Shown piece by piece: positions 1-64,000 of a stretch of DNA of 64,000 bases. How positions within the stretch are numbered: position 1 is the stretch's first letter; every line of letters begins with the position of its first letter. The DNA is taken from positions 186,001-250,000 of IMG/VR virus record IMGVR_UViG_3300028800_000001, one strand, 5' to 3'. Made by a program: the position numbers and the translations under genes. The notes beneath the pieces are model-generated. The model was not told the DNA's origin and did not search any database. It saw only the letters and a program-made list of their open reading frames with translations.

Positions 1-360
1 GTACACCAGTGTCTCATTGTAGGCACTCACCAATGGCGCGAGATCTAAAAAATAGAGAGGAATTACCGCATAGACTTTATACGCTTCGCCCGTGAGCTCT
101 TTAATGCGCGTCTCAAGAGTCATTGCGGCTTTGTGCAGCACATCAAACTCCAGATCAAGCACAGCGCGGTTGAGGTGTTCTTCCTCCAGCGCGAGTGTCT
201 CAATCTTTTGACGCTTTACCAACATGTCTTCACGTAAGTGATCACGACGCTTCTCTTTCCTGGTTGTTGTATGTAAGAACCAGCCAGAGAGAAATGACGA
301 GAACACAGAAAAGCAGGAGCCAATAAAGACTCCTGCAAGGGTTGCCGTTGTACTATCCAT
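1..360 (-). CDS. membrane-anchored hypothetical protein (partial, runs off window)
   Basis: ATG at 360; MDSTTATLAGVFIGLLLFCVLVISLWLVL hydrophobic helix then coiled-coil-like stretch; open to window edge. Confidence 0.55.
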   Translation of the reverse strand, partial: MDSTTATLAGVFIGSCFSVFSSFLSGWFLHTTTRKEKRRDHLREDMLVKRQKIETLALEEEHLNRAVLDLEFDVLHKAAMTLETRIKELTGEAYKVYAVIPLYFLDLAPLVSAYNETLVY

Positions 361-381
361 TGTTTCTTCCAGAAGTTTTAC

Positions 382-564
382 TTATTTTACCACACCTAGT
401 ACCCCAAGTATGATATTCGCTATGAATATCCCCAAAATGATACCACAAAAAAAACCTCCAAACGCTCTGCTGCGTATTCCTTCGGTTTTCGAAGGAGTAT
501 AAAAGAGCCAAATCAAGACAATGAATACGGCCCCAATAGCCGAAGAAAGAATCATTCCAATCAT
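382..564 (-). CDS. small membrane protein
   Basis: 60 aa, two hydrophobic helices, AGGAG RBS. Confidence 0.6.
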   Translation of the reverse strand: MIGMILSSAIGAVFIVLIWLFYTPSKTEGIRSRAFGGFFCGIILGIFIANIILGVLGVVK

Positions 565-574
565 GTATTTTCTC

Positions 575-793
575 CTATGGAAGTGGGCACGTGGGAAACT
601 GTGTGATCAAGATGATCGCATAGCGCGCCAATTCTGCCCCACAAATTGCAGAAACAATCCCCATCAAAAACACAAAGACACCAACGATGATCAAAGAGAT
701 ATTGTGACGGTTTTCTCGTACAATCTCAAAGCCAGTGACCAGAAGAATAGCCGCGACAAAAAGAGACCACAGAATAGCCAGGAGTTGTAGCAT
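575..793 (-). CDS. small membrane protein
   Basis: 72 aa, two hydrophobic helices, GAGG RBS. Confidence 0.55.
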   Translation of the reverse strand: MLQLLAILWSLFVAAILLVTGFEIVRENRHNISLIIVGVFVFLMGIVSAICGAELARYAIILITQFPTCPLP

Positions 794-814
794 ATTTACC
801 TCAATCCAACTTTT

Positions 815-1027
815 TTAATGTATCGATATCCATAAAAGAGCACTAAACACTGTCGTCGCCAGCCCCGCAATAAAACACACAACTGAAATGCCTTGCAATA
901 CAGTCTCTTTGTCGGTTGCCGAGCGGTGAAAGAAACAACTGATAAAAAATCCAACGCCAAAAATCATGACGAAAACGCCAATAACAAGAAACGGAAGAAG
1001 CAGTAGCTTGAGAATTATGGGTAACAT
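815..1027 (-). CDS. small membrane protein
   Basis: MLPIILKLLL... 70 aa after GGAGG RBS; two TM helices. Confidence 0.55.
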   Translation of the reverse strand: MLPIILKLLLLPFLVIGVFVMIFGVGFFISCFFHRSATDKETVLQGISVVCFIAGLATTVFSALLWISIH

Positions 1028-1283
1028 GATGCCTCCTGAAGAAATAGAAGAGGCCAGCAAAAGCCGACCTGAAACAATAAAAACGTTAGTTGTTTTCTGC
1101 TTGTTCGCGTGCTTTGGCGGCTGCGCGCTGTACGCGGCGATACCCGAATACGAAAAGTGCACCGTAATCGCCAATGACGCGACAAGAAATGTTAAAAAGA
1201 ATTTGCTTCCGAGGAGAAAGCGTGTCGTACCACTCGCCAACGGTGGGAATGTTATCGTTTTCCATAAAAATGGACCTTTCTTC

Positions 1284-1523
1284 TTACGAGAAATGAAGAG
1301 GGGTTTTCGCCATCTCTTCCAATTCTCGTGCGTGCTGCCAGGAGAGCGTGATGCTGTGATCAATGTGGTTCAACTTGTCTTGCGACAATCTGCAACGCAG
1401 GCTCATATCCCATTTGCCGATCATAAAGCGGATACCTTCGCGGTTAGCAGCGTTGATATCTGATTTCACAAACCAATAGTAATACGCGTCCAGATGCTCT
1501 TGCACTTGTTCATTTGTTAACAT
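1284..1523 (-). CDS. hypothetical protein
   Basis: MLTNEQVQEHL...; first ORF downstream of promoter at 1557-1585. Confidence 0.55.
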   Translation of the reverse strand: MLTNEQVQEHLDAYYYWFVKSDINAANREGIRFMIGKWDMSLRCRLSQDKLNHIDHSITLSWQHARELEEMAKTPLHFS

Positions 1524-1556
1524 CACTTTTCTCGCTTTCTTTTTCTCTATACAGGA

Positions 1557-1611
1557 AGTATAGGGCAGCATAGGAGAGAAGTCAAGACTATTTTCTCTGT
1601 ATTTTCAGAAA
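1557..1611 (-). promoter_or_regulatory. sigma70-type promoter with upstream TTCTGAAAA box
   Basis: TTGACT-17-TATACT, TTTCTGAAAATA upstream of -35. Confidence 0.75.
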
Positions 1612-2438
1612 CGATTACTTTTCTTTTTATTGCAGGGACCACACAGGGGTTGTAGATTGGAGAATTCGGTTTTACCGCCTTTACTCCAGGGGAAGATATG
1701 ATCAATTTCGAGTCCGACACCCGCGCCCTCGCCATCAGCACCACAGGCAGCGCAGCGATTATGATAATGCGCAAGCACCTGCAAACGTAGTGGCTCAGGG
1801 ATGCTACGCTTCTGTTCTTGCATACCAAAGAGGCGTCTATTCCAACGCTCCACGACCGCATGGATAAATGCATCAAGCAATTCTGGATCGTGGACAAGAA
1901 AGGTGCCGCCCTTTGCTTTCTTGGTAAAGATTTGTAGTTCACTTCCAAGGATACAGGTGGAAGCAAGGTTGCTCACTTCTATCGCAAAGCTATCCTTTGC
2001 GCCGTTGGAGATAAAATACACCTTGCGATCTGTGATGAGCAGACGCCCCAGGATCGCAAGCGTCTGGCGTTTCATCTCTTTGCGTAGCGAACAGCCAATT
2101 TCAAAGTACGGCTCTTCGCCAGGAGAAAGAAGTATCCCTGAATGAACGATGTTGAGATCACCATGATAAATCTGACAGATATAGGCCCACCGTTTGAGAT
2201 CACCTAAAACTTTGCCAGAGACATCAGGAGGAAGCCGTTGCAATGTTGCGTATAACTTGTTATACTCCTGATAATCGATAGCGCGCCTCTGATATAACTC
2301 TTGACTATAACGCGCTAAACCATCAATCTGACGAGCAAGCATGTGAATACAAATGCCACAACGTTGTGTGCCAAAGAACGAACGAAAAGAATCAAAGAAA
2401 GATAAATCTTTTAAACAATAATCGCAGTGTCTTGCCAT
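1605..2438 (-). CDS. HNH endonuclease with N-terminal Zn-binding and PH-like region
   Basis: C-terminal CAACG...EIDHIFPWSKGG...NLQPLCGPCNKKK HNH signature. Confidence 0.85.
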   Translation of the reverse strand: MARHCDYCLKDLSFFDSFRSFFGTQRCGICIHMLARQIDGLARYSQELYQRRAIDYQEYNKLYATLQRLPPDVSGKVLGDLKRWAYICQIYHGDLNIVHSGILLSPGEEPYFEIGCSLRKEMKRQTLAILGRLLITDRKVYFISNGAKDSFAIEVSNLASTCILGSELQIFTKKAKGGTFLVHDPELLDAFIHAVVERWNRRLFGMQEQKRSIPEPLRLQVLAHYHNRCAACGADGEGAGVGLEIDHIFPWSKGGKTEFSNLQPLCGPCNKKKSNRF

Positions 2439-2503
2439 ATGTCATCTCCCGAATATGCTTATAAAACAAGCATAACACACTAGCAAGAAAGAAGAAAGAA
2501 ATC

Positions 2504-2830
2504 GTGTCCGACGAACTTGCTCATTTTCATGAGCTCAAAGAAACCTGTCTGGAGACTATTCAAACAATACTCAAACACCACGCCGGTATTCTCACCCCTG
2601 AAGAAATTCTCCAGATTGGTGAGTTTTTTGGCCTCTCTAATCGTCTTGTGACGACGAAAACCGAGGATATTAAAGCATATCATGGAGCGCTAGAAGCAAT
2701 GCTTCTTTGCCTCTATCGAGGAGAAGACTGGCAGCAAGGGATCGCAGAGGACGCAGCTAGAGCCCTTTCTCGCCACCATGAGCTCTCTACGCCACAGGCC
2801 ATTGCGGAACGCTTACATCGCCACTTCTAA
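2504..2830 (+). CDS. hypothetical helical protein
   Basis: 108-aa ORF with purine-rich RBS, divergent from HNH gene. Confidence 0.55.
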   Translation: MSDELAHFHELKETCLETIQTILKHHAGILTPEEILQIGEFFGLSNRLVTTKTEDIKAYHGALEAMLLCLYRGEDWQQGIAEDAARALSRHHELSTPQAIAERLHRHF

Positions 2831-2963
2831 CCCCTCTGGCACAGAGAAACGAGCTACTTCGCATAGGTTCTCATCTCCCACACGCTCTTTGCAGAGAAAA
2901 GTAGCTCGTTTTTATTGAGTCGATACAATGTGCGGCCTGACGGACTGAAAGGACGTACCAGGG
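2831..2963 (-). ncRNA. putative small structured RNA
   Basis: TATACT -10 at 2965-2970; outer stem CCCUGGUAC/GUGCCAGAGGG and 13-bp stem AAACGAGCUACUU/AAGUAGCUCGUUU. Confidence 0.3.
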
Positions 2964-3089
2964 CAGTATAGCATATTCCCAGATTCCCGTGTTTTCTGCT
3001 ACACTGATTTCTAGCCACTCTTCGCTCAGTGAGCATTACCGTACAGTGGCCCTGGAAAGAAGAGCATCTCCTCTTCTTTCTTTTTTGAT

Positions 3090-3932
3090 CTAAGCACTCC
3101 TTTCGTCAGGGTACTCTAGCCTATATAACAAAAAGTCGAGGAGACTTCTGTCATTCTTTCTGCTATTGCAACGCTTGCAAGCCGCTGTTAGATTCGTCCA
3201 ATGCTCCGCGCCATTATTTGCTACAGGATCAATATGATCTATATGTTCCATCGGCTCTCCACAGTAACAGCAAGGATCTTTGTACAACGAAGTCAGATGA
3301 ATAAAAGTCTCTTCGTCGCGATACAGTTCTTTTGCTTTCTCAGTATTGCGATCAGAAATCTTTTTGAAACGACCTCTCAGGCTCGTCATTCTATCTCGAA
3401 CCTTTCGGTCTTCTCGTCTTCGATAGCTCCTAAATCTTTTATTAATTTGATCGCGATGAGCTTTGGCGTATGCCAAAGACAACTCTACCATCTTTTGAGG
3501 ATTCTTATGATATCGCCTCTTGCCGCTTTCTCTGTGGCATGTCAAGCATTCCTTCTTCCCCTTACGCAAATTCCCTTCAACAAGGGGATGACCATTAGGA
3601 CAAAATCCTTCATGATCGTTTTTTGGTGGGACTCCATTTTTTCTAGCTCGCTGCATCTCACGCTCTCTATGGCAAGTCAGGCACTCTCTTCTTCCTTTGC
3701 GTAAGTTCCCCTCTACTAAGGGATGTCCTTTGGGGCACATTTCTTTCTTCAAACTTGGAGGTCTGAGCGCTCTTTTCTTCTTCTTATACTCAGAGGATGC
3801 TTTATTATTGCAGATTCTACAAAGACGGTTTAAACCGTCTTTTGATGCTTCCCTTTTGTGAAAAAATTCTTCGGTTGCATCAAAATTGTTTTCGCAGCCA
3901 GGACAATACTTTTGTGGTACACTATTACCCAT
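3090..3932 (-). CDS. HNH homing endonuclease with tandem Zn-ribbon repeats
   Basis: two CPxGHPLVEGNLRKGxxECLTCHRE repeats; CCYCG...HIDHIDPV...NLTAACKRCN. Confidence 0.85.
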   Translation of the reverse strand: MGNSVPQKYCPGCENNFDATEEFFHKREASKDGLNRLCRICNNKASSEYKKKKRALRPPSLKKEMCPKGHPLVEGNLRKGRRECLTCHREREMQRARKNGVPPKNDHEGFCPNGHPLVEGNLRKGKKECLTCHRESGKRRYHKNPQKMVELSLAYAKAHRDQINKRFRSYRRREDRKVRDRMTSLRGRFKKISDRNTEKAKELYRDEETFIHLTSLYKDPCCYCGEPMEHIDHIDPVANNGAEHWTNLTAACKRCNSRKNDRSLLDFLLYRLEYPDERSA

Positions 3933-4043
3933 GGTAAGACTCCCATTCTTATCATCAGCCAGAGAGTGCTCTAACACTGCTCTGGCAACAAGCTTTACTA
4001 ACTAAGTATATAGTATTTGTGCAATAAGACAACACCTCGCTAT

Positions 4044-4853
4044 TTACTCGATAGTTCTAATTGTCCAAAAATCATCTGCAAGGTTTGAGTCGAGTAAGTA
4101 AGTATATGGAAGATACCCATAGCCTTTATCACCCCAATCAGTGCCCCACGAATTTCTGAAGATAAACATCTGCTTACCATTGTCATAGCCAACCGCAAGT
4201 ACTGCATGTCCACCAAGCGCCTGCTCATCTTGCGCTGGCATCGGCACCATGCCGGTCTGTGACACGTGTGGACTTTCAAAGCTCTGATAGACCGTAATTC
4301 CAGCAACGAACGGATAGCCTTCGGCAAGACATGCTTGCATTTTACTCAAGTGCTGCGTGATACGTTTGTATTTAAGTGCTAAATGTTTGAGTCCATCCTG
4401 GTAACAGGAATCGGGTGGCTTTTGCGCAAACTTCTCAATATCGTACGCCCACAGCGCTTCACTACAGACACCAATACCCGCAACCGATTTGATGCCATCT
4501 CTAATCATTGCGCCTGCATCAGAGTTCACCGTATGCTCTATAGCACGCTCGTTGTAATAAATGAAGAGGCGTGAAGGCATGGTGACCGAAAGTCCCTGCT
4601 TTGCCTGATCAAACTGGATTGCAGCGGCAATCGCATTCGCAGTACAGGAGCCCAACGACCCCTGATCATACGGAACGGGTAATTCAGCACGCAAGTCTAT
4701 CACCTGCGGAATAGTTTCAAGAACGGGAACATAGGCGTGATCACGCTGGTCAGGGGTGTCAGGAAGCCATCCATACCGGTAACCGGCTGGTTTTGCGACA
4801 ACTGTCATAGCTTTTTGCTGCTTTCGTTGATAAGCGTAACGGAAAAAGGGCAT
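4044..4853 (-). CDS. papain-like cysteine peptidase (C1A, xylellain-like)
   Basis: YGWLPD, QGSLGSCTANA (Cys), GGHAVLAVGY (His), RNSWGTDWG (Asn). Confidence 0.92.
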   Translation of the reverse strand: MPFFRYAYQRKQQKAMTVVAKPAGYRYGWLPDTPDQRDHAYVPVLETIPQVIDLRAELPVPYDQGSLGSCTANAIAAAIQFDQAKQGLSVTMPSRLFIYYNERAIEHTVNSDAGAMIRDGIKSVAGIGVCSEALWAYDIEKFAQKPPDSCYQDGLKHLALKYKRITQHLSKMQACLAEGYPFVAGITVYQSFESPHVSQTGMVPMPAQDEQALGGHAVLAVGYDNGKQMFIFRNSWGTDWGDKGYGYLPYTYLLDSNLADDFWTIRTIE

Positions 4854-4918
4854 AAAAATACTCCAAACAATTAATTATTTTTTATTTGGAGGAATGTAAA
4901 TTTATTTTTTAAAATTAA

Positions 4919-5332
4919 TTATTTCTTTTTGCTGCCTTTTTTCTTGTTCTGATCATCCATCATCCCTGGAGTGCCAGCCTGCACAGGCGGAACGGGTGGT
5001 TTCTTTGGATTGCGCACTGGCAATGAGGGGAGCTGATTAGGATATGCCCCTGCTGGTGCCATCGGGATTTTCGAAGAGATATTATTGTCCTGCTTCCCAG
5101 GTTTCTTTGCCATAGGAGGCGGATTCTCCCCTTCAGCCGGAGTAAAAGGTCTGACCGCACCTGCAAACGGCTTCTTTGGAGTGGCTGGCTTTGCGGCTGC
5201 TGCTGGTTTGGCTGCGAAGGGATTGACTCCAGGGACACCACCCTTGCGTGCTTTCTCCATATCGCTGTTATCAATTCCCGCATTGCTCTCTTCGGGCACT
5301 GTTGCGTGACTATTTACTGGTTTCTTCGCCAT
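4919..5332 (-). CDS. low-complexity Pro/Lys/Ala-rich protein
   Basis: 137 aa, disordered composition, co-oriented in head operon. Confidence 0.6.
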   Translation of the reverse strand: MAKKPVNSHATVPEESNAGIDNSDMEKARKGGVPGVNPFAAKPAAAAKPATPKKPFAGAVRPFTPAEGENPPPMAKKPGKQDNNISSKIPMAPAGAYPNQLPSLPVRNPKKPPVPPVQAGTPGMMDDQNKKKGSKKK

Positions 5333-5846
5333 TATTTGTTTCTCTTTCTTTCTTTACAACGCGCATTACGTGATGCTGCGCAATAGGTGGCTTCACCATC
5401 GTTGGCTTTTTGGGAGCAGCGACTTTCTTCGGAGCAACGGTTCTCTTTGGAACCACCACTTTTTTCGGAGCAGCTACCCGCGCTGCGTGATGCGCTGCTA
5501 CTTTTTTCGGCTTCTTTGGCTTTTTCGGTTTTAGAACTTTTGGTTTGGGAAGCTTCTTCGGCTTTGGAGGTTTCGGTGCCTTTGCTACCGAAGAACCAAG
5601 ATGCGCATCACCAAGAAATGCCCCTGGCTTTGCTGGTGCTTGTGGCTTCACGACAGGCGCGGCAACCGGATTGGGTGTAGTAGTCACAGGATGACTCTGT
5701 ACCCCCACTATCGGCTTTGGTGGTGGCATCAATGGTTGTAAGTAATTCGTGGTACCACCAGCTTGAGAGCGCTGCGCTGGATGCATTGCATTCCAGGTAG
5801 CCCAACTCTTACGCGCTCCAGCACGCAGATACGCCTCAAATGTCAT
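5310..5846 (-). CDS. highly basic histone-H1-like low-complexity protein
   Basis: KPKK/APKK repeats, 178 aa. Confidence 0.6.
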   Translation of the reverse strand: MTFEAYLRAGARKSWATWNAMHPAQRSQAGGTTNYLQPLMPPPKPIVGVQSHPVTTTPNPVAAPVVKPQAPAKPGAFLGDAHLGSSVAKAPKPPKPKKLPKPKVLKPKKPKKPKKVAAHHAARVAAPKKVVVPKRTVAPKKVAAPKKPTMVKPPIAQHHVMRVVKKERETNNGEETSK

Positions 5847-5944
5847 GACTTCCCCTTTCGCTTTGGCCCTTTCAGATATTCCATACCACCAGCCATGCCG
5901 ATATCTTTCTTCAAGATGCTCATACGTATATGCGACTTCTTCAT
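5843..5944 (-). CDS. 33-aa basic peptide downstream of ART-like paralog
   Basis: MKKSHIRMSILKKDIGMAGGMEYLKGPKRKGKS; fills gap exactly, GAGG RBS, ATGA overlap with next gene. Confidence 0.45.
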   Translation of the reverse strand: MKKSHIRMSILKKDIGMAGGMEYLKGPKRKGKS

Positions 5945-5946
5945 AG

Positions 5947-6936
5947 TTACCTCTTTGTTGTCACGGTAGAAACGCGTATTGCTGTACGATTAAGCAGTAC
6001 AAAGTATCCAGCATCGTTATACACACCGCCCGTTCTCGTTCCACTTGCGCTCACATCATAGCCATCATAGCCCTGAGAAGCAGCATAGCGCCCTTCATCC
6101 TTATAGATTTCGAGCAACGCTTTTTTCTTATCGAGTTGCTCTCCCACTGCCAGCTTTTTTGCGGGATTACGTGTCCTGTTATAGCTCCGCTGAAGACTCT
6201 GCACTTCACTTTCTGTGGTAGTGGCAAGCGCTGTCGTTTCCCGTTTAATCTGACTATAGTCGCCAATATTGGCATCACTCTTGAGCGAAATATGCATCGC
6301 AGTATCACCATAGTCAAACGCCTCTTTAAGTCCTTTGAGCGGTAATTTCGGATCTACCGAATACGCCATATAGGTTCCGTTGCCATAAATACCATAACCT
6401 GCATAATTGGTTCCCGATTGAAACGCTTTGGTATAATCACCATTGCCAGTATCATTGACCGCTCTATAGAACTCACGCTCCCCACCACGTATTGCTGCCA
6501 TCAAATCATCTTCAGAAACCAGATCTGGCTTGCCGTCGAAGCCCTGATGCGCATAGAGACCAGCCAACACGTTATCACCAGAGACCTTGCGATACGGAAC
6601 AGTGCCATCGTTAGCAAGCATTGCTTTACCAATGTCTGATCCCAAGATCTCGTCTTCGCTGAGCTTTTTCCCTTTGACGGTCTCATGCGCAGGTGGAGCC
6701 GTCACCACGCTTGCTGGCGCGACAACTGGCTTTTTACCACGAATGCGTACTCCCACAATCTCGCCATTACTATCTCTAATTACATTGTGACCGGAGGCTC
6801 CTCCACCATGATGTACCAGTAGGCGTGCAGAGCCAGAGCCGCCAAAGCGATTACCATGCATACGCTGATCATGTCTTCCAGGCATATGCTTCACGGCCTG
6901 TTTAATGGCTTCAATATCACGCTCTAATAAATACAT
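5947..6936 (-). CDS. ART-fold-like effector paralog 1 with HxPGRHDQxxHG tag
   Basis: EFYRA, GYGIYGNGTY, GYDG, YFVLLNR; paralog of four neighbours. Confidence 0.6.
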   Translation of the reverse strand: MYLLERDIEAIKQAVKHMPGRHDQRMHGNRFGGSGSARLLVHHGGGASGHNVIRDSNGEIVGVRIRGKKPVVAPASVVTAPPAHETVKGKKLSEDEILGSDIGKAMLANDGTVPYRKVSGDNVLAGLYAHQGFDGKPDLVSEDDLMAAIRGGEREFYRAVNDTGNGDYTKAFQSGTNYAGYGIYGNGTYMAYSVDPKLPLKGLKEAFDYGDTAMHISLKSDANIGDYSQIKRETTALATTTESEVQSLQRSYNRTRNPAKKLAVGEQLDKKKALLEIYKDEGRYAASQGYDGYDVSASGTRTGGVYNDAGYFVLLNRTAIRVSTVTTKR

Positions 6937-7928
6937 TAGTACCCTCGCTTCTTAAAGAGCTTTGTAGAGACACGCACTGCGGTGCGATTGAGCAGCACAA
7001 AGTATCCAGCGCTCGGTGCCCCTGCGGTGGTACGCGTAGCACTGACATCGTAGCCATCATAGCCTTTACTGGTCGCGTATTTACCAACATCATAATAGAT
7101 GCTCATGAGTGCATTCTTTTGTGCCACTCGCGTTTTAAGATCGTTATATTTTGTATCACTTAAAGAAGGATCACTCATTTTTTGGTTGAGCGCTGTAATA
7201 TCATCTCGCGTGCTGTTTGCTAACTCTGTTGTTTCGTTGACAAGCGTATCGTAATTACCAATCTTCGCGTCCTTCTTTAAAGCAAGATGCATCGCAGAAT
7301 TACCGTAGCCATGCGCTTCCTCTAGTGCCGCAGCAGGATCGTTTTTATGTAGCGCGTAGGCCATATAAGTACCGTTCCCGTAGCCACCGTAGCCTGCGTA
7401 ATACTCTCCACTCTTAAACGCATCGGAAAACTGGGAGCCAGAGCCCTCATTGGTGCCACGATAGAACTCACGTTCCCCGCCTGCAATTGCCGCGTTCAAT
7501 TCGTCTTCAGAGACCACATCAGGCTTTCCATCAAAACCTTGATCACGATACATAGAGGCCAGGATCTCATCGCCATCATTATGCGCTGCTATTCCGCCTG
7601 TATCCACCATTTCCTGCATCGTTTTCGTATTAAGCAGTTCATCTTCCATCAGGTCACGGCCCTTGACTGTCTGATGCCCAGGTGGAACTGTCACAATGCT
7701 TGCGTCTGCTGGCTTTGGCTTTTTCCCAGGCCGAATACGTACGCCAGTGATTTCACCGTTTGCGTCCCTGATGACATTGTGTCCAGAAGCTCCACCGCCA
7801 TGATGCACTAAAGACCTACCGGCTCCTCCTCCACTGAAACGATTGCCATGTGTACGCTGATCATGACGCCCCACCATATGCTTTATCGATTGCGCAATAG
7901 CTTCAACATCGCGTTCCAATTGATACAT
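6936..7928 (-). CDS. ART-fold-like effector paralog 2
   Basis: HMVGRHDQRTHG tag; EFYRG, GYGGYGNGTY, GYDG, YFVLLNR. Confidence 0.6.
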   Translation of the reverse strand: MYQLERDVEAIAQSIKHMVGRHDQRTHGNRFSGGGAGRSLVHHGGGASGHNVIRDANGEITGVRIRPGKKPKPADASIVTVPPGHQTVKGRDLMEDELLNTKTMQEMVDTGGIAAHNDGDEILASMYRDQGFDGKPDVVSEDELNAAIAGGEREFYRGTNEGSGSQFSDAFKSGEYYAGYGGYGNGTYMAYALHKNDPAAALEEAHGYGNSAMHLALKKDAKIGNYDTLVNETTELANSTRDDITALNQKMSDPSLSDTKYNDLKTRVAQKNALMSIYYDVGKYATSKGYDGYDVSATRTTAGAPSAGYFVLLNRTAVRVSTKLFKKRGY

Positions 7929-8911
7929 TAGAGCCCCTTCTTTTTGAAGAGCTGCGTGGAAACGCGTGCCGCAGTACGATTAAGCAGTACAAAATAACCA
8001 GCATAGTTAAAGTCACCTGCCGTTGAGCGTGACGCACTCACATCAAAGCCATCGTACCCTTTAGTGACCGCATATTTCCCATAATCCTTATAAATATCAA
8101 GCAAATTTTGCTTTTCTTTGATCTTTGTATTAATGGCACCGTATTGCACCATTGACATACCTGGACCTACCTGTCCAGAAAGCCTTGCAATCTCTTTTTG
8201 CGTCTCGCGTGCCAGATCGTCGGCTTCATTCACAATTTTATTGTAATTCCCAATTTTGGCATCCTTCTTTACTGCAATATGCATGGCAGAGTCGCCATAT
8301 CCACGCGTCTCAGCAAGCGCGGCCCCTGCCAGATCAGAGTACGCCATATACGTCCCGTTTCCATAGCCGCCATACCCTGCGTAATATTCGCCGTCTTTAA
8401 AGGCATCAGAAAACTGCGTTCCAGAACCTTCCATCGTTCCGCGATAAAATTCGCGGTCTCCGTTCGCAACAGCGGCATTTAATTCATCCTCTGAGACGAC
8501 ATCTGGCTTGCCGTCAAACCCCTGATCATGATAGAGTGAAGCAAGCGTTTTATCGCCATCATTCTTAATTGTGACCCTGTCCAGGTTGACAAGCTCCTGC
8601 ATGGTATTACTCTTCAAGAGCTCATCTTCGCTCATCTCTTTGCCTTTGACGGTTTGATGCCCAACAGGAGGAGTTACTATACTTGCATCAGCAGGTTTTG
8701 GTTTCTTCCTAGCTCGTATGCGCACTCCTGTAATCTCGCCGTTGCTATCGCGGATCACATTGTGCCCAGGTGCGCCACCACCATGATGTACCAATGAACG
8801 AGCAGAGCCGCCACCACTAAAACGATTTCCGTGGGTGCGCTGATCGTGGCGACCGACCATATGTTTAAGTGCCTGTCGAATTTCCTCGACATCCTGCTCT
8901 AATTGGTACAT
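7928..8911 (-). CDS. ART-fold-like effector paralog 3
   Basis: start MYQLEQD at 8911 after AGGAG; same motifs. Confidence 0.6.
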   Translation of the reverse strand: MYQLEQDVEEIRQALKHMVGRHDQRTHGNRFSGGGSARSLVHHGGGAPGHNVIRDSNGEITGVRIRARKKPKPADASIVTPPVGHQTVKGKEMSEDELLKSNTMQELVNLDRVTIKNDGDKTLASLYHDQGFDGKPDVVSEDELNAAVANGDREFYRGTMEGSGTQFSDAFKDGEYYAGYGGYGNGTYMAYSDLAGAALAETRGYGDSAMHIAVKKDAKIGNYNKIVNEADDLARETQKEIARLSGQVGPGMSMVQYGAINTKIKEKQNLLDIYKDYGKYAVTKGYDGFDVSASRSTAGDFNYAGYFVLLNRTAARVSTQLFKKKGL

Positions 8912-8919
8912 CACGTCTC

Positions 8920-9099
8920 CTACTTCTTGATTTCTGTCGCCGCTTGCTTGAGCAGTGTTTTCCACTTCGCGTCAAGTGCATCAAAGTCTTCTGCTTTTTC
9001 CACAGCCGCCACAAACGCGTGGCGATCTTCCACGCTGAGTGCCATAAAGGTTGGGGTGCTCATCGCACGCCCTGCTTGTTGTGATAACTTTGGATTCAT
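8920..9099 (-). CDS. 59-aa helical protein, candidate immunity (missing from ORF track)
   Basis: MNPKLSQQAGRAMSTPTFMALSVEDRHAFVAAVEKAEDFDALD...; ATGA overlap with upstream gene; paralog of 11289-11483. Confidence 0.7.
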   Translation of the reverse strand: MNPKLSQQAGRAMSTPTFMALSVEDRHAFVAAVEKAEDFDALDAKWKTLLKQAATEIKK

Positions 9100-10076
9100 G
9101 CTTTCATTCCTTTCGTATACGTTTTATCTGAGACACGGATAGCCGTTCTATTAAGTAGCACGAAGTATCCGGCAGTACTACCTGCTGAAGGACTCACGTC
9201 GTAGCCATCATACCCTTTGGACGTAGCGTAGCGTCCAACATCACCATAAATCTTTTGCAGTACCGTCTGCTCGTGTATCTTCTTAGCAAGCACCTGACTC
9301 TTCGCAAGATCACGTTCGCGACGAAACTGCGCTTCGAGGCTGATTTGCTCATTTTCTGCTTCATTGTATAGCTTATTCGCCTCGACCTCCAGCTTTCCGT
9401 AATCTCCAACCTTTGCATCTTTTTTGAGTGCGATTCGCATTGCATATCCACCATACGCATGCGCCTCGCGCAGCGCTCCAGAAACACCGTCACTTCCATT
9501 GGAGTACGCCATATACGTGCCATTCCCGTACATCCCATATCCAGCGTAGTAGTCTCCATTTTTAAAGGCATCGATGTAATCACCACTTGCGTTATCACGA
9601 AGACCACGAAAGAACTCGCGTTCGCCTCCTGCCACCGCCGCTTTGAGCGCATCATCAGAAATCACATCTGGTTTGCCATCAAAGCCCTGATCTTTATAAA
9701 GAAACGCCAACGTATCGTCTCCATCATTAATGAATGAAGAGTCATCGCTATGCGCAAGCATATCAGCGACCGTTCCTGATTTGAGCAACTCATCTTCGCT
9801 CATCTCTTTTCCCTTCACCGTCTGATGCCCAACGGGAACGGGTGCGATTGTTGCATCGGCAGGCTTGGGCTTTTTGCCACGGATACGCACGCCCACAATA
9901 TCACCATTCCCATCGCGGATGACGTTGTGGCCTGCGGCCCCGCCTCCATGATGTACGAGTGACCTTGCCGCTCCCGCACCACTAAAACGATTGCCATGCA
10001 TATGCTGGTCATGACGCCCTGGCATATGTTTAATTTGCTTCAGCAGCAATCGAATATCACGTTCTAAAAGAGACAA
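9096..10076 (-). CDS. ART-fold-like effector paralog 4
   Basis: TTG start after GAGGA; HMPGRHDQHMHG tag; EFFRG, GYGMYGNGTY, GYDG, YFVLLNR. Confidence 0.6.
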   Translation of the reverse strand: MSLLERDIRLLLKQIKHMPGRHDQHMHGNRFSGAGAARSLVHHGGGAAGHNVIRDGNGDIVGVRIRGKKPKPADATIAPVPVGHQTVKGKEMSEDELLKSGTVADMLAHSDDSSFINDGDDTLAFLYKDQGFDGKPDVISDDALKAAVAGGEREFFRGLRDNASGDYIDAFKNGDYYAGYGMYGNGTYMAYSNGSDGVSGALREAHAYGGYAMRIALKKDAKVGDYGKLEVEANKLYNEAENEQISLEAQFRRERDLAKSQVLAKKIHEQTVLQKIYGDVGRYATSKGYDGYDVSPSAGSTAGYFVLLNRTAIRVSDKTYTKGMKA

Positions 10077-10084
10077 GCACTTCC

Positions 10085-10324
10085 TCACTTGATATGGGTA
10101 ATCTTCATACTCTTTTCAATACTCTCCAACGTCTCTTTCCCACTATAGGGCTCCCACTCTCCATGCAAAAGCCAGAGATAGAGGAGATCAGCAGGCGAAA
10201 GCGTCTTCGCATCCAGATCAAGAAATGCGGCCATCGCCTCATCTTTATTGCTATTGGAATCATGATATGATCCTCCATCAACAAGGTAGCCATTGTCTGC
10301 ATTTTGATACAGAATTTTCGTCAT
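10085..10324 (-). CDS. 79-aa protein, candidate immunity of DUF3626-like gene
   Basis: immediately downstream of 10336-11292. Confidence 0.55.
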   Translation of the reverse strand: MTKILYQNADNGYLVDGGSYHDSNSNKDEAMAAFLDLDAKTLSPADLLYLWLLHGEWEPYSGKETLESIEKSMKITHIK

Positions 10325-10335
10325 CTCTTTTTCCT

Positions 10336-11292
10336 TTACCCTACACGCCAGGAAACGCCAGCGGCCTTGAGTTTTTTCTGAAGGGCAATCGTCGGTTTCT
10401 TGCCAGAAAACACCACTTCAGAAATATGCTGCGTGGTGACCCCGCCATGCGTTTGCGTCTCAATATAGCGAAATTGATCGTTACTCATACCGCTCTCAAT
10501 AGAACGTACCGAGAGCGGATCAACCGCACCGTAATGAAATGGATTTGGATTGGTTGAAATATTAAATATTTTACTATTCGCTTCAGTTAAGGGTTGCGGG
10601 ATCATCTTTGGCGAAGTCCCTCCACCAGTGCTACCCATACTATCCTCTGCGGTAATCGTCACCCGATCAGAAAGCGCGGCCTTATCCATCTTGATCGCAA
10701 TAGCTCCATACCCATCTAACCTCCAGCTCCCTCCACCATTGCTATCGTTGCTCATGTACCCATAGATAGGACGCTCATTTGCATCCATCGAAGCAGGATT
10801 GCCAAAAAGATTTTCTTCAGCTTGCTTACGTGTAGACAACGAGTACTTTGCTGAAGGGTTGGCTGGCACCTGAAAGGCATTCTTAAACGAGCCATCACTG
10901 AGAATAGAGTCGAGTGCCTTCGGACTGGTACGCATCCACATCTCTGCTTTCCCTACCAGATCTTGCGCTTTTTGATCTGCTGCTTTGACATAGTCGTCAT
11001 AACTCATACCATGTTTGCTCGCAAACGCACTCCAGGTGGACTTACGAGCCGACTCATATTGCTGTTGCCAGTGATCATCTGGATGTTTATTGGCAAGCGG
11101 CTTTGGCTTTTGATTGTCAGGATGATCTGGATGCTTGGGACCAAGCTCACGTCTGCCATCAGGATGCACAATTAAATGCGCCTCACCGGCTGTCGTAAAA
11201 CGGCCCGTGTGATCATGATAGCGATTGTATTTCTCCTCAACATCACGAACCAGATGCTTAATGTCAAGAAGTTCGAAACGCAGTAACGTCAT
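10336..11292 (-). CDS. DUF3626-like protein (probable ART fold) with YHDxxGRF tag
   Basis: ERPIYGY, YGAIAI, TxEDS, YIETQTHGG motifs; N-terminal KYNRYHDHTGRFTT. Confidence 0.6.
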   Translation of the reverse strand: MTLLRFELLDIKHLVRDVEEKYNRYHDHTGRFTTAGEAHLIVHPDGRRELGPKHPDHPDNQKPKPLANKHPDDHWQQQYESARKSTWSAFASKHGMSYDDYVKAADQKAQDLVGKAEMWMRTSPKALDSILSDGSFKNAFQVPANPSAKYSLSTRKQAEENLFGNPASMDANERPIYGYMSNDSNGGGSWRLDGYGAIAIKMDKAALSDRVTITAEDSMGSTGGGTSPKMIPQPLTEANSKIFNISTNPNPFHYGAVDPLSVRSIESGMSNDQFRYIETQTHGGVTTQHISEVVFSGKKPTIALQKKLKAAGVSWRVG

Positions 11293-11483
11293 ACTTTTGA
11301 GCTACCTTTAAGATATGTTTTTTCCGCATCCACAAGAACCTTTTTATTGACACTATCCAACGCGTCAAAATCTTTCGCTTGCTCTACTGCCTCCAAAAAG
11401 CTTTGACGCTGCTCACGTGACAGGTCTCTATACACATCCGTACTCATAGCGCGTCCAGCGCGCTGTGAAAGTGCTATATTCAT
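11289..11483 (-). CDS. 64-aa helical protein, candidate immunity
   Basis: MNIALSQRAGRAMSTDVYRDLSREQRQSFLEAVEQAKDFDALD; paralog of 8920-9099. Confidence 0.7.
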   Translation of the reverse strand: MNIALSQRAGRAMSTDVYRDLSREQRQSFLEAVEQAKDFDALDSVNKKVLVDAEKTYLKGSSKV

Positions 11484-11496
11484 ACCATTCCCTTTC

Positions 11497-12519
11497 TTAG
11501 TCAATCCAGGCACCACCAGAGAAGCCAGTGTATGAGGCTTTATGATGTACTTTGGTCGAGACACGCGTCGCAGTACGATTGAGCACTACATGATACGTAG
11601 ATTGTGGCGACGCTGCTCGATCCACTTTTATCACATCGTAGCCCTGGCTTGCGGCGTAACGCCCTGCATTGGAATAGACCTCACGCAGCAACTTCAAATC
11701 ACTTTCTCGACGCTGAAGCCCTGCGTAAGAAGGATCGCTACTTGGAACGGTATAGAGCTGATTGCGCACCTTATAGATCTCACTTGTCACACGTGCTTCG
11801 GCTTGCCCTGCTTCATTATTAAGATCACTATATTTACCAATCTTTGCGCCCTTTTTAATGGAGAGACGCATCACCGCACCCTGCCCATAATTGTTAGAAT
11901 AGCTGCCTGCCACCTCTTTTGCGCCATTGGGGTTGCCCTTTTTCGCTCCTGCAACGTAGGTACCATTGCCATAAATACCGTAGCCTGGATAATACTTCCC
12001 TTGCATATACGCCTGATCAAACCCTTGCCCATCAGAAACCCCACGATACGCTTCTAGCTCTTTCCCTGTGGTCACATATTTGTCCATCTCGGAAGGACTG
12101 ACCACATCAGGCTTCCCATCAAAACCGTGATGCGCAAATAATGCTCCGAGCAGCGCGTCTCCTCCAGCACTGCGTGTAGCAAACTGCTTTGGATTGGCCG
12201 CATACGCATCACCAAATTTCGCAAGAATATCATCATCACTCATGGGACTGCCTTGCGTAATTTTATTGGCTATCGCAGGACTTACCTTTGGAGGTTTGGG
12301 GGGTTTTACAGGCTTTGGAGGAGGCACATCAGGACCATGCGAAAGAGGATTGCCATGCGCGTCATATTGAAGCACTCCAGGCTTGCCGCCAATACGTATC
12401 TGGCGACGCGTCCCAGCGATCATGTGAAATCTATTACCATGCGTACGTTGATCATGACGACCAGGAAGATGCTTAATTTGTTCGCACAGTGCCTTGAGCT
12501 CTTGCTCTAGAAGAAACAT
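11497..12519 (-). CDS. ART-fold-like effector paralog 5 (most divergent)
   Basis: HLPGRHDQRTHG tag; EAYRG, GYGIYGNGTY, GYD, YHVVLNR. Confidence 0.6.
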   Translation of the reverse strand: MFLLEQELKALCEQIKHLPGRHDQRTHGNRFHMIAGTRRQIRIGGKPGVLQYDAHGNPLSHGPDVPPPKPVKPPKPPKVSPAIANKITQGSPMSDDDILAKFGDAYAANPKQFATRSAGGDALLGALFAHHGFDGKPDVVSPSEMDKYVTTGKELEAYRGVSDGQGFDQAYMQGKYYPGYGIYGNGTYVAGAKKGNPNGAKEVAGSYSNNYGQGAVMRLSIKKGAKIGKYSDLNNEAGQAEARVTSEIYKVRNQLYTVPSSDPSYAGLQRRESDLKLLREVYSNAGRYAASQGYDVIKVDRAASPQSTYHVVLNRTATRVSTKVHHKASYTGFSGGAWID

Positions 12520-12612
12520 AGCGCACTCCATATCTCAAAAGATAAAATAGATATTTGAGATATGGACATTTGAGGATGCACCTATCATAGCAGATCTGTG
12601 CAGAAAAAGAAA

Positions 12613-12735
12613 CTATTTTTTCTTGGGAAGTTTACTTTTCACATTCTTTACAACCGCGCCCCAGGAGCGCTTCGCTACCGGCTCGTCCCATATAATAGAA
12701 TCAGGATGCCACAAAAACTTTTTCGATTTCTTCAT
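12613..12735 (-). CDS. 40-aa peptide downstream of VIP2-like ART (missing from ORF track)
   Basis: MKKSKKFLWHPDSIIWDEPVAKRSWGAVVKNVKSKLPKKK; GGGAGG RBS; own promoter. Confidence 0.6.
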   Translation of the reverse strand: MKKSKKFLWHPDSIIWDEPVAKRSWGAVVKNVKSKLPKKK

Positions 12736-12752
12736 ACTCGCCTCCCACATAT

Positions 12753-12805
12753 AGTATACCCTAATTCACACGTTACGTCAAATATTTCTTCTTTGCATTT
12801 TCAGA
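12753..12805 (-). promoter_or_regulatory. sigma70-type promoter with upstream box
   Basis: TTGACG-17-TATACT plus TCTGAAAA at conserved distance. Confidence 0.7.
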
Positions 12806-13489
12806 CTTGGCAAGTCCCAACGTCACTGTTCGAATGCCATATTGATTTTTACCTGTACCAAGCACTTTGAACTTTGACCCAGGCGGAATAAGAAATTCGT
12901 GTTCATCCTTTCCTTCGGAAATACTTTCCACATACAATCCTTTTGCGCCTTTGGGCACATGGATTACAAACTTCATTGTATCGCCAAAGGAGGATTCATC
13001 GTCGCTCGTGGTTGAAACAAAGGCTGGATCGGTAAAGCTTTTACCAACGTTGCGTTCGAGCTCTTGAAAGACCGACTTGGCCGTTGCTTCATCAGGAAGT
13101 TTAATGCCCCGTGACACCGAGAATGCGACAGGGGCTTCCCCTCTATTTAATCCCTCTGTCGCCGCTTTGATCATCTGAGCATATTTGGCAGGCAGCGCCG
13201 TCTTCTCACGCAGTGAGCGGTTAAACATATCGTAGAGACTACTGGTGTACTGCACGATAGCATTTTTTTGTTCGCGAGAAAGTCCCTTTGTCATCTTCTT
13301 ATAGAGACCGAGCAGATGCGTGTTGCGCTCTTCATCGCTTCCAGCAAGGCCACCGCTATCGCTTTCCTCTGCGCTTCCGTAATGTCCCGCAGATGCGGTT
13401 GCAAAACGACCATGATCATCATGATAGGGATCAGCCTTACTTGCTAAAAAGCGCGTAAGTTGTACCACGTCGCTCACGAAAGGAATCAT
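12773..13489 (-). CDS. ADP-ribosyltransferase, VIP2/C3-like (R-S-E class)
   Basis: YT...FNRSLR, VSRG, FVSTT, EHEFLIPPGSKF; N-terminal KADPYHDDHGRFAT tag. Confidence 0.85.
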   Translation of the reverse strand: MIPFVSDVVQLTRFLASKADPYHDDHGRFATASAGHYGSAEESDSGGLAGSDEERNTHLLGLYKKMTKGLSREQKNAIVQYTSSLYDMFNRSLREKTALPAKYAQMIKAATEGLNRGEAPVAFSVSRGIKLPDEATAKSVFQELERNVGKSFTDPAFVSTTSDDESSFGDTMKFVIHVPKGAKGLYVESISEGKDEHEFLIPPGSKFKVLGTGKNQYGIRTVTLGLAKSENAKKKYLT

Positions 13490-16368
13490 TTACGCACGCT
13501 CTCCTGAAATTCGCGATACTGTGTGCTCACCGAGACTGGTGGCCTGCGCTTTTTCTCTTCGCGTACTGCAAGCTCTTTCTCTGTGCGTTCCAAGAGCGCT
13601 TCCACGCGGTGAATAGCTTCCTTCTTCTCAGGGACAAAGACCTGAGAACAGCGGCAACGAATGATATTGCCAGCAGACGCCCCAATGGTCATATCCCCTG
13701 GATACATCAAATATTCGCCTCCCACCAGAAAGGGATCTTCATAGCGACGCAATTGTTGATCGGCCTGCGCATGTGCCAGTCTGGTATGTGCGTCATGCGT
13801 ACTAATCCAGACTTTTAAAAGTGGAATACCAACGGCTCCAGCCGTCTTATGTGCGCCATAGTTATAGGCAGTCGTCCACTCCGTTTGCGCAATCATTTCT
13901 GCTTTTTTGCCTAAGCGCTCACCAGAGAGGAAATTGCTCAAGCGTTCGCCAATAGCGCGGTTGTCTTCGCCTTGCGCAAGCCCTGTCTCAATTTCACGAG
14001 CAACCTCTTTTTTGAGGGTATCAAGCACCTGCGCGGTCGCCTGCTCACCATGCTTACGCCCATATTCAGCCGCAAGGCTTTGCCATGACGGCGGTGACCA
14101 TTTCTTTTTATAAGCAGCACTGGTAAGATTTTTATGCGTATCATTTACGCCCTGTGTTCCTGCTTGCTCTGAGCACAGCGAAAGACCATGCAGAATGACT
14201 TTCTTTGAGGTGTCCCAGACCGGCTCAAGATTATCAGTAATCGTATTCGGATCAGTGCCTACACGTGCAGTTGCAATCGCCTGCTGTGCGGTGACGTTTA
14301 ATGCGTGACGCACTGGCTCCACACCACGCGTACTCTCCAGGTTTTGCTGACTCTCTAGCACTGGTGTGCTCTTAATCTCTGTCACAATCACCCGACTCAT
14401 CGTCTCTTGCGCATCCGCGTCCTGCACATTTGACGTTCCTTGCTGTGTTGAGCCCTGTCCAGGTTTGGGTGTAGGAGAGGCCGAAGGATTTGGCCCAGGA
14501 CTAGGAGGTGCTGGCTGTTTTCCAGGCGGTAGTTGTGCAGGTTGTTGCCCAGGTGGTAACTGCCCACTACCATCGTCAGGCGGTGGTGGTCCTCCTGCTC
14601 CTGGTTGCGGTGGCCCTGCAAGCGTCTGCTTAAACATCGTCTCGACAAACTGGCCCATTGCCTCTTCAGGCACAAACGCTTTATTCATCGTCGTGATATT
14701 GAAGTAATCCCCACCATCAATTTCAGTGAGCCCAAGAAGATTGCGCACTTCGTTTAAGGTCACAACGCCTGCGCCCCACTGTGCCATGACGCGAGTATTG
14801 AGGCTATCACGGTCCTCTTGTAACGCCTCCACCTGATCTTTGTCATAGTCGAGCTCTAAGCGCTCATCAAACATTGGCACGAGCCAGACGTTGAGACGAT
14901 CCCTCAGTTTATCCATGAGGGGCAAAACCGTCTCCTGATAAAAGCTTTTACGTGCTTCCCCATAATTGGAGTTGTGGACACAGAGCCCTTGCGCAAAGAA
15001 GGTATGCGTCCCTTCTACTTCAATGTCATACACATCCACTTCAAGGAGCTCTTCAATCTTTTGCAGCTCCACCAGTGTCGTGCCAACCGGAATACTGGGA
15101 AATTCATCAGAATAGACGCATTCATGCCTGATTGTTTCTTTGAGCGGCCCATCACGAGCCACCAACAGATCGCCAACACGCAAGTCATCTAAGCGCACAA
15201 AATAGAGTCCATCAAAACGCTCTTTCTTCTGTTTATTTCTGCGCGCCATAAGAAAGGGGTGATTGGCCGTCGCCTCAACCGTAAACGATCCTGCCGTCAA
15301 ACGAAACGTCTTCTTCTTCCCTGTTTTCCACTGGCGTGTAATACGCCGCTTCACAATCGTATTGAAGGTCGGATCATAGGAGTAAACTTGAATACCAGGA
15401 GTGAGCATGCCGATAGGCAGTGGCCCATGCACCGTTTCAATGCGGCTCTCATAAGGGAGACAATAGGTTTTATTGGCATTGTCACCAAGCAGTTCAGACG
15501 GCACACCAAGAGCAATGGAGATATCACGCATATTTTGCTTGCGGCTCTCCTGCCAGTCCAATTCCATTGGCGACATAGAAAACTGTTTCCAGTCCAACCC
15601 ACCCTCTAGCAAGAGTGGTACACCTGCGTTCTTCTTGCCGGTATATTTCTCCCGAATCACTCTTCTCAAACGCTCAAATTGATCGTTGCCGAGTGTGCCA
15701 GAGGCAACAAGCGCACCAGAAGGTCTTCCTGCGTTCTGAAGTATAGCGGTGTTCCAGTCAAATCCTTCATTTTGCTGATCAATCAAGGCTGCGGCTACCG
15801 CGACGGGAGAAAGTCCGTACCAATCATTCGTTGCCGAGAACATCTTGAGATGCATAATATCTGGTGCATCATAGTATTGGCGATGACCATCAAGCGTATA
15901 TTCGTAGCCAGCGATAGTACCAATACCAGGAATGACACGCATACGGTCTGGTCGCATTGTCCAGAGCTCCATTGGCAGCGCACGCGGGTTAGGACGTACC
16001 GCGTACATATAGGCATTGCCCGAAAGTATCCAGTAGGAAATGATCTCTTCTAAAAAGGTGGCGGAACCATGACGGGGATTGGGTTGCATAAAAAGATCAA
16101 GGAGTGGGTGTTCTTCAATGACGCGTTTCTTATTGGTTTTCTGTGTCAGTTTCCAGGGGATGCCAGCACAACTTTGCGCGATCAAAGAGATAGCTTTATA
16201 CGTCGTAATATTTTTTTCATAGCCGAATGTTGCTAAATTCTTAAAATCGCGTGGCGTATAAATAGGTTGCCCAGGCGCAATGAATTGTGCGTACATCTGA
16301 TACGCTGGATCGTCCTTCTTTTCAGAACCACCCAGGCGCAAGAAGAACTTCTGGAGCGGATTTGCCAT
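13486..16368 (-). CDS. HK97-family portal protein with intein, fused to MuF (Mu gpF/SPP1 gp7) head morphogenesis domain
   Basis: GNAY, GLSPV, NAGxPLLLEGG, GVPSELLG, TLNEVR portal motifs; C-terminal KVWISTHDAHTRLAH...YPGD...CRC MuF motif. Confidence 0.9.
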   Translation of the reverse strand: MANPLQKFFLRLGGSEKKDDPAYQMYAQFIAPGQPIYTPRDFKNLATFGYEKNITTYKAISLIAQSCAGIPWKLTQKTNKKRVIEEHPLLDLFMQPNPRHGSATFLEEIISYWILSGNAYMYAVRPNPRALPMELWTMRPDRMRVIPGIGTIAGYEYTLDGHRQYYDAPDIMHLKMFSATNDWYGLSPVAVAAALIDQQNEGFDWNTAILQNAGRPSGALVASGTLGNDQFERLRRVIREKYTGKKNAGVPLLLEGGLDWKQFSMSPMELDWQESRKQNMRDISIALGVPSELLGDNANKTYCLPYESRIETVHGPLPIGMLTPGIQVYSYDPTFNTIVKRRITRQWKTGKKKTFRLTAGSFTVEATANHPFLMARRNKQKKERFDGLYFVRLDDLRVGDLLVARDGPLKETIRHECVYSDEFPSIPVGTTLVELQKIEELLEVDVYDIEVEGTHTFFAQGLCVHNSNYGEARKSFYQETVLPLMDKLRDRLNVWLVPMFDERLELDYDKDQVEALQEDRDSLNTRVMAQWGAGVVTLNEVRNLLGLTEIDGGDYFNITTMNKAFVPEEAMGQFVETMFKQTLAGPPQPGAGGPPPPDDGSGQLPPGQQPAQLPPGKQPAPPSPGPNPSASPTPKPGQGSTQQGTSNVQDADAQETMSRVIVTEIKSTPVLESQQNLESTRGVEPVRHALNVTAQQAIATARVGTDPNTITDNLEPVWDTSKKVILHGLSLCSEQAGTQGVNDTHKNLTSAAYKKKWSPPSWQSLAAEYGRKHGEQATAQVLDTLKKEVAREIETGLAQGEDNRAIGERLSNFLSGERLGKKAEMIAQTEWTTAYNYGAHKTAGAVGIPLLKVWISTHDAHTRLAHAQADQQLRRYEDPFLVGGEYLMYPGDMTIGASAGNIIRCRCSQVFVPEKKEAIHRVEALLERTEKELAVREEKKRRPPVSVSTQYREFQESVRK
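14971..15462 (-). mobile_element. mini-intein (164 aa, no endonuclease) in portal
   Basis: begins CLPYES, block B TANHPF, ends VYDIEV...CVHN followed by Ser. Confidence 0.9.
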
Positions 16369-16480
16369 AAAATAACTACACCTTCAATAGAAGAGAATCA
16401 GCAAAGGATTTTCGTTTCTATTGAAGATGAATGTTTGGCAGGGATTTGGCCTTTAGTATACTATAGATTTTTCGAAATGA

Positions 16481-16693
16481 CTAGTCCGTCAGATCAAGGA
16501 GCGCGGCGCGAAGCTGTTCGGCTTGTTTTGCGTAATACAGATACGTTTTCGTTTTGGTTTTTACTTCCACACAGAGCACATCGCTTTCTTCGTCTCCCCA
16601 ATCAATTCTCTCAATTGTGTTCAAGGGGAAACTATCGCGAAAGATACGCATAAAGATCATGCCACCGATATTATGATATTCTACTACCTTCAT
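16481..16693 (-). CDS. hypothetical protein
   Basis: 70 aa, GAGGA RBS. Confidence 0.55.
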   Translation of the reverse strand: MKVVEYHNIGGMIFMRIFRDSFPLNTIERIDWGDEESDVLCVEVKTKTKTYLYYAKQAEQLRAALLDLTD

Positions 16694-16706
16694 AGGTCTT
16701 CCTCAT

Positions 16707-16744
16707 AAAAAAAGAGCGCCCCCTTGCGAGACGCCCCTCTTTTT
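16707..16744 (-). terminator. intrinsic terminator after Ro60 gene
   Basis: GGGCGUCUC-GCAAG-GGGGCGCUC then U7. Confidence 0.75.
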
Positions 16745-16749
16745 AGTAG

Positions 16750-18597
16750 TTACACATTCCCTACAATGAAATCATTCATAATTTGTGGCGTAGCGGTGTC
16801 AAAACCTACAACATCCAACGAGCCTGGATCGGCTGGATCGGCAATTGTGAATTCCGTCGCGGTCATTCCCATGACGATCAGCTTTGCATTGATACCGCTG
16901 TGCTGTCGATAATTGCGCAGCGCTTCCGAGGCGTGTATTTCACCGGCCCACGTCTCATTGTCGGTAAGCACAATAAAGGCATCCGCCTCAACATTGTTTT
17001 TCTGTGCCCAAATCATCGGCAATGAGCAATCAGTCCCACCAAACGGCATGCGATCAACAGCCGCAAGTGCATCGTCCAAACGCTGTTTTGGTGAAACAGG
17101 TAGTGGCACGAACTGATGACTAAACGCCATCATCGCATAATTGCTCTCCGTTGCAGCCGTGAGCAGCGCAAGCGCGGTGGAAGCCACTCGTGGAGTGAGC
17201 CCAATCACCTCTGCCAAGGTTCCACCGGTCATGGAACCTGAAACGTCTACCGCAAGCACCAAGCGCTTATTCGTTGGTGTGATGACCCCAAAGGAAAGAT
17301 GAAACGCGTCATGGAGCGCATCAACGATAGACTGCACAGGCGTCCAGGTAGCAGTGCTTCTCAAGCTGCGTCCGGCCTTGTAAGTGAGCATTGCGGCCAG
17401 GATTTTAATTGGGTGCAAGCGCGCTCCAACTAAGCGCTTCTGCTCATGCAAACGTTTGTTTACCAGCGCCGTTGCGCTGCTCGTTTGCGTCAGAATGCCC
17501 ACTCTGGTCATCGTCGCAAGGTTCTTCACCATCATTTCCGGCTGCGACTGCTCCAAGAGAATCTCCCAGACCGCTTTCGATTTGAGATATTGCGTTGGCA
17601 CTGCTTCACGTGGAAGTTTGTATGCCTCAATCAACTTCACGACTTCCGCTTCGCTATTGGCGCGCTTTGCCTGTTCGAAGGCACGCAAAATTGCGACCGG
17701 ATCATGATCAGAGGGAACCACTGACTCAATTTCCCCTTTCGCGATCCATTTGAGCGCTTCAGCACGCTCGCCAGAAGAATGTGGATGTGCTAAACGCACA
17801 ATATCTTGCTGACTCCAGCCATCGCGGCTCTGATACTTCACACTCTGGTACGCCAACTTCTCGACTGCCATGTCTTCGTACCACAAACGGCTGGATTTGC
17901 GCTGCGCACCACCACGGCCACGGAACTGCTCAATATAGGACTGAAAGTGCAGCCAATGTGTACCAATGCGCACCACTTTTCCAAGCTGGCTATACGCATA
18001 TTGGCGAACCTCAAGATCCTCTGGATGCAAAAGCTGAACGGTTTTCCCACTCTTCTTCACCTTGAGCTCAATCGTGTTTTCGTCCAGACGCGTCCAGGTA
18101 CGACTGCCATCTTTGGACGTAACGGTAAGCCCAACTTTCGGAAAACGTGTAAACTCTCTCTCGTGCTTCTCGTTTACGTGTTCGGTGTCATCCTCTGTGT
18201 AGCGATGCAACAGGTACACCATCTCAGCGGGAACCGTGTGCGCAACCGTTCCATGTACATCACAGGCGCAACAACGCGCAAGCGCAAACAGCGCAGGATC
18301 TTCTTTCGGAGCGCGCCCTGCCTGGGAAATCTCCACAATGGTGTCTACCACCTCTTTGCCACGACCAGCGCGTAGTAACGCCTCTAGTGTGTCCAGGTTG
18401 TCCTTCGTCAGCTTTTTCTTTCCAACATAATAGGTAGAGCTGCTACTGCCCAGGATCAAAAAACGCTTGAAGCGATCCAGATCGTCCAGCGTGTAACTAA
18501 ATCCACCCGCATTGTTTTTCTTCTGGTTGGAACCAGGGATCGGCTGGCTCTGTGGCGTCACCAAATTACGCGTGCCCACATTACGATAATTGCTCAT
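16750..18597 (-). CDS. rsr: Ro60 / TROVE-domain RNA-binding protein (Rsr)
   Basis: NNAGGF, RFLILG, KYQSRDGWS, NLATMTR, vWA MIDAS DVSGSM, GGTD, LTDNET, DVVGFD; GAGGAG RBS before ATG 18597. Confidence 0.95.
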   Translation of the reverse strand: MSNYRNVGTRNLVTPQSQPIPGSNQKKNNAGGFSYTLDDLDRFKRFLILGSSSSTYYVGKKKLTKDNLDTLEALLRAGRGKEVVDTIVEISQAGRAPKEDPALFALARCCACDVHGTVAHTVPAEMVYLLHRYTEDDTEHVNEKHEREFTRFPKVGLTVTSKDGSRTWTRLDENTIELKVKKSGKTVQLLHPEDLEVRQYAYSQLGKVVRIGTHWLHFQSYIEQFRGRGGAQRKSSRLWYEDMAVEKLAYQSVKYQSRDGWSQQDIVRLAHPHSSGERAEALKWIAKGEIESVVPSDHDPVAILRAFEQAKRANSEAEVVKLIEAYKLPREAVPTQYLKSKAVWEILLEQSQPEMMVKNLATMTRVGILTQTSSATALVNKRLHEQKRLVGARLHPIKILAAMLTYKAGRSLRSTATWTPVQSIVDALHDAFHLSFGVITPTNKRLVLAVDVSGSMTGGTLAEVIGLTPRVASTALALLTAATESNYAMMAFSHQFVPLPVSPKQRLDDALAAVDRMPFGGTDCSLPMIWAQKNNVEADAFIVLTDNETWAGEIHASEALRNYRQHSGINAKLIVMGMTATEFTIADPADPGSLDVVGFDTATPQIMNDFIVGNV

Positions 18598-18636
18598 AGT
18601 ACTCCTCTTTCTTTTTAGACGAACAATTTGCGACAT

Positions 18637-18668
18637 AAAAAAAAACACGGGACAACAAAGGCCCGTGT
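18637..18668 (-). terminator. terminator hairpin between Y-RNA array and rsr
   Basis: ACACGGG/CCCGUGU stem then U9. Confidence 0.75.
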
Positions 18669-18677
18669 CTCAGGAAG

Positions 18678-18783
18678 GAACCGGACAAACACTGGAGAGG
18701 TGCTCACCCACATGAGCGCTACACCGCACAAAAAGCGGTGTACAAGAGTCGAACTTGAAAATCCTCACCAAACAGCCCGTTTC
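18678..18783 (-). ncRNA. Y RNA unit 5 (YrlA-like)
   Basis: GAAACGGGCUGU...GUUUGUCCGGUUC terminal stem; T-loop CAAG-UUCGACU-CUUG, capped acceptor-like hairpin, D-like arm. Confidence 0.75.
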
Positions 18784-18786
18784 GAA

Positions 18787-18848
18787 GCTCTGGACAAACA
18801 AGCGAAGAAGCATACAAAAGCGAGAACACTTCTTCAACAGCCCACAGC
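18787..18848 (-). ncRNA. Y RNA unit 4 (minimal, no tRNA domain)
   Basis: GCUGUGGGCUGU...GUUUGUCCAGAGC; shares GAAGAAGUGUUCUC/CUUCUUCG segment with units 1-2. Confidence 0.65.
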
Positions 18849-18851
18849 GAA

Positions 18852-18952
18852 GTCCCAGACAAAAGTTACTGAGCATTTTTCGTGCGCTCTAGCCGCTATG
18901 GGCTAGCCGCTTCCGTCTTCCAATAGAGTACACTCAATAGACAGCCTGCGAC
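18852..18952 (-). ncRNA. Y RNA unit 3 (non-tRNA cargo)
   Basis: GUCGCAGGCUGU...UUUUGUCUGGGAC terminal stem; internal CUAGCC/GGCUAG hairpin. Confidence 0.6.
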
Positions 18953-18955
18953 GAA

Positions 18956-19095
18956 GAAAGAGACAAACGAAACGAAGAAACTTATCTGAGCACTGCTCTA
19001 ACCTAGCTGAGCTACACAGCGGTTTCCCTCTGTGGTCGGATTTGAACCGACGACCGGCGCTTTAAAACGAGAACATTTCCTCCACAGCCTCTTTC
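18956..19095 (-). ncRNA. yrlA: YrlA-type Y RNA unit 2
   Basis: GAAAGAGGCUGU...GUUUGUCUCUUUC; T arm GUCGG-UUCAAAU-CCGAC before D arm GCUC..GAGC (permuted tRNA). Confidence 0.85.
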
Positions 19096-19098
19096 GAA

Positions 19099-19236
19099 GA
19101 GTGAGACAAACAAACGAAGAAACTCTTTTTGAAGACTGCCTGTACCATTCGGCTACATACACGGATACCCGTCTACGGCTGGACTCGAACCAACATGTCG
19201 TCTTTGGTTGAGAACATTTCCTCAACAGCCTCACTC
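19099..19236 (-). ncRNA. yrlA: YrlA-type Y RNA unit 1
   Basis: GAGUGAGGCUGU...GUUUGUCUCACUC; T arm GUUGG-UUCGAGU-CCAGC, capped acceptor, D arm GCC..GGC. Confidence 0.85.
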
Positions 19237-19245
19237 GATAGAGGA

Positions 19246-19300
19246 AGTATAGCACACCCTTTGCGATACGTCAAGCGTTTCTTCTATGAGTTTTCAGAAA
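19246..19300 (-). promoter_or_regulatory. promoter of Y-RNA array
   Basis: TTGACG-17-TATACT with extended TG; TTTCTGAAAA box upstream. Confidence 0.8.
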
Positions 19301-19514
19301 GATTAGAAATCTCTTCCCGCTCACAGGAAAGATGATTGAGCAGATCGGTTGCGGCGTCATGCGCACCATGCACATCATCTGTGTAGCGCGCCTCGCTATT
19401 GTCGTAGCAGACAATGAGCTCTCCATGCTCGTGATAAAAAGGAAGTCCTGCTTGCGCGCACAGGTTCTTCACATCGTTCGGAGTATAATAATCAGGGTTT
19501 TCAAACTGTGTCAC
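19284..19514 (-). CDS. hypothetical protein
   Basis: 76-aa ORF, GGAGG RBS. Confidence 0.55.
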   Translation of the reverse strand: MTQFENPDYYTPNDVKNLCAQAGLPFYHEHGELIVCYDNSEARYTDDVHGAHDAATDLLNHLSCEREEISNLSENS

Positions 19515-19950
19515 TTTTGACCTCTTCTTTTAGCACACGGCGCTTTTGTACTTCATCCCAAACGGTGCGCTCTGCGAGCGTATTCAAATCTTCGGTGGCC
19601 GCTGGATCACTTTCAGCACACGGCCTCCATCCGTTCTCCCATTTGCACCAGAAACCATACTCACGGCACTCACGTATCCCAGGAAAGACACCATCCCATT
19701 TAAGGAGATGTGGCTCCAGGTGTTGCTCGTAGAGATCAGCCATTTCGTCAGTCAGTCCATTGGCGTAAATCCACGGAAAGCGCTGCTCCATTGTATCCGG
19801 CTCGATACCAAAGTAGAGATATTTGCATTCATCTTGAAGCATCTGCACGCCGCAGAAGGGGCAAATGTCTACGTCGCAGCCACCCTCATGCACTTCGCCA
19901 AAGGTGGCACCACAATCGTGACAATGATCTTGTAGTTCAAGCGGTTTCAT
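19501..19950 (-). CDS. Cys-rich Zn-binding hypothetical protein
   Basis: CHDC...HxxxCDxxxCPFC motif. Confidence 0.65.
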   Translation of the reverse strand: MKPLELQDHCHDCGATFGEVHEGGCDVDICPFCGVQMLQDECKYLYFGIEPDTMEQRFPWIYANGLTDEMADLYEQHLEPHLLKWDGVFPGIRECREYGFWCKWENGWRPCAESDPAATEDLNTLAERTVWDEVQKRRVLKEEVKSDTV

Positions 19951-20434
19951 GTGGCTCCTCTATCTTTGCCAGTACCAAGCGCTCTGGCCCACGATCATTG
20001 TTGTCCTGTTTCCAATAAAGCACTTCCACCTCATTTTGAAATGCGGCAAGCTGCAAGATGGCAAGCGGCTCTCCCGTGAGTCGATCTTCAGGATAGCAGA
20101 AAATCATCAATCCATTGGCCCCAAAATCGCACTTGAGGTGCAGCACTCTACCACTCACGCTATCTTCAACCGAATAAATTGTACTCATCCTACGTCGCTC
20201 AACAATCTGATTGCTGTCCACTCGCATTCGCCATCTTCGTAACGTATCCAGCGTTCATCAGCACTCGCATGATATCCACTAGGAGTACTCTGCTCATCGG
20301 CTGGATCGCCTGGAAGATGCAGCACTATACCAAGTTGGCCGTGACGATTTCCTCCTGGCTCTTCATGAAGAACACGTGTGCCTCGATCAAATTTCACTTT
20401 TTATTTCTCACTTTCTCTTTTTTTTATAGAGGTA

Positions 20435-20508
20435 TGCAGAAGACGAGATTCGAACTCGCATTCTCCTACTTGGAAGGCAGGCACGATTGCCATTTACGCT
20501 ACTTCTGC
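20435..20508 (-). tRNA. tRNA-Gly(TCC)
   Basis: cloverleaf, anticodon loop CT-TCC-AA. Confidence 0.85.
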
Positions 20509-20750
20509 GTGCGTTTTCTCTGAATACACTGGAAAACAAACCCCTTAAAGATTGTTACCAAGTTATTCTCTTTGTCCGTAATGCGAACGGTACTTTCCGG
20601 CTCCATTGACTTGACGAACCATGCGTAAACTTGCAGTGCTTCACGTACAGTTTCAGCACGCGTTGAAGCCTGCGTCATCTCTTTGAGTTCGTCAAGTCGC
20701 TCAATCTCTTCTTCGAAGAAGTCAAATTGCACCCGTATCTTTGGTTTCAT
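20499..20750 (-). CDS. ribbon-helix-helix (CopG-like) protein
   Basis: RVQFDF...TRAETVREAL; paralogs at 25196-25671. Confidence 0.65.
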   Translation of the reverse strand: MKPKIRVQFDFFEEEIERLDELKEMTQASTRAETVREALQVYAWFVKSMEPESTVRITDKENNLVTIFKGFVFQCIQRKRTQK

Positions 20751-21272
20751 TGCCAATCCAACAACTCCAGATCAGGAATGCCGCGTGCCCACTCCATGAT
20801 CTTTTGCATCTTCTCTTCGTCTGGTAACCCGCATACATTCGGAAACACCACGAGATCGTGGCGAATAACACCCACTGTTTGCGGATGATAATACGAATAA
20901 CAACTCACCGGATAACCGGCTTCTAGTTCAAGACCGAGATGCTGGGCACGCTCAATCAAGTCGATCTGACGTAGTCCATCAATGATTGTCTGTTTGGTGA
21001 TGCGGATCATTCTTTCTCTCTGTCAAGCTTGTCAAAGATTACTGTTGACTGAATATACTCTTGTAAGAAATTCGACAAATCTTCGTTGGAAATCACGACA
21101 AGATCAACATCTTTTTGTAACGCCCTGGCAAGGTTCTCTTGACGCCCATACAGATCACTAAACGCCCTCCCACTCGGAAGCAATTCGCTTGGAAAGATCT
21201 GACGTACGCGCCCCTCTGCCAAAAGGAGTACATAGTAACCAGGGGCATCGCTGCGCTGTACACATCCACTCA

Positions 21273-21584
21273 TCATAGTTCACGCTCCAATGTTAACATG
21301 GCGGGTATCACCGACACATTTGAATTAAACTCATCACCACCAGTAGTCTTTTCACGAGACCACGTGACCCGCGCCCACGGTGGTTGCGCCTCTTGATATG
21401 CCTGCATCAAACGCAAGCCAAGCGCCTCACTGAAGTAACACTCACCCGTGATCACCTCTTCTAATTGCTTTCTGGTGAAACGGTAAAAAGGTTTGGTCTG
21501 ATTGCTTTCGATGTAGTCGTCAATGTACTCACAAATCTCATCGAACTGCATTTCTGTATACCCCTTTGGGGCTCCTCGTGGCAT
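21273..21584 (-). CDS. hypothetical protein, tandem paralog
   Basis: GAPKGYTEMQF..., similar to 21587-21898. Confidence 0.65.
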   Translation of the reverse strand: MPRGAPKGYTEMQFDEICEYIDDYIESNQTKPFYRFTRKQLEEVITGECYFSEALGLRLMQAYQEAQPPWARVTWSREKTTGGDEFNSNVSVIPAMLTLEREL

Positions 21585-21586
21585 CA

Positions 21587-21898
21587 CTAGTCCTCTCGTT
21601 CTAAACAAAGTGCAGCTTCGATTGTATGGCTGCGCGATATCGCGTCTTCACCGTATGTCGTTGTCTCTGGCCTCCAGTGCACACTTCCCCACTTCGGTTC
21701 TGCCTCTTGATACACCTGCATTAAACGCGTGATAAACGCTTTGCTTGCGAGAAAGTGCCCAGTGATCGCGCCATTCAGCTCGGAGACTTCAAAAATGTAC
21801 TCCTCTTGCGTCTGATTCTCCTCGATATAACGGTCAATATAATCAACCGCTTCCATGAATTGTTGTTCTGTATACCCACGCGGGGCTCCTGCGGCCAT
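21587..21898 (-). CDS. hypothetical protein, tandem paralog
   Basis: GAPRGYTEQQF... Confidence 0.65.
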   Translation of the reverse strand: MAAGAPRGYTEQQFMEAVDYIDRYIEENQTQEEYIFEVSELNGAITGHFLASKAFITRLMQVYQEAEPKWGSVHWRPETTTYGEDAISRSHTIEAALCLERED

Positions 21899-22173
21899 TA
21901 TACTTGCCCCTCTTTCTCTTGGCGATACGCATCCATCCGACTAAAATCAGGACAAATTTGCGCACCCTTTGGAATATGTGGCATACCAGTCGTCACCTTG
22001 CCGTCTACAATCTCAACATGAACGCACGTCGCAGAAAGGATACGGCGTAAGCGCTCGTACTCCACCATGTTACCAGCGTCAAGCGCGGCCTGTATCTCTG
22101 TGAGCAACAATTGACCCGCTTCTGAAAAGTCCATAATTTTCTCTTTTCTTTCTCTTTAAAACAACATTTTTAA

Positions 22174-22245
22174 TGGGACAGGTGAGGATCGAACTCACGA
22201 CCTAACGCTTAAAAGGCGCTTGCTCTACCGCTGAGCTACTACCCC
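22174..22245 (-). tRNA. tRNA-Lys(TTT)
   Basis: cloverleaf, CT-TTT-AA loop. Confidence 0.9.
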
Positions 22246-22341
22246 AAAATCGCCGGAAGATGAGTGTGAAAACAGAAATTTACATTCAGGAGTTCTCCAC
22301 CGAATACCCATTGGTGGAAAAACTCATCTTCTTTTGAGTAA

Positions 22342-22415
22342 TCTGGATGGCAGGATTTGAACCTGCGACCTCCTGATTCCAATTCAGGCACGCTACCGAG
22401 CTGCGCTACATCCAG
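22342..22415 (-). tRNA. tRNA-Pro(TGG)
   Basis: cloverleaf, AT-TGG-AA loop. Confidence 0.9.
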
Positions 22416-22831
22416 TCAGTTTTATCATAGGTAAGCTTTGCTACCCTTTTCACAATTCCATCAAAGAATCCGCGCTCCCTCTTTGGCAACATCTTTCCTG
22501 AAGCACGATCAATAGAGCTGCATTCTTCTGCAACACCTTCCTCCTCTACAAAGGCATCTCGTGGAAGACTGCCATAAAAAATATAGTCGCACATCCAACG
22601 ATGAAGTGTTCGTGTACTCTGGCGTTCTTTCGGTGTGGTCACTGCGAGAAGCATTACACCGTTGCCAGGACCACCAAGAAACTCAGGTTCCCAGACTTGA
22701 TTTTCTCTCAGGTAGTTTTCAATTGCATTCTGACGGCTATACCAAAGATCATTTATATCGTTTCTCCGAGCATAGCGCGCAAACGCTTTATAATCTTTGA
22801 GTAATTCCATTGCTTCTCGCAAATCTTTCAT
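22406..22831 (-). CDS. hypothetical protein
   Basis: 141-aa ORF in co-oriented run. Confidence 0.6.
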   Translation of the reverse strand: MKDLREAMELLKDYKAFARYARRNDINDLWYSRQNAIENYLRENQVWEPEFLGGPGNGVMLLAVTTPKERQSTRTLHRWMCDYIFYGSLPRDAFVEEEGVAEECSSIDRASGKMLPKRERGFFDGIVKRVAKLTYDKTDWM

Positions 22832-23368
22832 TTATTTCCATTCCCGCGCTTTTCTCTCTTCGTGTATCGCTGCGTAGATCATAAGCGTATCTTCAGGAAT
22901 TTCCAGCGCGCTTGCGAGTGCGTCCATATCACGGCTCACCCGATAACGCTCTAACGCGACTAGAAGATTGATTGCCATTGGCCCGACACTGGCGTCACTG
23001 ACCTTTCGCCTCTGGCGATAAAGATAGGTTGCCACTATATCGGCAAGAAATGCGTCCTCGCGTTCCATTGGTATCGTTACTAAATTATCCATCATTAGCA
23101 CTCCCGTATCGGTGATTTTGTATTCTTCTTTCTTGATGCAAACCAAATGAGCATAAATCCAACGCCGCTAGCGCACCCGAAGATGAGCCCAAAGAAAAAT
23201 CCAATGAGGAACGTTGCAAACATTACTTCTCCTTCCGCAACCTTGTGACGCCATCAATAATCGCATGAAATGCGCTGGCGTCTTTCTTCCACAGGTGCGA
23301 AAGATACATCCACATGGCGGCTGCGCCAACACTTATCCCTGAGAAAAAGCAAAGAAGCACTATAACAA

Positions 23369-23719
23369 TCATGATTGCTGTTCCTCAATCACCGTACTAT
23401 TGAGAACGGTCTGGCCGTTATATATTGCCGTTCCGTCTGCCTCGATTCTGAGATATCTCCCAACGACGGTACTTTGCACCGTATGTCCAAGCGGGGTATT
23501 TATAATTATTCTCTTGATAGTGTCTGGCACGTCGTGGATAGAAATCGTACGCTCTTGCGGCTCGTCCAGACTCTCTACCACCTCTGCCCCATCAAAGGTG
23601 ATATCTTCGCCCACAATGCGTAGCGAACCATCAGGACGACTAGAGGTCGTCACAAAACTGGTGTTCTTCGCAATCATTTCCTGTGCCCAGGTAGGAAGTG
23701 TTGATTTCAGTCTTTTCAT
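23369..23719 (-). CDS. hypothetical protein
   Basis: 116 aa, AAGGAG RBS. Confidence 0.6.
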   Translation of the reverse strand: MKRLKSTLPTWAQEMIAKNTSFVTTSSRPDGSLRIVGEDITFDGAEVVESLDEPQERTISIHDVPDTIKRIIINTPLGHTVQSTVVGRYLRIEADGTAIYNGQTVLNSTVIEEQQS

Positions 23720-23735
23720 GATTTCTCCTTTTTAA

Positions 23736-23828
23736 TGAGTGAGGGAAGGAATCGAACCTTCCACAATCTTCTTTAAAAGATATCCGGTTTACCGGTCGCC
23801 GGACCCATTTCCGTTCTGGCACCCACTC
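23736..23828 (-). tRNA. class II tRNA (Tyr-like) with expanded 11-nt anticodon loop
   Basis: acceptor, T arm and long variable arm intact; loop CGACCGGTAAA. Confidence 0.6.
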
Positions 23829-23897
23829 TTACCTAGTCAGTATACCGCAGTCCTCATCAAAAGACAAGCGTTTTTTCACGGTATTTTCTGAAGAAAT

Positions 23898-23990
23898 AGG
23901 ATCGTGCAGGAGTCGAACCTGCGCCTCTCGTACATCTACGAGCATACTCGCCGTCAGTGGATGTCTCCACCAGTCTTATACGAACGATCC
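23898..23990 (-). ncRNA. tRNA-like RNA with hairpin inserted in D loop and no canonical anticodon loop
   Basis: GGATCGT/ACGATCC acceptor, GCAGG-TTCGACT-CCTGC T arm, CTCGTA-GATG-TACGAG arm. Confidence 0.6.
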
Positions 23991-24938
23991 AAAAACTATG
24001 CCGCTTCCACCAGGATCAGATCACTATGAATAACCTGCTCCAGGCCACGGCTGATACTTACATGAATATTGTAGTATCCTTCAACCTCTGGCAGAGTGAT
24101 TGCGCCTTGAAAGTGTCCAGGGGCAATTTCACGAGGAGCTACAGAATCAACTATCGGCTTATTCTCAAGCGCTGTGTTGCCAGGAAGCTCTTGCTCCCAT
24201 ATCAATGAGACAGATGCATGTGTTCCTGTAACTACTTCGCCACGCGCTGTCTCCACCATAAAATCAAGTGGGAGGACGCTCCCAGGAAAATGACTATCAT
24301 CCAATTCAAAGTGTGCTAAAAACATGATACTTCTTTCTTTAGTATCTCCCCTCTGGAAGCTCTGGCCTATTCTTCTCGAACCACTCCTTTGCCTCGTACC
24401 ACTGGAACCTCATACGACTAAGCCCCTGTGTACATAGGTTCCAGATGTGATACTGCGTAAGTCTGCTAGCATCAATGCTGCCCCTGGCAATAAGCCCCTC
24501 TTCATCGGCAAGCTTTGCGCGAAGGGTCTGATCAATCCAGTCTTCTCGACTACTCATAATTATTCTTTCTCACTTCCCCATTCATCAAAGGACTCTCGTT
24601 AGTATCGTATTTCCTGCATTGCCAATCCTGGCAATGCAAATAGGAGTTTGCATACTCATCTGATACCCTCCACCCTTCCAGCCCTGAAACATCATTCCAT
24701 CACAGAAATAGGCTTTAGCAATCAGTTCCTCTACCGTTTGCGGCGTGGTATTCGGTCTTTTCTGGTTGTACCCAGAGAGATCAAAGCCCAGTGCCAATTG
24801 GTTGTAATCACCACGCCAACTGGCGAAGGCGGTTGGAAACGCCTCTTCAAAATCGAAGTGCACACGGTGCTTTCTGTCTGGCAGCAGTTCTAATGCCTAT
24901 ATCAGTTGTCCCAGGTTCATAATCAGCTCTTTCAATAA

Positions 24939-25012
24939 CACGAAAGGGGTGATTCGAACACTCATCTCACCGTTTTGGAGACGGTTGCTTTAGCCAATTA
25001 AGCTACTCTCGT
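24939..25012 (-). tRNA. tRNA-Trp(CCA)
   Basis: cloverleaf, CT-CCA-AA loop. Confidence 0.85.
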
Positions 25013-25195
25013 ATGAGCAAGGCTAGCGCACGCCATATTCGCGCTGCATAACAGTCCAGGCATCAGCAATTGAAAGTTTCTCACGCTGAATGCGGTATAA
25101 TTCACGCTGGACAGGGGTGAGCCGCTCGTATGCCTCTTGATCAGTCTTTGGTACCATTCTTTTCCTCCAAAAGTCTTTTCTCTTTTATTCTTCTC

Positions 25196-25432
25196 CTACA
25201 AGCGAAAGAAAAAATTCGCCTCTAAACGAAATACCAACTCGCCGTCTTCGCTGCGCACTTCCAAGATGCGCTTCTCATTGCTTTGTTCAAGTAACCATTC
25301 ATATGCGTGGAGCGCGGCCCGTAGCACCTCTGGCTTCGAGACATCCTTCTCTTCGCAGAGTGTTTCCAGACGCGCAAACTGACGATCAGAAAAATCAAGC
25401 TGGACGCGTTGACGTTTTTCATCGTTAGGCAT
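25196..25432 (-). CDS. ribbon-helix-helix protein
   Basis: RVQLDF...SKPEVLRAAL. Confidence 0.65.
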   Translation of the reverse strand: MPNDEKRQRVQLDFSDRQFARLETLCEEKDVSKPEVLRAALHAYEWLLEQSNEKRILEVRSEDGELVFRLEANFFFRL

Positions 25433-25671
25433 TATGATTTCCTTCGCAGAAGATGAAAGAGCGTTGCAACTTCTGTTTGGTACACCAGTTCACCGCTCTT
25501 TTCATGAAGTTCGAATGTGCGCTCTCGATTTTTTGCTAGCCACGCGTACATACGCACTGCTGCGCGTACAAATTCCGGCTTTGTCATTTCTACCTCTTGA
25601 GACAAGGCATCAAACGCTTCAAAGGAAGCAAACACTTGATCAATCTCTTTGATAATTTGTTCTTCGTTCAT
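25432..25671 (-). CDS. RHH-like paralog
   Basis: TKPEFVRAAVRMYAWL similar to neighbour. Confidence 0.55.
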   Translation of the reverse strand: MNEEQIIKEIDQVFASFEAFDALSQEVEMTKPEFVRAAVRMYAWLAKNRERTFELHEKSGELVYQTEVATLFHLLRRKS

Positions 25672-25680
25672 ACCAGTCCC

Positions 25681-25863
25681 TTAGCGTTTCACGTATGCGT
25701 TGATTCCTATAAGCACATTCGTGCCTTCAACCTGCTGGTTACCAGAGGTCGTAGCAACACTAATTGATTTGCCAGTGGCGGTAAGACCACCGCGCTGCGT
25801 GAGATCAATGACGATAGTAAGTTTTTTCTTGTCGTCCGAGACAGTCATTTCGACATTTTTCAT
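25681..25863 (-). CDS. small beta-rich protein
   Basis: MKNVEM...GKSISVATTSGN, strong RBS. Confidence 0.65.
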   Translation of the reverse strand: MKNVEMTVSDDKKKLTIVIDLTQRGGLTATGKSISVATTSGNQQVEGTNVLIGINAYVKR

Positions 25864-25893
25864 TATTTTTTCTCCTTTACAACTATTTTAAAA

Positions 25894-26003
25894 AGTTGTG
25901 CGCAGAGGGATTCGAACCTTCAAGACTTTTCCTGCAACCCCAAGCAGAAAAGCCGTCTGACACATGTCAATATCAGCGTTTCACCAATAACGGTACACAC
26001 AAC
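25894..26003 (-). ncRNA. non-canonical tRNA with ~10-bp acceptor stem and very long variable arm
   Basis: GTTGTGTGTA/TGCGCACAAC, T arm TTCGAAT, ~11-bp extra arm, 8-nt anticodon loop. Confidence 0.55.
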
Positions 26004-26005
26004 AA

Positions 26006-26076
26006 TTCTCCTACCTCGATTCGAACGAGGAACACTTGGTTCAAAGCCAAGCAAGTTACCGTTACTCCATAGGAGA
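26006..26076 (-). tRNA. tRNA-Gln(TTG)
   Basis: cloverleaf, CT-TTG-AA loop. Confidence 0.9.
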
Positions 26077-26080
26077 TCGA

Positions 26081-26150
26081 TAGAGCGTAGCGGGATCGAA
26101 CCGCTCGTACAGGACTACACCTGCCACATCACCAAGATGTGTCACGCCCT
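26081..26150 (-). ncRNA. atypical tRNA-like RNA (6-bp D stem, 6-nt anticodon loop)
   Basis: AGGGCGT/ACGCTCT, AGCGG-TTCGATC-CCGCT, GCAGG-TGTAGT-CCTGT. Confidence 0.55.
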
Positions 26151-26243
26151 CTTGGAACACTCTCCTCGCGACCTTGAGTGCCCATCCACACAATCTGTGA
26201 GTCAGGAGACCGGCGATCAACCCGATATACCCTTTCTCACTTG

Positions 26244-26318
26244 TGGTGCCAGCGGGTAGGATTGAACTACCGACACCGAGCTCTTCACGCTCGTGCTCTA
26301 CCACTGAGCTACACTGGC
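26244..26318 (-). tRNA. tRNA-Phe(GAA)
   Basis: cloverleaf, GT-GAA-GA loop, encoded CCA. Confidence 0.92.
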
Positions 26319-26320
26319 AT

Positions 26321-26472
26321 ACGCGCATGCTGAAGAGTCGAACTTCAGACTTCCCTGCGAAAGAGATCAGGTAGCTACTACTGACGTTTTCCCTCTTTTG
26401 AGCACGCTAGCAACACTTCAAAAGCTGGACTCTTCGCAAAAGCGTGCTTGAGCCACAAACACCCCCGCGCAT
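26321..26472 (-). ncRNA. ~150-nt tRNA-like RNA with large insert
   Basis: T arm CTGAAG-TTCGACT-CTTCAG; AGCACGCT/AGCGTGCT helix. Confidence 0.4.
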
Positions 26473-26477
26473 GATTT

Positions 26478-26930
26478 CTAGTTATTGGCCTCTATAATAG
26501 CGCTCAAACGAGCGCGCTGCTCTGCATCTAGTCGTCCCATCCACTCCACCGTAATTACGCACATATCCTCAAAGCTAAGCTCAATATCGTGAGGCGTTAC
26601 GCCATCAGGGCAATAGCGAAGTACTGTCTTTTCAGGAAGCGCAGTAAAATCCATCGCAAGTTCAGTATTAATCCCAATATTATTGGGATCACCACCAAAG
26701 AGCACATGGTACACTTCTGGCGAAAGCCCCTGAAGGACAAATCCACCCCTGTCATCATCATCGAGATAATATTCATCGTTGATCAAGTCCAGATGATAAT
26801 TGGCTTCCTGCAATCGTCCGAAGACGAGACCGCTCGTAAGAAAGTACACCTCGCCTGAAATGCGGCGACCATCACTGGTATAGACGTACCGCGTCTCTTT
26901 GCGTTCTAACTGATCTTCCATTCTACACAT
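26478..26930 (-). CDS. hypothetical protein
   Basis: ~150-aa ORF in co-oriented run. Confidence 0.55.
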   Translation of the reverse strand: MCRMEDQLERKETRYVYTSDGRRISGEVYFLTSGLVFGRLQEANYHLDLINDEYYLDDDDRGGFVLQGLSPEVYHVLFGGDPNNIGINTELAMDFTALPEKTVLRYCPDGVTPHDIELSFEDMCVITVEWMGRLDAEQRARLSAIIEANN

Positions 26931-27763
26931 CCTTCTTTAAACAAGGGATCAACGTGTACGAGAGAAGTCCCTTTTCCGCAACGCTACAGAGGATCAACTG
27001 ACGCATTGTTTCGCTGAGTCCACGTCCACCCTCGACAGGAAGCACACCGGCATCAATGAGCACCTGCTCTGTACTTCCAAAGAGCCGATGATTATGATCT
27101 TTGCAAAGCTCTAAAAGCTCATAGATGGCAATTGCATCTTTGCGCGCAAACAAACTTTCCAGCACTAAGCGACTTGACATGACTGCGACCATCGGTACCT
27201 GTGTGCCATTGGTCAGCGTTGCCATTTCTATTTCTTCTGTCATAGATATTTTTCTCTTTTCATTTCTTGTTCAAATGCTTCCTCGCGCCTCTCCATACTT
27301 CTATAGCTGCAACTCATATGGTGGTGACAGACGCCGCAAAGATAGAGCGCCGTGTACAGATCTTGCGGTGCATACTTTCCATCAATAAAAGTATAGTCCT
27401 TTTTGTCGCGAATAAGAGCACAAGAGTCACCCTTTTCGCCGCACTCATCGCAGAGATAATGCAACGATAGACTTGGAAGACTGATAAACTGTTCTTGCGT
27501 AAGATTAGTAATCATTCTTCGCCTCCTATTCTTGCATTGATTCGAAATCAGCACGATCACTAGCCGCCCATCCCTGTTCTACATCGGTCTCTGCTTTCCA
27601 ATAGAAATCCTCCCAGGAAAAGCCTTCGCCAGTACTAGAACGAGCACCAATCTTTTTCGCAATCACGTGAATTTTCTCTTCCATTTGTTCAGGTGAAGAA
27701 TGGTGCTCACGAAATTCAATAGTTATTTTCATATACTCCCTCCATATATACCAAGTAATTATA

Positions 27764-27896
27764 TCCAGCTAGAGCGATTCGAACACTCTCCTGCTCCCCT
27801 GTTCGCCTGACTCTCACCAGCCCTGGAGGACCATCCCCAAAGAGGCGAGACAAAAGGCTACTAAGGGGTGCTATGCACGCCATACATCGTAGCTGA
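27764..27896 (-). ncRNA. tRNA scaffold with ~60-nt hairpin replacing anticodon loop
   Basis: TCAGCTA/TAGCTGG acceptor, D arm, CCCCT/AGGGG stem enclosing long hairpin, T arm TTCGAAT. Confidence 0.6.
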
Positions 27897-27926
27897 TCAA
27901 AATATCCTATATCGATATAGGATAAA

Positions 27927-27998
27927 TACCTCATGTGAGACTCGAACTCACGATCTGCTCATTGAGAATGAGCTGTCCTGCCGCTAGACGAATGAGGC
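27927..27998 (-). tRNA. tRNA-Glu(CTC)
   Basis: cloverleaf, TT-CTC-AA loop. Confidence 0.88.
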
Positions 27999-28010
27999 AA
28001 ATGGTGCCAA

Positions 28011-28096
28011 TTTCCAGAGGCAGAGTCGAACTGCCCTGAACCATTATTGCGACTGTACGGCCCCAACTCCGATGGTTGGCTCTCGAAGCTCTGGAA
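28011..28096 (-). ncRNA. tRNA scaffold with 27-nt anticodon insert and reduced D arm
   Basis: TTCCAGA/TCTGGAA, AACCAT/ATGGTT, GGCAG-TTCGACT-CTGCC. Confidence 0.55.
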
Positions 28097-28368
28097 AAGT
28101 GTGCCGTTTCTTGCAACGCGACCATCAGAGGTAGGCACACGCATCGTTCTGCTCTCCGTAGTGTTTTGTGTGCTTACGGATAAACCCACAGACAAGTTGG
28201 CTGCGCTCGACATTCGAAGCACGTGCGATACGCTCTCAATGAAGATGGGCGAAGAGCGGATCATTGGGTACTTGCCAATCCCAATACTGGCAAGCGCAAC
28301 CTTTTTTGTGATGGCGACACGAATGCACGCGTCATTAAACCTGCGTTTCCAGTGCTGGGTACCATCAA

Positions 28369-28442
28369 TACGGGTGGCGAGAATTGAACTCGGCTATTTC
28401 CTGTTTGAAGGACAGGCGGCTCGACCGTTTGCCTTCACCCGC
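28369..28442 (-). tRNA. tRNA-Glu(TTC) (C33 variant)
   Basis: cloverleaf, CC-TTC-AA loop. Confidence 0.75.
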
Positions 28443-28446
28443 AGGT

Positions 28447-28514
28447 TGCGAACAGAACGGAGTCACACCGTCATCTTCCTCTTACAAGGTGCTCTGTTCT
28501 TGAGCTATGTTCGC
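28447..28514 (-). tRNA. degenerate tRNA
   Basis: GCGAACA/TGTTCGC, GCTC..GAGC D arm, short anticodon arm, TGTGACT T loop. Confidence 0.45.
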
Positions 28515-28546
28515 GGTGTACCCGCATCTTCATGCTTCGACACCAG

Positions 28547-28617
28547 GAGACGAATGTAGGAGTTGCACCTACACGGGAGGTCATGACGCTCCTCGTAACC
28601 CTGCCGGTTCCTCGTCC
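28547..28617 (-). tRNA. degenerate tRNA (CAT anticodon?)
   Basis: GGACGAG/TTCGTCT, T arm TGCAACT, GT-CAT-GA. Confidence 0.4.
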
Positions 28618-28984
28618 AAATAAGAAGTTCACGTATGCATTGTCTACATCAGCCGCAAACGATGTGGTAGCGTGCATCGCCAGCAGCAAAGGTGTTGCAC
28701 CTTCTCTTCATAAACTTCTTTGTCAAAGGCCGATGGACGTTAACCGTTTATCCTCGCCGTCGCTTGCGAGGCACCTTTGGACACCCGTAATGCTCTTCTG
28801 TTGTACTTCCAAAAGAACTGCTAGAAATAACGTCAGTAGTCGCATTGTTTTTTCATGCTTTCGCATGACGGAATAAGTCACATGCGGGAGTCCCTTACTT
28901 CTCATGAATAAGTAGTGCGCATGCTAACACGACACAAACCTCCATACACTTTCTACTGACGGCTTGACCCATTACTGAGTCAAA

Positions 28985-29056
28985 TCTAGTTGGCTGGACT
29001 TGAACCAGCGACCTCTCGCGTCCGAGGCGAGTATGCTACCGCTGCACCACAACTAG
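28985..29056 (-). tRNA. tRNA-Pro(CGG)
   Basis: cloverleaf, CT-CGG-AC loop. Confidence 0.9.
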
Positions 29057-29061
29057 AGATA

Positions 29062-29153
29062 TTGGACACCCTGGATTCGAACCAGGACAGGTGATCAACC
29101 TGCTACTTCCATTTTCATGCCCAATTACAGCATAGTCTAGAATACTGCGTCCA
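29062..29153 (-). ncRNA. atypical tRNA-like RNA
   Basis: TGGACGC/GTGTCCA, CCTGG-TTCGAAT-CCAGG, extra hairpin; no canonical D or anticodon arms. Confidence 0.45.
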
Positions 29154-29209
29154 GCCCCCCATTTCCCATCAAAGGAACTTTGAATGAATAGCCAGGAGGA
29201 CACCGGCTA

Positions 29210-29259
29210 AGGACAGAGAAGGACTTGAACCTTCTGACACCCAAAACGTGTGCCTATCC
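29210..29259 (-). ncRNA. tRNA minihelix-like element
   Basis: acceptor plus T arm (TTCAAGT) with one short hairpin. Confidence 0.35.
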
Positions 29260-29270
29260 GCAAGAAACAA

Positions 29271-29345
29271 GGGTGACTATCCAGATTTGAACTGGAGTTA
29301 GGAGAGCCACAATCTCCTGTGTTAGACCACTACACTATAGCCACC
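29271..29345 (-). tRNA. tRNA-His(GTG)
   Basis: cloverleaf, TT-GTG-GC loop, G-1. Confidence 0.9.
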
Positions 29346-29891
29346 AAGAGTATTAGCGTCGCTTCTCTTTCGCTTCGCTGATCTTTCGATACGCGTCTCT
29401 TCGCGTATCGTTGACCGTATCAATAACAGCGATCACGCTATCAGTTCCGACATATTCTACAACGAAGAACTTTGGGCACTTCGCACTATTCTGTTCAACC
29501 GCCTCGTAAATGATATAGCCATCACGCATCGTGTACGAGCTGTACTTCATCGCGCCCTTATCGGTTTCCTGGGCTTCCTCGAAAACGGCGAACGGGATGC
29601 GCGCCCCTTCTTGTAACGTAATCATCATTTTCTCCTGCAACTGCCTGGAACGCTCGTGCGCATGACTCACTGCACACATACACTTTTTTCTCTGGTGCCC
29701 CTGGTACGCCAAAATCACCGTAGATAACAGCGTAAACGTACGCAAGCCCAATCCAGACGCGTCCAAAGTGTCCTTGTCTGCACGCTGCGCAGCGATGATA
29801 AAAATGCCACTGCGACAGCCCTTCGACCCACAGACGCCCATATAAATACTCTGTCATGCACGCCTCTTTCAAAATTGTGTAAAAATAAAGC

Positions 29892-30040
29892 CCCACACCC
29901 TCTGATTCGAACAGAGATACTTGCTGTCTGGTATCAGCAGAACGAAAAGCGGTATGCAGTCTTGTCCTCTGTAGAGGAAGAGAAAGTGATACCATGCCTG
30001 CTTCGCTCAGCAAACGTTTTACCGTTTAAACTAGGTGGGT
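29892..30040 (-). ncRNA. tRNA scaffold with ~75-nt insert in anticodon arm
   Basis: canonical D arm GTTT-AAACGGTA-AAAC, TTGCTG/CAGCAA stem, T arm CTCTG-TTCGAAT-CAGAG. Confidence 0.6.
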
Positions 30041-30115
30041 AAGAGAGAAGAACAACATTGCTTTTTACATTGCTATACTCTTCGCCATTATGGACCCCGT
30101 TGTTCTTCTTTTTAG

Positions 30116-30171
30116 AGTATAGCGCATCACGCTTTGAATTGTCAAGACTTATTTCTCTGTATTTTCAGAAA
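30116..30171 (-). promoter_or_regulatory. sigma70-type promoter with TTCTGAAAA box (upstream of tRNA cluster)
   Basis: TTGACA-18-TATACT. Confidence 0.75.
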
Positions 30172-30718
30172 CCGTGTACTCTTCGATCAGGCCACGCCTG
30201 CGAGCATTGTGTATTTCGATATAGAGGTCTGACGGCTCTTCAACCGTGATAAAAACGTAACAGTAACCAACCTCTCGAAAGAGATCGTACTTCAGCGTAG
30301 GATAGGTACCAGCGAGCTTTTCTAACCAGGGCATTGTGCGCTCGTATGCTTCGCCAGCAACGCTAACACGAAAACTATAAAGTGTGCTCTGCATGAACGC
30401 GTCCTTTCTTAATAAAGATATTTTGCGGCGAGGATTGCAATCTCTTCTGAGAGGTTATTTTCGGTAACCGCGATACGCTGTGCCTGGAGATATCCGCCCC
30501 TTTTAAAAGCGAAGGCGAAACCAAGACGCTCTAGCTCGTGACGGATCGCCACATAATCTTTGCCTGCGACCATTCTATCGGAGCCCGATTGAAATTGGCG
30601 GTAACACGCGGCCATTGCTGCAAGCATTGGTTTAACCCAATCGTTTTGTGATTTGATTTGAAGCGCGTTCATCTTTTTCTCCTTGAATAATGTTTTCGTT
30701 TATTTCTTCTATAGAGGA

Positions 30719-30773
30719 AGTATAGCGCACTCGTCTCCGTCCGTCAAGGGTTATTTCTCTGTATGTTCAGAAA
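30719..30773 (-). promoter_or_regulatory. sigma70-type promoter with upstream box
   Basis: TTGACG-17-TATACT, TTTCTGAACATA. Confidence 0.75.
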
Positions 30774-31292
30774 CAATTTGATACCGACCATCTATAAAGC
30801 GAAATACTAAAGGGCGAGAGCGGTGCGCGCCACGTCGTGCGGTCTTGGAAAAGAGCTTTTTCCCTTCCTGCTCTGCTCTGAGAGCGTGCTTGCTCTTCTG
30901 GCGTGCGGTATGCTTCACACTTTTGCCACCGCGCTGCTTGCTGGTACTGTCGTGACCTGGGCAGCAGTTCATTTGCTGCCCATCTTTGCCGTAAGGCTTC
31001 ATTCGTTCTCCCCTTCTACTCAGCGTAGTCGTCGTACACGCACACCACGAAATCAGCATCCAAATCCGACTGATCAACTATGCACTGACCGTATTTTTTG
31101 ATTAACGCTTTAAAAGCTTTCAAATCAGCAACTTCGATATAACCGTTTTTTGCACCGTTCAATTCTTCGAAGTGGATTTCTAACGAGATAGAATTTAAGA
31201 ATATTTTCATGACCGTTTCTCCTTGACTGTTCTTAACTACAAAAGCGCGTCCCAATCGAGGAAGAAGTTTTTCGTTTATTTCTTATACACGA

Positions 31293-31347
31293 AGCATAGC
31301 GCAATCAAAGAGAAACGTCAAGTCTTTTTTCATGAGTTTTTCAGAAT
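31293..31347 (-). promoter_or_regulatory. sigma70-type promoter with upstream box
   Basis: TTGACG-17-TATGCT, TTCTGAAAA. Confidence 0.7.
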
Positions 31348-31705
31348 AGTATTTTTTCTCTGAAAATGTCTTTTCCGCCACAGACGAACAATGCCTTTGC
31401 GGTGACACCAGTAGAACACGCCATCCTCTCGTATCCAATTAAAAGCCAGGGAGAGCGGCTTTGAGAGGAAGTCTAGGGTGCTGTAGACGGCGTCTCGCTC
31501 TATAGACCTGAGTACTGGTACAAAGCGCTCCCTGAGCTCCTCCTTGCGTCCACTTTGCATTTCCCAACGTGCGGTGGGACTCTGCAAAACATTGAGCCAC
31601 ATAATCCACACGAGACGTAAAATCTCATAGACTTCTTTGACTATCCAGACTACGAACATTAAGAGAAAGGCGATACCGAGAAGCACTAAAGAGAGGTGGA
31701 TAATA

Positions 31706-32227
31706 TTATTCATGGTCTTTCACACGCTCCTGCAACATTTCGCGCATCCAGGCGCGGTCTTTTTCATTACTATGCTGTAGCATCCAATGCGGCCATGTAT
31801 AAAACGGACCATCAGGCGAGAATGCATGTGCACTATAAGGAAAACGCTTCTCGCCCACCGGCCAATACTCACCCACATAGGTGCCAGAAGGGGTATCTTT
31901 GCGAATATTATAAATGTAGTATTCGTGAGAACTATCGCTGCGCTCCCAGAGCACAAAGGTTCCCGATTGATACATGGTTTGCTCTTGCGACGAAGCGTCT
32001 TTTTCAAACTGATCATTTTTATAACGATACTTTTTGCGCTCCACGTCGCTCTTGAGCAGTACAAGATAATAGGTAGACGGTTTTGCACGTCTACGATAAA
32101 AAATGAGGGGAAGCAGCGCGCCACCTGTTTCTTTTGCAAAGGTATTCGCGGCCTCTTTGGCACGTCCATATTTTTGAAACGTTTCCGCGCTTTCATAGTT
32201 TCCTTCTTCAGTAATTGTCCAGCGCAT
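31706..32227 (-). CDS. hypothetical protein
   Basis: 173-aa ORF with AAGGA RBS. Confidence 0.6.
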   Translation of the reverse strand: MRWTITEEGNYESAETFQKYGRAKEAANTFAKETGGALLPLIFYRRRAKPSTYYLVLLKSDVERKKYRYKNDQFEKDASSQEQTMYQSGTFVLWERSDSSHEYYIYNIRKDTPSGTYVGEYWPVGEKRFPYSAHAFSPDGPFYTWPHWMLQHSNEKDRAWMREMLQERVKDHE

Positions 32228-32665
32228 AATTATTTCCTTTTATGCAATTGCAAATCGAAAAACATCACTAACGCTCCTGCTCCAAGGCAAAGCGTAAGCA
32301 ATGTTCCTATACATCCATAAAGTATATGATCAAGACTAGAAAACTCAGAAATGGAAACTCCCAAGTAAGTGAATATTCCAAAGGCGAGCGCTCCTGCAAT
32401 CATAATAAACATGGATGCGAAAGCAAGCCAATACCTTTTGCTAGATTCGACACGAAGAGGTGGAGAGTAATTATCCCAGAGCTTTCTCGCTACTTTCCTC
32501 CATCTTCCTAGATATGCTTTCTGCATCGCAGGCGTATCTTCCATGCCGAAAAGCTCAGCCCCTTCCTTGAAAGTTTCTACTAATCCTGGCACTATCTCTT
32601 TTTCCCAAAACTTTTCAAACTCTTCATTCATTATCATCTCCATTCTTGAATTATCATTTCAGTAA

Positions 32666-33142
32666 TTATCCAGCGCATAGCTCTGCCTCCTGCTCTATCA
32701 CCCGCCATACGTGGCGAAGTATCTTTGGATAGTTATGTTTTGTTTTCGTTCTATGAAGATAGACTAAATGCGCTATCGCTTCAGACTGCGTACAACGATC
32801 AGCCTGTGGATAGGTAGCTGACGGCTCATAAATCATGCCACGATGCCCATCAAAGACATCCTGAAAGCCCTCAAAAGTAGCTGCGTACTCCAAGAGGGTT
32901 GGATGCTTTCGTAGGTACGCATGCCAGAGCAAGAGATAGTATTCATGCTGAATGATAATAGCGGGAATATAGGTGGCGTCCAGTAAAAGGAAGGTGGCCT
33001 GCTCTCCTTTGGGCTTTTTATAGGGATAGCCATTCTCGTTACGTTTAGCATCTTGATACCATTGTTCAATCGTGCGTACTCCAAGATAGGCATAAAGCGC
33101 ACTAAAGCGATGATCGCCTTTGGAATCGCATCGTAAAATCAT
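32666..33142 (-). CDS. possible NADAR-like protein
   Basis: SKGDHRFSALYA...TIEQWYQxxK...LWxxYLRxHPxLL pattern resembles NADAR fold. Confidence 0.35.
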   Translation of the reverse strand: MILRCDSKGDHRFSALYAYLGVRTIEQWYQDAKRNENGYPYKKPKGEQATFLLLDATYIPAIIIQHEYYLLLWHAYLRKHPTLLEYAATFEGFQDVFDGHRGMIYEPSATYPQADRCTQSEAIAHLVYLHRTKTKHNYPKILRHVWRVIEQEAELCAG

Positions 33143-33486
33143 GCCAGCACCTCGCAATAGCACTCTGGCGGAAACGGAAGCGTGTTCGCATCATCATCTT
33201 CATGCAAACTTGTCCAGTTGCACGCGGCACATACCGGATAACTCCCTGCAAACTCTTTCCAGGGCTCCTGCACTATCTCTTGTTTACCGCAGCGTGGGCA
33301 CTTCCCCTGCTCCAGACAAGATGTACACGGATACTGTTTTAATTCTCCCCAATAGTCTTTGCTATAGGTAAATCCATCGGCACCGCAGGCAGTGCAATAG
33401 TCTGGATAGCGGCTTTGGAACCGTGTCTTGCGCGCTCGTGCGATGCCTGCGTATTTGCGGCAGAGCGCGCTATGCGTCTTATTCAT
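33139..33486 (-). CDS. Cys-rich Zn-finger protein
   Basis: YPDYCTACG..PCTSC..GKCPRC; paralog of 47493-47960. Confidence 0.6.
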   Translation of the reverse strand: MNKTHSALCRKYAGIARARKTRFQSRYPDYCTACGADGFTYSKDYWGELKQYPCTSCLEQGKCPRCGKQEIVQEPWKEFAGSYPVCAACNWTSLHEDDDANTLPFPPECYCEVLA

Positions 33487-34057
33487 AGCGGATTATTCCA
33501 TCCTCTTTCCTTACTGGGACATCGTAATCAAAAGGCATTGCAAACCCTTCGTGCAGCCGCACCTGTTCCAGGTAATATTGCATGTACGTTGTTGTGCGTG
33601 CCTGAAGGCCAAGGTAGAGGTACATCCCAAGCGTGTCTGCTGGATCGGGCTGCTTCGTTTCTGTAACAAAGGCGTCGCGCTCTTCTTCATAGCCGAAGGC
33701 AGAAGCCAATTGCGCGAGTGCGGCGCGCTTCTCGTCTTCGTAGGAACTGCGTAGCCCCATCACGAGTGCCTCATACATCTCGCCGCGTGCTTTGGCAATT
33801 TCATGCGTAAAGCGGTTGGCAAAATACTCCATAAGCCCTGAATCATTATCATAGCGAAAGTTCGGAGAGTATTTCAACTCCTCTTGATAACGCTCTTCAT
33901 CGCCGCTGTCGGCATACATATCTTTCACAAACATCTGTCGATCTGACTGCTCAGGCAGCACCTCTTGCAAATCAAAGTCGTTGCAGCCGTGATTGCTAAA
34001 TCGGTCAGACGCCAGATCAAGCAGCGCAACTAACACTTTCTTCTCGTAGTATTTCAT
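33479..34057 (-). CDS. hypothetical protein
   Basis: 192-aa ORF. Confidence 0.6.
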   Translation of the reverse strand: MKYYEKKVLVALLDLASDRFSNHGCNDFDLQEVLPEQSDRQMFVKDMYADSGDEERYQEELKYSPNFRYDNDSGLMEYFANRFTHEIAKARGEMYEALVMGLRSSYEDEKRAALAQLASAFGYEEERDAFVTETKQPDPADTLGMYLYLGLQARTTTYMQYYLEQVRLHEGFAMPFDYDVPVRKEDGIIRYE

Positions 34058-35199
34058 GTTTCTGTTCTTCTTTCTTTTTTAGAATACTTGTACACAGTTC
34101 TTCAAATTGGTCGGAAACTGCTTCAGCGGCCTCCAGGCCAGCACTTTTCTCTACGGCTTCAAGAGCGACCAGGATCGCACGCATTTCTTCAAAGGTAACT
34201 CCTCTGCTCCATGCGGCACACCAGGAAGTTTGCCAATACGCACGAAGGAATTCCATTGTATGTATTCTTCCTCCTTCTACAAACTGTACCAGATCTTTGC
34301 TATCGTACTCACGTCACGAAAGTGAAACCACGCTAAAAGCTTCGCACCATCGCCTGAACCTTCAGTTGCCACATCATTATTCTGAAGTGCCCAAAAGCGA
34401 AACGTGTGACCACCAACAAGATCTTCTACAATATACTGTACATCCCCAATCCAGGTCTGCGCCTTATTTCCAGCACTACGTGCCAGGGCAACACGCATCG
34501 CGACACCGTCCGGCTTGCTTTCGTTTCGCATTAGTATTGCTCCTCATCTTTCAGAACCCAAATTCCATCTTCACCTAGTATTTTCACTTTTCCTGGCACC
34601 ATCAATTCATCATCCGGCTCATCGAGCGCCCCCAATCCGTGTATAGGACCATAGAGATCAACTTCATTGAGACGTGCAAAGATTTGAAATGCTTGCCCCA
34701 TTTGCAGCATCTCATTGTGACCTCCATCAGCAATATATAAAAGCATCTCTTCTCCTTCTAAGAAGAGAAAGGAAACGCCGGTCTTCCTGTGAAAGAAGAC
34801 GCCAAGATGCCTGAGTGTTTCTGGCATTTCGCCACGCGACCACATATACGTAGCATAAAAGGTCTGCTCACCGTACTCTTGTGCTACCTTTCTCTGTAAA
34901 CTGTTCTTTTCCATTTTTGCTCCTTGTTGGAATTAATTAATTAATTATTTTTTCTTGAACGCGAGAAAATTATTTTTTAAAATTAATTAATTACGCGAGT
35001 TCACGTTCAAGTTCAATACGTCCACGCTCAATCGTGGTATAGATACGATGCTGGTCTTCCAAAATCGCTCGTAAGTCCATCATGCGATAATAGGCTGCTC
35101 CACGCACGTCGGGAGACAGCCCATTATCATTGACGACCACCATCAGCTTTTGGACGCGCTCAAAGAGCTCTTGCTGCTGTGCGGTCATACTCATGCTCC

Positions 35200-35712
35200 T
35201 TATACGTAGACGACCACGAGTATTCCGGCAACCGGATCAATAGAAACGATCTGAAATTCGGTTTCCAGCCAATCGTTCGGCAGAAAGTAATCCTTTATAT
35301 ACGAGCCTGGGGCAATAGAGCCTTGCTCGTATTGGTATTCATAGCCGTACTTACATACTCCTACAACCTGATCGTTGTTACTCATAATCTGGTTGTCAAG
35401 ATCGGCACGAGAAAACACTTCCACCGTCCAAAATTCCGAACAATTTTCATACCCGACCGACCATGTAGGGCAAGGGTTATGAACATCAGAACAAGGCAAT
35501 TTCGGCTGTGGCGCTGGCACAGAAGTGGCTGTTGGCTGTGTTGGAGGATCAACCAATGTTGGATTGACATCCGCATGCGCTGTTTTCACATTGACGGCCA
35601 AAGCGAGGAATAGAGAGACAAACAAAAGGGAAGCAAACACGATTTTCTTCAAATGAAGACTCCTCTCTGTATATGGAACATCCTTTCTATCAGAATAGCC
35701 CATTTTTCTCAA
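35200..35712 (-). CDS. secreted/exported protein
   Basis: signal peptide with AHA cleavage motif, P/T-rich linker. Confidence 0.55.
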   Translation of the reverse strand: MRKMGYSDRKDVPYTERSLHLKKIVFASLLFVSLFLALAVNVKTAHADVNPTLVDPPTQPTATSVPAPQPKLPCSDVHNPCPTWSVGYENCSEFWTVEVFSRADLDNQIMSNNDQVVGVCKYGYEYQYEQGSIAPGSYIKDYFLPNDWLETEFQIVSIDPVAGILVVVYV

Positions 35713-35744
35713 GGAGTCAACATTTTTCTTATCATTTTCAGAAG
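35692..35744 (-). promoter_or_regulatory. sigma70-type promoter with upstream box
   Basis: TTGACT-17-TATTCT, TTCTGAAAA. Confidence 0.65.
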
Positions 35745-35869
35745 AAAGTCCATTCCCAGATTCCCCGATTCCCCACTTTTTTGAAGAAGCGTATTTTTTC
35801 TTGCAAAAGGCAGAATTTTCTTCTACAATGGGACATCTCTAGTCGCCTACCAACGAAACGGACAAGCCT

Positions 35870-36226
35870 ATGTCAACGACAGACAATCTTTTCTCTTCTT
35901 ATCCCAATACGGATAAAGAGACAGTTCCCAGCTCTCTTGCGCTCCTCCAGCGCATTGAGTTTGAGCAGTATCTTGCCCACGACTTGAAAAAATATTATTA
36001 TGCACAGCTCGCTATCCACGGCGTCCTGCTGCTCTGGCTTCTCGCCCTCATCTTACTCTTTATTTTAAATATTGGCAGGGAGTTGCTTTTCTTCTGCGCG
36101 GCAATCGCGGTCCTTGTTCTTCTGCTCTCGCTGTGCATCACGCACTTCTACCACGAAGCTGTGAAAAGCAAAGACCGCTATGAACGGCTGGTTAAAGACT
36201 TAAATACCCGTTCACGAAACCAGTGA
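35870..36226 (+). CDS. two-TM membrane protein
   Basis: 118 aa; TTGCAA..TACAAT promoter upstream. Confidence 0.6.
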   Translation: MSTTDNLFSSYPNTDKETVPSSLALLQRIEFEQYLAHDLKKYYYAQLAIHGVLLLWLLALILLFILNIGRELLFFCAAIAVLVLLLSLCITHFYHEAVKSKDRYERLVKDLNTRSRNQ

Positions 36227-36696
36227 TGAAACAATTGATCGTCTCTTTGTGGGTATAACATTCAAGCGCCTGGAAAAACGCGGCATCAATGAGCGTCTTC
36301 CCTAAAATTAGTTTGCCCTTCTTCTCGTGATACTTGCGTAGCTCCAGGCCGTAGGCAATGCCTACCTTCCAAATGTCTTGTTGTCGATTCAAGGCCAGCA
36401 TCTTCGTGCTCCTTTCAAAAACAACCGCAGAATGCGGCGTTTACTCTTCTTCTTTTCCTAACATTTTCTTCAAGCGCGCTATTTTGCGTACCACACACCA
36501 CTCTTCATGACTGTGATCAAGCTCCCTGCGAAAGCTTTTGCGCACGTGGCAACAGCCACACTCATAGCGCGACATCGCCGCATTCTGATACACAATCGCC
36601 TGATCCAAATCCGCAAGAATTTCCAGGCCAAGTGTGGCCTGTGCCTCTTTTTCTTTGTCCATGCATTTTTCCTTCACTTTTCTTGACTTCCCACTT

Positions 36697-36751
36697 AGTA
36701 TAGGCCAGTGCCGAAAAGAAGTCAAGAAAAAGTTCATTGTATTTTCAGAAA
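36697..36751 (-). promoter_or_regulatory. sigma70-type promoter with upstream box
   Basis: TTGACT-17-TATACT, TTTCTGAAAATA. Confidence 0.75.
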
Positions 36752-36754
36752 GAA

Positions 36755-37039
36755 TTAAAGGAGTCCTCCAGCTTGCTTGGCACGCTTAATCAGCTCACGC
36801 ATAAACTCATTACGATTCATGCGTGCACGCTTGCCCTCTGCACGCATTTGCTTTTTGTGATCCACCACCATGCCGTCAAGCGCATCAAGCAACTCGTCAT
36901 CGAGATAGAGCGTGACTTTCTCTTTCAGTTTTACCTTTTTACCGTTCTGCGGTTGTACCGGTATGACATCATTGTCTTGGAACCGCGCCTGCTGCTCTTT
37001 AACAGCTACATCCCAGGCTGACGGCTTGCGTTTGTTCAT
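36755..37039 (-). CDS. ParG-like ribbon-helix-helix partition adaptor
   Basis: KVTLYLDDEL..ALD..MNRNEFMRELI; overlaps parA stop. Confidence 0.7.
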   Translation of the reverse strand: MNKRKPSAWDVAVKEQQARFQDNDVIPVQPQNGKKVKLKEKVTLYLDDELLDALDGMVVDHKKQMRAEGKRARMNRNEFMRELIKRAKQAGGLL

Positions 37040-37806
37040 TGGCGCACCCTTTCTCCCAGACGCACTGAGTCCTGAATAAGCAGTGTTGCCAGATCATCCC
37101 ATAGAACACCAAGAGAAGGATCAATATCAAAGATGTCTGTTTGGAAGCGCACTGCCCTTTTGTAGTCAGTCTTACGTGGCACTGGCGTTTCATAGACGAG
37201 CTTGCCGTATTGTCTGCGAATACTGGTCAGGCAATCCACGTCTTCTTTCTCGCGTGAGCTAAAGAGTGTGGGTAAAATGTACCAGGGATAGAGCTCTTTA
37301 TTGAGCTCAGTGTCATGCACATCTTTGATGTGTCCAAGAATATAAGGAAGGGTGCGGATCGCCATCACTTCACAGGCCACCGGAATGAGGACACTATCAG
37401 CAGCAGTGAGTGCGATACGGGTAAGCACACCAAGCGTCGGTGGACAGTCCAGAATACAATAATCATAATCGGTTGCATATTCGCGCAACCTTCTACGTAA
37501 CGAATGCTCAAAATTGGTTTTCGATGGCAATTCAATTTCGGCTGCGGCCAAGTCCAATGTGGTTGGCAGAAGATGTACAAAACGCCCAAGAGGGAAGGGC
37601 ACAATCTTCACGCCACTGATAATAAGATCATACGTGGTTTCCTTGAGGTCAACGGGCCTCACAAAGTATTCTGTGAGCGAGCTCTGTGGATCAAGATCAA
37701 CCATCAAGACACGCTTGTCCTGACGCGCTAGCGCAGCAGAGAGGCTGACGGTTGATGTGGTCTTCGTCACTCCCCCCTTCTGGTTGGCAATCGCATATAC
37801 CTTCAT
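37036..37806 (-). CDS. parA: ParA/Soj family ATPase
   Basis: NQKGGVTKTT deviant Walker A, DLDPQ, ILDCPP. Confidence 0.93.
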   Translation of the reverse strand: MKVYAIANQKGGVTKTTSTVSLSAALARQDKRVLMVDLDPQSSLTEYFVRPVDLKETTYDLIISGVKIVPFPLGRFVHLLPTTLDLAAAEIELPSKTNFEHSLRRRLREYATDYDYCILDCPPTLGVLTRIALTAADSVLIPVACEVMAIRTLPYILGHIKDVHDTELNKELYPWYILPTLFSSREKEDVDCLTSIRRQYGKLVYETPVPRKTDYKRAVRFQTDIFDIDPSLGVLWDDLATLLIQDSVRLGERVRQ

Positions 37807-37847
37807 ATAGGTTTCCTTTCTTTATTCTTTAGATACACGTTTTACAT

Positions 37848-38717
37848 CTAACTCGCTTTGTAACGGAGCCAAGACTTTACTCTTGGATGTGCTTGATGAT
37901 AACGTTCCAAATCATTGAAAATTTCTTTTTTACGCTCCAAACACACTGTCGATCCGGTATACAAAAATTCAGAGAAAACAAGAAGGTTCTCTCTCCTCCC
38001 TGATAATGGTAAGAAGAATGCGTTTGACTGCTGATTGCGATATATGCACAATGTCTCAATGCCGCGCTCCTCTAATTCTGTTTTCAATCTTTCTAAGAAC
38101 GATTGGCTTCCACCAATGAAACGGCAGATAGTTTCTGTCCAATTACTTCCGCCATTTTTCCTGTGACGTTGATAGACTGTTCCATCGCCATCAAAGTATC
38201 CTCGAATGTATGCCGATAATAAATGCTCAGGAAAATCAGTGGGCCAGGATAGTTGCAACGTCTTGTTTGGAACAATGCCCCAACGAGCAAGAGCCGTTGC
38301 AAGTGGAGGATCATAAAGACACAGTATAGCTGCGCTAGAGCCTCCCTTTCCTCCAAAGCGAATAGCAGATTTTGATCCCACGCCATCTCGAAAATTCTTC
38401 ATATGATCTGCATCAGATTGTTGGAGATGAAGTTGTACTCTTATACTATTCTTCCCGTCCTCATAGATACAACCATCAGCGGCAAGAAAGCCTATCCAAT
38501 AAGCATGCCAATCATCAGAAACATCGAGAAACCCAGACGAGTCTATATAATTTCTCTTAATATAGTGTCCATGCGGATTTTGCTCAATTTCATGCACTTT
38601 CATATGCTTCGATATTGTTGACTCAGCATACCCTGTGGCTCTGGAAATTTCCCTTATGCTCTCCCCGCCAACGGCATATCGCTCGTAAAGAGATTCTTTC
38701 GTAAGCGACTCCCTCAT
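37848..38717 (-). CDS. free-standing LAGLIDADG homing endonuclease with N-terminal HTH
   Basis: YWIGFLAADG and YIRGYFDGDG motifs. Confidence 0.88.
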   Translation of the reverse strand: MRESLTKESLYERYAVGGESIREISRATGYAESTISKHMKVHEIEQNPHGHYIKRNYIDSSGFLDVSDDWHAYWIGFLAADGCIYEDGKNSIRVQLHLQQSDADHMKNFRDGVGSKSAIRFGGKGGSSAAILCLYDPPLATALARWGIVPNKTLQLSWPTDFPEHLLSAYIRGYFDGDGTVYQRHRKNGGSNWTETICRFIGGSQSFLERLKTELEERGIETLCIYRNQQSNAFFLPLSGRRENLLVFSEFLYTGSTVCLERKKEIFNDLERYHQAHPRVKSWLRYKAS

Positions 38718-38852
38718 AATAACCTTGCCGCGCTTGCAGTATCCATTTTCAACAGGCATCATAGTGCCCCTGGTTGGCAATCGCATATACTTTCATACAT
38801 ATTTCCTTTTCATGTAAATTTTACCGTGAAGCGGTTTTACCGTTCTACTGGT

Positions 38853-38881
38853 AGAGTACACAAAAAGGTTCAACCTGTCAA
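38853..38881 (-). promoter_or_regulatory. par operon promoter with downstream TTTTACCGT repeats
   Basis: TTGACA-17-TACTCT; repeats at 38819-38846. Confidence 0.6.
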
Positions 38882-41739
38882 GACTTTTTTCTGAAGGAAC
38901 AAATAAGAAAAAGGTCATACTTTGGCGTAAAAGCAAGGCATCTATGTTATACTGGCGTTACTGTTGGTACAACACCCGACAGATGTGGAAAATAATAGCA
39001 GGGTAGCAACTCATGCGCATCAGCATGTAGTAACTACCCTCTCGTTTTTTACGCTTCTTCTTTGAGCGCTCTCTCACGCGCTGCCTGGGCTTTCGCATTA
39101 TTAGTCAATCGATCTGCATAGCCGTGTACATATTCTTCTACAAAGAGCGCAATAGCCGCGCCATTCTTGCAACATGGTTTTGCCAGCTCCAACGCTGCGC
39201 TGCGCTGCTCTACTTCACTTTGCTCAGGCCGGTCACCAGTAAGATAGGTATAGCCACAACTGTAACCAACATTGCCTGATTCATCGGTGTCATAATACAT
39301 GCGTGTTCTCGCTTTCGTTTTGTGAAACTTTTTCATCTTAAATCTTTTCAACCGCTTCGATGATATACTTGATCGATGCCTGTTCTGCTTCGTGTTTAGA
39401 AACCAGATCAAAGACAAAGGCCAGCAAGATGCCACCTTTCATACGCAGCCCAATCGCCTCTTCATCATCGTTCGGAAAAACCAGAAACCAGAGATCATAC
39501 GAGCTGATAAAGTATGGTCGCTTCTCTGTGACAAGCGTCACACCAAGAAAAGAGCTCCATTCAACGTGCAGTACTGGCAGCATTGGATAGGGATGCTCAA
39601 TATCTTCCACGAAGAAATTATGATTCTCATCTTTTTCAACGTTCAAGCGGAAACTATCTAACTTTCCCTCTGCCGTCCACCAGGATACCTTGAGTAGATT
39701 TTTCACTTGGTACGCTCCTTCCAAACACGTACCAACTCATCATCTTCCAAGAGTGGAGCCAGCATATAGCGAAATGCCAGATTGTCGCCAGTGCGCGAGA
39801 AGCTTTCTAATGAATAGCTGGAAACGCGCATGAGGAGTGTCTCAAATTGACGCACCACACAATCATCCTCCATCATGACATCTGGCTTGCGAAAGAGTGT
39901 CATCGCGTACATCTCTGCATATTTTGCGTAGCGATGCCCAAAGACCTGTTCGCCAATCGTCTCAGGATCGTAGACATTGTCCTCTATCGTGACAATCTCC
40001 GAGCGCTTCACCTCTACGTTCATCAACTCAGCGCCTTGATAGTGCATGTGCTGCAACTCTTTGAGCCAATACTTACTGGTTGCAATACGCGCCATCTCAC
40101 GTGCCAGGGTGCTTCCCAGCTCTGCAAAATCTTTCGTGGCATATTTCATAGTAAGGCTCCCGTGTTTGCGGTATGCCAGAAGTGGCTTTCCTAATTCTTC
40201 GCTCATGAAAATCTTCCTTTTCTTATCGGTTTTCTCACCAACTCTAGAGGACACCAGGGATATTCTGCGTACTCCAGATTAAGGCGAACACTTTCGTACT
40301 TCACATATTCTAAAAACGCTACTTCTTTCTCTTCTGCGGTCGCGTCCTTGCGAAGCACCTGTTTGTACCAGACAGCCTTTTGAATGATCTTGACTACGTC
40401 TTTGATCACTGAGATGCTGTCCCACCAGCCCACACCATCATAATTACGGTACAGCCGTCCAAAGCTGTAGGTGTCCTTCCCCTCCTGTATAATCTGCTCA
40501 GCGATATCCAGAAAGATTGCGCTACCTGTAGTGATTTCTTCGCCATTCACCGTACGATAATACACAAAGTTTGCCATTAACTTCCTCCAATCGTACCGAC
40601 ATACCACGGCGCTTTCGCGTACTCCAAGTCAAGGCGAACATGTTCTAGCTTGACGTAGTCTAAGAAAGCGCTATCCTTATGTTCAAGTGTCTTTGCAGAC
40701 AATAAAAATTGATAAATTAATGCTTTGGTGATCAACTCCAAGACCGAGCGCATATCTTCATACTCATCAAAGTGAAAGGAGAACGCCGCGTCGTCTGCCA
40801 CAATGCTGACAAAGGTATAGCGCTCAGTGCGCTTTTTCTCCGCAATCGCATAGGAAGCTGCACGAAAGAAATCGGGAAAGTTGTTGACGACGGCCTCATG
40901 ATTGAGGACACGTGAATAGGTAAAAATCATGCTGGTAGTTTCCTTACTTGAATATCTGCAAGCGCTGAGAGATACGTAATCATGCCATTCTTTGCTGCGC
41001 CATCTTCTAAAAGCATTGTTTGATAAATCTTATTCTTGAGCGTGTGCTGCGCAAGGTATTTATGACACGCTGGAACATTGCCAAGAAACTGCTCAACCGG
41101 TTCACCTTCTAAAGAGGTGACAGCGATAAGCTGAAAAGAATACTCTTGCTCAGCATGCTTGACAGCCGCAATGACGGCCTCTGGAAAGCTTTGGTACTCT
41201 TCTGTGGTCAACCCTTTTGCACCGCCGTAGCGATTGCGGTAGATGATTTGCGCGTGCTTTACGCCCCGAATACTATCAATTTGAAATGCGGTCACTTCTT
41301 CAAACCCAAGGCATGCCTCTCCCTCATCACCAAACACCGCAAGGATTTCGACATCAATCTCTTTGTCCATTTCACAGGCAGTGCTACACGCTTCGACAAA
41401 GCTCTGACGAGCCATTGTCCGTATAGGAAGCTCAGGGCTGACTCGATAGACGAGACAGGCAGTCATAACTATTCTCCTTATCTTGCGAAGATGTGGCGGA
41501 ATATCACCCCATCCTCCACATCTTCATATTCAAAAATCTCACGGAGCCACTCAAAGGCTTCGCGCATCACCATATACTTTTGCGCTTCGATCTGGTCATC
41601 CAGAAAATCCGCAATGTCGTCCTCACTGGGCAAGACAGGATAATTCTCAAAAAGAAATTCCCACGCGGTTGCAATCGCTGTTTCTTTTGAAGACGAATCT
41701 TCATTATTGCTGCGCTGATTGCAAAACTTGTAAAATGCT

Positions 41740-42882
41740 TTATTGTTCATGGGTGTAGCGGCTCTCCTCATAATGGCTTTGCATTTCTTCATCAACTGCG
41801 TTGTACCATCCCTCCAGCTCTGGGAGGCATTGGAATATCCAGTTCCACACATCCTGGCGAAACCAGATAGTTTTCGTGTTCTCTTCCCATTCAAAACGAT
41901 CTGGAAGCACTTGTATCGTTGCCCCTTGCTGATCCCAGGAAACGGTTGCAGGAGTGTAGCGCTCATCAAGCGCTGGAATACGCACCATGCCGGTGACCTC
42001 TGTCTCTATTAAATGTCGGACAGCTAAAAGCTGGTACACTGAGACGCGTACCCGTTCAGCAAAGAGTCCTGCATTGTAGTGCGTAAACACCAGATCAATC
42101 TCTGTCCAGTCAGGTTTGCCGTATCTGCCCCAGCCCTCTTTGCGACGGTAAAGCATGTGACGCATGTCTGAGACTGGACACTGGAGTGTCCACACGTCAG
42201 GCGTGCCAAGTAAAAAGAAATCATGCGTCACACTGCCATAACCATGATCAAACGGGCGTATTGGTCGCTCAGTAGTGCTATAACACCGCCTTCCGTAACT
42301 ATCTCTTGGGAATACGGCCTGCGTCTCTTCGAAAACCTCTTCGATCAAGTAGCGATGCTCTCCACGTATTCTTGGACGCACTCGCGTCTTATATTCAGGG
42401 AAGTGCTTGTGGGCATCAGGAATGCGTGCAATCTTTTCACACACATCTGCGTACTCAGCGTTGGTGAGCACCAGTTGTCTTTCAGTGCAATCTCCCCACT
42501 TTGCCAGAAGCACCCGATCACCAGGAAGCTTCTTCTTTGCGTAGCATTCGTAGCGACCAAAGTAACGGGTATCCCACTCTGTCTCTTGTGCGTTGTAACG
42601 CACTTCAAACACCTTTGAGCCAATATCACGTAAGGCCAGAATGCCGTCATAGGAGAGATAGCCATCAGTCAACAGATTTCCCCCTTCATAGACATAAATC
42701 TCGCCCCAGGCGCGGCCAAATTCCTCCGTCTCAAAGGAACCGTAGTTGGCCGCAAGTGTGCGATCTGTAGACAGTAGTCGCTCTTCTTCTAAGCCCAGGA
42801 ACTCGTTCGCTGCGCGATGCACCAGCGATTGCCTGGAAAGAGGCATCTCACCATATGCAAAGGGATTACTTTCGCTCTGCAT
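41740..42882 (-). CDS. hypothetical protein (380 aa)
   Basis: long ORF in co-oriented run. Confidence 0.65.
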   Translation of the reverse strand: MQSESNPFAYGEMPLSRQSLVHRAANEFLGLEEERLLSTDRTLAANYGSFETEEFGRAWGEIYVYEGGNLLTDGYLSYDGILALRDIGSKVFEVRYNAQETEWDTRYFGRYECYAKKKLPGDRVLLAKWGDCTERQLVLTNAEYADVCEKIARIPDAHKHFPEYKTRVRPRIRGEHRYLIEEVFEETQAVFPRDSYGRRCYSTTERPIRPFDHGYGSVTHDFFLLGTPDVWTLQCPVSDMRHMLYRRKEGWGRYGKPDWTEIDLVFTHYNAGLFAERVRVSVYQLLAVRHLIETEVTGMVRIPALDERYTPATVSWDQQGATIQVLPDRFEWEENTKTIWFRQDVWNWIFQCLPELEGWYNAVDEEMQSHYEESRYTHEQ

Positions 42883-43616
42883 AGTACAGTGTCTCCATAT
42901 CCTCACCAAGCCAGTACTGTATCAGAGTAATGAGCGCGGCCTGCTTCTCCCATTCGTCATAGTATTTTTCAGCCGTCATGCCACTTTCCCTGTCATATTT
43001 ATCCAGCGCGCCCTGATCAGCAAGCCATTTCCCCCAATTCCCGCCAAAAGAATAGCTTTCAATCTCATCAAAAAGCTGTACAAAAATGTCATAGGCAGGT
43101 GGTATTCCGTCTGAAGACTGGTCGTGCTCAACTTCCATGATACGGCCCTGGTAGACTAAGCAAAGCGTCCAATGCCAATACGGCGTGGTGTAGACTTCCG
43201 TACGCAACCGATTGTAGCCAGTGTTGTGACTGCGCTGCTCACATTTCAGACACTCAATGACCAGCTCACACGCTGCTCGTTTTTCTTCCAACAGTTCTTC
43301 TAATGTCTCGCTCATGATTTTTCCTCTAACTTCAACAACCGCGCCATCTTGCGAATAAGCGCATCTTTCTCCTCTACGCTGATAGAATGCAGCGCAAGAT
43401 CAATTTCATCACTGAGCTTGCAGCGCTCAGCATAAGCAGTCACATCCTCCATGCGGTAGAGTGCGGTCTCTTCATCTCTGACAACTACCAGAGAGACCGC
43501 AAAGGCACCCTCACGGGCGTAAACCTTGATAGCCTGTTCACATGCTTCTCGTAGCGTGGGAAGCGTGCCAATAATTGCTCCACCACCATCATTATGCGAA
43601 AAAGCATATAATCCCA

Positions 43617-44060
43617 TTATTGTTCCTCTTCTTTCTGTATCCATGTGAAAGCGCGTTGCACCAGCGTTTCACGGATTGCTAAATCAACTGTGTTGATTGG
43701 CCTGCCTCCTGGCATACGGAAATTTCCAACCCAATGCGCAACCGCATCAAGCGTCCAAAAGGGGTGTTCCTCTATCGCCAATCGTGCTTTCTCAACAATG
43801 TCTTCTGTCTGTTCCTGTGTGAGTGGCACAGGGTAGGTGCCATACTCTCGTGTTACTTCGCCCAATGTTTCAAGCAGCACCTCTGTACGTGTTGCTTTCG
43901 AAACGGTGTTACTCAAGCGTCCACCAGGAAGCACCTGCACACCAAGATGATTAGTAAGGAGATCCTGACTCCACTCTGGATGATGAATAAGCAGCCGCCT
44001 TGCAGTGCTCTTCATCTCCGCACGCTGTTCTTCGGTCATTTGTACGAGATCACTATTCAT
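43617..44060 (-). CDS. hypothetical protein with internal duplication
   Basis: two HPxW...PGGRxxNTV repeats. Confidence 0.6.
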   Translation of the reverse strand: MNSDLVQMTEEQRAEMKSTARRLLIHHPEWSQDLLTNHLGVQVLPGGRLSNTVSKATRTEVLLETLGEVTREYGTYPVPLTQEQTEDIVEKARLAIEEHPFWTLDAVAHWVGNFRMPGGRPINTVDLAIRETLVQRAFTWIQKEEEQ

Positions 44061-46640
44061 GAATGCACCGCCAAGCGAATTGGCTTATCCAGCACGAGTA
44101 GTTCTTTGAGTGCCGGAAGCAGCCGTTTTGCCTGATCGATATCACTGATCATCACCAAGCCAGAATTATCGGTTGTCTCCATGCGCAGGAGCCCAGTGAA
44201 GATGGGGAAAACCTGTGTACCTGCTTCAAGCGTAATCACCGTATAACTATTTGGAATACGGTTCCCCATCTTCTCATAGATCGTATCTTTGGCAAGATAG
44301 CAGCACCAGTCAAAATCCAACTCAGGATAGTCCATGAGCAGTTTAGCCGCGCACAACTTCTCCAGTGGTACCTGTTTTTGCTGTTGCTGTTTTGGTGACC
44401 AGAGCTCAAAGTTCATATCATGGAGTGTTCTTTGAATAATCCCACGATAGTTCACCTCTGCTGGTCCTTCTTTTTGCACATCCAGCGAAACGCTACACTT
44501 TGCTGCTTCATCCAGTCCTGCCTCAAAATCTTCCAGATAGTTCAGGTGTTTCTGTGTACGCATCTTCTGCGGAAGCAGAAAATTATATTCAGCACCCACC
44601 TGCGGTAAGTCCAGCAAAATCGTTCTGTGCCCGATTGAATAATCACTTTCCTGATGAAAGATCACATCTGCTCTATTCAAAACCATCATCCTCCTCTAGA
44701 AAAACATTCAACGCGATCCGCATATCTTCCATCTGCTCTTGTGTCAGGCCAGAAGATGTACGCTCTCCAATACCAAGGGTATAGATAACGGTCTCGCCTT
44801 GATTAATGAGCCCCTTTTGTAACCAGATCGGATTGATACGGCTGGGCACCAACAGCGTGAGTTCTTGCGGATCAATATCAGGACGCGCTGCACGATACGT
44901 ATTCACCACATCGCGAAAACGCTCCTGCGCTAACCGCTCTTCTATCTGCTTTTTACTTATCGACATCTTTTTTCTCCAATGTTTTTTGCAAGAGCGTGAC
45001 CATCATTTCAACCTCTTGCCGATCAAGCGGAAAGGTCACATGCTCTGCCACGCCAACGGTAAATGATTCATAGCCTTCATCGTCAGTCACACGGCTTATC
45101 CAGACGGGACGCACATGACGAGAAATAAGGACAATCCCTGGATCGTGTATAAGTTTTGGACGTTGCAACCGTTCTTTCTCTACGTAGAGACTGACCAACC
45201 ATGCAATGCGCTCTTCCGATTGCATTTTTCTCTCCTCTCTAACGATGAATGAACAAAAACAATCTTTCTTGCGCTGCAAACTGAAAGAGAATGTTAAGAT
45301 CACGTATCCATGCATAAGAAAGTGTCTCCTCTGGATCGCTTTCGTCATATGGTATCTCTTGGTCACCGGCAATATTTGGCCCCAACTCTTGTACATAGTC
45401 GTTAAGCCGCTGCGCAACAGAAGCAACTTCATCAGGCTCCAGTGTCCCAGTAATATACTCATCACACGCCAGATCAAAGAACTCAATAAACGGAGAAATT
45501 TTAAACGCTCCCTGATAGATCTGATTGGGGAGCGAAGGGATGGCAGGCCAGACAAGTCCTTGCCCCGTTTCTAACTCTGTATCATCTTCGCTCTTGGCAA
45601 ACGCCACATCTTTCACAAACTGTGCATCTAAACTCATTGTTCTACCCTCCTATAAAAAGAAAGAAGCCAGCGAAACACCGGCTCCTACAACACATATGTA
45701 CGCAACACTTGCCGCCAGAACTTGATTGCCTTGCCCTCTATTTAAGCGGGTGTATGCTGCGCACCCGCGCCAGATGAAGAGTACTAAAAAGAGGAGAGAA
45801 ATGAGCTTCATGCGTTCATAGCTTTCTTCAAATCTTGCACATCGTAGAAGAGGCATTCCCCTGTATGATCTACTCTTTCAGTAGTAAATGCTTCGCTGCC
45901 ACAAGCGCGACAGCGCCAATAGCGTTCATCTTGCCATGCTTCTTCATGACCATCATCCACCACATGCTCGTATAAAAGTGTATCCAGCTTCGAAAGAATG
46001 CGTAAGCCAACGCGTATTTGTTCATCCATTTCTCTTCTCTCCTTTATGAAATTACTACGTGAAAAAACGGGTATAAGAAAAATCCAAAGCAAATGCCAGA
46101 AATCACCAAACACACAATAGTAGCTATTCCCATCAACTGACGGTTCCCGATTCCCCTCGCATACTGATCAAGGGAGCGTAGCCCAAAGATGAGGAAGAGA
46201 AAAGCATACAAAATGAAAAAGTCATTGCTCATTGCTCTTCTCCTTTAAAACTGCACATGAAAGATCGCGCAAAAGGTAAGTACAAAAGCGGCTCCCGCAA
46301 CAAAAGTGGCTCCCCAGCAAGCCCATAGGAGACTGCGGCGCGCATTGCTCTTCATACTCTTATCAAGTAACGTCAGAGAAAAGGCCAGCGAAGCGTTTAA
46401 AAGAAGGACAAACACTGCCTCCATCTTACTTACTCCTCGTCTTCAATCTTGAGAAGAACTTTCCCAGCGGCCAGCTCCATGTACTTGCGCAAATGTGCAA
46501 CCTCTTTTTCACCAACCACTGAAAAGCTCTTTGGACGAATTGCCGTTGTTTGTGTGCGTACCATTGCCTGTAAAAACACAGTGGCATGGGTGCTATCGTG
46601 ATACTCCACCCAGGCAATCGCATGGTACGGAATATCGCAA

Positions 46641-47477
46641 TTATTCAATCTCAGCAACATTGTTCTCTTCTCCTTTATAGCCACCAGCATAGCCGCGATT
46701 AGGAACACCGTAGAGGTCAATAAGCCCCTGGCGTGGTGCCCAATCCTGCAAGAATGCCTCAACACAGGCAGGCGTGCAGTGGCCTGCTATTGTCCATTTT
46801 TCACGCGTCTCTTTGTAATCATGCGTACGCAAGAGTACTGCATACCCTCCTACGAGTGTTGCCAACTGCGCTGTAAGTAGGTCAAGTGAATAGCCAACAC
46901 CGTTATCGTATTCGCGCAAGTCTCTCAGTTTTTGCCCACCAATCTCAATTTCAGGAGCGGCGTCTAGACGTTCTCTCATCACCTGTACGCGTGCATTGAC
47001 CTCATCGACAGATACATGAAGCTTCAGGACAATCTCTGCAACTTTTCTGGCAAGCACTTCTTCAGATGTGACGCCAGGGCATCGTCCACGAAGTGCCTGT
47101 GCAGGACAATGATCCATTGCAGCCAGCACGAGCTGCTCTTGCGATGGAGCGCCAAGATTGAGGAATGCAAAGAGCTGTCCAAGCGAAGATGACTCCCAAT
47201 AGTGCTCTGCGGTTCCTGCGTAGCCAGGATCAAATGGTCGATGATGATCAAGCCTGAGATAGTGCTTTGGAAGGATGATCGGTTCGCACTCAACCAGCAC
47301 CAGTGTGACCCAATCGGGAATTTCACTAAACGGTGCTGCTCTATACGCATTGCCAGCATGCACATATGCACCGTCGCATAGTGCATAGGCATAATCTTGT
47401 CGCTGCTCTTCTAAAACTTTCGTGATCTCACGCATTTCAGGATCATCAGCGCCAAGAAGAAATTGATATTTTTGCAT
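46641..47477 (-). CDS. DHH-motif phosphoesterase-like protein
   Basis: LGADDPEM, VECE, RLDHH, AMDH acidic/His motifs. Confidence 0.45.
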   Translation of the reverse strand: MQKYQFLLGADDPEMREITKVLEEQRQDYAYALCDGAYVHAGNAYRAAPFSEIPDWVTLVLVECEPIILPKHYLRLDHHRPFDPGYAGTAEHYWESSSLGQLFAFLNLGAPSQEQLVLAAMDHCPAQALRGRCPGVTSEEVLARKVAEIVLKLHVSVDEVNARVQVMRERLDAAPEIEIGGQKLRDLREYDNGVGYSLDLLTAQLATLVGGYAVLLRTHDYKETREKWTIAGHCTPACVEAFLQDWAPRQGLIDLYGVPNRGYAGGYKGEENNVAEIE

Positions 47478-47492
47478 TCGTTTCTCTCTTTT

Positions 47493-47960
47493 CTATTTAA
47501 AGCCGATATAACTGTTGACAGCGTCAATGCTTTCTTGTTCGTTCCACAGAGCACGTGCGGCCTCAAGCTCACGCCTGAGTGCTTCCTCCTCGTCCTCAGA
47601 GAGCTCCCAGCAATCGCATTCATACGGTTGCGGTGCAATACACGTCGCATCTTCACACTTCCACCCACACACTTCACAACGCGTGTTTTCTTCATCCATG
47701 CTATCTTGAGCAGCACAGCGTGGGCAGCGCCCTTCCTCTATACAGTGAGAACAAGGATCAAAATCTGTGAGATATCCAGAGCCAAGACTGACACCTGCGG
47801 GGCTGGGATCGTAAGTAGAATAGAAACCACCAACAGCGCCACACGGGCGACAATAATGCGGATAAAGCGTTTCGAAGCGCTCAAGTTCTCTTTCGTAAGC
47901 GTCTGTGCGCTCGTTGCAGCCAGCGCTATGCCCATTTGCTTCTAATGTACATTTGCTCAT
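47493..47960 (-). CDS. Cys-rich Zn-finger protein
   Basis: YPHYCRPCG..PCSHC..GRCPRC. Confidence 0.6.
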   Translation of the reverse strand: MSKCTLEANGHSAGCNERTDAYERELERFETLYPHYCRPCGAVGGFYSTYDPSPAGVSLGSGYLTDFDPCSHCIEEGRCPRCAAQDSMDEENTRCEVCGWKCEDATCIAPQPYECDCWELSEDEEEALRRELEAARALWNEQESIDAVNSYIGFK

Positions 47961-49175
47961 CGTTTTTTCTCCTCTAATTTCTTGTCACGCACACGTGAGT
48001 AGTTCCAGCAGCATCTTTATATTCATGCACCGTGAAAACGCCCTTTGCTTTTTTCCACTCTTCAAAGGTGTACCCTTCTAGAAAGAGTGTTGCAAAAAGC
48101 TCGTTCTTTTCAACCACCCACATATCCCCAGGCTGAAGACGCGTTCGGTCTTCAAGATAGTCTATAAGTGTTCTCATTCTTTTTCTCCTAGAATATCCAA
48201 ATGTAAGTTCTCAGCGATAAGCCGCAAGCAGGCGCGGATATGGCCGCGATCATCAGTGTGATAGGCTTCACGCAACAACGTTTCTGTGCCGTAGTCTTCA
48301 ATATACTGACGTAGCTGCTCTATCTCGACCAGTGTCCGGCCTTTCCCCACAACCTGTACAAAAGCGGCCTCGCCACTCTCGTGATCCTCTATGGCCTTTT
48401 CGCACGCTTCAAGCAAAGAATCAAACCACAATTCTTGGCGATGCCGATAGATATCAAATTGATACTGCACTGATTTTTTATTCATAGCGGTGGTTCCTTT
48501 CTTCTGTTTCGCAGTAACGCTCTGCCGCATCAAGCGTGTCAAAGCGCACTTCGCCATTAAGAAGAATACTGTGAAAAGAGCCAATGCCACGATCTTCGTA
48601 CTCTATAGCTGTCTTGCACGCCTCAAAAAGCGTGTCGCATTCTTTTTCTTGTAAGACGAGAAGACGCCAATAGTTTAAAATTATTTGCTCCATTGTTTCT
48701 TTTCCTCGATAGCCTGCGCGGCCTCTAACATCGTGTGGAATTGTGTGAGGGTGATGCGTCCCAGAAAGCGTGAGGTGGTGTGCCACGCGATCCAGGTGTC
48801 ACCCTCTCGCTCTTGCACAATATAATTCTTCTCGTAGAGGCGAATGCGAAAACCGTCTCTTCCCTCTTCGCCAAACATGGCGTCCAGAAAGTCCATCGTA
48901 AGATCAGTATTTGAGAGCATTCTTTTTCTCCTTATGCGGCCTGTTTGAAACCTTCGATTGCTTGCGCGCCCTGCTCAGGCGTCACATAAAATGCGACCAC
49001 ACGACAATGCCAAAAAGGAGAAACGATAGAACAGGTTTCCCAACGACCAGCCTCAAAATGCTGTGCCACATAACGACCTTTACGCACCTGTAAACGATAG
49101 CCGTCTTTTCCTGTCTCACTCAAAAGCTTTTTCATTTCCATTTCTCCTTGAATTATTTGTTTCTCTAATAAGGTA

Positions 49176-49230
49176 AGTATAGGTCTTTTGCCATAAATCG
49201 TCAAGCATTTTTTCTATGAATATTCAGAAA
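49176..49230 (-). promoter_or_regulatory. sigma70-type promoter with upstream box
   Basis: TTGACG-17-TATACT, TTTCTGAATA. Confidence 0.75.
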
Positions 49231-49279
49231 TTAGAGCAAGTGAGAAAAAGATCATGCGGCACACCAAAGAGAAAATACA

Positions 49280-51170
49280 CGGCTGGAATTAATTACGAAT
49301 AAATAAGAGGGGTGCGCAATGAATTAGAAATTAATTCCGCCGTCTTTTCTCGCGTCCAAGAATTAATTATCATAATTACTCTGGAATTAATTTTAATTAA
49401 CTGAGAGGCTGGAATGAATTAGGGAATTATTTCGTAATTAGAAATTAATTCCAGAGTAATTAAAAAGAATTAGCGCCCCTGTCGAATAATTAAATTTAAT
49501 TACCCCGTAATTAGAAATGAATGAGCAAGTATCCGTGAATTAATTATGGGAATTAAAATTTAATTACGGGGTATCTCCTAATTAGGAGGGGAATTAATTT
49601 TAATTCCAAATTTAATGAGCAGGTATCTTCGAATTAATTAGAGGTTACTCCTAATTAATTTTTTAATTACCAAATAACTCGAAATTAATTAGGAGGTATC
49701 ACTTTATTAAATGATTTAATTAAGGGGGTATCTCAAAGTAATTAGAAGGTATCTGAAATTAATTAGGAGTAACCTCTAATTACTTTTTTAATTAGCAAAG
49801 ACGGCTGGAATTAATTAGGGGTATCCTCTTATTTCTCAAAAGTAATTACGGGGTATCGCTAATTAATTATGGGATATCTCTTAATTACTTCAAGGTATCC
49901 CTCGGAATTAAAAAGTAATTAGCAGGTATCTCTTAATTAACTCCGAGTAATTAGAAGGTATCTCAAATTAATTAGCGGTTACCCGTAATTACTTGAAGGT
50001 ATCACTTAATTAAATCATTTAATTAAGGGGTTATCGCTAATTACTTCAAGGTATCTCAATTAATTAGGAGGTATCTCCAAGTAATTACGAAGTGCCACTC
50101 CAGGGGCTCATAATTACTTTTTTCGTAATTGGCTCAGACCGCTCCACAGGCGTGTTTAGAAATTAGCATATACCTCCAATTAATTAGCGATACCCTCCAT
50201 TACCGTTTTACCGTTCTCTTTTTGAGCTCTATTTTCACCATCAGCAGGGGCATATTTGGCTCGTGGCGGGGGTGAAATTAGAAGAAATAACAGGAGATCT
50301 TTTGAGCTCAGAATTTAATTAGAAGGTATCTGGAAGTAATTACAGGGTATCGCTAATTCCTCAAAATTAATTAGGAGATATATGCTAATTACTTGAAGGT
50401 ATCTCCTAATTCCCAGAAATTAATGAGAGGGTATCCTGAATTAATTATGGGGTATTGCTAATTAATTAGAGGTAACCCGTAATTACTCAAAATTAATTAG
50501 CATATATCTCCGAGTAATTAGAGAGGGGCACTTAATTAAATCATTTAATTAAGGGGTATCCCAAAATTAATTAACAGGTATCTCTCGTAATTAAAAATTA
50601 ATTAGCTGGTATCTTCAATTAATTAGCAATACCTCATAATTAATTGGAGGGGTATCTCCTAATTAAAATTAATTGTTGGAAGTAATTAGCAGATAGGGAT
50701 AATTAATTAAGAGGTCTTCGGAATTAATTAAGAGATACCTGCTAATTACTTTTAATTGTTGGAATGAATTATCCGTAATTAGGAAGTAATTAGAAATAAC
50801 TTTTCATTGCCCATAATTAATTAAGAGATACCTGTTAATTAATTTTTTATTACTGGAGTTAATTAGCGGGGTATCAGCGAATTAAAATTAATTGTCAGAA
50901 TGAATTATCCGGCGTCCGAATGTAATGAGAAGTTATTTCTCATTACCCCCGAATTAATTATGGGATATCTCGTAATTAAATTTCAGTGTCCGGTCTGAAG
51001 AAAGTAATTGCTAATTAATTAAAAAGTAATTCCGAGACCGGCCTGAGTAATAAAAATAATTCTTTCCCACTTTTTCTCAGTATTCCCATAATTCCCAATT
51101 CCCCATAAAAAATTACTTTCCCCTTTCCGCGCCCACGAAGAAAAAGAAAAGTAATTCGTATCCTCCATTA
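49280..51170. repeat. 1.9-kb non-coding AT-rich array of TAATTA-N11/12(GGTATC)-TAATTA pseudo-palindromes (candidate origin/centromere)
   Basis: dozens of TAATTA and GGTATC/GATACC motifs, no ORF >=60 aa over 49204-51019, near the coding-strand switch. Confidence 0.85.
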
Positions 51171-51247
51171 TAGAGAGTTCTTTGTTGCCTCTGCAATTGT
51201 TTTGGCTGCATCCCAGAAAAAAGAGAGGTGCGCCCCATTGATACAAT

Positions 51248-52078
51248 ATGGTACACTATGTTTCTGAAAATCGTCCGTCTTTTCTCGGTAGAAAGGATTG
51301 TCACGTGCCCACTGTTTCGGAGCGCAAGCTGATGCTTGCCCATTACACCTCAGAGATACCACGTCTCGTTCTTGCGACCATTCCAAAGGATGAAAGCTTT
51401 CTCATGATCCCTGTACGCAGAAGAGAAAGAAGTAGCGGCTATGCCCACTGGAAAAATAGACTCAACAAACGTGTCTATTTGCTAGCGGATGGAAAGCACA
51501 CAGAAATTGATTTAGCACGCCTGCTGCATAAATCACTCTTTTCTATTCACCATGCGCTCGGCATGCTGTTCTTTACCCGCTCTATTGATATCGAAATCAA
51601 ACACAAGGAGAATATGATGCCCCTCAACCCTGATCTCCTACGCGCCACACTGGACTACGTTGCGCCACACGAAGAATCCAATCAGTTTCTTAATGCCTAT
51701 TATCACAATCGTAGACAGGCATTCACAGATGTCTTTTATGGCCGTCTGCGGGTAGAATCGCAAGAGGTGGATAATTTATTCTCTGCCAGAGGCACCGATA
51801 TGCGAGAACAAGGAAAGCGGCTCTTTCAAACCCTCTGGTATATTGTTGGTGGTCTGCAAACAAACGATCAAAGCTTGCCACAGAAAATACAGGAGTTAGG
51901 TATGCGCCATCACGGCTACGGCGTCAAACCGTGGATGTACCCAGTGGTCGGAAAAGTCCTCTTGGAGTCTTTTGAAGAATTTCTTGGCCCTGCCTGGACA
52001 CCGCAAATGCAAGAAAGTTGGGCTGCGGCCTACGATCTGGCGTCCAGTGTCATTCTCACTGCCACTGAAGAGCACTAA
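51248..52078 (+). CDS. globin (Vgb/flavohemoglobin-type globin domain) with in-frame N-terminal wHTH-like region
   Basis: FYxRL, LF, Q(E7), LGxRH(F8)xxYGV, YPVVG, W..AY; second RBS before ATG ~51614. Confidence 0.85.
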   Translation: MVHYVSENRPSFLGRKDCHVPTVSERKLMLAHYTSEIPRLVLATIPKDESFLMIPVRRRERSSGYAHWKNRLNKRVYLLADGKHTEIDLARLLHKSLFSIHHALGMLFFTRSIDIEIKHKENMMPLNPDLLRATLDYVAPHEESNQFLNAYYHNRRQAFTDVFYGRLRVESQEVDNLFSARGTDMREQGKRLFQTLWYIVGGLQTNDQSLPQKIQELGMRHHGYGVKPWMYPVVGKVLLESFEEFLGPAWTPQMQESWAAAYDLASSVILTATEEH

Positions 52079-52411
52079 AGAGCGCAACAGAAAAGTGAGA
52101 AGCAAAAGGGTAGCACTTCTCACTTTTCTTTTTGTATGAACTTTTGCGCGCCGCGCAAGACACCTATGCGAACGCTTCTTCCTCCCAAAAGTACTTGCCT
52201 GCCCAGTGTGGGGCAACTCCCATTGTTGGTTCTTTTCGTTGGTTGTCGGTACGGTACCACCAGGAGCACTGCGTACAGGTAAATTTGAGTGCATTGCCGC
52301 ACGGCGGAATGCAAGAAAAGCTAAATTCCTGATCATAGAGCGTCACACTGTAGCCAGGACAATCTGGTTCGCAAAGCGTGGCACTACTGCATACAGGACA
52401 AAGATCCTCCA

Positions 52412-52963
52412 TCACAACACACTTTCTTTCTGCAAAGCAGGCGTTATTTCTTCTACACGGGTAAAACACCAGCGAAACCAAAGCGTAGACTCTGCGTCCC
52501 AGGCATTCATATTGCACCTGAGACTATTGTGCAGTAACACATTACCACGTGCGGTTAACTGCAAGCCGTCATAGTCTTGTGCTAAGCGTTCAAAGTCAAA
52601 GCCTGTAAAGGTATAGCTTGCAAACTCACTGAAAACGTCATAGAGGCTTTTGACCCGTTCATCAATCCAACTATAGTCTTTGAGGAGCAAAGCGGCCTCT
52701 GCCTCTCCTCTGATGCAATAGATACGCGCTGTGTGCTTTGGCTCTAAAAGATACCAACGCAGCCCATAGGGATTGCCAAAGTCCTCTTTTTTGCACCAGG
52801 ACACCCAGGCTGAATCCTGTGTGCTTTCTCTATACGTGGAAGTCCACAGCCCTGTATTAAATTGTGGTTTCTTGAGGTAGCTCGCGCTCCCCTCATTTTT
52901 GACCGGCGTCACCACTGGCCGTAGTGGCTCCAATGACCGGCTCAGATGTAATTGTGTTTTCAT
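52412..52963 (-). CDS. phage protein, possible ART fold
   Basis: KP..GLWTS...DFERLAQDYDG...WDAES pattern. Confidence 0.4.
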   Translation of the reverse strand: MKTQLHLSRSLEPLRPVVTPVKNEGSASYLKKPQFNTGLWTSTYRESTQDSAWVSWCKKEDFGNPYGLRWYLLEPKHTARIYCIRGEAEAALLLKDYSWIDERVKSLYDVFSEFASYTFTGFDFERLAQDYDGLQLTARGNVLLHNSLRCNMNAWDAESTLWFRWCFTRVEEITPALQKESVL

Positions 52964-53504
52964 ATAAGTCCTCTAATCCAAATTCATAACCGGCCACCGT
53001 GAGCTCCGAGACCGTATCATCAGAAAAATGATACTGCATATGTAAAGAATAATCTTCCTGCTGTATCGCAAATAGAAAAGGGATATCCATTGTTTTTAAG
53101 AGCCACGCGACACGCGATAAAAGACGCTTCGCCTGCCACTCTTTTTCTTCATCTCTCATTCTTGAAACGCACGATAGAATGCCTCTGGCACCAGAAGCGG
53201 GGCATCAGGCCGTACATGAATATACATCTTCGGAGAATAACACTCCAACATTTCTTTGGTGACCACAAACTCTTTCCCACAGCGATCACACTTCCACCGC
53301 TGATCACCCTCTGTGACACTCAGTAGCGTAATCGCAATACCAACACACATCCAGTCTTCTGAAAACATTCTCTTCGAGCTCCTTTCCATTTTCACGCAGT
53401 TTTGTCTACCCTCAAGTATAAAGAGAGTCAAAATAAATATCAATGCGCAATCGTATCATCTTTTCCGTCAATTCATTGCACCCAAAATGGCTACCCATTG
53501 ATTT

Positions 53505-53816
53505 TTGATTTCGCTCTTCTCTACAATGAAAGAAATATTCAGCGCTGAAAGGAATAGGATGATTGACACCAAATGGGAATATCTCTTTAGTCACGTCAAA
53601 CGTGATCTGATGATGCATACCGTTACCGAAAGTACCAATGCCGAAGGAGAACTGCAAGCCAGGAACGAAGTGGGCGGTATCCCCTTTGCCGAATTTGCAC
53701 AAATCGCTGGCAGCTACGGCTGGCAAATGATTGACTTTCACTCCACCGGCTCCAATATGATCCCAACTGCCGAGTACGACCTCATCATCTTCAAACGCGA
53801 GAAAAGAGACAGCTAA
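53505..53816 (+). CDS. DUF4177-like small protein
   Basis: KWEY...GxxGW...IFKR. Confidence 0.45.
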   Translation: MISLFSTMKEIFSAERNRMIDTKWEYLFSHVKRDLMMHTVTESTNAEGELQARNEVGGIPFAEFAQIAGSYGWQMIDFHSTGSNMIPTAEYDLIIFKREKRDS

Positions 53817-53941
53817 CAAGACGGTGAATTAATTATTTTTTATTTCTTTTTGAGAAAATATTCTGCAAAAATAATTAATTCACCCTTTTCTCTTCTTTCG
53901 TTTTCTTCACACTTTCTTCACTTACTTTTGACACAAATGTC

Positions 53942-53970
53942 TTGACTTATCTGGACAACAATGCTATCAT
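53942..53970 (+). promoter_or_regulatory. sigma70-type promoter
   Basis: TTGACT-17-TATCAT. Confidence 0.7.
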
Positions 53971-54014
53971 TTTCTCAGTCTTGATGTTCCACTTTAAAAA
54001 TTCAGAGGAGAAAA

Positions 54015-54224
54015 ATGTTGGAAGAAGAACAAAAACTTGAACGCGTTTTTACGCAAAGAGAAGCGGCAAGAATATTGAATGTGGTTGAACGCACTATACG
54101 TCGTAGAATTGACGCTGGAGACCTCGAAGCCTACAAAGAGGGGAACCAGTGGCGTATCACTGAGACTTCGCTCCTTCAATACCAGCAAAAGCAAAGAAAG
54201 AAATATGGCAGTAGAGCCGCGTAA
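54015..54224 (+). CDS. excisionase-like HTH DNA-binding protein
   Basis: TQREAARILNV..RTIRRRI..GDLEAYKEGNQWRI. Confidence 0.85.
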   Translation: MLEEEQKLERVFTQREAARILNVVERTIRRRIDAGDLEAYKEGNQWRITETSLLQYQQKQRKKYGSRAA

Positions 54225-54499
54225 GTGAAAAAGAAAAATCCCACTGATTGCGACAGTGGGAACTTCTACCAAATCTACAAGGATAAAAACTTCATTTTTC
54301 ACAGAGTCCAACCTCTGTGTTCAATCGTCGCTGTGCAAGCACCAAATTTGCGAAGGATAACAAATTTGATTGGTTAGGATTATGCCCAAAAGACTGCCTA
54401 ACGCCACGATCTATTAGTATCAGTATACCATACTGGCTAATAATTTTCAAGTGAGCGTATAGGCAGATAGTGTCTTTTATAGGCAAATGTAGGAAAATT

Positions 54500-55951
54500 A
54501 TGGCAAAAAGTAAGTGGTCTAACGCTCAAACAAAGATAACACACGAAGTTAACGAGAAATCGTTACAAAGATATTATGAGTACCGCGCTCAGCAGGTAAC
54601 ACTCGCTGAACAGCAAAGAGAGCAAATTGAGAGTATCAGTAAGATACTTCGCACACGCCCTGACTTTCGTATGGGGATTTCATTCTTAGCAGGAGAACCA
54701 CGCATGCTCGATGATAAAACCAAAGAGCGGTTCTGGCCGCATTACCATATCTGCGCAATACGTGGTGTCGATCCTGTTCATAATCCTTCCTGGCCCTGGC
54801 TCCTAGAATTTAAAGAGAAGATTGTTCACAGGCTGGAGATGAAGAATGAATGGAGTTTTAAATATCGACAGAGTCGCATTATCGAATGCGACGGCATTAC
54901 GCAAACCATGCGCAAGGCATTTGCGCTACAGCAAGGGAAGAAACGCATTTACATGCACAATTTTCTTACCTATAACGAGCGAAAAGCTAGAGAAGCGGAT
55001 ATTGTTGTATGCAAAGAACTGGCAAAAGCCACAAGCGCATATCCACAGCTCGACTTCATGCGCAAATATCTTCATGGCATCCCTTTTACAACTTTTCTCA
55101 ACTTTAAACGAGTGAATAGCGAAAAGACGCTGGAGCTCGCAAAAATGATTGACGATGACGGCGAACAGCAAAGGATTGTGCAAACCATGATTGATGAAGT
55201 AAAGCCACACTATCCAGTATCGCTAAAGAATAATCCCATACTGGCAAGAATTTACACGCCAAATTTCGGCAATGTTATGTCAATCCTGAGAAGAGCATAC
55301 TTCGCTGGATGCCTTGAAGCTGACTTTCAAAACTTCCATTTTGCACTCATGGTTTCTTATTATCCAAATATCATGCGAGAAACCGCCGCTTGGCTTTCAA
55401 AAGGCGAATCGATCTGGAAAGAAATCATGAAAACCATGAAGATTGCTCCTAATTTGCGAGGAACGGCCAAAGGAATAATCAAACCACGTGTTTATTCAAT
55501 CGAATACGGATTTGATCCCTTAAAAGCACAAGAGCTTCTTCATAACGATCTCAAAAAAGCACGCATCCCAAGGAAAGCCGATCTTTTCAATTGCGTTTAC
55601 GTAGACGAGCTTGCCAGAGCAACACAACAATGCCTTTTAGATATAAGAGATAAAAAAGAGTTAGCAGGCCCATACGGAACAAAACAATGGGATACAACAA
55701 CAAAAGAAGAAAGCTTCCTTGCTAACGTTTTTCAGTCATGGGAAATAGCAGTACGTTTCCCCTGCTACGAATTTGCTTCAAAACAAAAAGCCCAGTGCAA
55801 CAGCATTTTTGATATTGTGCTTGATCAGCACGACGGCTTCACTGTACTCCCAGAGAAAGGAAAACAAGAAGAAACAAAACAGCAATTATTAAAAATCGCA
55901 AACAAAACACTTTCAGATTACAAAATTAATAGCAGTTTAATTTTTAAATAA
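54500..55951 (+). CDS. family A polymerase-like protein (palm/fingers only; candidate replication protein)
   Basis: ARIY, motif A LEADFQNFH, motif B RxxAKxxxKxxxYxxxYG, motif C QHDG. Confidence 0.6.
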   Translation: MAKSKWSNAQTKITHEVNEKSLQRYYEYRAQQVTLAEQQREQIESISKILRTRPDFRMGISFLAGEPRMLDDKTKERFWPHYHICAIRGVDPVHNPSWPWLLEFKEKIVHRLEMKNEWSFKYRQSRIIECDGITQTMRKAFALQQGKKRIYMHNFLTYNERKAREADIVVCKELAKATSAYPQLDFMRKYLHGIPFTTFLNFKRVNSEKTLELAKMIDDDGEQQRIVQTMIDEVKPHYPVSLKNNPILARIYTPNFGNVMSILRRAYFAGCLEADFQNFHFALMVSYYPNIMRETAAWLSKGESIWKEIMKTMKIAPNLRGTAKGIIKPRVYSIEYGFDPLKAQELLHNDLKKARIPRKADLFNCVYVDELARATQQCLLDIRDKKELAGPYGTKQWDTTTKEESFLANVFQSWEIAVRFPCYEFASKQKAQCNSIFDIVLDQHDGFTVLPEKGKQEETKQQLLKIANKTLSDYKINSSLIFK

Positions 55952-56587
55952 TGATCACACGCTGCCCACCACCCAACCCCCCCTTGATACACGGATTCAG
56001 GGTACAAAAAGTGGTCTTCAAGCCGCTTCTGGAGAGGGCTGAGATAGGTTTTCAAATCTTGCACGTTTTACGTTAATGGTATCCTCAGCCCGCTCTACAG
56101 GCGGTTTTATAAGATTTTTTGAAAAAGTGCAATCGGCCTCTGGAGCGGCTTCAGGGCACCTAAAATTTCAAACTTTACAAAAATTTTACAATTGCGTTGA
56201 AGCAACGGTATGTGCGAAGAGATTGGGTGCTAAGGCAAGGCTACAAGCAGTACCAGGGCAGCAAGAGCGGGTATTCGGTCTCATGCAGGTGCAGTTCGAT
56301 AAGGTAAGCAATCACTATGGCATTATCACGAAGCTTGTTCTCAAATATCCATAGCCCCTATTGCTTCCCCAGGACCGAAGAACAACAAGAAAGAAAGAAC
56401 AAAGATACAATAGCCGGAAAAAGGCTCAAAAAAGTGGCAATGAAACCGCTTCTAGAGCCTTTTTGTAAAGCATCAAAAAATGAATCATGATTTTGCGTTA
56501 GGCTATTTAAGTTAATATTACGGGCATGTTTTTAAGCGTTAATTTTTGTCTTCTTTTTGAACCATAATGTCTTTTCGGACAGAAGTA

Positions 56588-56616
56588 TTGCTTGTTAATT
56601 ATGGGCATGTTATACT
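56588..56616 (+). promoter_or_regulatory. sigma70-type promoter containing array-type TTAATTATGGGCA site
   Basis: TTGCTT-17-TATACT. Confidence 0.65.
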
Positions 56617-56663
56617 CAATTATACGATGTCTCAATGAACTTAAATGATTAGGAGAAAATTCA

Positions 56664-56861
56664 TTGTTTAACTCCATACCGGCTTATACATTGTCGCAAG
56701 TGGCGAAGAGATTAAGTAGGCCAAGAAGCACCATTAAACTTTGGCTAAATGAAGGCGTGGTTCCGTCTTGGAAGTGTGGCGGAATTGTGATTGTACGTGC
56801 TGAAGACGTTCCAAAGCTACAACTTCATTCTGATGAACATCCAGGCCGCAGCAAATTTTAA
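56664..56861 (+). CDS. excisionase-like HTH protein
   Basis: TLSQVAKRL..PRSTIKLWL..G; AGGAG RBS, TTG start. Confidence 0.7.
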   Translation: MFNSIPAYTLSQVAKRLSRPRSTIKLWLNEGVVPSWKCGGIVIVRAEDVPKLQLHSDEHPGRSKF

Positions 56862-56911
56862 TAATTTACTTACGTATAACATTTTTCAAAAAAGAAAGGA
56901 ATTTGATACAT

Positions 56912-58447
56912 ATGTTTGAAGTAGTTACACAGGCTGAGGCCGCAAGATTGATCGGAACAACTTCTGCTGTCATCCAAAATCTTATCGCAAAAGGAGTTGT
57001 TCAAGCCAATCGGCAAGGTAAAACGGTGCTCATTCACATCTCAGAGTTGAAAAAATTACTTACAACAACGCATTTAACGTTTGAACAACGCCAAAATCTT
57101 GAACGAGCGCTTACCGAGAATGATAAAGAGACGGAAATAAGAGACGATGATCAAGATGAGTATATAGAATCAGCGAAAAGCATTTATGAGCAGAGAGCCG
57201 TCACAGAACCGCTTGACCCAAACGTTGGAAGTTTGTACCAGAAATGGATGAGTGGAGATCTAATTCTCGATCCAGATTTTCAGCGTGAATTTGTTTGGGA
57301 GCGCCCCAAAGCTAGCCTTTTCATTGATTCGCTTGCGATTGGAATACCAACGCCAACAGTATATATATCAGAAGAGGCAGATGGAAAATGGATTGTTGTT
57401 GATGGTAAGCAACGTTTGAAATCCACTTTTGATTATATCAGCAAGCGCTGGGGTTACGATGGCACGATCTTTCGTTTGTCGAAGGATTTGGAAAATTTAA
57501 AGCTTGCTGGTCGCAGTTTTGATCAGTTAGATGGTGTGACGCAGCGCGGTATTATGAATGCCTCCATACCTGTTACTATTATACGTGAGCCATTTCGTCC
57601 CAAAATAAAATGGGAGATTTTCATACGTATTAATGGAAAGCCAACCTCATTGAATCATCAGCAATTGCGAAACGCAATTTATTATGGCCCGTTCCTCTCT
57701 TTTACACGAGAGCTTGCACAAAATACGACATTGCGAAGGTTGGTGCATCCTAGCCGCAAGACGAAAGAAGCTGAATATCAGGAGCATGTTCTGCGCTTCT
57801 TCGCATTTGATAATACTGATATACCCAATTTCAGAGGCTCGCTTAACACGCTGCTTGACGCTACAGCAGATCGATTCCAACATCGCAGCGAAAAAACATT
57901 CTTGCCGATGAAGGCGAGGTTTCTTTTAGCGTTGGAACGCAGCGAAGTATTATTCGGTGATAAAAGCTTCGTGCGCCTCAATCCAGGGAAGAGACTGGTT
58001 GATCCAAATGGTTATTGGTCAAAAAATTCTACCAATAAATATCTTTATGATCTACTAACCTGGGGGCTGATACGCATCGATGCGCAAGACTTCGAACTGC
58101 ACCAAGATTCACTGCGTGAAGGATTTTTGCACTTCTTTGCTACGAATCAGCGAATGCAGGTGCATATTAATAGCGGCTTGAGCAGTGGGCAAAACAAGGC
58201 AGTCAAAGAGCGTTTTGAACTCTTTGATACTTTTTTACAGAAGCTTTTGGCAGAGTTGCACGAAGTCGAAGAACCGTTTACATACGATTGGAAGTGGCAG
58301 CACTTTCATATAACCGATTTGTGTACTGTTTGTAAGAAACCTATACAAGAACGTGATGATGCGGCGGTATACGGCATCAAAAATTATTGGACAGAGCAAC
58401 CGGTAGGTGAAGTATCGTTTGCTCATCGTTGTTGCGTGGATTATTAA
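56912..58447 (+). CDS. HTH + DUF262 (GmrSD N-terminal, ParB/Srx-like) + C-terminal Cys/His domain
   Basis: TQAEAARLI HTH; PDFQREFVW, VVDGKQRL, FIRIN; CxxC...HxxC tail. Confidence 0.8.
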   Translation: MFEVVTQAEAARLIGTTSAVIQNLIAKGVVQANRQGKTVLIHISELKKLLTTTHLTFEQRQNLERALTENDKETEIRDDDQDEYIESAKSIYEQRAVTEPLDPNVGSLYQKWMSGDLILDPDFQREFVWERPKASLFIDSLAIGIPTPTVYISEEADGKWIVVDGKQRLKSTFDYISKRWGYDGTIFRLSKDLENLKLAGRSFDQLDGVTQRGIMNASIPVTIIREPFRPKIKWEIFIRINGKPTSLNHQQLRNAIYYGPFLSFTRELAQNTTLRRLVHPSRKTKEAEYQEHVLRFFAFDNTDIPNFRGSLNTLLDATADRFQHRSEKTFLPMKARFLLALERSEVLFGDKSFVRLNPGKRLVDPNGYWSKNSTNKYLYDLLTWGLIRIDAQDFELHQDSLREGFLHFFATNQRMQVHINSGLSSGQNKAVKERFELFDTFLQKLLAELHEVEEPFTYDWKWQHFHITDLCTVCKKPIQERDDAAVYGIKNYWTEQPVGEVSFAHRCCVDY

Positions 58448-58482
58448 TAATCCACGCCCCTTCTAATTTGAAAGGAACTGCA

Positions 58483-58956
58483 ATGGAACAAAGACAAGAT
58501 GAAGAGCAGGACGAACGAATATTTTTCGTTCAATGCTGGAGCGTGCAAAAAGTCGAGCGAGATTTACACTACGTAACACTCTATACTGCTCAAGGAAAAA
58601 TGTGCAAATGCGCTACGCGTAATGGATGTCACTTTGCTGAAAAAAGTTTCTATATTGTTCGCCCAAAGTCGGTGCGCGAAAAAGTCTCGAAGAACGGCAA
58701 AGAATACCTTGCTTTTGGTGGTACATTTATTGAGCGCAAGATTACAAGGCAGGATTATTATCGAGCCAAGGAGGCTCCGCAAGAGGTTTTTGAAGAAGCA
58801 AGACAGCGTCCATCTGTTGCGGATAAAAGAAATGCAAGGAAAGATAGGAAATTTGAAGAGTTTGTGTTTGAAATGAATTTTGGCTATCATAAACCAGGAG
58901 GCACCATTAAGGACGTTATGGATGCCTATGGGGATTTGCCTGGAATGAGAGGGTAG
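58483..58956 (+). CDS. hypothetical protein
   Basis: AAGGA RBS before ATG. Confidence 0.55.
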   Translation: MEQRQDEEQDERIFFVQCWSVQKVERDLHYVTLYTAQGKMCKCATRNGCHFAEKSFYIVRPKSVREKVSKNGKEYLAFGGTFIERKITRQDYYRAKEAPQEVFEEARQRPSVADKRNARKDRKFEEFVFEMNFGYHKPGGTIKDVMDAYGDLPGMRG

Positions 58957-58994
58957 ATACGAAAAAGAAATCAAAGCGCAAAATCATTGCGCGC

Positions 58995-59603
58995 ATGCGA
59001 CCGGTGAACAAAACCACTTCCAAAGAAAAGCCACGTAAAAGCGCTGAGGAGCTTGAGGCGCTGGTCGATTCTTTGGCTGAAGAGTTGGACGATCATAGTG
59101 AGGCAACCCGCGCTGCGCTCTTCTCCTTCGTGCTGCATGCAGGTTACAAAGCACCAGTGCTTATGCTCGGTGTTATTAACCTCACTCTTAGAGTGCATGG
59201 AGGAATGGCGATTGAAGCAGGGGTGAAGCTGACCAGCAAAGCTGATTGTTTTTATTATCTTTTGAAGCGTGACTTTCCAGCCATTTATGAAAATGTCATG
59301 CGAGGTGGAGCGAAAAAAGCCAATGATGCGCAAGACCTGATCTTTCAGGATGACGTGACATGGTTTGAAGAGCATCCAGAGAGCATTCAGCTTATGCGTA
59401 GCAAAACACCAGTTGAAGATTTCCCAACGAACTGTGTGATCATTGCGCAGCTTGCGCCGCGCCGCCATGCGATTGTGCCTACGCCTGTAAAAGAGCAGGG
59501 AAAAGCGTGGGACGCCTTAAAGAGTGGCACACGGTTGGATGTCTCAGACATTGATCTGAGTGAAGTCCTACCAGGGAAGGAAGATTTACCTGGACTATTG
59601 TAG
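58995..59603 (+). CDS. hypothetical protein
   Basis: 202-aa ORF. Confidence 0.6.
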   Translation: MRPVNKTTSKEKPRKSAEELEALVDSLAEELDDHSEATRAALFSFVLHAGYKAPVLMLGVINLTLRVHGGMAIEAGVKLTSKADCFYYLLKRDFPAIYENVMRGGAKKANDAQDLIFQDDVTWFEEHPESIQLMRSKTPVEDFPTNCVIIAQLAPRRHAIVPTPVKEQGKAWDALKSGTRLDVSDIDLSEVLPGKEDLPGLL

Positions 59604-59748
59604 AATAATAAGAGAAAGTTTGATGCTTTCTCTTATTATTCTCCTCCTAGAATTCTTCTTTGCTTTCTCCCCAATTAAATTTTCTTTTCAAAAAATAAAA
59701 AATGAGAATCTTTTTGTCTTTTTTCTAAAAATTGGAGGCACTTCTTTT

Positions 59749-60903
59749 ATGTACGATACAATTTCTTTGTTTAGCGGAGCAATGGGGTTAGATCTTGGCC
59801 TTGAAAGCATAGGTTTCAGAACACGTATTTGTGTTGAGATCAATGCACACTGTTATCGAACGATCCAGCAAAATCGGCCTTATCTTCCAGTCATTTTCCG
59901 AAATATACAAGAGGTCACAACGCAAGAAGTTTTGGAAGCAGCGGGGCTCAAAAGCGAGGAAGTTTTCCTCATCTGTGGTGGGCCTCCTTGTCAGCCATTT
60001 AGTACAGCCGGAAAGCGAAAATCGACAGAAGATCCCAGAGGAAATCTTTTTAAAGATTTTATACGCTTCGTTGAAGAAATCAGGCCATCATATTTCTTAA
60101 TGGAAAACGTAAGAGGGATATTATCTGCTGCAATAAAACATAGACCGCTTGATAAAAGAGGGAAAACAAACTTGCCGCTTGAGGATGATGAGACGTTGGG
60201 CTCTGTACTAGAAATTATTCTCGATGAATTTCAAAGAATTGGCTATACAGTAACCTATAAGCTTGTAAATGCAGCAAATTATGGCGTTCCACAATCAAGA
60301 GAAAGAGTTCTGTTTTTAGGAAGTAAAGACGGGCAGAAGATTCCCTTTCCGCCAGAGACACATGCAAAGAAACCTTCGGGTGGAATGCTTCCTTGGATGA
60401 CATTAGGAGAAGCTTTTGAAGGGTTAGAAGATTCCTTTCCTCAGTATCAGTCTTATAGCGAAACTAGAGCAAAGTTGTTTGATATGATATTGCCAGGGAA
60501 AAATTGGAGATCGCTCCCGCAAGATGTTCAATCAGAGGCTCTAGGTGGGGCATACAATTCAACAGGAGGAAGAGTGGGTTTCTATAGAAGATTGTCATTT
60601 GATAAGCCATCTCCAACGATAATTACAAGTATGATACAAAAAGCCAGTGGTATGTGTCACCCAGTTGAAACGCGCCCGTTGAGTGTACTCGAATGTAAAA
60701 CCTTACAGCAGTTCCCTGTTGACTGGCAGATCTCAGGCAATTTATTGGAACAATATCGCCAAATTGGCAATGCAGTTCCGATAGGACTAGGTAAAGTTAT
60801 GGGGGAAGCAATTCTTCGTGCCGAGAAGGAAAAAGAGGAATGTGTTGGTTCACCCATAGAAAAGCTTGACATTGCGTTACTACAACTCCAAAGTGTATTG
60901 TAA
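59749..60903 (+). CDS. DNA (cytosine-5)-methyltransferase
   Basis: SLFSGAMG, GGPPCQPFS, MENV, PQSRERV, IGNAVP; GGAGG RBS. Confidence 0.95.
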   Translation: MYDTISLFSGAMGLDLGLESIGFRTRICVEINAHCYRTIQQNRPYLPVIFRNIQEVTTQEVLEAAGLKSEEVFLICGGPPCQPFSTAGKRKSTEDPRGNLFKDFIRFVEEIRPSYFLMENVRGILSAAIKHRPLDKRGKTNLPLEDDETLGSVLEIILDEFQRIGYTVTYKLVNAANYGVPQSRERVLFLGSKDGQKIPFPPETHAKKPSGGMLPWMTLGEAFEGLEDSFPQYQSYSETRAKLFDMILPGKNWRSLPQDVQSEALGGAYNSTGGRVGFYRRLSFDKPSPTIITSMIQKASGMCHPVETRPLSVLECKTLQQFPVDWQISGNLLEQYRQIGNAVPIGLGKVMGEAILRAEKEKEECVGSPIEKLDIALLQLQSVL

Positions 60904-60946
60904 CTCGTAAATGCGAGAGGAAGCGCCAAAACTTCCTCTCTCATAA

Positions 60947-61486
60947 CTACACCTTCGCTCCAACCGCACCACTGTTATCATCCTCTTCCACTATTTTCTG
61001 TATGGGGCCGGTCTCCTGGTCTCTGTATCCATGAGGGAACAGAAAATCATACATATCCTGAGAACTAGCCTGGACGGCATCAATGCTACTCCTTGCACCA
61101 TCAATGACTTTCGTATGCTCTGTATGACGACTGTTATAGCCACGCATGAGGGCAAGATATTGCCAACGCAGCTCATTGATTGCTGCAATCGCCTGATGCG
61201 TGTAGATGCTGATAGCATCTTGCAGCACTACATTGCCTGTAAAGGGTGGAGAGAAACGATACACAGCCGCTTCTACGTTTTTCAACCGACGATCCAGGTC
61301 TTCCTGGCGTTTTAAGAGCACACGCTGATTTTGTAAGATATCGTGCTCTGCTTTGTCTAGTTCATCTTTGAGATACTCTTTGGTCTGCTGGTTCTCTGTC
61401 TTCATGCTTGCCATGTCTTGACGCACTTCTTTGAGTGCATCTAAAATTCGTTGGGTTGAGCCCCACACAGGCAGGTATCCTTTCAC
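60947..61486 (-). CDS. coiled-coil hypothetical protein
   Basis: 179 aa, heptad-rich. Confidence 0.5.
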   Translation of the reverse strand: MKGYLPVWGSTQRILDALKEVRQDMASMKTENQQTKEYLKDELDKAEHDILQNQRVLLKRQEDLDRRLKNVEAAVYRFSPPFTGNVVLQDAISIYTHQAIAAINELRWQYLALMRGYNSRHTEHTKVIDGARSSIDAVQASSQDMYDFLFPHGYRDQETGPIQKIVEEDDNSGAVGAKV

Positions 61487-61716
61487 TTTTCAGGAGGCGG
61501 GTACAAAGAGGGTGACACTACATTGGCTGTTCCTTTCACACAGTACACGGTTGCTCTTGTGTTTGTCAACAGGGAAGCAGTATACTTTTTTGATAAATTG
61601 CCAGATTGCTCGTCTTTTTTCTTATAAAAGCGCTGTACTGGTGGAATATAGTAAATGTGCAGGGATGTTTTTTCTGGAATATTCACGTGCAAAGAAAAGC
61701 GAAAAGGATGGAACAT

Positions 61717-63285
61717 ATGTTAGAAATTGTGACACAGGCAGAGGCCGCACGACTGATGAATACATCATCGGCAGCGATCAAGCATCTCATTGACAATGGA
61801 TACCTTGCAGGAGAAAAACAGGGAAAGAGTGTATTAATTAAATTAGAAGCACTCAAGACCTTGCTAGGGAGTCAAGCCTTGAACGACATTCAGCGCAAAG
61901 CACTGGAAAATGCCTTTCCTGATGCGGCTGCTTCCAAGAAGTATGCAAACTTTGTGCCCACATGGCAGCAAGCAGTGCCAGAGGCATCACCGCTACCAGA
62001 GCAAGCAAAGATCACCATCAGGCAAGAAAATGCCAAAGTAAAAACCGTGGAGGAAGGTGTTGCAACCCTCTGGCAGCAGTTTCTTGATGGTGATCTTATT
62101 CTTGATCCTGATTTCCAGCGAGAATTTGTGTGGGATCGCAAAAAGAGCAGTCTTTTTATTGATTCGCTTGTTTCTGGTTATCCCACACAATCACTCTACT
62201 TTTCTCGTGAGGCTGACAACCGGCGCATTGTGATTGATGGACGCCAGCGGCTCACAGCACTCTTCAACTACCTGAGTAAGGTGTGGAGTCCAGATGGCTC
62301 TGTCTTCCGTCTCTCACGTGATCTGGATGACAGTAGGTTGCGTGGACGTGCTTTTGATCAATTGGACGGCGTCACAGCGCGTGCCATTATGGGCGCATCA
62401 CTTGCGGTCTCAACGGTAGATGAGCCACTACGACCAGATATTAAGCGTATCATCTTTATGCGGCTCAATGATAAGCCAACGCCACTTGACCCACAGCAAT
62501 TCCGCAATGCCTTGTACTATGGGCCATTTATGCACTTTGTGCGTGATCTGACCAAATTTGAGAAGTTTCGTGAACTGGCACATCCTAGTCGTAAAACCAA
62601 AGAGTCACAATATCAGGAGATGATCTTGCGCTTCCTGGCACTGGACACGCATGATGTCAATTCGTTTCGTGGCTCACTGCGTGACCTCTTAGATGCCACT
62701 TGCCAAACCTATCAACATGAGAAGCAACAGGAGATTTATGATACCATGCGTGGCCGCTTTCAAGAGGCTGTCTTGCGCAATGAAGTGCTCTTTGGTGATC
62801 AGACCTTCACGCGCTTCAATCTGGGAAAGCGGCTGGTCAATCCCAATGGATTTTGGACAAGCAAATTTATTAACAAAAACATTTATGAACTCATGATGTG
62901 GGGCGTCTTGCGTATTCAGGAAGAAGAGTTTTTGCTGTACCGTGACTCTCTTCGAGAGAGCATACTGCATTTCTTTGCCACCAATCAAATGATCAAAATC
63001 CACCTGGAGGGTGGACACAGCAATGGTAAGAATGCAGCCGTCAAGGAACGCTTTGCTTTGTTTCAGGCACGCCTGAACGCCACACTACAACAGATGCGTG
63101 AGGTGAATGAACCATTTACGTATGAGTGGAAATGGAGCCAGTTTCATTTGACAGATCGTTGTGCTGTCTGCGACAAGCCAATCTTGGAGCGTGACGATTC
63201 AGCCGTCTATGAGCACAGTGATTACTGGGCAGAACGTCCAAAAGAAAAAGTGAACTTTGCGCACCGCTGTTGTGTCAACTACTAA
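61717..63285 (+). CDS. HTH + DUF262 + Cys/His tail, paralog of 56912-58447
   Basis: PDFQREFVW, VIDGRQRL, HPSRKTKE, FAHRCCV shared with paralog. Confidence 0.8.
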   Translation: MLEIVTQAEAARLMNTSSAAIKHLIDNGYLAGEKQGKSVLIKLEALKTLLGSQALNDIQRKALENAFPDAAASKKYANFVPTWQQAVPEASPLPEQAKITIRQENAKVKTVEEGVATLWQQFLDGDLILDPDFQREFVWDRKKSSLFIDSLVSGYPTQSLYFSREADNRRIVIDGRQRLTALFNYLSKVWSPDGSVFRLSRDLDDSRLRGRAFDQLDGVTARAIMGASLAVSTVDEPLRPDIKRIIFMRLNDKPTPLDPQQFRNALYYGPFMHFVRDLTKFEKFRELAHPSRKTKESQYQEMILRFLALDTHDVNSFRGSLRDLLDATCQTYQHEKQQEIYDTMRGRFQEAVLRNEVLFGDQTFTRFNLGKRLVNPNGFWTSKFINKNIYELMMWGVLRIQEEEFLLYRDSLRESILHFFATNQMIKIHLEGGHSNGKNAAVKERFALFQARLNATLQQMREVNEPFTYEWKWSQFHLTDRCAVCDKPILERDDSAVYEHSDYWAERPKEKVNFAHRCCVNY

Positions 63286-63501
63286 AAAACACGGGAATCT
63301 GGGAATCTGGGAATGATGATTCCCGCAAAAAAGGGAAAAGACGATGTGGAATCCATTTAAGAAGAAAAAAGAGAAACCATTTGTGCCCATTATTGAACGG
63401 GGGCTTATGCCTGGACGGTATCCAACGAAGGTACCACCACTCAAAGCCATCACGGGAACCGTTGGTCAGCCTCGTCCTAATCGACATCTTTTGGAGGACT
63501 A

Positions 63502-63888
63502 GTGGAACATCAGTTTGAGCCATATAAAGAGGTTTATTATCAGTGTGCGCGCTGTCACTTGATTGTGCGCACCACAAACTTTACAGGGGGCAATGCCTTT
63601 GTGCAGGAGCTTGCTGTGTGTCAGGAGCAGCCTGTCTATCAGACCATTCCGAAAGAGCTTGCCAATAAATCCTGGTTTACAAAGCAGGCGCTAGAAACCA
63701 CCGCAGAAATTGTGGGCTACTATGTCAATCCTACACATGTGCGACCTGCTTTTATTGGGCTCTATCCAAAGAACACAGCGCGCCCCAAAGCAAAGAAGCG
63801 TCCAACTGATGCAACCTATCGTCGTGCTGCACGTGCTGTTGGCATAGTGATTAAAGATGAGGAGAAGAAATCATGGGGAAAAAGCTAG
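63502..63888 (+). CDS. hypothetical protein with CxxC
   Basis: 128 aa, GGAGG RBS. Confidence 0.55.
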   Translation: MEHQFEPYKEVYYQCARCHLIVRTTNFTGGNAFVQELAVCQEQPVYQTIPKELANKSWFTKQALETTAEIVGYYVNPTHVRPAFIGLYPKNTARPKAKKRPTDATYRRAARAVGIVIKDEEKKSWGKS

Positions 63889-64000
63889 CCTTTCTTTTCC
63901 TGCTACTTCTTCTGCTTGCAGGGTGTGGAAGTGTGCAAGCATCTGCTTCACCAAAAGCCATCACATTTCCAAAGGACACACCACACTTTGCAGGGCCACT

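What the first reader, a model, noticed from the sequence alone, without database searches (positions are those of the whole stretch)
23736..30040. Family of tRNA scaffolds whose anticodon or D arm is replaced by unrelated structured inserts
Seen: among normal tRNAs are elements with intact acceptor stems and TTCGA T arms but ~27-75-nt inserts in the anticodon arm (27764-27896, 28011-28096, 29892-30040, probably 26321-26472). Others have a hairpin in the D loop (23898-23990), 6-, 8- or 11-nt anticodon loops (26081, 25894, 23736), or are reduced to a minihelix (29210). Stems remain paired, which argues against simple decay, and inserts are far too short for group I introns. Inference: the tRNA body acts as a processing and stability handle for functional RNA cargo (decoys for anticodon nucleases, synthetases or tRNA-sensing defences). 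This mirrors the adjacent Y RNAs, which also replace the anticodon arm.
Basis: partly seen in the sequence, partly recalled or inferred. Interest (0 to 1): 0.8.

Follow-up and report, generated by a model that had tools for sequence, protein, structure and literature searches.

The report
Non-decoding tRNA-like RNAs in phage array
A 327-kb soil phage carries, among its ordinary tRNA genes, about a dozen tRNA-shaped genes that cannot read codons; at least two have kept their odd extra structures through evolution, so they are probably working RNAs of unknown job rather than broken genes.

Summary
All elements lie on the minus strand of a tRNA array (window 20435-30041) in a complete 327-kb phage genome from rhizosphere metagenomes. 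Besides 10-11 canonical tRNAs there are about 12 units with an acceptor stem and a T arm but abnormal D, anticodon or variable regions. Several details need correcting: loop sizes, where the extra sequence sits in D, G, H and I, and the doubtful model for F.

Two elements can be compared with a roughly 75-90 % identical relative (L031). E (27764-27896) keeps 43 pairs, 7 of them through changes on both sides. A (29892-30040) keeps 32 pairs, 10 of them through changes on both sides, and its insert segments keep identical lengths although the sequence is about half changed. These two are therefore selected structured RNAs, not decaying genes.

They are unlikely to be introns. No single excision gives a normal cloverleaf, the inserts are too short for group I introns, and the phage has no splicing endonuclease gene.

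D is a strain-specific insertion, so not every unit is conserved. The inserts are unrelated to each other.

The closest precedents are T4 species 1 RNA, YrlA Y RNAs and the tmRNA tRNA-like domain. Function (decoy, Rsr partner or other) remains inferred, because no RNA data exist.

The parts
29892..30040 (-). Element A. It has an acceptor stem (30040-30034 / 29899-29893), a D arm (30031-30016) and a T arm (29916-29900). Helix X (30014-30010 / 29924-29920) sits where the anticodon stem should be. On top of helix X is an 86-nt branched insert. The insert contains a heptamer GGUAUCA (29993-29987), an inner hairpin (29983-29960) and a local hairpin with the 7-nt loop CUGAUAC (29942-29926). The heptamer can pair with that loop.
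   Evidence: ARAGORN with introns. MFE z-score -3.96. Compared with the L031 homologue, 32 pairs are 94 % paired and 10 changed on both sides, against 0-2 in slid controls. RNAalifold independently finds the acceptor, helix X, the heptamer-loop helix and the T arm. Insert segment lengths of 16, 7 and 44 nt are identical in both lineages.
27764..27896 (-). Element E. It has an acceptor stem, a D arm and a T arm. A 78-nt rod (27871-27794) replaces the anticodon arm. The rod is made of a 7-bp basal helix, an internal loop AGUA/GAA (27862-27859 / 27804-27802) that fits the loop E consensus, a 4-bp helix, a second internal loop, a 15-bp apical helix and the hexaloop AUGGUC.
   Evidence: fold; 43 pairs, 7 with changes on both sides across three lineages; 96 % paired, 1-4 of 500 shuffles reach the observed values, slid controls give 0-1. 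All five substitutions in the 99.4 % lineage keep pairing.
28011..28096 (-). Element D. It has a perfect 7-bp acceptor stem, a T arm and a 54-nt middle part without a D stem. It is present only in the window's lineage and is flanked by imperfect 10-nt direct repeats.
   Evidence: Absent from the variant lineage and from L031. Direct repeats shown. No other copy in the genome.
26323..26472 (-). Element F. It has a T arm and a 3' acceptor strand lying 4 nt upstream of tRNA-Phe. The 5' partner is ambiguous, giving either an 85-nt or a 150-nt model.
   Evidence: z-score -0.89. No substitutions in the variant lineage.
29063..29153 (-). Element C. It has a 7-bp acceptor stem and no D arm. Its anticodon arm is double length (two 5-bp helices and a 7-nt loop). 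It also has a variable-arm hairpin and a T arm, and it ends 5 nt before tRNA-Pro(CGG).
29210..29259 (-). Element B. A 50-nt unit made of an acceptor stem, one 4-bp hairpin with the 7-nt loop GUUUUGG, and a T arm.
28447..28514 (-). Element K. A cloverleaf in which the anticodon loop is replaced by a GUAA tetraloop. The variant lineage has GUGA, so the GNRA form is kept. The T loop is UGUGACU.
   Evidence: Rfam tRNA 34 bits. z-score -2.71. Variants.
28546..28617 (-). Element M. A weak cloverleaf with an 8-nt loop containing CAU and a non-canonical T loop.
   Evidence: ARAGORN at relaxed threshold. Folds.
26081..26163 (-). Element G. An 83-nt unit with the loop CUUGGUG, a long variable-arm hairpin and a weak D arm, 4 nt before tRNA-Gln.
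   Evidence: ARAGORN at default settings. Structure. Not found by the Rfam tRNA model at E<=10.
25894..26000 (-). Element H. It has a 7-bp acceptor stem extended by leader-trailer pairing, a 3-bp D stem, a 7-bp stem with a 6-nt loop, and an 11-bp variable arm. Its T stem has an A.C mismatch, which is repaired to A-U in the variant lineage.
23898..23990 (-). Element I. A 93-nt unit with perfect acceptor and T arms. It contains an internal hairpin with a GACA tetraloop and a 6-bp hairpin with a GAUG tetraloop.
23737..23829 (-). Element J. A class-II-like unit with an 11-nt loop (or a UAAA tetraloop) and a variable-arm hairpin.
   Evidence: ARAGORN with introns at default threshold. Rfam tRNA-Sec 23 bits, below threshold.
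30116..30145 (-). Promoter-like site TTGACA-18-TATACT (11 of 12 consensus positions), about 75 nt upstream of A.
   Evidence: Similar copies lie at 30747-30719, 31321-31293 and 19274-19246.
20435..29344 (-). The canonical tRNAs of the same array: Gly, Lys, Pro(UGG), Trp, Gln, Phe, Glu(CUC), Glu(UUC), Pro(CGG) and His.

Best explanation
These are a mixed set of non-decoding tRNA-like RNA genes built on a tRNA body. They do not share one insert family.

Shown:
- They lie in the phage's tRNA array, on its strand, downstream of sigma-70-like promoters.
- They sit 4-11 nt from canonical tRNAs.
- Each has an acceptor stem plus a T arm, but lacks a normally placed 7-nt anticodon loop.
- For A and E, both the body and the replacement structure are kept by compensatory evolution.

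Inferred:
- The acceptor/T-arm minihelix lets host RNase P, 3' trimming and CCA addition cut them out of the poly-tRNA precursor as stable RNAs.
- The replaced arms keep them off the ribosome.
- The arms present protein-binding surfaces. E has a rod with a loop E-type internal loop. A has a rod or branch in which an anticodon-loop-like heptamer is paired in cis.

Most likely they bind or titrate proteins that recognise tRNA. That would make them part of the phage's RNA-damage and counter-defence kit: Rsr with five Y RNAs next door, and PNKP plus an Rnl1-type ligase elsewhere in the genome. Single units are gained and lost between near-identical strains, so some members may be young, dispensable or decaying.
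For: - Clustering and strand.
- Short spacers to canonical tRNAs.
- Promoter-like site upstream of A.
- E: 43 pairs, 7 with changes on both sides; 96 % paired; slid controls 0-1. Five of five substitutions in the 99.4 % lineage keep pairs.
- A: 10 of 32 pairs changed on both sides; slid controls 0-2. RNAalifold recovers the helices by itself. Insert segment lengths are identical despite about 50 % sequence change.
- The neighbouring tRNA-His has diverged about as much, so A evolves like a constrained RNA gene.
- Synteny is conserved in L031: A with the downstream ORFs, and E with the 68-aa ORF.
- K keeps a GNRA tetraloop, and H gains a T-stem pair in the variant.
- Context: Rsr, Y RNAs, PNKP and Rnl1.
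- Precedent: T4 rnaC has end pairing, a canonical T arm and two long hairpins.
Against: - No RNA data. No RNA run could be listed, so transcription, processing and stability are not shown.
- Only one diverged relative (4 kb) and one lineage about 1 % away exist. For B, C, F-K and M the microdiversity test is weak: with re-drawn boundaries, 1 pair broken against 2.9 expected.
- D is a strain-specific insertion.
- F has no consistent model.
- No binding partner is identified, and the neighbouring ORFs have no informative family.
- The phage encodes no CCA-adding enzyme, so maturation would depend on the unknown host.
Confidence: 0.6

Rival explanations
1. They are intron-containing pre-tRNAs. 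The inserts are removed by an endonuclease plus the phage PNKP/Rnl1 heal-and-seal pair, which yields decoding tRNAs (Ile, Val, Tyr, Met and others) that the phage otherwise lacks.
For: - ARAGORN calls A and its L031 homologue as intron-bearing tRNAs at default threshold.
- A and its homologue contain a local hairpin with a proper 7-nt loop with U33 and A37. The loops are CUGAUAC and UUGACAC.
- The loop pairs with the insert, as anticodon-intron helices do in eukaryal pre-tRNAs.
- PNKP and Rnl1 are present.
- The canonical tRNA set lacks Ile, Val, Tyr and Met.
Against: - No single contiguous excision gives a normal cloverleaf in A. The result is either a 10-bp anticodon stem or a 9-11-nt unpaired variable loop.
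- The extra sequence lies 5' of the loop, not at position 37/38.
- E, I and K offer no anticodon loop at all.
- The inserts are 27-86 nt, too short for group I introns. No intron or ribozyme family appears in Rfam scans at E<=10.
- No splicing endonuclease domain is found in the phage, and no RtcB.
- The 'anticodon' differs between the two lineages (GAU against GAC) while its partner co-varies. That points to selection on the helix, not on a codon.
Confidence: 0.12
2. They are pseudogenes: tRNA genes damaged by insertions, deletions and recombination in a fast-changing array, with no function.
For: - Units come and go between lineages that are 99.4 % identical. D is an insertion with flanking repeats, and the variant has an extra 72-nt unit.
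- K, M, B and C are absent from L031.
- F has no coherent fold.
- J looks like a class-II tRNA-Tyr with 4 extra loop bases.
- Rfam's tRNA model misses most of the units.
Against: - Compensatory changes and conserved segment lengths in A and E.
- No pair-breaking change was seen in the first tally of 11 stem substitutions.
- The T-stem mismatch in H is repaired in the variant.
- A is the first gene after a strong promoter-like site.
- Another phage array (L028, 35 tRNAs) has almost no such units, so decay is not a general feature of arrays.
Confidence: 0.15
3. E, and perhaps others, are circularly permuted YrlA-type Y RNAs that bind the phage Rsr (Ro60). They have the same tRNA-like core and rod, but with an open acceptor stem and a capped rod.
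For: - Rsr lies at 16750-18648, with five Y RNA units at 19245-18680.
- In E the rod strand that runs towards the tRNA core carries GGCGAAC, close to the YrlA motif cggCgaAUG (PMC4201824).
- The strand that runs outwards carries UUUGUCUC. That 8-mer has only 9 minus-strand copies in the genome, two of them at the 3' ends of Y1 and Y2.
- That outward strand matches the Y3 3' end with z 5.1.
- M. smegmatis YrlA is opened by RNase P and receives CCA (PMC4201824), which produces a similar topology.
Against: - No YrlA hit on E at E<=10.
- The conserved C of the motif is U in both other lineages.
- The other 19 strand comparisons are not significant, and the motif choice was post hoc.
- E lies 9 kb from rsr, whereas YrlA genes lie within 4 kb (PMC4201824).
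- A, F and the others show nothing comparable.
Confidence: 0.2
4. They are cis-acting parts of the mRNAs: tRNA-like punctuation or leaders that direct RNase P/Z cleavage, or that regulate the small ORFs just downstream.
For: - A, E, H and J each end 20-50 nt before an ORF with a Shine-Dalgarno sequence.
- The A-ORF and E-ORF pairs are syntenic in L031.
Against: - Canonical tRNAs would serve for punctuation, so this does not explain selection on 80-nt inserts.
- B, C, F, G and K are flanked by tRNAs, not by ORFs.
Confidence: 0.12

Closest known systems
Bacteriophage T4 species 1 RNA (rnaC), a small stable RNA in the T4 tRNA cluster
   Same: It is encoded inside a phage tRNA cluster on the tRNA strand. 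It is 139 nt long. Its 5' and 3' ends pair next to a canonical T arm (GGGUUCGAAUCCCGG). Two long hairpins stand in place of the D and anticodon arms. Its function is still unknown (my own knowledge).
   Different: There is no detectable sequence relationship. T4 has two such RNAs next to 8 tRNAs, whereas here about 12 stand next to 10-11 tRNAs. A and E keep a D arm.
YrlA-type bacterial and phage Y RNAs (Rfam RF02553; PMC4201824)
   Same: They have a tRNA-like core (T arm, D arm, acceptor-like stem) with a long rod where the anticodon arm would be. They are encoded near rsr, and phages carry them. M. smegmatis YrlA is cut by RNase P and receives CCA.
   Different: The topology is reversed. In YrlA the RNA ends are in the rod and the acceptor is a capped hairpin. 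Here the ends form the acceptor and the rod is capped. None of these elements gives an Rfam YrlA hit. They lie 5-11 kb from rsr.
The tRNA-like domain plus helix 2 of tmRNA
   Same: The acceptor stem is formed by the RNA ends, there is a T arm, and a long helix leaves from the anticodon-arm position.
   Different: These elements have no messenger part, no pseudoknots and no tag reading frame. They are 50-150 nt rather than about 360 nt. ARAGORN finds no tmRNA.
Intron-containing tRNA genes (bacterial group I introns; archaeal and eukaryal protein-spliced introns)
   Same: Extra sequence lies inside the anticodon arm. In A, a segment of the insert pairs with the anticodon-like loop.
   Different: The inserts are far shorter than group I introns and give no Rfam intron hit. 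The position is not 37/38. There is no bulge-helix-bulge motif and no endonuclease gene. Excision does not restore a cloverleaf.
Engineered tRNA scaffolds for RNA expression (Ponchon and Dardel; my own knowledge)
   Same: The anticodon arm is replaced by a structured RNA, while the acceptor, D and T arms give processing and stability.
   Different: That is a laboratory design. The natural elements here have no known cargo function.

Membership tests
Canonical tRNA (Rfam RF00005) | Score at or above the 29-bit gathering threshold of the tRNA covariance model | tested here: not met
   A, B, C, D, E, F, G, H and I give no tRNA hit even at E<=10. J scores only 23 bits, and against tRNA-Sec. K (34 bits) and 28369-28442 (43.6 bits) pass.
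Canonical tRNA (Rfam RF00005) | A 5-bp anticodon stem with a 7-nt loop at the normal distance from the D and T arms | tested here: not met
   E carries a 78-nt rod. In A the stem in the normal position carries an 86-nt branched insert. K and I have tetraloops. C has a double-length arm.
tRNA gene with a group I intron | An intron of about 200 nt or more with the group I core, inserted in the anticodon loop | tested here: not met
   The inserts are 27-86 nt. No Intron_gpI or ribozyme family appears at E<=10 in 19000-33000.
tRNA with a protein-spliced (bulge-helix-bulge) intron | A splicing endonuclease (PF01974) is available | tested here: not met
   No match in the phage genome at E<=1. The host is unknown, but its signals look bacterial (sigma-70-like promoters, Shine-Dalgarno sites).
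tRNA with a protein-spliced (bulge-helix-bulge) intron | Removing one contiguous segment restores a normal cloverleaf | tested here: not met
   For A and its homologue every single excision leaves a 10-bp anticodon stem or a 9-11-nt variable loop. E has no recoverable loop.
YrlA Y RNA (Rfam RF02553) | Covariance-model score (gathering threshold 69 bits) | tested here: not met
   The only YrlA hits are at 18970-19224, at 19-31 bits. None falls on the array elements.
YrlA Y RNA (Rfam RF02553) | RNA ends in the Rsr-binding rod and a capped acceptor-like stem | tested here: not met
   The topology is reversed in all the elements.
YrlA Y RNA (Rfam RF02553) | The GNCGAAN0-1G motif on the strand that enters the tRNA-like core | tested here: inconclusive
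   E has GGCGAACAG in the window lineage but GGUGAACAG in the two others.
YrlA Y RNA (Rfam RF02553) | Binding to Rsr | not testable with these tools
   This needs a pull-down or gel-shift assay with the phage Rsr (16750-18648).
tmRNA | A tRNA-like domain plus a tag reading frame and pseudoknots | tested here: not met
   ARAGORN finds no tmRNA in the window or the genome. The elements are 50-150 nt.
Stable tRNA-like RNAs of phage tRNA clusters (T4 species 1 type) | Encoded within a phage tRNA cluster on the same strand | tested here: met
   The T4 layout is shown.
Stable tRNA-like RNAs of phage tRNA clusters (T4 species 1 type) | End pairing plus a canonical T arm, with long hairpins in place of the other arms | tested here: met
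   T4 rnaC fold. A and E.
Stable tRNA-like RNAs of phage tRNA clusters (T4 species 1 type) | Accumulates as a discrete stable RNA processed by RNase P | not testable with these tools
   No RNA run could be listed.

The most novel reading that the evidence does not exclude
The array encodes a so far undescribed class of phage tRNA mimics with at least two designs.

1. E is a circularly permuted Y-RNA-like molecule. Its open acceptor end is made by tRNA processing enzymes, and its capped rod carries a loop E-type site for Rsr or another protein.

2. A is a tRNA-shaped RNA that can switch between two folds. In one fold a genuine-looking anticodon hairpin is displayed. In the other the same seven or eight bases are locked in a helix with a complementary 'codon-like' segment. 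The two sides co-varied when the anticodon-like triplet changed from GAU to GAC.

Such RNAs would act as non-translating baits or conditional tRNAs in the contest with host tRNA-cutting defences.
Probability: 0.2. Interest if true: 0.85.

Novelty: new variant of a known kind. Interest (0 to 1): 0.62.

Why it matters
Phage tRNA arrays are currently read as codon-supply or as replacements for host tRNAs destroyed by defence nucleases. Odd members are usually dismissed as pseudogenes.

Here about half of an array is non-decoding, and at least two members are under clear selection for structures that cannot work in translation. They sit in a genome that also carries Rsr with Y RNAs and a PNKP/Rnl1 repair pair.

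That gives a concrete, clonable set of natural 'tRNA-scaffold' RNAs. With them one can test whether phages use tRNA mimics as baits, sponges or adaptors. It may also bear on the function of T4 species 1 RNA, which to my knowledge is still unknown.

The work also shows a practical pitfall. Intron-mode tRNA finders stitch together neighbouring tRNAs in arrays.

Tried and rejected
Searches that found no relatives or no RNA data:
- Megablast of 23500-30200 against phage records: no match.
- Related loci through array ORFs: none.
- Related loci through Rsr (L001) and portal (L014): no tRNAs nearby.
- Homologue searches of two array ORFs returned only near-identical copies.
- Exact-pattern scans of viral contigs with E motifs: no hits.
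- RNA runs: none listed.
- Longer contigs of the L031 lineage: the longest is only 4.1 kb. As a result the roughly 87 % relative of Gln+G+F seen in run X2 could not be fetched.

Ideas tested and dropped:
- The idea that all inserts form one family. Pairwise local alignments show only T-arm similarity.
- A shared GCGAA motif. It is common in the region.
- A covariance model of A. It finds only A, its homologue and ordinary tRNAs, with no paralogues.
- A gapped D-arm...T-arm pattern in viral contigs. It mostly hit tandem tRNA pairs, and ARAGORN intron calls there are largely stitched neighbours.
- Chimera of two tRNAs as an explanation for A and E. Each has one D arm and one T arm, and its end pairing co-varies.
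- Pfam and PHROGs searches on ten array ORFs gave nothing informative.

Full report
WHAT THE WINDOW IS. The window is bases 186001-250000 of a single-contig, 327,295-bp virus record with direct terminal repeats, rated complete. It is found in rhizosphere metagenomes. Genes around the finding run on the minus strand.

Reading in that direction, the layout is:
- A promoter-like site, TTGACA-18-TATACT, at 30145-30116.
- A tRNA array from 30041 to 20435, mixed with small orphan ORFs.
- A cluster of five Y-RNA-like units at about 19245-18680, with its own promoter-like site and a terminator hairpin.
- A Ro60/Rsr gene at 18648-16750 (TROVE plus vWA_Ro60 domains).
- A portal gene with an intein at 16368-13486.

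Elsewhere the genome has a polynucleotide kinase-phosphatase and an Rnl1-type RNA ligase. It has no RtcB, no tRNA splicing endonuclease and no CCA-adding enzyme.

CHECK OF THE OBSERVATION. ARAGORN and Rfam agree on 10-11 ordinary tRNAs. With introns allowed, ARAGORN at its normal threshold adds exactly two genes in the whole genome, 29890-30041 and 23737-23829. Both are in the array and on its strand. Relaxed settings add 27764-27896, 26323-26471, 29062-29168 and others.

I also scanned independently for a T arm followed by a strand that pairs 25-260 nt upstream. That scan places nearly all G+C-rich T arms of the genome in window 19028-29957 on the minus strand. Non-canonical units sit 4-11 nt from canonical tRNAs: C-Pro 5, K-Glu 4, F-Phe 4, G-Gln 4, Gln-H 5, His-B 11, D-Glu 11. 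So the elements are real and clustered far beyond chance.

- In D the extra sequence may be a variable region.
- F has no acceptor pairing in register.
- G has a 7-nt loop and a long variable arm.
- H has a long variable arm.
- B keeps one extra hairpin.
- Three more units exist: C, K and M.

The inserts share no sequence with each other.

RELATIVES. Protein and DNA searches show that the phage is isolated. Three comparison sets were obtained.
1. Contigs carrying an identical 91-aa array protein gave one lineage about 99.4 % identical (L016-L021).
2. A metagenome scan with the anticodon arm of tRNA-Glu(UUC) gave L031. This is a 4-kb contig that is 72-97 % identical in patches and has a homologous array.
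3. Contigs laid on the window also showed a relative about 87 % identical around Gln, G and the end of F. I could not fetch it.

ELEMENT E (27764-27896). E has an acceptor stem, a D arm and a T arm. A 78-nt rod stands where the anticodon arm should be. Across the three lineages RNAalifold predicts 43 pairs, 7 of which changed on both sides and stayed paired. With that structure, 96 % of cells pair. Only 1-4 of 500 shuffles reach the observed values, and sliding the partners by 1-3 columns gives 0-1 compensatory pairs instead of 7.

All five substitutions in the 99.4 % lineage fall in stems and keep pairing. The T stem and part of the acceptor are completely re-written in L031 with pairing kept. 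The basal helix, the internal loop AGUA/GAA, the 4-bp helix and the apical hexaloop do not change. The AGUA/GAA loop fits the loop E (sarcin-ricin) consensus. That comparison rests on my own knowledge, not on a tool.

ELEMENT A (29892-30040). A is the first gene after the promoter-like site. In L031 a homologue sits at the same place, before the same pair of small ORFs and tRNA-His.

The two sequences differ as much as the two tRNA-His genes do. Even so, the acceptor, D arm, a 5-bp helix X in the normal anticodon-stem position, and the T arm all pair in both. Over 32 pairs, 10 changed on both sides, against 0-2 in slid controls.

The insert keeps identical segment lengths (16, 7 and 44 nt) although about half its bases differ. 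Its 3' end can form a hairpin with a proper-looking 7-nt loop, CUGAUAC in the window and UUGACAC in L031. The same loop bases are also exactly complementary to a heptamer earlier in the insert, GGUAUCA and GGUGUCA respectively. The change of the loop triplet from GAU to GAC is matched by A to G in the heptamer.

RNAalifold, run independently, chooses the heptamer-loop helix as 8 bp. Constrained folds give the two alternatives similar energies. I conclude that A is a selected structure with two competing folds. With two sequences I cannot say which one exists in the cell.

THE OTHER ELEMENTS. Only the lineage about 1 % away is available for these.
- In a first tally none of 11 stem substitutions broke a pair. 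One repaired the A.C mismatch in the T stem of H, and the tetraloop of K stayed GNRA.
- With re-drawn boundaries and a proper null model the signal is weak: 1 broken pair against 2.9 expected.
- D is missing from both other lineages. It is an insertion of about 97 nt flanked by imperfect 10-nt direct repeats, and it has no second copy in the genome.
- The variant lineage has an extra 72-nt tRNA-like unit after 28442.
- L031 lacks B, C, K and M. It has another unit with a 6-nt loop and a tRNA-Cys.

The array therefore exchanges single units quickly. Another phage lineage with 35 tRNAs in 13.7 kb has almost no unassigned T arms. A high share of non-canonical units is thus a feature of this phage and not of arrays in general.

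WHAT THEY ARE NOT.
- Group I introns: the inserts are 27-86 nt and no intron or ribozyme family is hit.
- Protein-spliced introns: there is no endonuclease gene, the extra sequence in A lies 5' of the loop, no single excision gives a cloverleaf, and E, I and K have no loop to recover.
- Stitched neighbours: this artefact is common when ARAGORN's intron mode meets tandem tRNAs. However, A and E each have one D arm and one T arm, and their end pairing co-varies.
- YrlA by the Rfam model: no hit, and the topology is reversed.

LINK TO THE Y RNAs. In E the rod strand that returns to the core carries GGCGAAC, close to the YrlA 5' motif (PMC4201824). The outgoing strand carries UUUGUCUC. That 8-mer has nine minus-strand copies in the genome, two of which end Y1 and Y2. 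The outgoing strand also matches the 3' end of Y3 with z 5.1.

Against this, the motif's C is U in the other lineages, the remaining comparisons are not significant, and the choice of motifs was post hoc. I treat a permuted Y RNA as a possibility of about one in five for E only.

CLOSEST PRECEDENT. T4 rnaC (species 1 RNA) lies in the T4 tRNA cluster. When folded here it shows end pairing, a canonical T arm and two long hairpins. To my knowledge its function has never been found. YrlA and the tmRNA tRNA-like domain share the idea of a rod in place of the anticodon arm.

MECHANISM AND CONFIDENCE.
- Shown: position, strand, spacing, fold, and selection on structure for A and E.
- Inferred: co-transcription from the promoter-like sites, excision by RNase P and 3' trimming, CCA addition by the host, exclusion from translation, and binding of some tRNA-recognising protein.

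The presence of Rsr with Y RNAs and of PNKP/Rnl1, which are known parts of phage answers to tRNA damage (PMC7824862), makes a role in that contest the best guess. No partner is identified. I give 0.6 to 'selected, non-decoding tRNA-like RNAs', and much less to any particular target.

VERDICT. I rate this a new variant of a known kind (tRNA-like stable RNAs of phage tRNA clusters and Y-RNA-like mimics), with moderate to high interest.

Noticed in passing
window 18680-19274 (-): Five tandem Y-RNA-like units, each starting near GGCUGU and ending near GUUUGUC. They are preceded by a promoter-like site, TTGACG-17-TATACT, and followed by a terminator hairpin just before rsr. Rfam YrlA scores are only 19-31 bits.
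   Followed up: partly
window 13486-16368 (-): Portal protein gene of 960 aa. It carries an intein splicing domain (residues 336-466) and a Mu F-like domain.
   Followed up: no
window 27995-28125 (-): Element D is a lineage-specific insertion of about 97 nt, flanked by the imperfect direct repeats GGCACACTTT and GGCACCATTT. Its donor is unknown and the genome has no second copy.
   Followed up: yes
L016:9066-9138 (after window 28442): The 99.4 % lineage has an extra 72-nt tRNA-like unit between K and tRNA-Glu(UUC). ARAGORN at relaxed threshold calls it Ser(GCU) without a long arm.
   Followed up: partly
window 27904-27923 (-): A 20-nt perfect palindrome followed by a short T run, lying between tRNA-Glu(CUC) and E. 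It is absent at this place in L031.
   Followed up: no
window 30116-30145, 30719-30747, 31293-31321, 19246-19274 (-): Repeated near-consensus sigma-70-like promoter modules with similar flanks.
   Followed up: no
window 56912-63285 (+): Two HTH plus GmrSD-N proteins flank a C-5 cytosine methylase, in a stretch of lower G+C content and reversed strand.
   Followed up: no
G000:C1:99198-99605 and 102167-102712 (outside the window): PNKP and an Rnl1-type RNA ligase, the T4-style tRNA heal-and-seal pair.
   Followed up: partly
L022:8330-13170: A contig from an NCBI assembly whose Rsr is 55 % identical. It has a Y RNA cluster with a tRNA-Gln inside it, followed by rsr, Rnl1 and PNKP in a row.
   Followed up: partly
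L082:7097-7245; L102:5723-5858 and 5976-6113; L051:10215-10389: Unrelated viral contigs carry single tRNA-like genes (one D arm, one T arm) with structured inserts of 36-72 nt. The phenomenon may therefore be wider than this phage.
   Followed up: partly
L088:10237-10338, L048:12281-12381, L103:3595-3692, L072:1718-1816, L052:315-412: Several unrelated viral contigs have tRNA-Ile(UAU)-like genes of about 100 nt with a long variable arm.
   Followed up: no
L037-L150: ARAGORN in intron mode reports many 'intron-bearing' tRNAs of about 150-160 nt in tandem arrays. These are the 5' half of one tRNA joined to the 3' half of the next, so they are an artefact to guard against.
   Followed up: partly
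G000:C1:22740-22834 (-), outside the window: A lone tRNA-like call with a 4-base 'anticodon' and a good T arm, far from the array.
   Followed up: no

What the first reader, a model, noticed from the sequence alone, without database searches (positions are those of the whole stretch)
37780..38810. LAGLIDADG gene inserted into the parA 5' end with duplication of the displaced start
Seen: MKVYAIANQ codons plus RBS occur twice, at 37780-37806 (intact parA) and 38770-38796 (now the 15-aa mini-ORF MKVYAIANQGHYDAC), with 21 bp identical and the endonuclease gene between them. The break lies just before the Walker A motif. Inference: an intron-less, intein-less homing element that repairs its host gene by carrying a replacement 5' end.
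Basis: partly seen in the sequence, partly recalled or inferred. Interest (0 to 1): 0.6.

Follow-up and report, generated by a model that had tools for sequence, protein, structure and literature searches.

The report
Homing endonuclease cassette replacing parA's start
A selfish endonuclease gene has landed in the first codons of a giant phage's partition gene (parA) and keeps that gene working by bringing a spare ribosome-binding site and first nine codons; related endonucleases sit at this same spot in parA genes of many unrelated bacteria and plasmid-like contigs.

Summary
The RBS plus nine parA codons occur twice, exactly 990 bp apart (40 nt, 90% identical). An intact two-domain LAGLIDADG gene (304 aa) lies between them and a full-length parA follows.

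Contigs of the same 327-kb phage from other rhizosphere samples settle the main question. One lacks precisely these 990 bp, and empty and occupied alleles coexist in single samples. No intron (Rfam blank) or intein (stop codon, no Hint domain) is involved.

Homologues at 35-52% identity lie directly upstream of a parA gene in 12 of 12 contexts, against 0 of 237 for remoter LAGLIDADG loci. Four loci carry a clear displaced parA stub and two more are suggestive. The stub always breaks at the Lys codon that opens the Walker A box (N-Q-K|G-G), and in several loci it is fused in frame as the endonuclease's own N-terminus.

Two points remain open. The occupied allele keeps the presumed target intact in its working copy. 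The observed empty allele is a chimera (native RBS, downstream-copy codons), so it could be either the ancestral state or a secondary loss.

The closest known analogue is the fungal mitochondrial mobile endonuclease ORF that carries a replacement C-terminus. This is its mirror image, in prokaryotes.

The parts
38819..38858 (-). Iterons (8-bp period, GGTAAAAC-like) between a -35-like TTGACA (38876-38881) and the parA RBS. Presumed operator or centromere-like site of the par operon. It lies upstream of the displaced stub, so it is the native control region.
   Evidence: Repeat family D1. The same motif lies upstream of parA in the HEG-less relatives L010 and L011. The promoter assignment is inference: the consensus scan did not call it.
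38770..38809 (-). Upstream copy of the repeat: native-type RBS plus parA codons 1-9 (the displaced stub). It differs from the working copy at codon 2 (AAA vs AAG). In contigs L006 and L007 it also differs at codons 5 and 8 (GCA, AAT). All three differences are synonymous.
38749..38796 (-). 15-codon mini-ORF (MKVYAIANQ + GHYDAC + stop) that starts at the old parA start codon. Its stop overlaps the endonuclease start (ATGATG at 38762-38757), an arrangement typical of translational coupling (inferred).
   Evidence: Gene callers in other assemblies start the endonuclease at this ATG (304 aa).
37848..38762 (-). Free-standing single-chain LAGLIDADG homing endonuclease gene, 304 aa. It has an N-terminal three-helix HTH (about residues 22-56), a linker, and two LAGLIDADG domains (motif helices 84-96 and 179-193) with the acidic residues D96 and D193 present.
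   Evidence: Pfam. Family alignment A1 with invariant D96 and the G-Y-F-D-G motif. AlphaFold model pLDDT 86.9. Foldseek top hits are I-Tsp061I, I-OnuI, I-SmaMI and I-AniI. PDB profile search hits 2dch at E 4.8e-7.
37807..37847 (-). 41-nt spacer after the endonuclease stop, carrying the replacement RBS (AAAGGAAACCTAT) for parA and an iteron-like TGTAAAAC. It is absent from the empty allele.
   Evidence: This RBS is closer to that of the HEG-less relative L010 than to the phage's own upstream RBS.
37780..37819 (-). Downstream copy of the repeat: replacement RBS plus parA codons 1-9 of the working gene.
37802..38791 (.). The 990-bp presence/absence polymorphism as delimited against the empty allele. 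The position is ambiguous by 6 nt (TATGAA). Read instead as an insertion after codon 9, it is 37780-38769.
   Evidence: L004 versus the window. A contig in run X3 joins 37801 to 38792, skipping 990, with 6 letters fitting either side.
37036..37806 (-). Intact parA (256 aa), a deviant Walker A partition ATPase.
   Evidence: Pfam AAA_31, CbiA, MipZ. It is the single copy in the 327-kb genome. The protein is identical in empty and occupied alleles.
36755..37039 (-). 94-aa ribbon-helix-helix protein gene overlapping the parA stop (ATGA). It is the likely ParG-like centromere-binding partner.
   Evidence: Pfam RHH_1 at E 9e-4, below the curated cut-off. Its position and the gene overlap are read.

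Best explanation
This is a free-standing LAGLIDADG homing-endonuclease cassette belonging to a family specialised on the 5' end of parA genes. Proposed mechanism: in a parA without the element, the enzyme makes a double-strand break at the DNA encoding N-Q-K-G-G, the 5' edge of the Walker A box. Repair from an occupied genome then copies the endonuclease gene together with a short spacer, a new RBS and a fresh copy of codons 1-9. The old promoter, RBS and codons 1-9 stay upstream as a stub. The stub serves as the left homology arm and as the translation start for the endonuclease. Here it is a 15-codon leader ORF that overlaps the endonuclease ATG; in several relatives it is fused in frame. 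parA is rebuilt behind the replacement RBS, so no RNA or protein splicing is needed. Shown: the anatomy, the precise 990-bp presence/absence polymorphism, an intact endonuclease fold and acidic residues, and the family-wide linkage and break point. Inferred: cleavage at that site, gene conversion as the route of insertion, translational coupling, and co-transcription from the par promoter.
For: Anatomy and repeat. Empty allele: L004 is the same phage with an identical ParA and 99.4-99.8% identical flanks, and lacks exactly 990 bp. Occupied alleles sit on two backbone haplotypes, and the empty allele shares its backbone with occupied L006. Run X3 holds both a contig that skips the 990 bp and contigs covering the endonuclease. 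Run X2 shows assembly breaks at both repeat copies plus an empty-path contig. The endonuclease looks intact: model pLDDT 86.9, Foldseek E 9e-10 to monomeric LAGLIDADG enzymes, D96 and D193 present. Family linkage: 12 of 12 informative contexts of homologues at 35-52% identity have parA directly downstream on the same strand. The figure for remoter LAGLIDADG loci is 0 of 237. Displaced parA stubs upstream of or fused to the endonuclease: window, L016, L175 and L013 are significant, with 0-2 of 300 shuffles reaching the score. L176, L177 and the protein N-termini of P0176 and P0177 are suggestive. The break always lies within about 3 nt of the Lys codon of K-G-G. No intron: Rfam is blank at E<=1 over 36500-39500 and at gathering score over the window.
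Against: The working copy in the occupied allele is identical to the empty allele from the ATG onward. A roughly 22-bp target centred on codons 9/10 would therefore survive in the occupied genome, and self-immunity is unexplained. Against the only empty allele seen, the indel boundary maps to TATGAA at the start codon rather than to codon 9/10. No stub was detected in 5 of the 12 family loci (L012, L014, L015, L095, L179). There is no enzymology, no RNA data and no known host.
Confidence: 0.72

Rival explanations
1. The element is the same, but the polymorphism reflects loss, not gain. On this reading the sampled empty allele arose by recombination between the two repeat copies, or by conversion without insertion. 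It is as immune as the occupied allele, and the truly sensitive parA allele (stub-type codons AAA, GCA, AAT) has been swept away. The endonuclease would then be in the post-fixation, decay-or-loss phase of the homing cycle.
For: The empty allele is a chimera: the stub's RBS with the working copy's codons. This would also explain why the occupied allele keeps an intact junction sequence. The three stub-versus-working-copy differences in L006 and L007 are all synonymous third positions, as expected of two diverged functional alleles (about a 4% chance by position alone). The window-type stub (one difference) looks like an intermediate between the L006 type (three differences) and full homogenisation, which would favour deletion. 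The replacement RBS resembles that of a related phage (L010), suggesting that the downstream copy is the imported one.
Against: A deletion yielding the observed chimera must cross over inside 6 nt (TATGAA) rather than in the 21-nt identical core, unless a fully converted intermediate existed. All empty forms seen (L004, X3, X2) are of this one type. The HEG-less relative L010 shares the 20-mer around the junction with the working copy, so GCG/AAC may simply be the ancestral state of this clade.
Confidence: 0.35
2. In this phage the cleavage and insertion site is at the parA start codon rather than at codons 9/10. The target would span the native RBS, the ATG and codon 2. The 9-codon stub would be part of the mobile element, a leader inherited from an earlier host, and only the RBS and ATG would be replaced.
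For: The indel against the empty allele is bounded by TATGAA on both sides. A site covering positions -5 to +6 is the only short sequence present in the empty allele and absent from both copies of the occupied allele: AAA in the stub, three changes in the replacement RBS. All four occupied contigs carry AAA.
Against: In every family member that has a stub, homology breaks at the Walker A edge, which is what an insertion at that point predicts. A 5' UTR is a poorly conserved target and could not explain the family's spread across ParAs that are only 25-37% identical.
Confidence: 0.15
3. The LAGLIDADG protein is a domesticated DNA-binding regulator of the par operon, comparable to WhiA, and not an active mobile nuclease.
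For: It is always first in the par operon and carries an extra HTH or AP2 DNA-binding domain. A few family members have Asn in place of the second acidic residue (P0145, P0153, P0162).
Against: There is a precise presence/absence polymorphism in otherwise near-identical genomes, with duplication of the host gene end. Both acidic residues are kept here and in most members. parA relatives of this phage work without it (L010, L011).
Confidence: 0.06
4. The insert is a group I intron, an intein, a transposon with a target-site duplication, or an assembly artefact.
For: The length is a multiple of three (990), and a LAGLIDADG ORF is typical of introns and inteins.
Against: Rfam finds nothing, and only 7 and 41 non-coding nt flank the ORF. 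The stub frame stops after 15 codons and there is no Hint domain. No transposase or terminal inverted repeats are present, and the repeat is 40 nt and imperfect. The structure is reproduced in at least four independent assemblies.
Confidence: 0.02

Closest known systems
Mobile endonuclease ORFs (mORFs) of fungal mitochondria that create 'gene hybrids': Allomyces macrogynus atp6; Glomus atp6, atp9, cox2, nad3; Rhizopus atp9; Mortierella cox2 (described in PMC3630166). Related cases occur in Tremella fuciformis (PMC7315562).
   Same: An endonuclease ORF (LAGLIDADG or GIY-YIG) is inserted in a protein-coding gene without an intron or intein. The element carries a copy of the gene segment it displaces, so the host gene stays whole. 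The native segment is left behind as a duplicate. Imported and native copies differ in sequence.
   Different: Those elements replace the 3' (C-terminal) end and leave the native end downstream. Here the 5' end plus an RBS is replaced, and the native start is left upstream, where it is reused to start the endonuclease. Those hosts are mitochondria; here they are a jumbo phage and bacterial or plasmid-like contigs. The target is one conserved motif of one gene family (the ParA Walker A).
Free-standing homing endonucleases of T4-like phages and intronless homing (SegF, SegG, MobE, reviewed in PMC2988022; mobE in PMC2790892; listed, not read in full). From my own knowledge: mobE splitting nrdA in phage Aeh1.
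   Same: A phage-borne endonuclease gene outside any intron or intein that spreads by break repair with co-conversion of flanks, and that is polymorphic among related phages.
   Different: Those genes sit between genes, or split a gene into two functional pieces. They are GIY-YIG or HNH enzymes that cut at a distance. None is reported to duplicate the target gene's start. Here the enzyme is a LAGLIDADG inside the coding region, with a rebuilt 5' end.
Intron- and intein-borne monomeric LAGLIDADG enzymes (I-Tsp061I, I-OnuI, I-SmaMI, I-AniI).
   Same: The fold and the two-motif single-chain architecture. By family knowledge, a 20-24 bp asymmetric site cut at the insertion point is expected.
   Different: There is no surrounding intron or intein, and there is an additional N-terminal HTH domain (AP2 in some relatives). 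Sequence identity is only 8-18%.

Membership tests
LAGLIDADG homing endonuclease (single-chain, two-domain) | Two LAGLIDADG helices, each ending in an acidic catalytic residue | tested here: met
   Motifs end at D96 and D193. D96 is invariant, and the second motif G-Y-F-D-G-[DN]-G is conserved across 25 homologues.
LAGLIDADG homing endonuclease (single-chain, two-domain) | Alpha-beta-beta-alpha-beta-beta-alpha fold, present twice | tested here: met
   Model pLDDT 86.9. Foldseek E 9e-10 to 1e-7 against I-Tsp061I, I-OnuI, I-SmaMI and I-AniI. Pfam LAGLIDADG_3 is above its cut-off.
LAGLIDADG homing endonuclease (single-chain, two-domain) | Site-specific double-strand cleavage of the element-free allele | not testable with these tools
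   This needs purified protein and substrates.
Mobile homing element | Presence/absence at one precise site in otherwise homologous genomes | tested here: met
   L004 versus the window, L005, L006 and L007. Both forms occur within run X3.
Mobile homing element | The same homologous site is occupied in unrelated genomes | tested here: met
   12 of 12 family contexts lie at the head of a parA gene. The break falls at the Lys codon of K-G-G wherever a stub is visible.
Mobile homing element | The occupied allele lacks the target (self-immunity) | tested here: inconclusive
   The working copy equals the empty allele from the ATG onward. Only the RBS and codon 2 distinguish the alleles.
Group I intron | Conserved ribozyme core and exon ligation | tested here: not met
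   No Rfam match at E<=1 or at gathering score. Only 7 and 41 nt of non-coding flank remain. The exon start is duplicated, which an intron does not need. Splicing itself was not tested, because no RNA runs exist.
Intein | In-frame insertion with Hint splicing blocks | tested here: not met
   The stub frame stops after 15 codons, the endonuclease is in another frame, and there is no Hint or Intein_splicing hit.
Fungal mitochondrial mORF gene-hybrid elements | An endonuclease ORF plus a carried copy of the displaced host-gene segment | tested here: met
   In relatives the copies are diverged (L016, L175, L013).
Fungal mitochondrial mORF gene-hybrid elements | Replaces the 3' end of a mitochondrial gene | tested here: not met
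   Here it is the 5' end of a phage or bacterial parA gene. It works like these elements but is not a member of that set.
ParA/ParG-type (type Ib-like) partition locus | Deviant Walker A ATPase followed by a small RHH centromere-binding protein, with iterons | tested here: met
   AAA_31 E 4.8e-46 and KGGVTKTT. An RHH_1 hit at E 9e-4, which is weak and below the cut-off. 8-bp iterons lie upstream. Partition function was not tested.
IS or transposon | Transposase, terminal inverted repeats, short exact target-site duplication | tested here: not met
   No inverted repeats at the ends, and the repeat is 40 nt and imperfect. The only ORF is the LAGLIDADG gene.

The most novel reading that the evidence does not exclude
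A previously undescribed prokaryotic class of 'gene-start-replacing' homing elements. These would be a family of LAGLIDADG endonucleases (with HTH or AP2 add-on domains) that home into the Walker A edge of ParA genes across phages, plasmids and chromosomes. The roughly 27-nt conserved N-terminal coding stub would act at once as the homology arm and as the endonuclease's own translation start, under the autoregulated par promoter. The elements would carry a spare RBS and 5' end so the partition gene survives. Such elements could also act as weapons between competing replicons by cutting a rival's partition gene.
Probability: 0.45. Interest if true: 0.75.

Novelty: new variant of a known kind. 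Interest (0 to 1): 0.62.

Why it matters
It shows a third way, besides introns and inteins, for a homing endonuclease to live inside an essential coding region in prokaryotes: it brings a replacement gene end. The evidence is a natural empty/occupied polymorphism plus a whole family with the same site. The work identifies the ParA Walker A edge as a homing site. It supplies a set of natural meganucleases that may recognise variants of one conserved motif. It explains a class of odd annotations, namely LAGLIDADG proteins whose N-termini look like ParA. It also raises a clean, testable puzzle: how does the occupied allele avoid self-cleavage when the junction sequence is rebuilt? For phage and plasmid biology, it suggests that partition genes are a battleground for selfish nucleases.

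Tried and rejected
The following led nowhere or were ruled out.

- Word-based scans of viral contigs with ParA or the endonuclease alone found no close kin. An IUPAC pattern for the stub found nothing in viral contigs, where own records are excluded.
- Relatives cannot be drawn for a virus record.
- Scans with the family alignment in GTDB genomes, metagenome contigs and viral contigs returned mostly remote LAGLIDADG genes. These served as negative controls, with 0 of 237 next to parA.
- No RNA runs hold the locus, and all nine runs are Logan contigs. Expression, splicing and allele frequencies could therefore not be measured, and contig depths were not interpreted.
- The promoter/terminator consensus scan gave nothing convincing. 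The TTGACA upstream of the iterons has only a weak -10, and no terminator separates the endonuclease from parA.
- SNP density around the insert is uninformative. There are no SNPs among haplotypes between 40937 and 36074 apart from the stub and one private site, but the empty allele shares this clean zone and SNPs are clumped genome-wide.
- Literature searches for a homing endonuclease in parA found nothing relevant.
- Intron, intein, transposon and artefact readings were rejected (see rivals).
- The large representative protein search was not run because the word search sufficed. No complex prediction was run because no binding claim is made.
Full report
**What the window is.** The window is bases 186001-250000 of a 327,295-bp virus record with direct terminal repeats, rated complete. 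It encodes a phage portal protein, a Mu-F-like domain, a Ro60/TROVE protein, GmrSD-like proteins and a C5 methylase, plus ten tRNA genes. All contigs and runs that hold the locus come from rhizosphere metagenomes. The genes discussed here lie on the minus strand.

**The observation.** The repeat finder gives a direct repeat at 37780-37819 and 38770-38809: 40 nt, 90% identical, spacing exactly 990.
- The upstream copy is an RBS followed by ATG AAA and seven more parA codons. It then leaves the parA sequence and stops after 15 codons (MKVYAIANQ-GHYDAC).
- The downstream copy has a different RBS, ATG AAG and the same seven codons. It continues into a complete 256-aa ParA whose Walker A (KGGVTKTT) begins at codon 10.
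- Between the copies lies a 304-aa ORF (38762..37848) with a Pfam LAGLIDADG_3 hit and a weak HTH hit.
- parA is followed by an overlapping 94-aa RHH gene (weak Pfam hit). Eight-bp iterons lie upstream of the stub, as they do upstream of parA in two HEG-less relatives.
- The genome has only one parA and one copy of this endonuclease.

**A natural empty allele.** Looking up the exact ParA protein returned nine contigs. L005 equals the window. L006 and L007 are occupied alleles on a slightly different backbone. L004, a 17.8-kb contig from another sample, has the same genes on both sides but no endonuclease. Alignment shows that it lacks exactly 990 bp and is otherwise 99.4-99.8% identical.

Laying public contigs on the locus gave further support. 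Run X3 contains both a contig that joins 37801 to 38792 (skipping 990, with 6 letters fitting either side) and contigs covering the endonuclease. In run X2 the assembly breaks at both repeat copies and includes a short empty-path contig. The insert is therefore a real presence/absence polymorphism within one phage population. The endonuclease occurs on two backbone haplotypes, and the empty allele shares its backbone with occupied L006.

**What it is not.**
- Not a group I intron. Rfam finds nothing in 36500-39500 at E<=1 or in the whole window at gathering score. Only 7 and 41 non-coding nucleotides flank the ORF, and an intron has no need to duplicate the exon start.
- Not an intein. The stub's frame stops, the endonuclease is in a different frame, and there is no Hint domain.
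- Not a transposon. There is no transposase and no terminal inverted repeats, and the repeat is long and imperfect.

**The endonuclease.** Twenty-five homologues align over the full length, with invariant D96 and a conserved second motif. The AlphaFold model (pLDDT 86.9, pTM 0.76) has an N-terminal three-helix bundle, a flexible linker and two LAGLIDADG domains. Foldseek ranks monomeric LAGLIDADG enzymes first: I-Tsp061I at E 9e-10, then I-OnuI, I-SmaMI and I-AniI. A PDB profile search agrees. It looks like an intact single-chain enzyme, which by family knowledge would recognise an asymmetric site of about 20-24 bp.

**The family result.** The word search found about 60 homologues at 35-52% identity and 270-400 aa. 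Every informative context examined has a parA gene directly downstream on the same strand. These are P0124, L012, L013, L014, L015 and L016 in GTDB genomes (a Chloroflexia and a Pyrinomonadaceae MAG), L095, L175, L176, L177 and L179-L182. With the window, that makes 12 of 12. L178 ends at the endonuclease and is uninformative.

None of 237 remoter LAGLIDADG loci from the same three scans (identity up to about 35%) has a ParA match in its flanks. Even so, the contrast is stark. The associated ParAs are only 25-37% identical to the phage's and lie in varied surroundings: transposases, a DnaB with an intein, a replication-initiator gene.

**The stub recurs and breaks at one place.**
- In L016 the endonuclease ORF begins MKTIVLANAK and then diverges. 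The parA that overlaps its stop begins MKVLVLANAK-GGTGKTT.
- In L175 an AP2-LAGLIDADG protein begins MKTIAIAKQK, and the parA reads ...VIAIANQK-GGVGKTT.
- In L013 a separate RBS plus nine codons (MATVVSIAS) lies about 105 nt upstream of the endonuclease, and the parA begins MTTVTSVASQ-KGG.
- L176 and L177 begin with ParA-like leaders. So do the proteins P0176 (MRTIAIANQK) and P0177 (MNVLAIAAQ).

In a shuffle test, the eight residues before K-G-G were matched against the region upstream of the endonuclease core. The window, L016, L175 and L013 stand out, with 0-2 of 300 shuffles reaching the score. L176 and L177 place their best hit at the ORF start but are not significant by score. L012, L014, L015 and L095 show nothing, and none was seen by eye in L179.

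Wherever a stub is visible, homology ends within about 3 nt of the Lys codon of N-Q-K-G-G. In most relatives the two copies differ at both synonymous and non-synonymous sites, as expected if one copy travelled in with the element. Some members (L012, L013, L179) also carry a small RHH-like ORF between the endonuclease and parA. In P0155 and P0157 a similar RHH segment is fused in front of the endonuclease.

**How it most likely works.** The enzyme probably cuts HEG-less parA genes at the Walker A edge, a sequence conserved because it encodes the P-loop. Repair from an occupied copy would use the parA body as the right homology arm and the promoter plus first codons as the left arm. It would copy across the endonuclease gene, the spacer, the new RBS and the fresh first codons. 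parA therefore remains whole without any splicing.

The old start is reused. In frame-fused relatives it is the endonuclease's own start codon. In this phage it opens a 15-codon ORF whose stop overlaps the endonuclease's ATGATG, behind a GGGG Shine-Dalgarno-like run. This suggests coupling to parA's native, presumably autoregulated, initiation signals. No terminator-like element separates the endonuclease from parA, so one operon transcript is likely. All of this paragraph is inference from anatomy and from established homing biology.

**Open problems.**

First, self-immunity. From the ATG onward, the working copy in the occupied allele is identical to the empty allele. Any target lying wholly within parA therefore survives insertion. 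Three ways out are possible:
- The sampled empty allele is itself resistant or a revertant, and the sensitive allele carried the stub-type codons. In L006 and L007 the stub differs from the working copy at three positions, all synonymous third bases (AAA, GCA, AAT), as two diverged functional alleles would. The replacement RBS is closer to that of the related phage L010 than to the phage's own.
- The site extends to the RBS and start codon. This is the only short stretch unique to the empty allele, and the indel boundary against L004 is indeed TATGAA.
- The extra HTH domain reads DNA further upstream.

Second, direction. The empty allele is a chimera of the stub's RBS and the working copy's codons. 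It is equally compatible with an ancestral, never-invaded gene whose stub later picked up donor markers, and with loss by recombination between the repeats. The alleles L006-type (24 of 27 identical), window-type (26 of 27) and empty can be read as a series in either direction. L010 shares the 20-mer around the junction with the working copy, which mildly favours GCG/AAC as the clade's native state. I could not resolve this.

**Comparison with what is known.** The closest analogue is the mobile endonuclease ORF of fungal mitochondria. It inserts in atp6, atp9, cox2 or nad3 together with a foreign C-terminal segment and leaves the native C-terminus downstream (Allomyces and Glomus; PMC3630166). 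Related gene-fragment exchange is described in Tremella (PMC7315562). The present element works in the same way but is a mirror image. It replaces the 5' end, with an RBS. It occurs in a phage and in bacterial or plasmid-like contigs, and it is tied to one motif of one gene family.

Free-standing phage endonucleases (Seg, Mob; listed) share the intron-less homing logic. To my knowledge they sit between genes or split a gene, and do not rebuild a gene start. Full-text searches found no report of a homing endonuclease in parA. That is absence of evidence within the held library only.

**Verdict.** I rate it a new variant of a known kind, with interest about 0.6. The decisive experiment is a cleavage assay on the two possible empty alleles and on the occupied junctions.

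Noticed in passing
window 13486-16368 (-): The 960-aa portal protein gene (Phage_portal E 6.5e-71, plus a Mu F-like domain) contains an Intein_splicing domain at residues 336-466. This is a second, independent selfish element in the same phage.
   Followed up: no
window 16750-18648 (-): A phage-encoded Ro60/TROVE protein with a vWA domain (E 1.4e-64 and 4e-29). No Y RNA or other partner RNA reached the Rfam gathering score in the window.
   Followed up: partly
window 20435-29344 (-): An array of ten tRNA genes, all on the minus strand.
   Followed up: no
window 54470-63285 (+): Two GmrSD_N-domain proteins (56903-58447 and 61606-63285) flank a C5 cytosine methylase (59560-60903). This looks like a defence or anti-defence cluster.
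   Followed up: no
window 36921-36960 and 38819-38858: The same 8-bp-period iterons (TTTTACCG on the plus strand) occur upstream of the par promoter region and again inside the 5' part of the RHH gene. Similar CGGTAAAA repeats precede parA in the relatives L010 and L011. They are possibly operator and centromere sites.
   Followed up: partly
window 5947-12531 (-): Six consecutive ORFs of 318-345 aa lie on one strand. The three that were tested have no Pfam hit. They may be tandem paralogues.
   Followed up: no
L012 3848-4027, L013 3827-4030, L179 1727-1915: In one branch of the endonuclease family, a conserved 59-67-aa RHH-like ORF (motif VNRGY.LREDL ... KLY.V.EEA) overlaps the endonuclease 3' end and precedes parA. 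In P0155 and P0157 a similar segment is fused to the endonuclease N-terminus. It is unclear whether it belongs to the element or to the par operon.
   Followed up: partly
L014 1-2375: A DnaB helicase gene carrying an intein with its own LAGLIDADG domain lies just upstream of the endonuclease-parA pair in this unrelated contig.
   Followed up: no
window 33100-41700 compared with L004-L009: SNPs between phage haplotypes are strongly clumped, for example 41007-40937, 36074-36031 and 34230-34199. A 4.8-kb zone around the par locus (40937-36074) has none apart from the stub and one private site in L004 (40063). This suggests mosaic recombination between co-occurring strains.
   Followed up: partly
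P0145, P0153, P0162 (alignment A1): Three family members have Asn in place of the second catalytic Asp (G-Y-F-D-G-N-G). They may be inactive or nicking variants.
   Followed up: no

What the first reader, a model, noticed from the sequence alone, without database searches (positions are those of the whole stretch)
49280..51170. 1.9-kb array of TAATTA-GGTATC-TAATTA pseudo-palindromes near the strand switch
Seen: the unit is typically TAATTA + 11-12 nt containing GGTATC + TAATTA, in both orientations. Longer copies include a 30-bp inverted pair (49911-49940 / 50724-50753), a 26-bp inverted pair (49635-49660 / 49757-49782) and a 28-bp direct pair (50003 / 50530). A less repetitive core lies at ~50090-50310. 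It is neither CRISPR nor a simple tandem repeat. Inference: a large protein-loading platform (replication origin, centromere, or packaging/terminal region).
Basis: partly seen in the sequence, partly recalled or inferred. Interest (0 to 1): 0.7.

Follow-up and report, generated by a model that had tools for sequence, protein, structure and literature searches.

The report
Helically phased repeat platform, probable phage origin
A 2-kb gene-free stretch of a 327-kb soil phage carries about 25 GGTATC boxes flanked by TAATTA, all on one face of the DNA helix. It is most likely the landing pad where proteins assemble to start, or to segregate, copies of the phage genome.

Summary
TAATTA-N11/12-TAATTA occurs 17 times in the window against 0.01 expected, always inside 49.5-51.0 kb. 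The array holds 71 of the genome's 160 TAATTA.

The new finding is strict helical phasing. The 25 GGTATC/GATACC boxes give Rayleigh R = 0.86 at a period of 10.50 bp over 1.3 kb. A natural 52-bp (five-turn) insertion variant keeps that phase.

Eight independent rhizosphere assemblies reproduce all or part of the array. A related phage contig (L031) has an AT-rich GATACC array at the same place.

The host genome is a circular 327-kb phage assembly. The array lies between divergent outward promoters at the head of a 237-kb leftward gene block, about 4-5 kb from the global GC-skew minimum. A strand-bias component that is independent of coding strand switches at 240-243 kb.

The genome also encodes a ParA plus ribbon-helix-helix (RHH) partition pair. 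The operator-like 12-mer of that pair recurs in the array's core.

Best reading: an iteron-like replication-origin platform (0.42). The main rival is a partition centromere (0.25). A packaging site is not supported. No binding protein was identified.

The parts
49136..51304 (.). Whole non-coding interval that holds the array. It runs from the probable ATG of the first leftward gene to the GTG of the rightward HTH-globin gene.
   Evidence: ORF list. The RBS and ATG were read. The called 257-aa product starts at 51305. GC is 0.32 over the 1.8-kb gap, the lowest among the genome's gaps longer than 400 bp.
49176..49204 (-). Outward sigma-70-type promoter (TTGACG-17-TATACT) for the 237-kb leftward gene block. 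It belongs to a family of 11 leftward promoters that share GAAAAAANNCTTGAC.
   Evidence: Promoter scan, 10 of 12 matches. Family count of 11, all on the - strand, including this one and the parA promoter.
49290..50090 (+). Left repeat half: 36 TAATTA and 13 GGTATC boxes, all in + orientation, GC 0.30.
   Evidence: TAATTA phase coherence R = 0.69 at 10.42 bp, p < 0.0005.
50091..50310 (.). Less repetitive core: GC 0.44, 2 TAATTA and one reversed box (50189).
   Evidence: No RNA family match and no excess folding energy on either strand.
50200..50219 (-). Tandem ACGGTAAA-ACGGTAAT site in the core. It shares the 13-mer AGAACGGTAAAAC with the parA promoter and is a probable binding site of the RHH partition protein.
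   Evidence: The 12-mer AGAACGGTAAAA occurs 3 times in the genome against 0.05 expected. All three are on the - strand: at the parA promoter, inside the RHH gene, and here.
50311..51030 (+). Right repeat half: 33 TAATTA, 9 GGTATC (+) and 2 GATACC. Polarity flips from about 50700 to the right.
   Evidence: TAATTA phase coherence R = 0.56 at 10.44 bp, p = 0.002 or less.
50400..50448 (+). Unit that is duplicated (49 bp plus CCC, 52 bp in all, five helical turns) in a natural variant found in two metagenomes.
   Evidence: The 'goes back 49' joints with CCC between, in contigs of X2 and X5.
50718..50851 (-). Inverted segment, a mirror copy of 49906-49990. It carries the gene-proximal GATACC-oriented boxes.
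   Evidence: Inverted pairs I1 and I15. The boxes have the same orientation as those next to the homologous gene in L031.
51120..51304 (+). Non-coding stretch conserved with L031. It holds an extended -10 promoter (TGGTACACT) for the HTH-globin gene.
   Evidence: Alignment with L031 shows blocks GCGCCCAC..AGAAAAAGAAAAG, GGAGGTGC and TATGGTACA.T..GTTTCTGAAAA. That the conserved TGGTACACT is a promoter is read from the sequence and is an inference.
51305..52078 (+). Winged-HTH (PATAN/DUF742-like) domain fused to a globin. It is the first rightward gene and is syntenic with the array in L031.
   Evidence: Pfam Globin E = 4.8e-11. 49% identity to the L031 orthologue. The N-terminal fold resembles PATAN/DUF742 at TM about 0.55.
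52412..52963 (-). 183-aa protein conserved with L031 (53% identity). Its family sits in replication and early modules of smaller phages. The fold is weakly ADP-ribosyltransferase/RES-like.
54015..54224 (+). 69-aa HTH_17 (excisionase/MerR-type) protein, a candidate array binder.
   Evidence: Pfam HTH_17 E = 1.5e-13. An HTH_17 gene precedes the polymerase-like gene in L031 too.
54500..55951 (+). Minimal family-A DNA-polymerase-like protein with no exonuclease domain.
   Evidence: Structure look-alikes are Pol I at TM about 0.5. The family has 145 HMMER relatives. Invariant D285, K338, Y342, G347 and H-D455-G. A profile of the family hits Taq Pol I at E = 0.002.
36755..37806 (-). Type Ib partition pair: ParA (256 aa) and a translationally coupled RHH protein (94 aa).
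   Evidence: AAA_31 E = 5e-46 and CbiA E = 1.6e-17. RHH_1 E = 9e-4, just under the Pfam cut-off.
38800..38885 (-). parA promoter (TTGACA-17-TACTCT) followed by AGAACGGTAAAAC..ACGGTAAAA operator-like repeats.
   Evidence: Sequence read; motif counts.

Best explanation
The array is a cis-acting nucleoprotein platform at or next to the replication origin of a circular, bidirectionally replicating 327-kb phage with plasmid-like features.

Shown:
- About 25 GGTATC boxes, each preceded by TAATTA at a fixed 3-nt distance and usually followed by a second TAATTA, lie at integral multiples of 10.5 bp. All boxes therefore face one side of the helix over 1.3 kb.
- Natural variants keep the motif and the phase.
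- The region is the most AT-rich of the genome's gaps longer than 400 bp. It lies between outward promoters about 4-5 kb from the global GC-skew minimum.

Inferred:
- A sequence-specific phage protein, not yet identified, binds the boxes cooperatively, like initiators on 21-22-bp iterons.
- It forms a one-sided coat or filament that strains or opens the AT-rich DNA, so that the phage replisome (Pol III alpha-type DnaE, possibly helped by the neighbouring family-A polymerase-like enzyme) can load.
- The ParG-like RHH protein docks at its own site in the central core. This would link origin and partition, as origin-proximal centromeres do in plasmids and chromosomes.
For: - Enrichment and anatomy.
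- Phasing: pairwise TAATTA distances peak at 21, 31, 52, 73, 84, 105 and 126 bp. GGTATC boxes give R = 0.86 at 10.50 bp, and 23 of 24 successive gaps are within about 1 bp of a multiple of 10.45 bp, p < 0.0005.
- Polymorphism: a 52-bp insertion occurs in X2 and X5. SNP 50031 T>G, seen in 7 of 8 metagenomes, creates an in-phase canonical box.
- Conservation: L031 has a 29%-GC array with (A/G)AGATACC boxes at 20-21 and 32-bp gaps directly upstream of the orthologous HTH-globin gene. Its contig breaks inside the array.
- Genome frame: the assembly is circular, with a 127-bp end overlap. The cumulative GC-skew minimum falls in the 235-240 kb bin.
- Skew model: regressing skew on coding strand plus a two-arm step lowers RSS from 1.716 to 1.209. 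The best switches are at 240-243 kb and 27-42 kb; the array is at 235.3-237.2 kb.
- Terminus side: a tyrosine recombinase lies at about 40 kb, near the second switch.
- Neighbours: a family-A polymerase-like gene and an HTH_17 gene lie 3-5 kb away, and the pair is conserved in L031.
- Background: about 30% of huge phages show bidirectional-type skew (PMC7162821). That iterons are typically spaced 21-22 bp is from my own knowledge of iteron plasmids and lambda ori.
Against: - No Rep_3 or DnaA-type initiator was found in the genome, and DnaB_C gave nothing. No flanking protein has a recognised initiator fold.
- The best-fit skew switch is 3-6 kb to the right of the array, not on it. Most genes on the left arm share one strand, so transcription and replication effects are only partly separable.
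- At 1.9 kb and roughly 60 sites, the array is several times larger than any characterised iteron origin.
- The main replicase gene (DnaE) lies 100 kb away.
- Read-depth data that could show an origin peak were not available; only contigs were served.
- A partition-protein-like site in the core fits a centromere equally well.
Confidence: 0.42

Rival explanations
1. Partition centromere of the phage's type Ib ParA-RHH system. The RHH protein, alone or with a partner, coats the box and AT-spacer array on one face, and ParA moves the complex. This would be an oversized version of the TP228 parH site.
For: - ParA (256 aa) and a coupled 94-aa RHH protein with a long N-terminal tail lie 11.5 kb away.
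- Only two 9-bp repeats lie at their own promoter, so no large centromere is present there.
- The 12-mer AGAACGGTAAAA occurs only at the parA promoter, in the RHH gene and in the array core, against 0.05 expected.
[quoted passage not shown] This array has the same grammar.
- The main box and the operator-like repeat share GGTA.
- Centromeres commonly lie near origins (my own knowledge).
Against: - The abundant box (GGTATC with TAATTA) is absent from the parA promoter, and the operator-like repeat occurs only once (as a tandem) in the array.
- The array is not adjacent to the par operon.
- The period is 21 bp, against 8 bp in parH.
- The array is about 20 times longer than parH.
- The RHH assignment is just below the Pfam cut-off.
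- About 2.4 chance 13-mer matches to the 262-bp promoter region are expected genome-wide.
Confidence: 0.25
2. Regulatory or architectural region. It would be an operator field or silencer-nucleation site that controls the two outward promoters, for example an early/late or lysogeny-type switch. The binder could be the neighbouring HTH-globin, the HTH_17 protein or a host nucleoid protein.
For: - The array sits exactly between divergent sigma-70-type promoters.
- The adjacent gene encodes a wHTH-globin fusion, conserved with the array in L031. This suggests a signal-responsive regulator.
- TA-step-rich, phased AT DNA is a typical target of nucleoid-associated proteins (my own knowledge).
Against: - Roughly 60 sites over 1.9 kb is far more than any known operator region.
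- The PATAN/DUF742-like wHTH is not an established DNA-binding domain, and its model was poor (pLDDT 49).
- This reading does not explain the nearness to the skew switch or the par-operator-like site.
Confidence: 0.15
3. Packaging (pac) or terminal region where small terminase oligomers wrap phased DNA.
For: Phased, bendable repeats are known at some pac sites, such as SPP1 and P1 (my own knowledge).
Against: - TerL lies 24 kb away, at genome 260.5-262.1 kb.
- Contigs from independent samples run through the array, and no pile-up of ends or loose ends was seen there.
- The assembly closes into a circle elsewhere.
- Only contigs, not raw reads, were available, so physical termini could not be tested properly.
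Confidence: 0.04
4. Functionless expanding repeat or assembly artefact.
For: AT-rich repeats can expand by slippage, and assemblies often break in them. X1, X3 and X4 are fragmented here.
Against: - The same sequence is recovered in eight metagenomes, once in a single spanning contig.
- Phase is kept over 1.3 kb.
- Box polarity is strong.
- The box is conserved in a phage whose flanking proteins are only 32-53% identical.
Confidence: 0.03

Closest known systems
Iteron-type theta origins (phage lambda ori with four 18-19-bp pseudo-palindromic O-protein sites; plasmids P1 oriR, F, R6K, pPS10 with 19-22-bp iterons at about two-turn spacing)
   Same: Units are about 20-bp pseudo-palindromes in mostly direct orientation, spaced at 21 bp or further whole helical turns. 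The setting is AT-rich. The array lies near a GC-skew switch and between outward promoters.
   Different: The array has roughly 60 sites over 1.9 kb, against 4-14 sites over 0.1-0.6 kb. No adjacent or overlapping Rep or O-type initiator gene was recognised. The array flanks a 220-bp non-repeat core, and no discrete unwinding element is evident.
parH centromere of plasmid TP228 (ParF-ParG, type Ib; PMC3130281) and related RHH-bound centromeres (pSM19035 omega sites)
   Same: Short specific boxes alternate with AT-rich spacers, which suits cooperative coating. A Walker-type ParA and an RHH protein with a flexible N-terminal tail are encoded in the same genome. The operator-like sequence of the par promoter recurs in the array core.
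   Different: The array is 11.5 kb from the par genes. The dominant box differs from the operator-like repeat. The period is 21 bp rather than 7-8 bp, and the array is about 20 times longer.
EBV oriP (family of repeats plus dyad symmetry element)
   Same: A large array of about 20-bp palindromic sites for one protein is combined with a distinct central or adjacent element. Replication and segregation functions sit in one cis region.
   Different: It belongs to a eukaryotic virus, has an unrelated sequence and protein (EBNA1), and has 30-bp tandem units. This is an analogy only, taken from my own knowledge.
ParR-parC (R1, pSK41) and TubR-tubC partition complexes
   Same: Helically phased iterons let many dimers polymerise into a continuous protein-DNA superstructure.
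   Different: No tubulin-like gene was found, and ParM was not searched for. Those arrays are 100-200 bp long and adjacent to their genes.

Membership tests
Iteron-type replication origin | Multiple copies of a 17-22-bp initiator site spaced by whole helical turns | tested here: met
   The base period is 21 bp. Gaps are multiples of about 10.5 bp. R = 0.86 at 10.50 bp for 25 boxes.
Iteron-type replication origin | Cognate initiator (Rep/O/DnaA-type) gene adjacent to or overlapping the iterons | tested here: not met
   Rep3_N and Bac_DnaA gave no match in the genome. Flanking ORFs gave no initiator family in Pfam or PHROGs. Novel initiators cannot be excluded. Phage_rep_O was not searched for in this genome.
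Iteron-type replication origin | AT-rich unwinding element next to the iterons | tested here: inconclusive
   The whole array has GC 0.30-0.31, with 60-bp windows of 78-82% AT. No distinct DUE-like repeat could be singled out.
Iteron-type replication origin | Coincides with the leading/lagging strand-bias switch | tested here: inconclusive
   The global cumulative-skew minimum falls in the 235-240 kb bin. The coding-corrected best switch is at 240-243 kb, 3-6 kb right of the array.
Iteron-type replication origin | Supports autonomous replication; coverage peak in replicating populations | not testable with these tools
   Only assembler contigs of the metagenomes were served, and no raw reads.
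Type Ib partition centromere (ParA + RHH) | Walker-type ParA and RHH centromere-binding protein encoded by the replicon | tested here: met
   ParA at 37036-37806, AAA_31 E = 5e-46. RHH at 36755-37039, RHH_1 E = 9e-4, 19.5 bits against a 20.5-bit cut-off.
Type Ib partition centromere (ParA + RHH) | Array of the same short boxes that the RHH protein binds at its own promoter | tested here: inconclusive
   The operator-like AGAACGGTAAAA is shared by the parA promoter and the array core. The abundant GGTATC/TAATTA unit is absent from the promoter. The two share only GGTA.
Type Ib partition centromere (ParA + RHH) | Centromere directly flanks the par operon | tested here: not met
   The array lies 11.5 kb from parA, with about 20 ORFs between them.
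CRISPR array | Near-identical 25-40-bp repeats separated by unique spacers of similar length | tested here: not met
   Units are degenerate (60-87% identity), overlap through TAATTAATTA and have no unique spacers.
pac/cos packaging site | Next to the terminase genes; molecule ends map there | tested here: not met
   TerL lies 24 kb away. No ends or loose ends were seen in the array, and contigs span it. Physical ends could not be tested without raw reads.
Structured non-coding RNA gene | Rfam match or folding energy beyond shuffles | tested here: not met
   No relevant Rfam hit in 47-56 kb. Core z-scores are -0.81 and +0.88. No RNA runs were listed.

The most novel reading that the evidence does not exclude
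The array is a new class of replicon-maintenance element for plasmid-like jumbo phages. It would be a 'super-iteron' field in which about 60 sites, kept on one helical face over more than 120 turns, template a continuous one-sided protein filament made by an unrecognised initiator. A ParG-like partition protein docks in a central core. A single 2-kb cis element would then serve as both origin and centromere.
Probability: 0.2. Interest if true: 0.75.

Novelty: new variant of a known kind. Interest (0 to 1): 0.6.

Why it matters
Replication origins and inheritance mechanisms of uncultivated huge phages are almost wholly unknown and are usually inferred from GC skew alone. This locus gives a concrete, testable cis element with a defined motif, a strict structural rule (whole-turn spacing, obeyed even by natural indels) and a short list of candidate binding proteins. 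If confirmed, three things would follow:
- It would show how a 327-kb phage replicon is initiated, segregated, or both.
- It would extend iteron and centromere architecture to a much larger scale.
- It would give a marker motif grammar for finding origins in other metagenomic phages.

A ParA-RHH pair and a tyrosine recombinase near the opposite skew switch also suggest that this jumbo phage may persist as a plasmid-like replicon.

Tried and rejected
**Relatives**
- Phage isolates: no similarity to 47.0-54.5 kb.
- The exact unit pattern in IMG/VR gave only 8 single chance-level hits. The L031-type double box gave none.
- Searches through flanking proteins in viral, metagenome and genome contigs returned nothing or only the genome itself. 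Alignment A4 was too divergent to scan with. Relatives cannot be drawn for a virus record.
- Word-based protein searches for the polymerase-like protein and the HTH-globin found only self.
- More distant polymerase-like loci (L032, L035, L036, and the P0002 contig, for which only the gene table was available) show no comparable array. The link holds only for the close relative L031.
- Contexts of the 183-aa family are replication or early modules of 40-60-kb phages, without arrays.

**RNA**
- No Rfam family matched, the core does not fold beyond shuffles, and no RNA runs were listed.

**Binding proteins**
- The AF2 model of the HTH-globin was too poor to use (pLDDT 49).
- The 183-aa protein folded well, but it resembles ADP-ribosyltransferase/RES toxins only weakly and is not a DNA binder.
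- No protein-DNA complex prediction was run. It gives no verdict for DNA and would not distinguish sequence specificity.

**Other checks**
- The 13-mer link to the parA promoter was first over-read. About 2.4 chance 13-mer matches are expected genome-wide, and the other matches turned out to be a shared promoter element. The link was kept only because the 12-mer occurs 3 times against 0.05 expected and is tandem at each site.
- Reading the units as T7-like promoters for the polymerase-like protein was considered and set aside. The family's motifs are Pol I-like, and no transcripts or genes follow the units.
- No tubulin/TubZ, DnaB_C, Rep_3 or DnaA family member was found in the genome.
Full report
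**Setting.** The window is bases 186001-250000 of a 327,295-bp IMG/VR virus record. Its two ends overlap by 127 bp, so the assembly is circular. It is a tailed jumbo phage from rhizosphere metagenomes. Its genes include:
- a portal with an intein, a Ro60/TROVE protein and 11 tRNAs;
- a prohead protease, a tape-measure protein, a Pol III alpha-type DnaE and a Ser/Thr kinase;
- TerL.

**Observation.** The flagged stretch is as described.
- No ORF of 50 aa or more lies in 49205-51018.
- GC falls to 0.30-0.31 in the two repeat halves, against 0.47 around them.
- TAATTA-N11/12-TAATTA occurs 17 times in the window against 0.01 expected. TAATTANNNGGTATC with up to 1 mismatch occurs 23 times against 0.2 expected. 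All but one of these matches lie in the array.
- The array holds 71 of the genome's 160 TAATTA.
- A perfect 21-bp palindrome, TTAATTAAATCATTTAATTAA, occurs twice, with a third one-mismatch copy.
- The core, 50091-50310, has GC 0.44 and almost no repeats.
- Contigs from eight metagenomes cover all or part of the array at 99% identity or more. One 9.4-kb contig spans all of it, so it is not an assembly artefact.

**Anatomy.** Aligning on GGTATC gives an asymmetric unit: AAWTAATTA, three bases, GGTATC, TC, then a second TAATTA two or three bases further on.
- The box is polar: 22 copies on the + strand and 3 on the - strand (50189, 50734, 50827).
- Units are often chained at 21 bp through overlapping TAATTAATTA.
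- Pairwise TAATTA distances peak at 21, 31, 52, 73, 84, 105 and 126 bp.
- The 25 boxes give a Rayleigh R of 0.86 at a period of 10.50 bp. Of the 24 successive gaps, 23 are within about 1 bp of a multiple of 10.45 bp. The one exception is the reversed box in the core. No random, jittered or gap-permuted control reached the observed values.
- All boxes therefore face one side of the helix over about 1.3 kb. A period equal to the solution helical repeat fits a protein coat or filament along one face. The tight nucleosome-like wrapping that gives shorter periods fits less well; this last point is an inference from my own knowledge.

**Population variation obeys the same rule.**
- Two metagenomes carry a 52-bp insertion, a duplicate of 50400-50448 plus CCC, which equals five helical turns.
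- At 50031, seven of eight metagenomes have G where the reference has T. This turns GGTTATC into a canonical GGTATC that is in phase with its neighbours.

**Conservation.** Only one relative with synteny was found: L031, a 7-kb Logan contig.
- It encodes orthologues of the HTH-globin (49% identity), the 183-aa protein (53%), an HTH_17 protein and the polymerase-like protein (32%), in the same order.
- Upstream of its HTH-globin gene lies a 29%-GC region with seven exact GATACC/GGTATC boxes. Local gaps are 20-21 and 32 bp. The contig ends inside this region.
- The box and part of its flank are conserved: TTGAAGGTATCT occurs in both phages. The TAATTA elements are replaced by A-tracts.
- The gene-proximal boxes have the same orientation in both phages.
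- About 180 bp between the array and the gene is also conserved.
- More distant relatives of the polymerase-like protein have no such array.

**Genomic frame.**
- A simple gene call puts nearly all genes from 0 to 237 kb on the - strand and mixed blocks to the right.
- The array lies at the head of the leftward block. Its left edge carries a TTGACG-17-TATACT promoter, one of 11 leftward promoters that share GAAAAAANNCTTGAC. Its right side carries a conserved extended -10 promoter for the HTH-globin gene (the promoter reading is an inference).
- The cumulative GC skew has its global minimum in the 235-240 kb bin.
- Regressing 1-kb skew on coding strand alone gives RSS 1.716. Adding a two-arm step gives 1.209, with best switches at 240-243 kb and 27-42 kb. 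So there is a strand bias beyond coding orientation. It flips 3-6 kb to the right of the array.
- A tyrosine recombinase lies at about 40 kb, beside an AT-rich gap near the second switch.
- This pattern is that of a bidirectionally replicating circle, as reported for about 30% of huge phages (PMC7162821).

**Link to partition.**
- A ParA (256 aa) and a translationally coupled 94-aa ribbon-helix-helix (RHH) protein lie 11.5 kb to the left.
- Their promoter is followed by AGAACGGTAAAAC..ACGGTAAAA.
- The 12-mer AGAACGGTAAAA occurs three times in the genome against 0.05 expected: at that promoter, inside the RHH gene, and as a tandem at 50200-50219 in the array core. All three are on the - strand.
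- By analogy with type Ib systems, in which the RHH protein binds both its operator and the centromere (PMC3130281), this is probably an RHH site. That is an inference.
- A caution: chance 13-mer matches to the promoter region are not rare genome-wide.

**Candidate binders.** None could be assigned.
- The N-terminal domain of the HTH-globin resembles PATAN/DUF742 winged helices, but the model was poor.
- The 183-aa protein folds well but is weakly ADP-ribosyltransferase-like.
- The 493-aa protein is a minimal family-A DNA-polymerase-like enzyme with Pol I-type motifs.
- No Rep_3, DnaA, DnaB_C or tubulin family member was found.

**Interpretation.** The platform reading is strongly supported. 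I rank the possible functions as follows.

| Reading | Confidence | Main grounds |
|---|---|---|
| Iteron-like replication origin | 0.42 | 21-bp whole-turn spacing, AT richness, nearness to the skew switch, polymerase-like neighbour |
| Centromere for the ParA-RHH pair | 0.25 | Par genes present, par-like site in the core, parH-like box and spacer grammar |
| Regulatory field for the divergent promoters | 0.15 | Position between outward promoters, conserved wHTH-globin neighbour |
| Packaging site | 0.04 | Phased repeats only; TerL is 24 kb away and no molecule ends were seen |
| Junk or artefact | 0.03 | Contradicted by eight independent assemblies, preserved phase, polarity and conservation |

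The remaining probability allows for functions not considered. Origin and centromere may coexist in this one element. The array is several times larger than any characterised iteron origin or plasmid centromere, and no known initiator is present. I therefore file it as a new variant of a known kind, not as a member of a specific family.

Noticed in passing
genome 321.2-323.7 kb (L020:11200-13700) and genome 18.6-20.1 kb: A second, unrelated non-coding array: 31 plus 10 copies of gTTTCAA-N8-GTRYGARY, all on the + strand, at a 34-36-bp period. It has no Rfam match. One cluster lies close to the cumulative-skew maximum. Its function is unknown.
   Followed up: partly
window 37848-38786 (-) and 38770-38800: A LAGLIDADG homing-endonuclease gene is inserted into the 5' end of parA. 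The first nine parA codons (MKVYAIANQ) are duplicated, so the original promoter now reads into the endonuclease ORF.
   Followed up: partly
window 51305-52078 (+); L031:807-1658 and 1686-2141: A phage-encoded globin (the proximal-His region looks like bacterial Hmp/VHb globins by eye) is fused to a PATAN/DUF742-like winged-helix domain. L031 has a second stand-alone globin. It may be a gas- or redox-sensing regulator.
   Followed up: partly
window 54015-54224 and 54500-55951 (+): A conserved gene pair: an HTH_17 protein and a roughly 480-aa family-A DNA-polymerase-like protein without an exonuclease domain. Motifs are D285, K338, Y342, G347 and HDG. The family has 145 HMMER relatives and no Pfam family.
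   Followed up: partly
window 52412-52963 (-): A 183-aa family with a confident AF2 model (pLDDT 94) and a weak ADP-ribosyltransferase/RES-toxin-like fold. It recurs in early or replication modules of 40-60-kb phages, next to DnaB, IstB-like and Rep_O genes.
   Followed up: yes
window 56903-58447 and 61606-63285 (+); 59560-60903 (+): Two paralogous HTH_17-DUF262 (GmrSD N-terminal, ParB/Srx-like) proteins flank a C5 cytosine methyltransferase. They could be defence or anti-defence proteins, or ParB-like DNA clamps.
   Followed up: no
window 13486-16368 (-), 16750-18648 (-), 20435-29344: The portal gene carries an intein and a Mu F-like domain. A Ro60/TROVE protein with a vWA domain lies beside it. 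A cluster of 11 tRNA genes follows.
   Followed up: no
genome about 39.6-41.2 kb (L041): A tyrosine recombinase (377-aa frame) lies beside a 560-bp gap of 36% GC, inside the interval where the coding-corrected skew model places the second switch. It could be a dimer-resolution or attachment site.
   Followed up: no
11 sites on the - strand, e.g. window 38877 and 49200: A family of leftward promoters shares GAAAAAANNCTTGAC upstream of a sigma-70-type -10 element. None occurs on the + strand.
   Followed up: partly
genome 177.7-179.1 kb (L029:17696-19123, -): A 475-aa protein with a ParB N-terminal domain (E = 3.7e-6) lies far from both ParA and the array.
   Followed up: no
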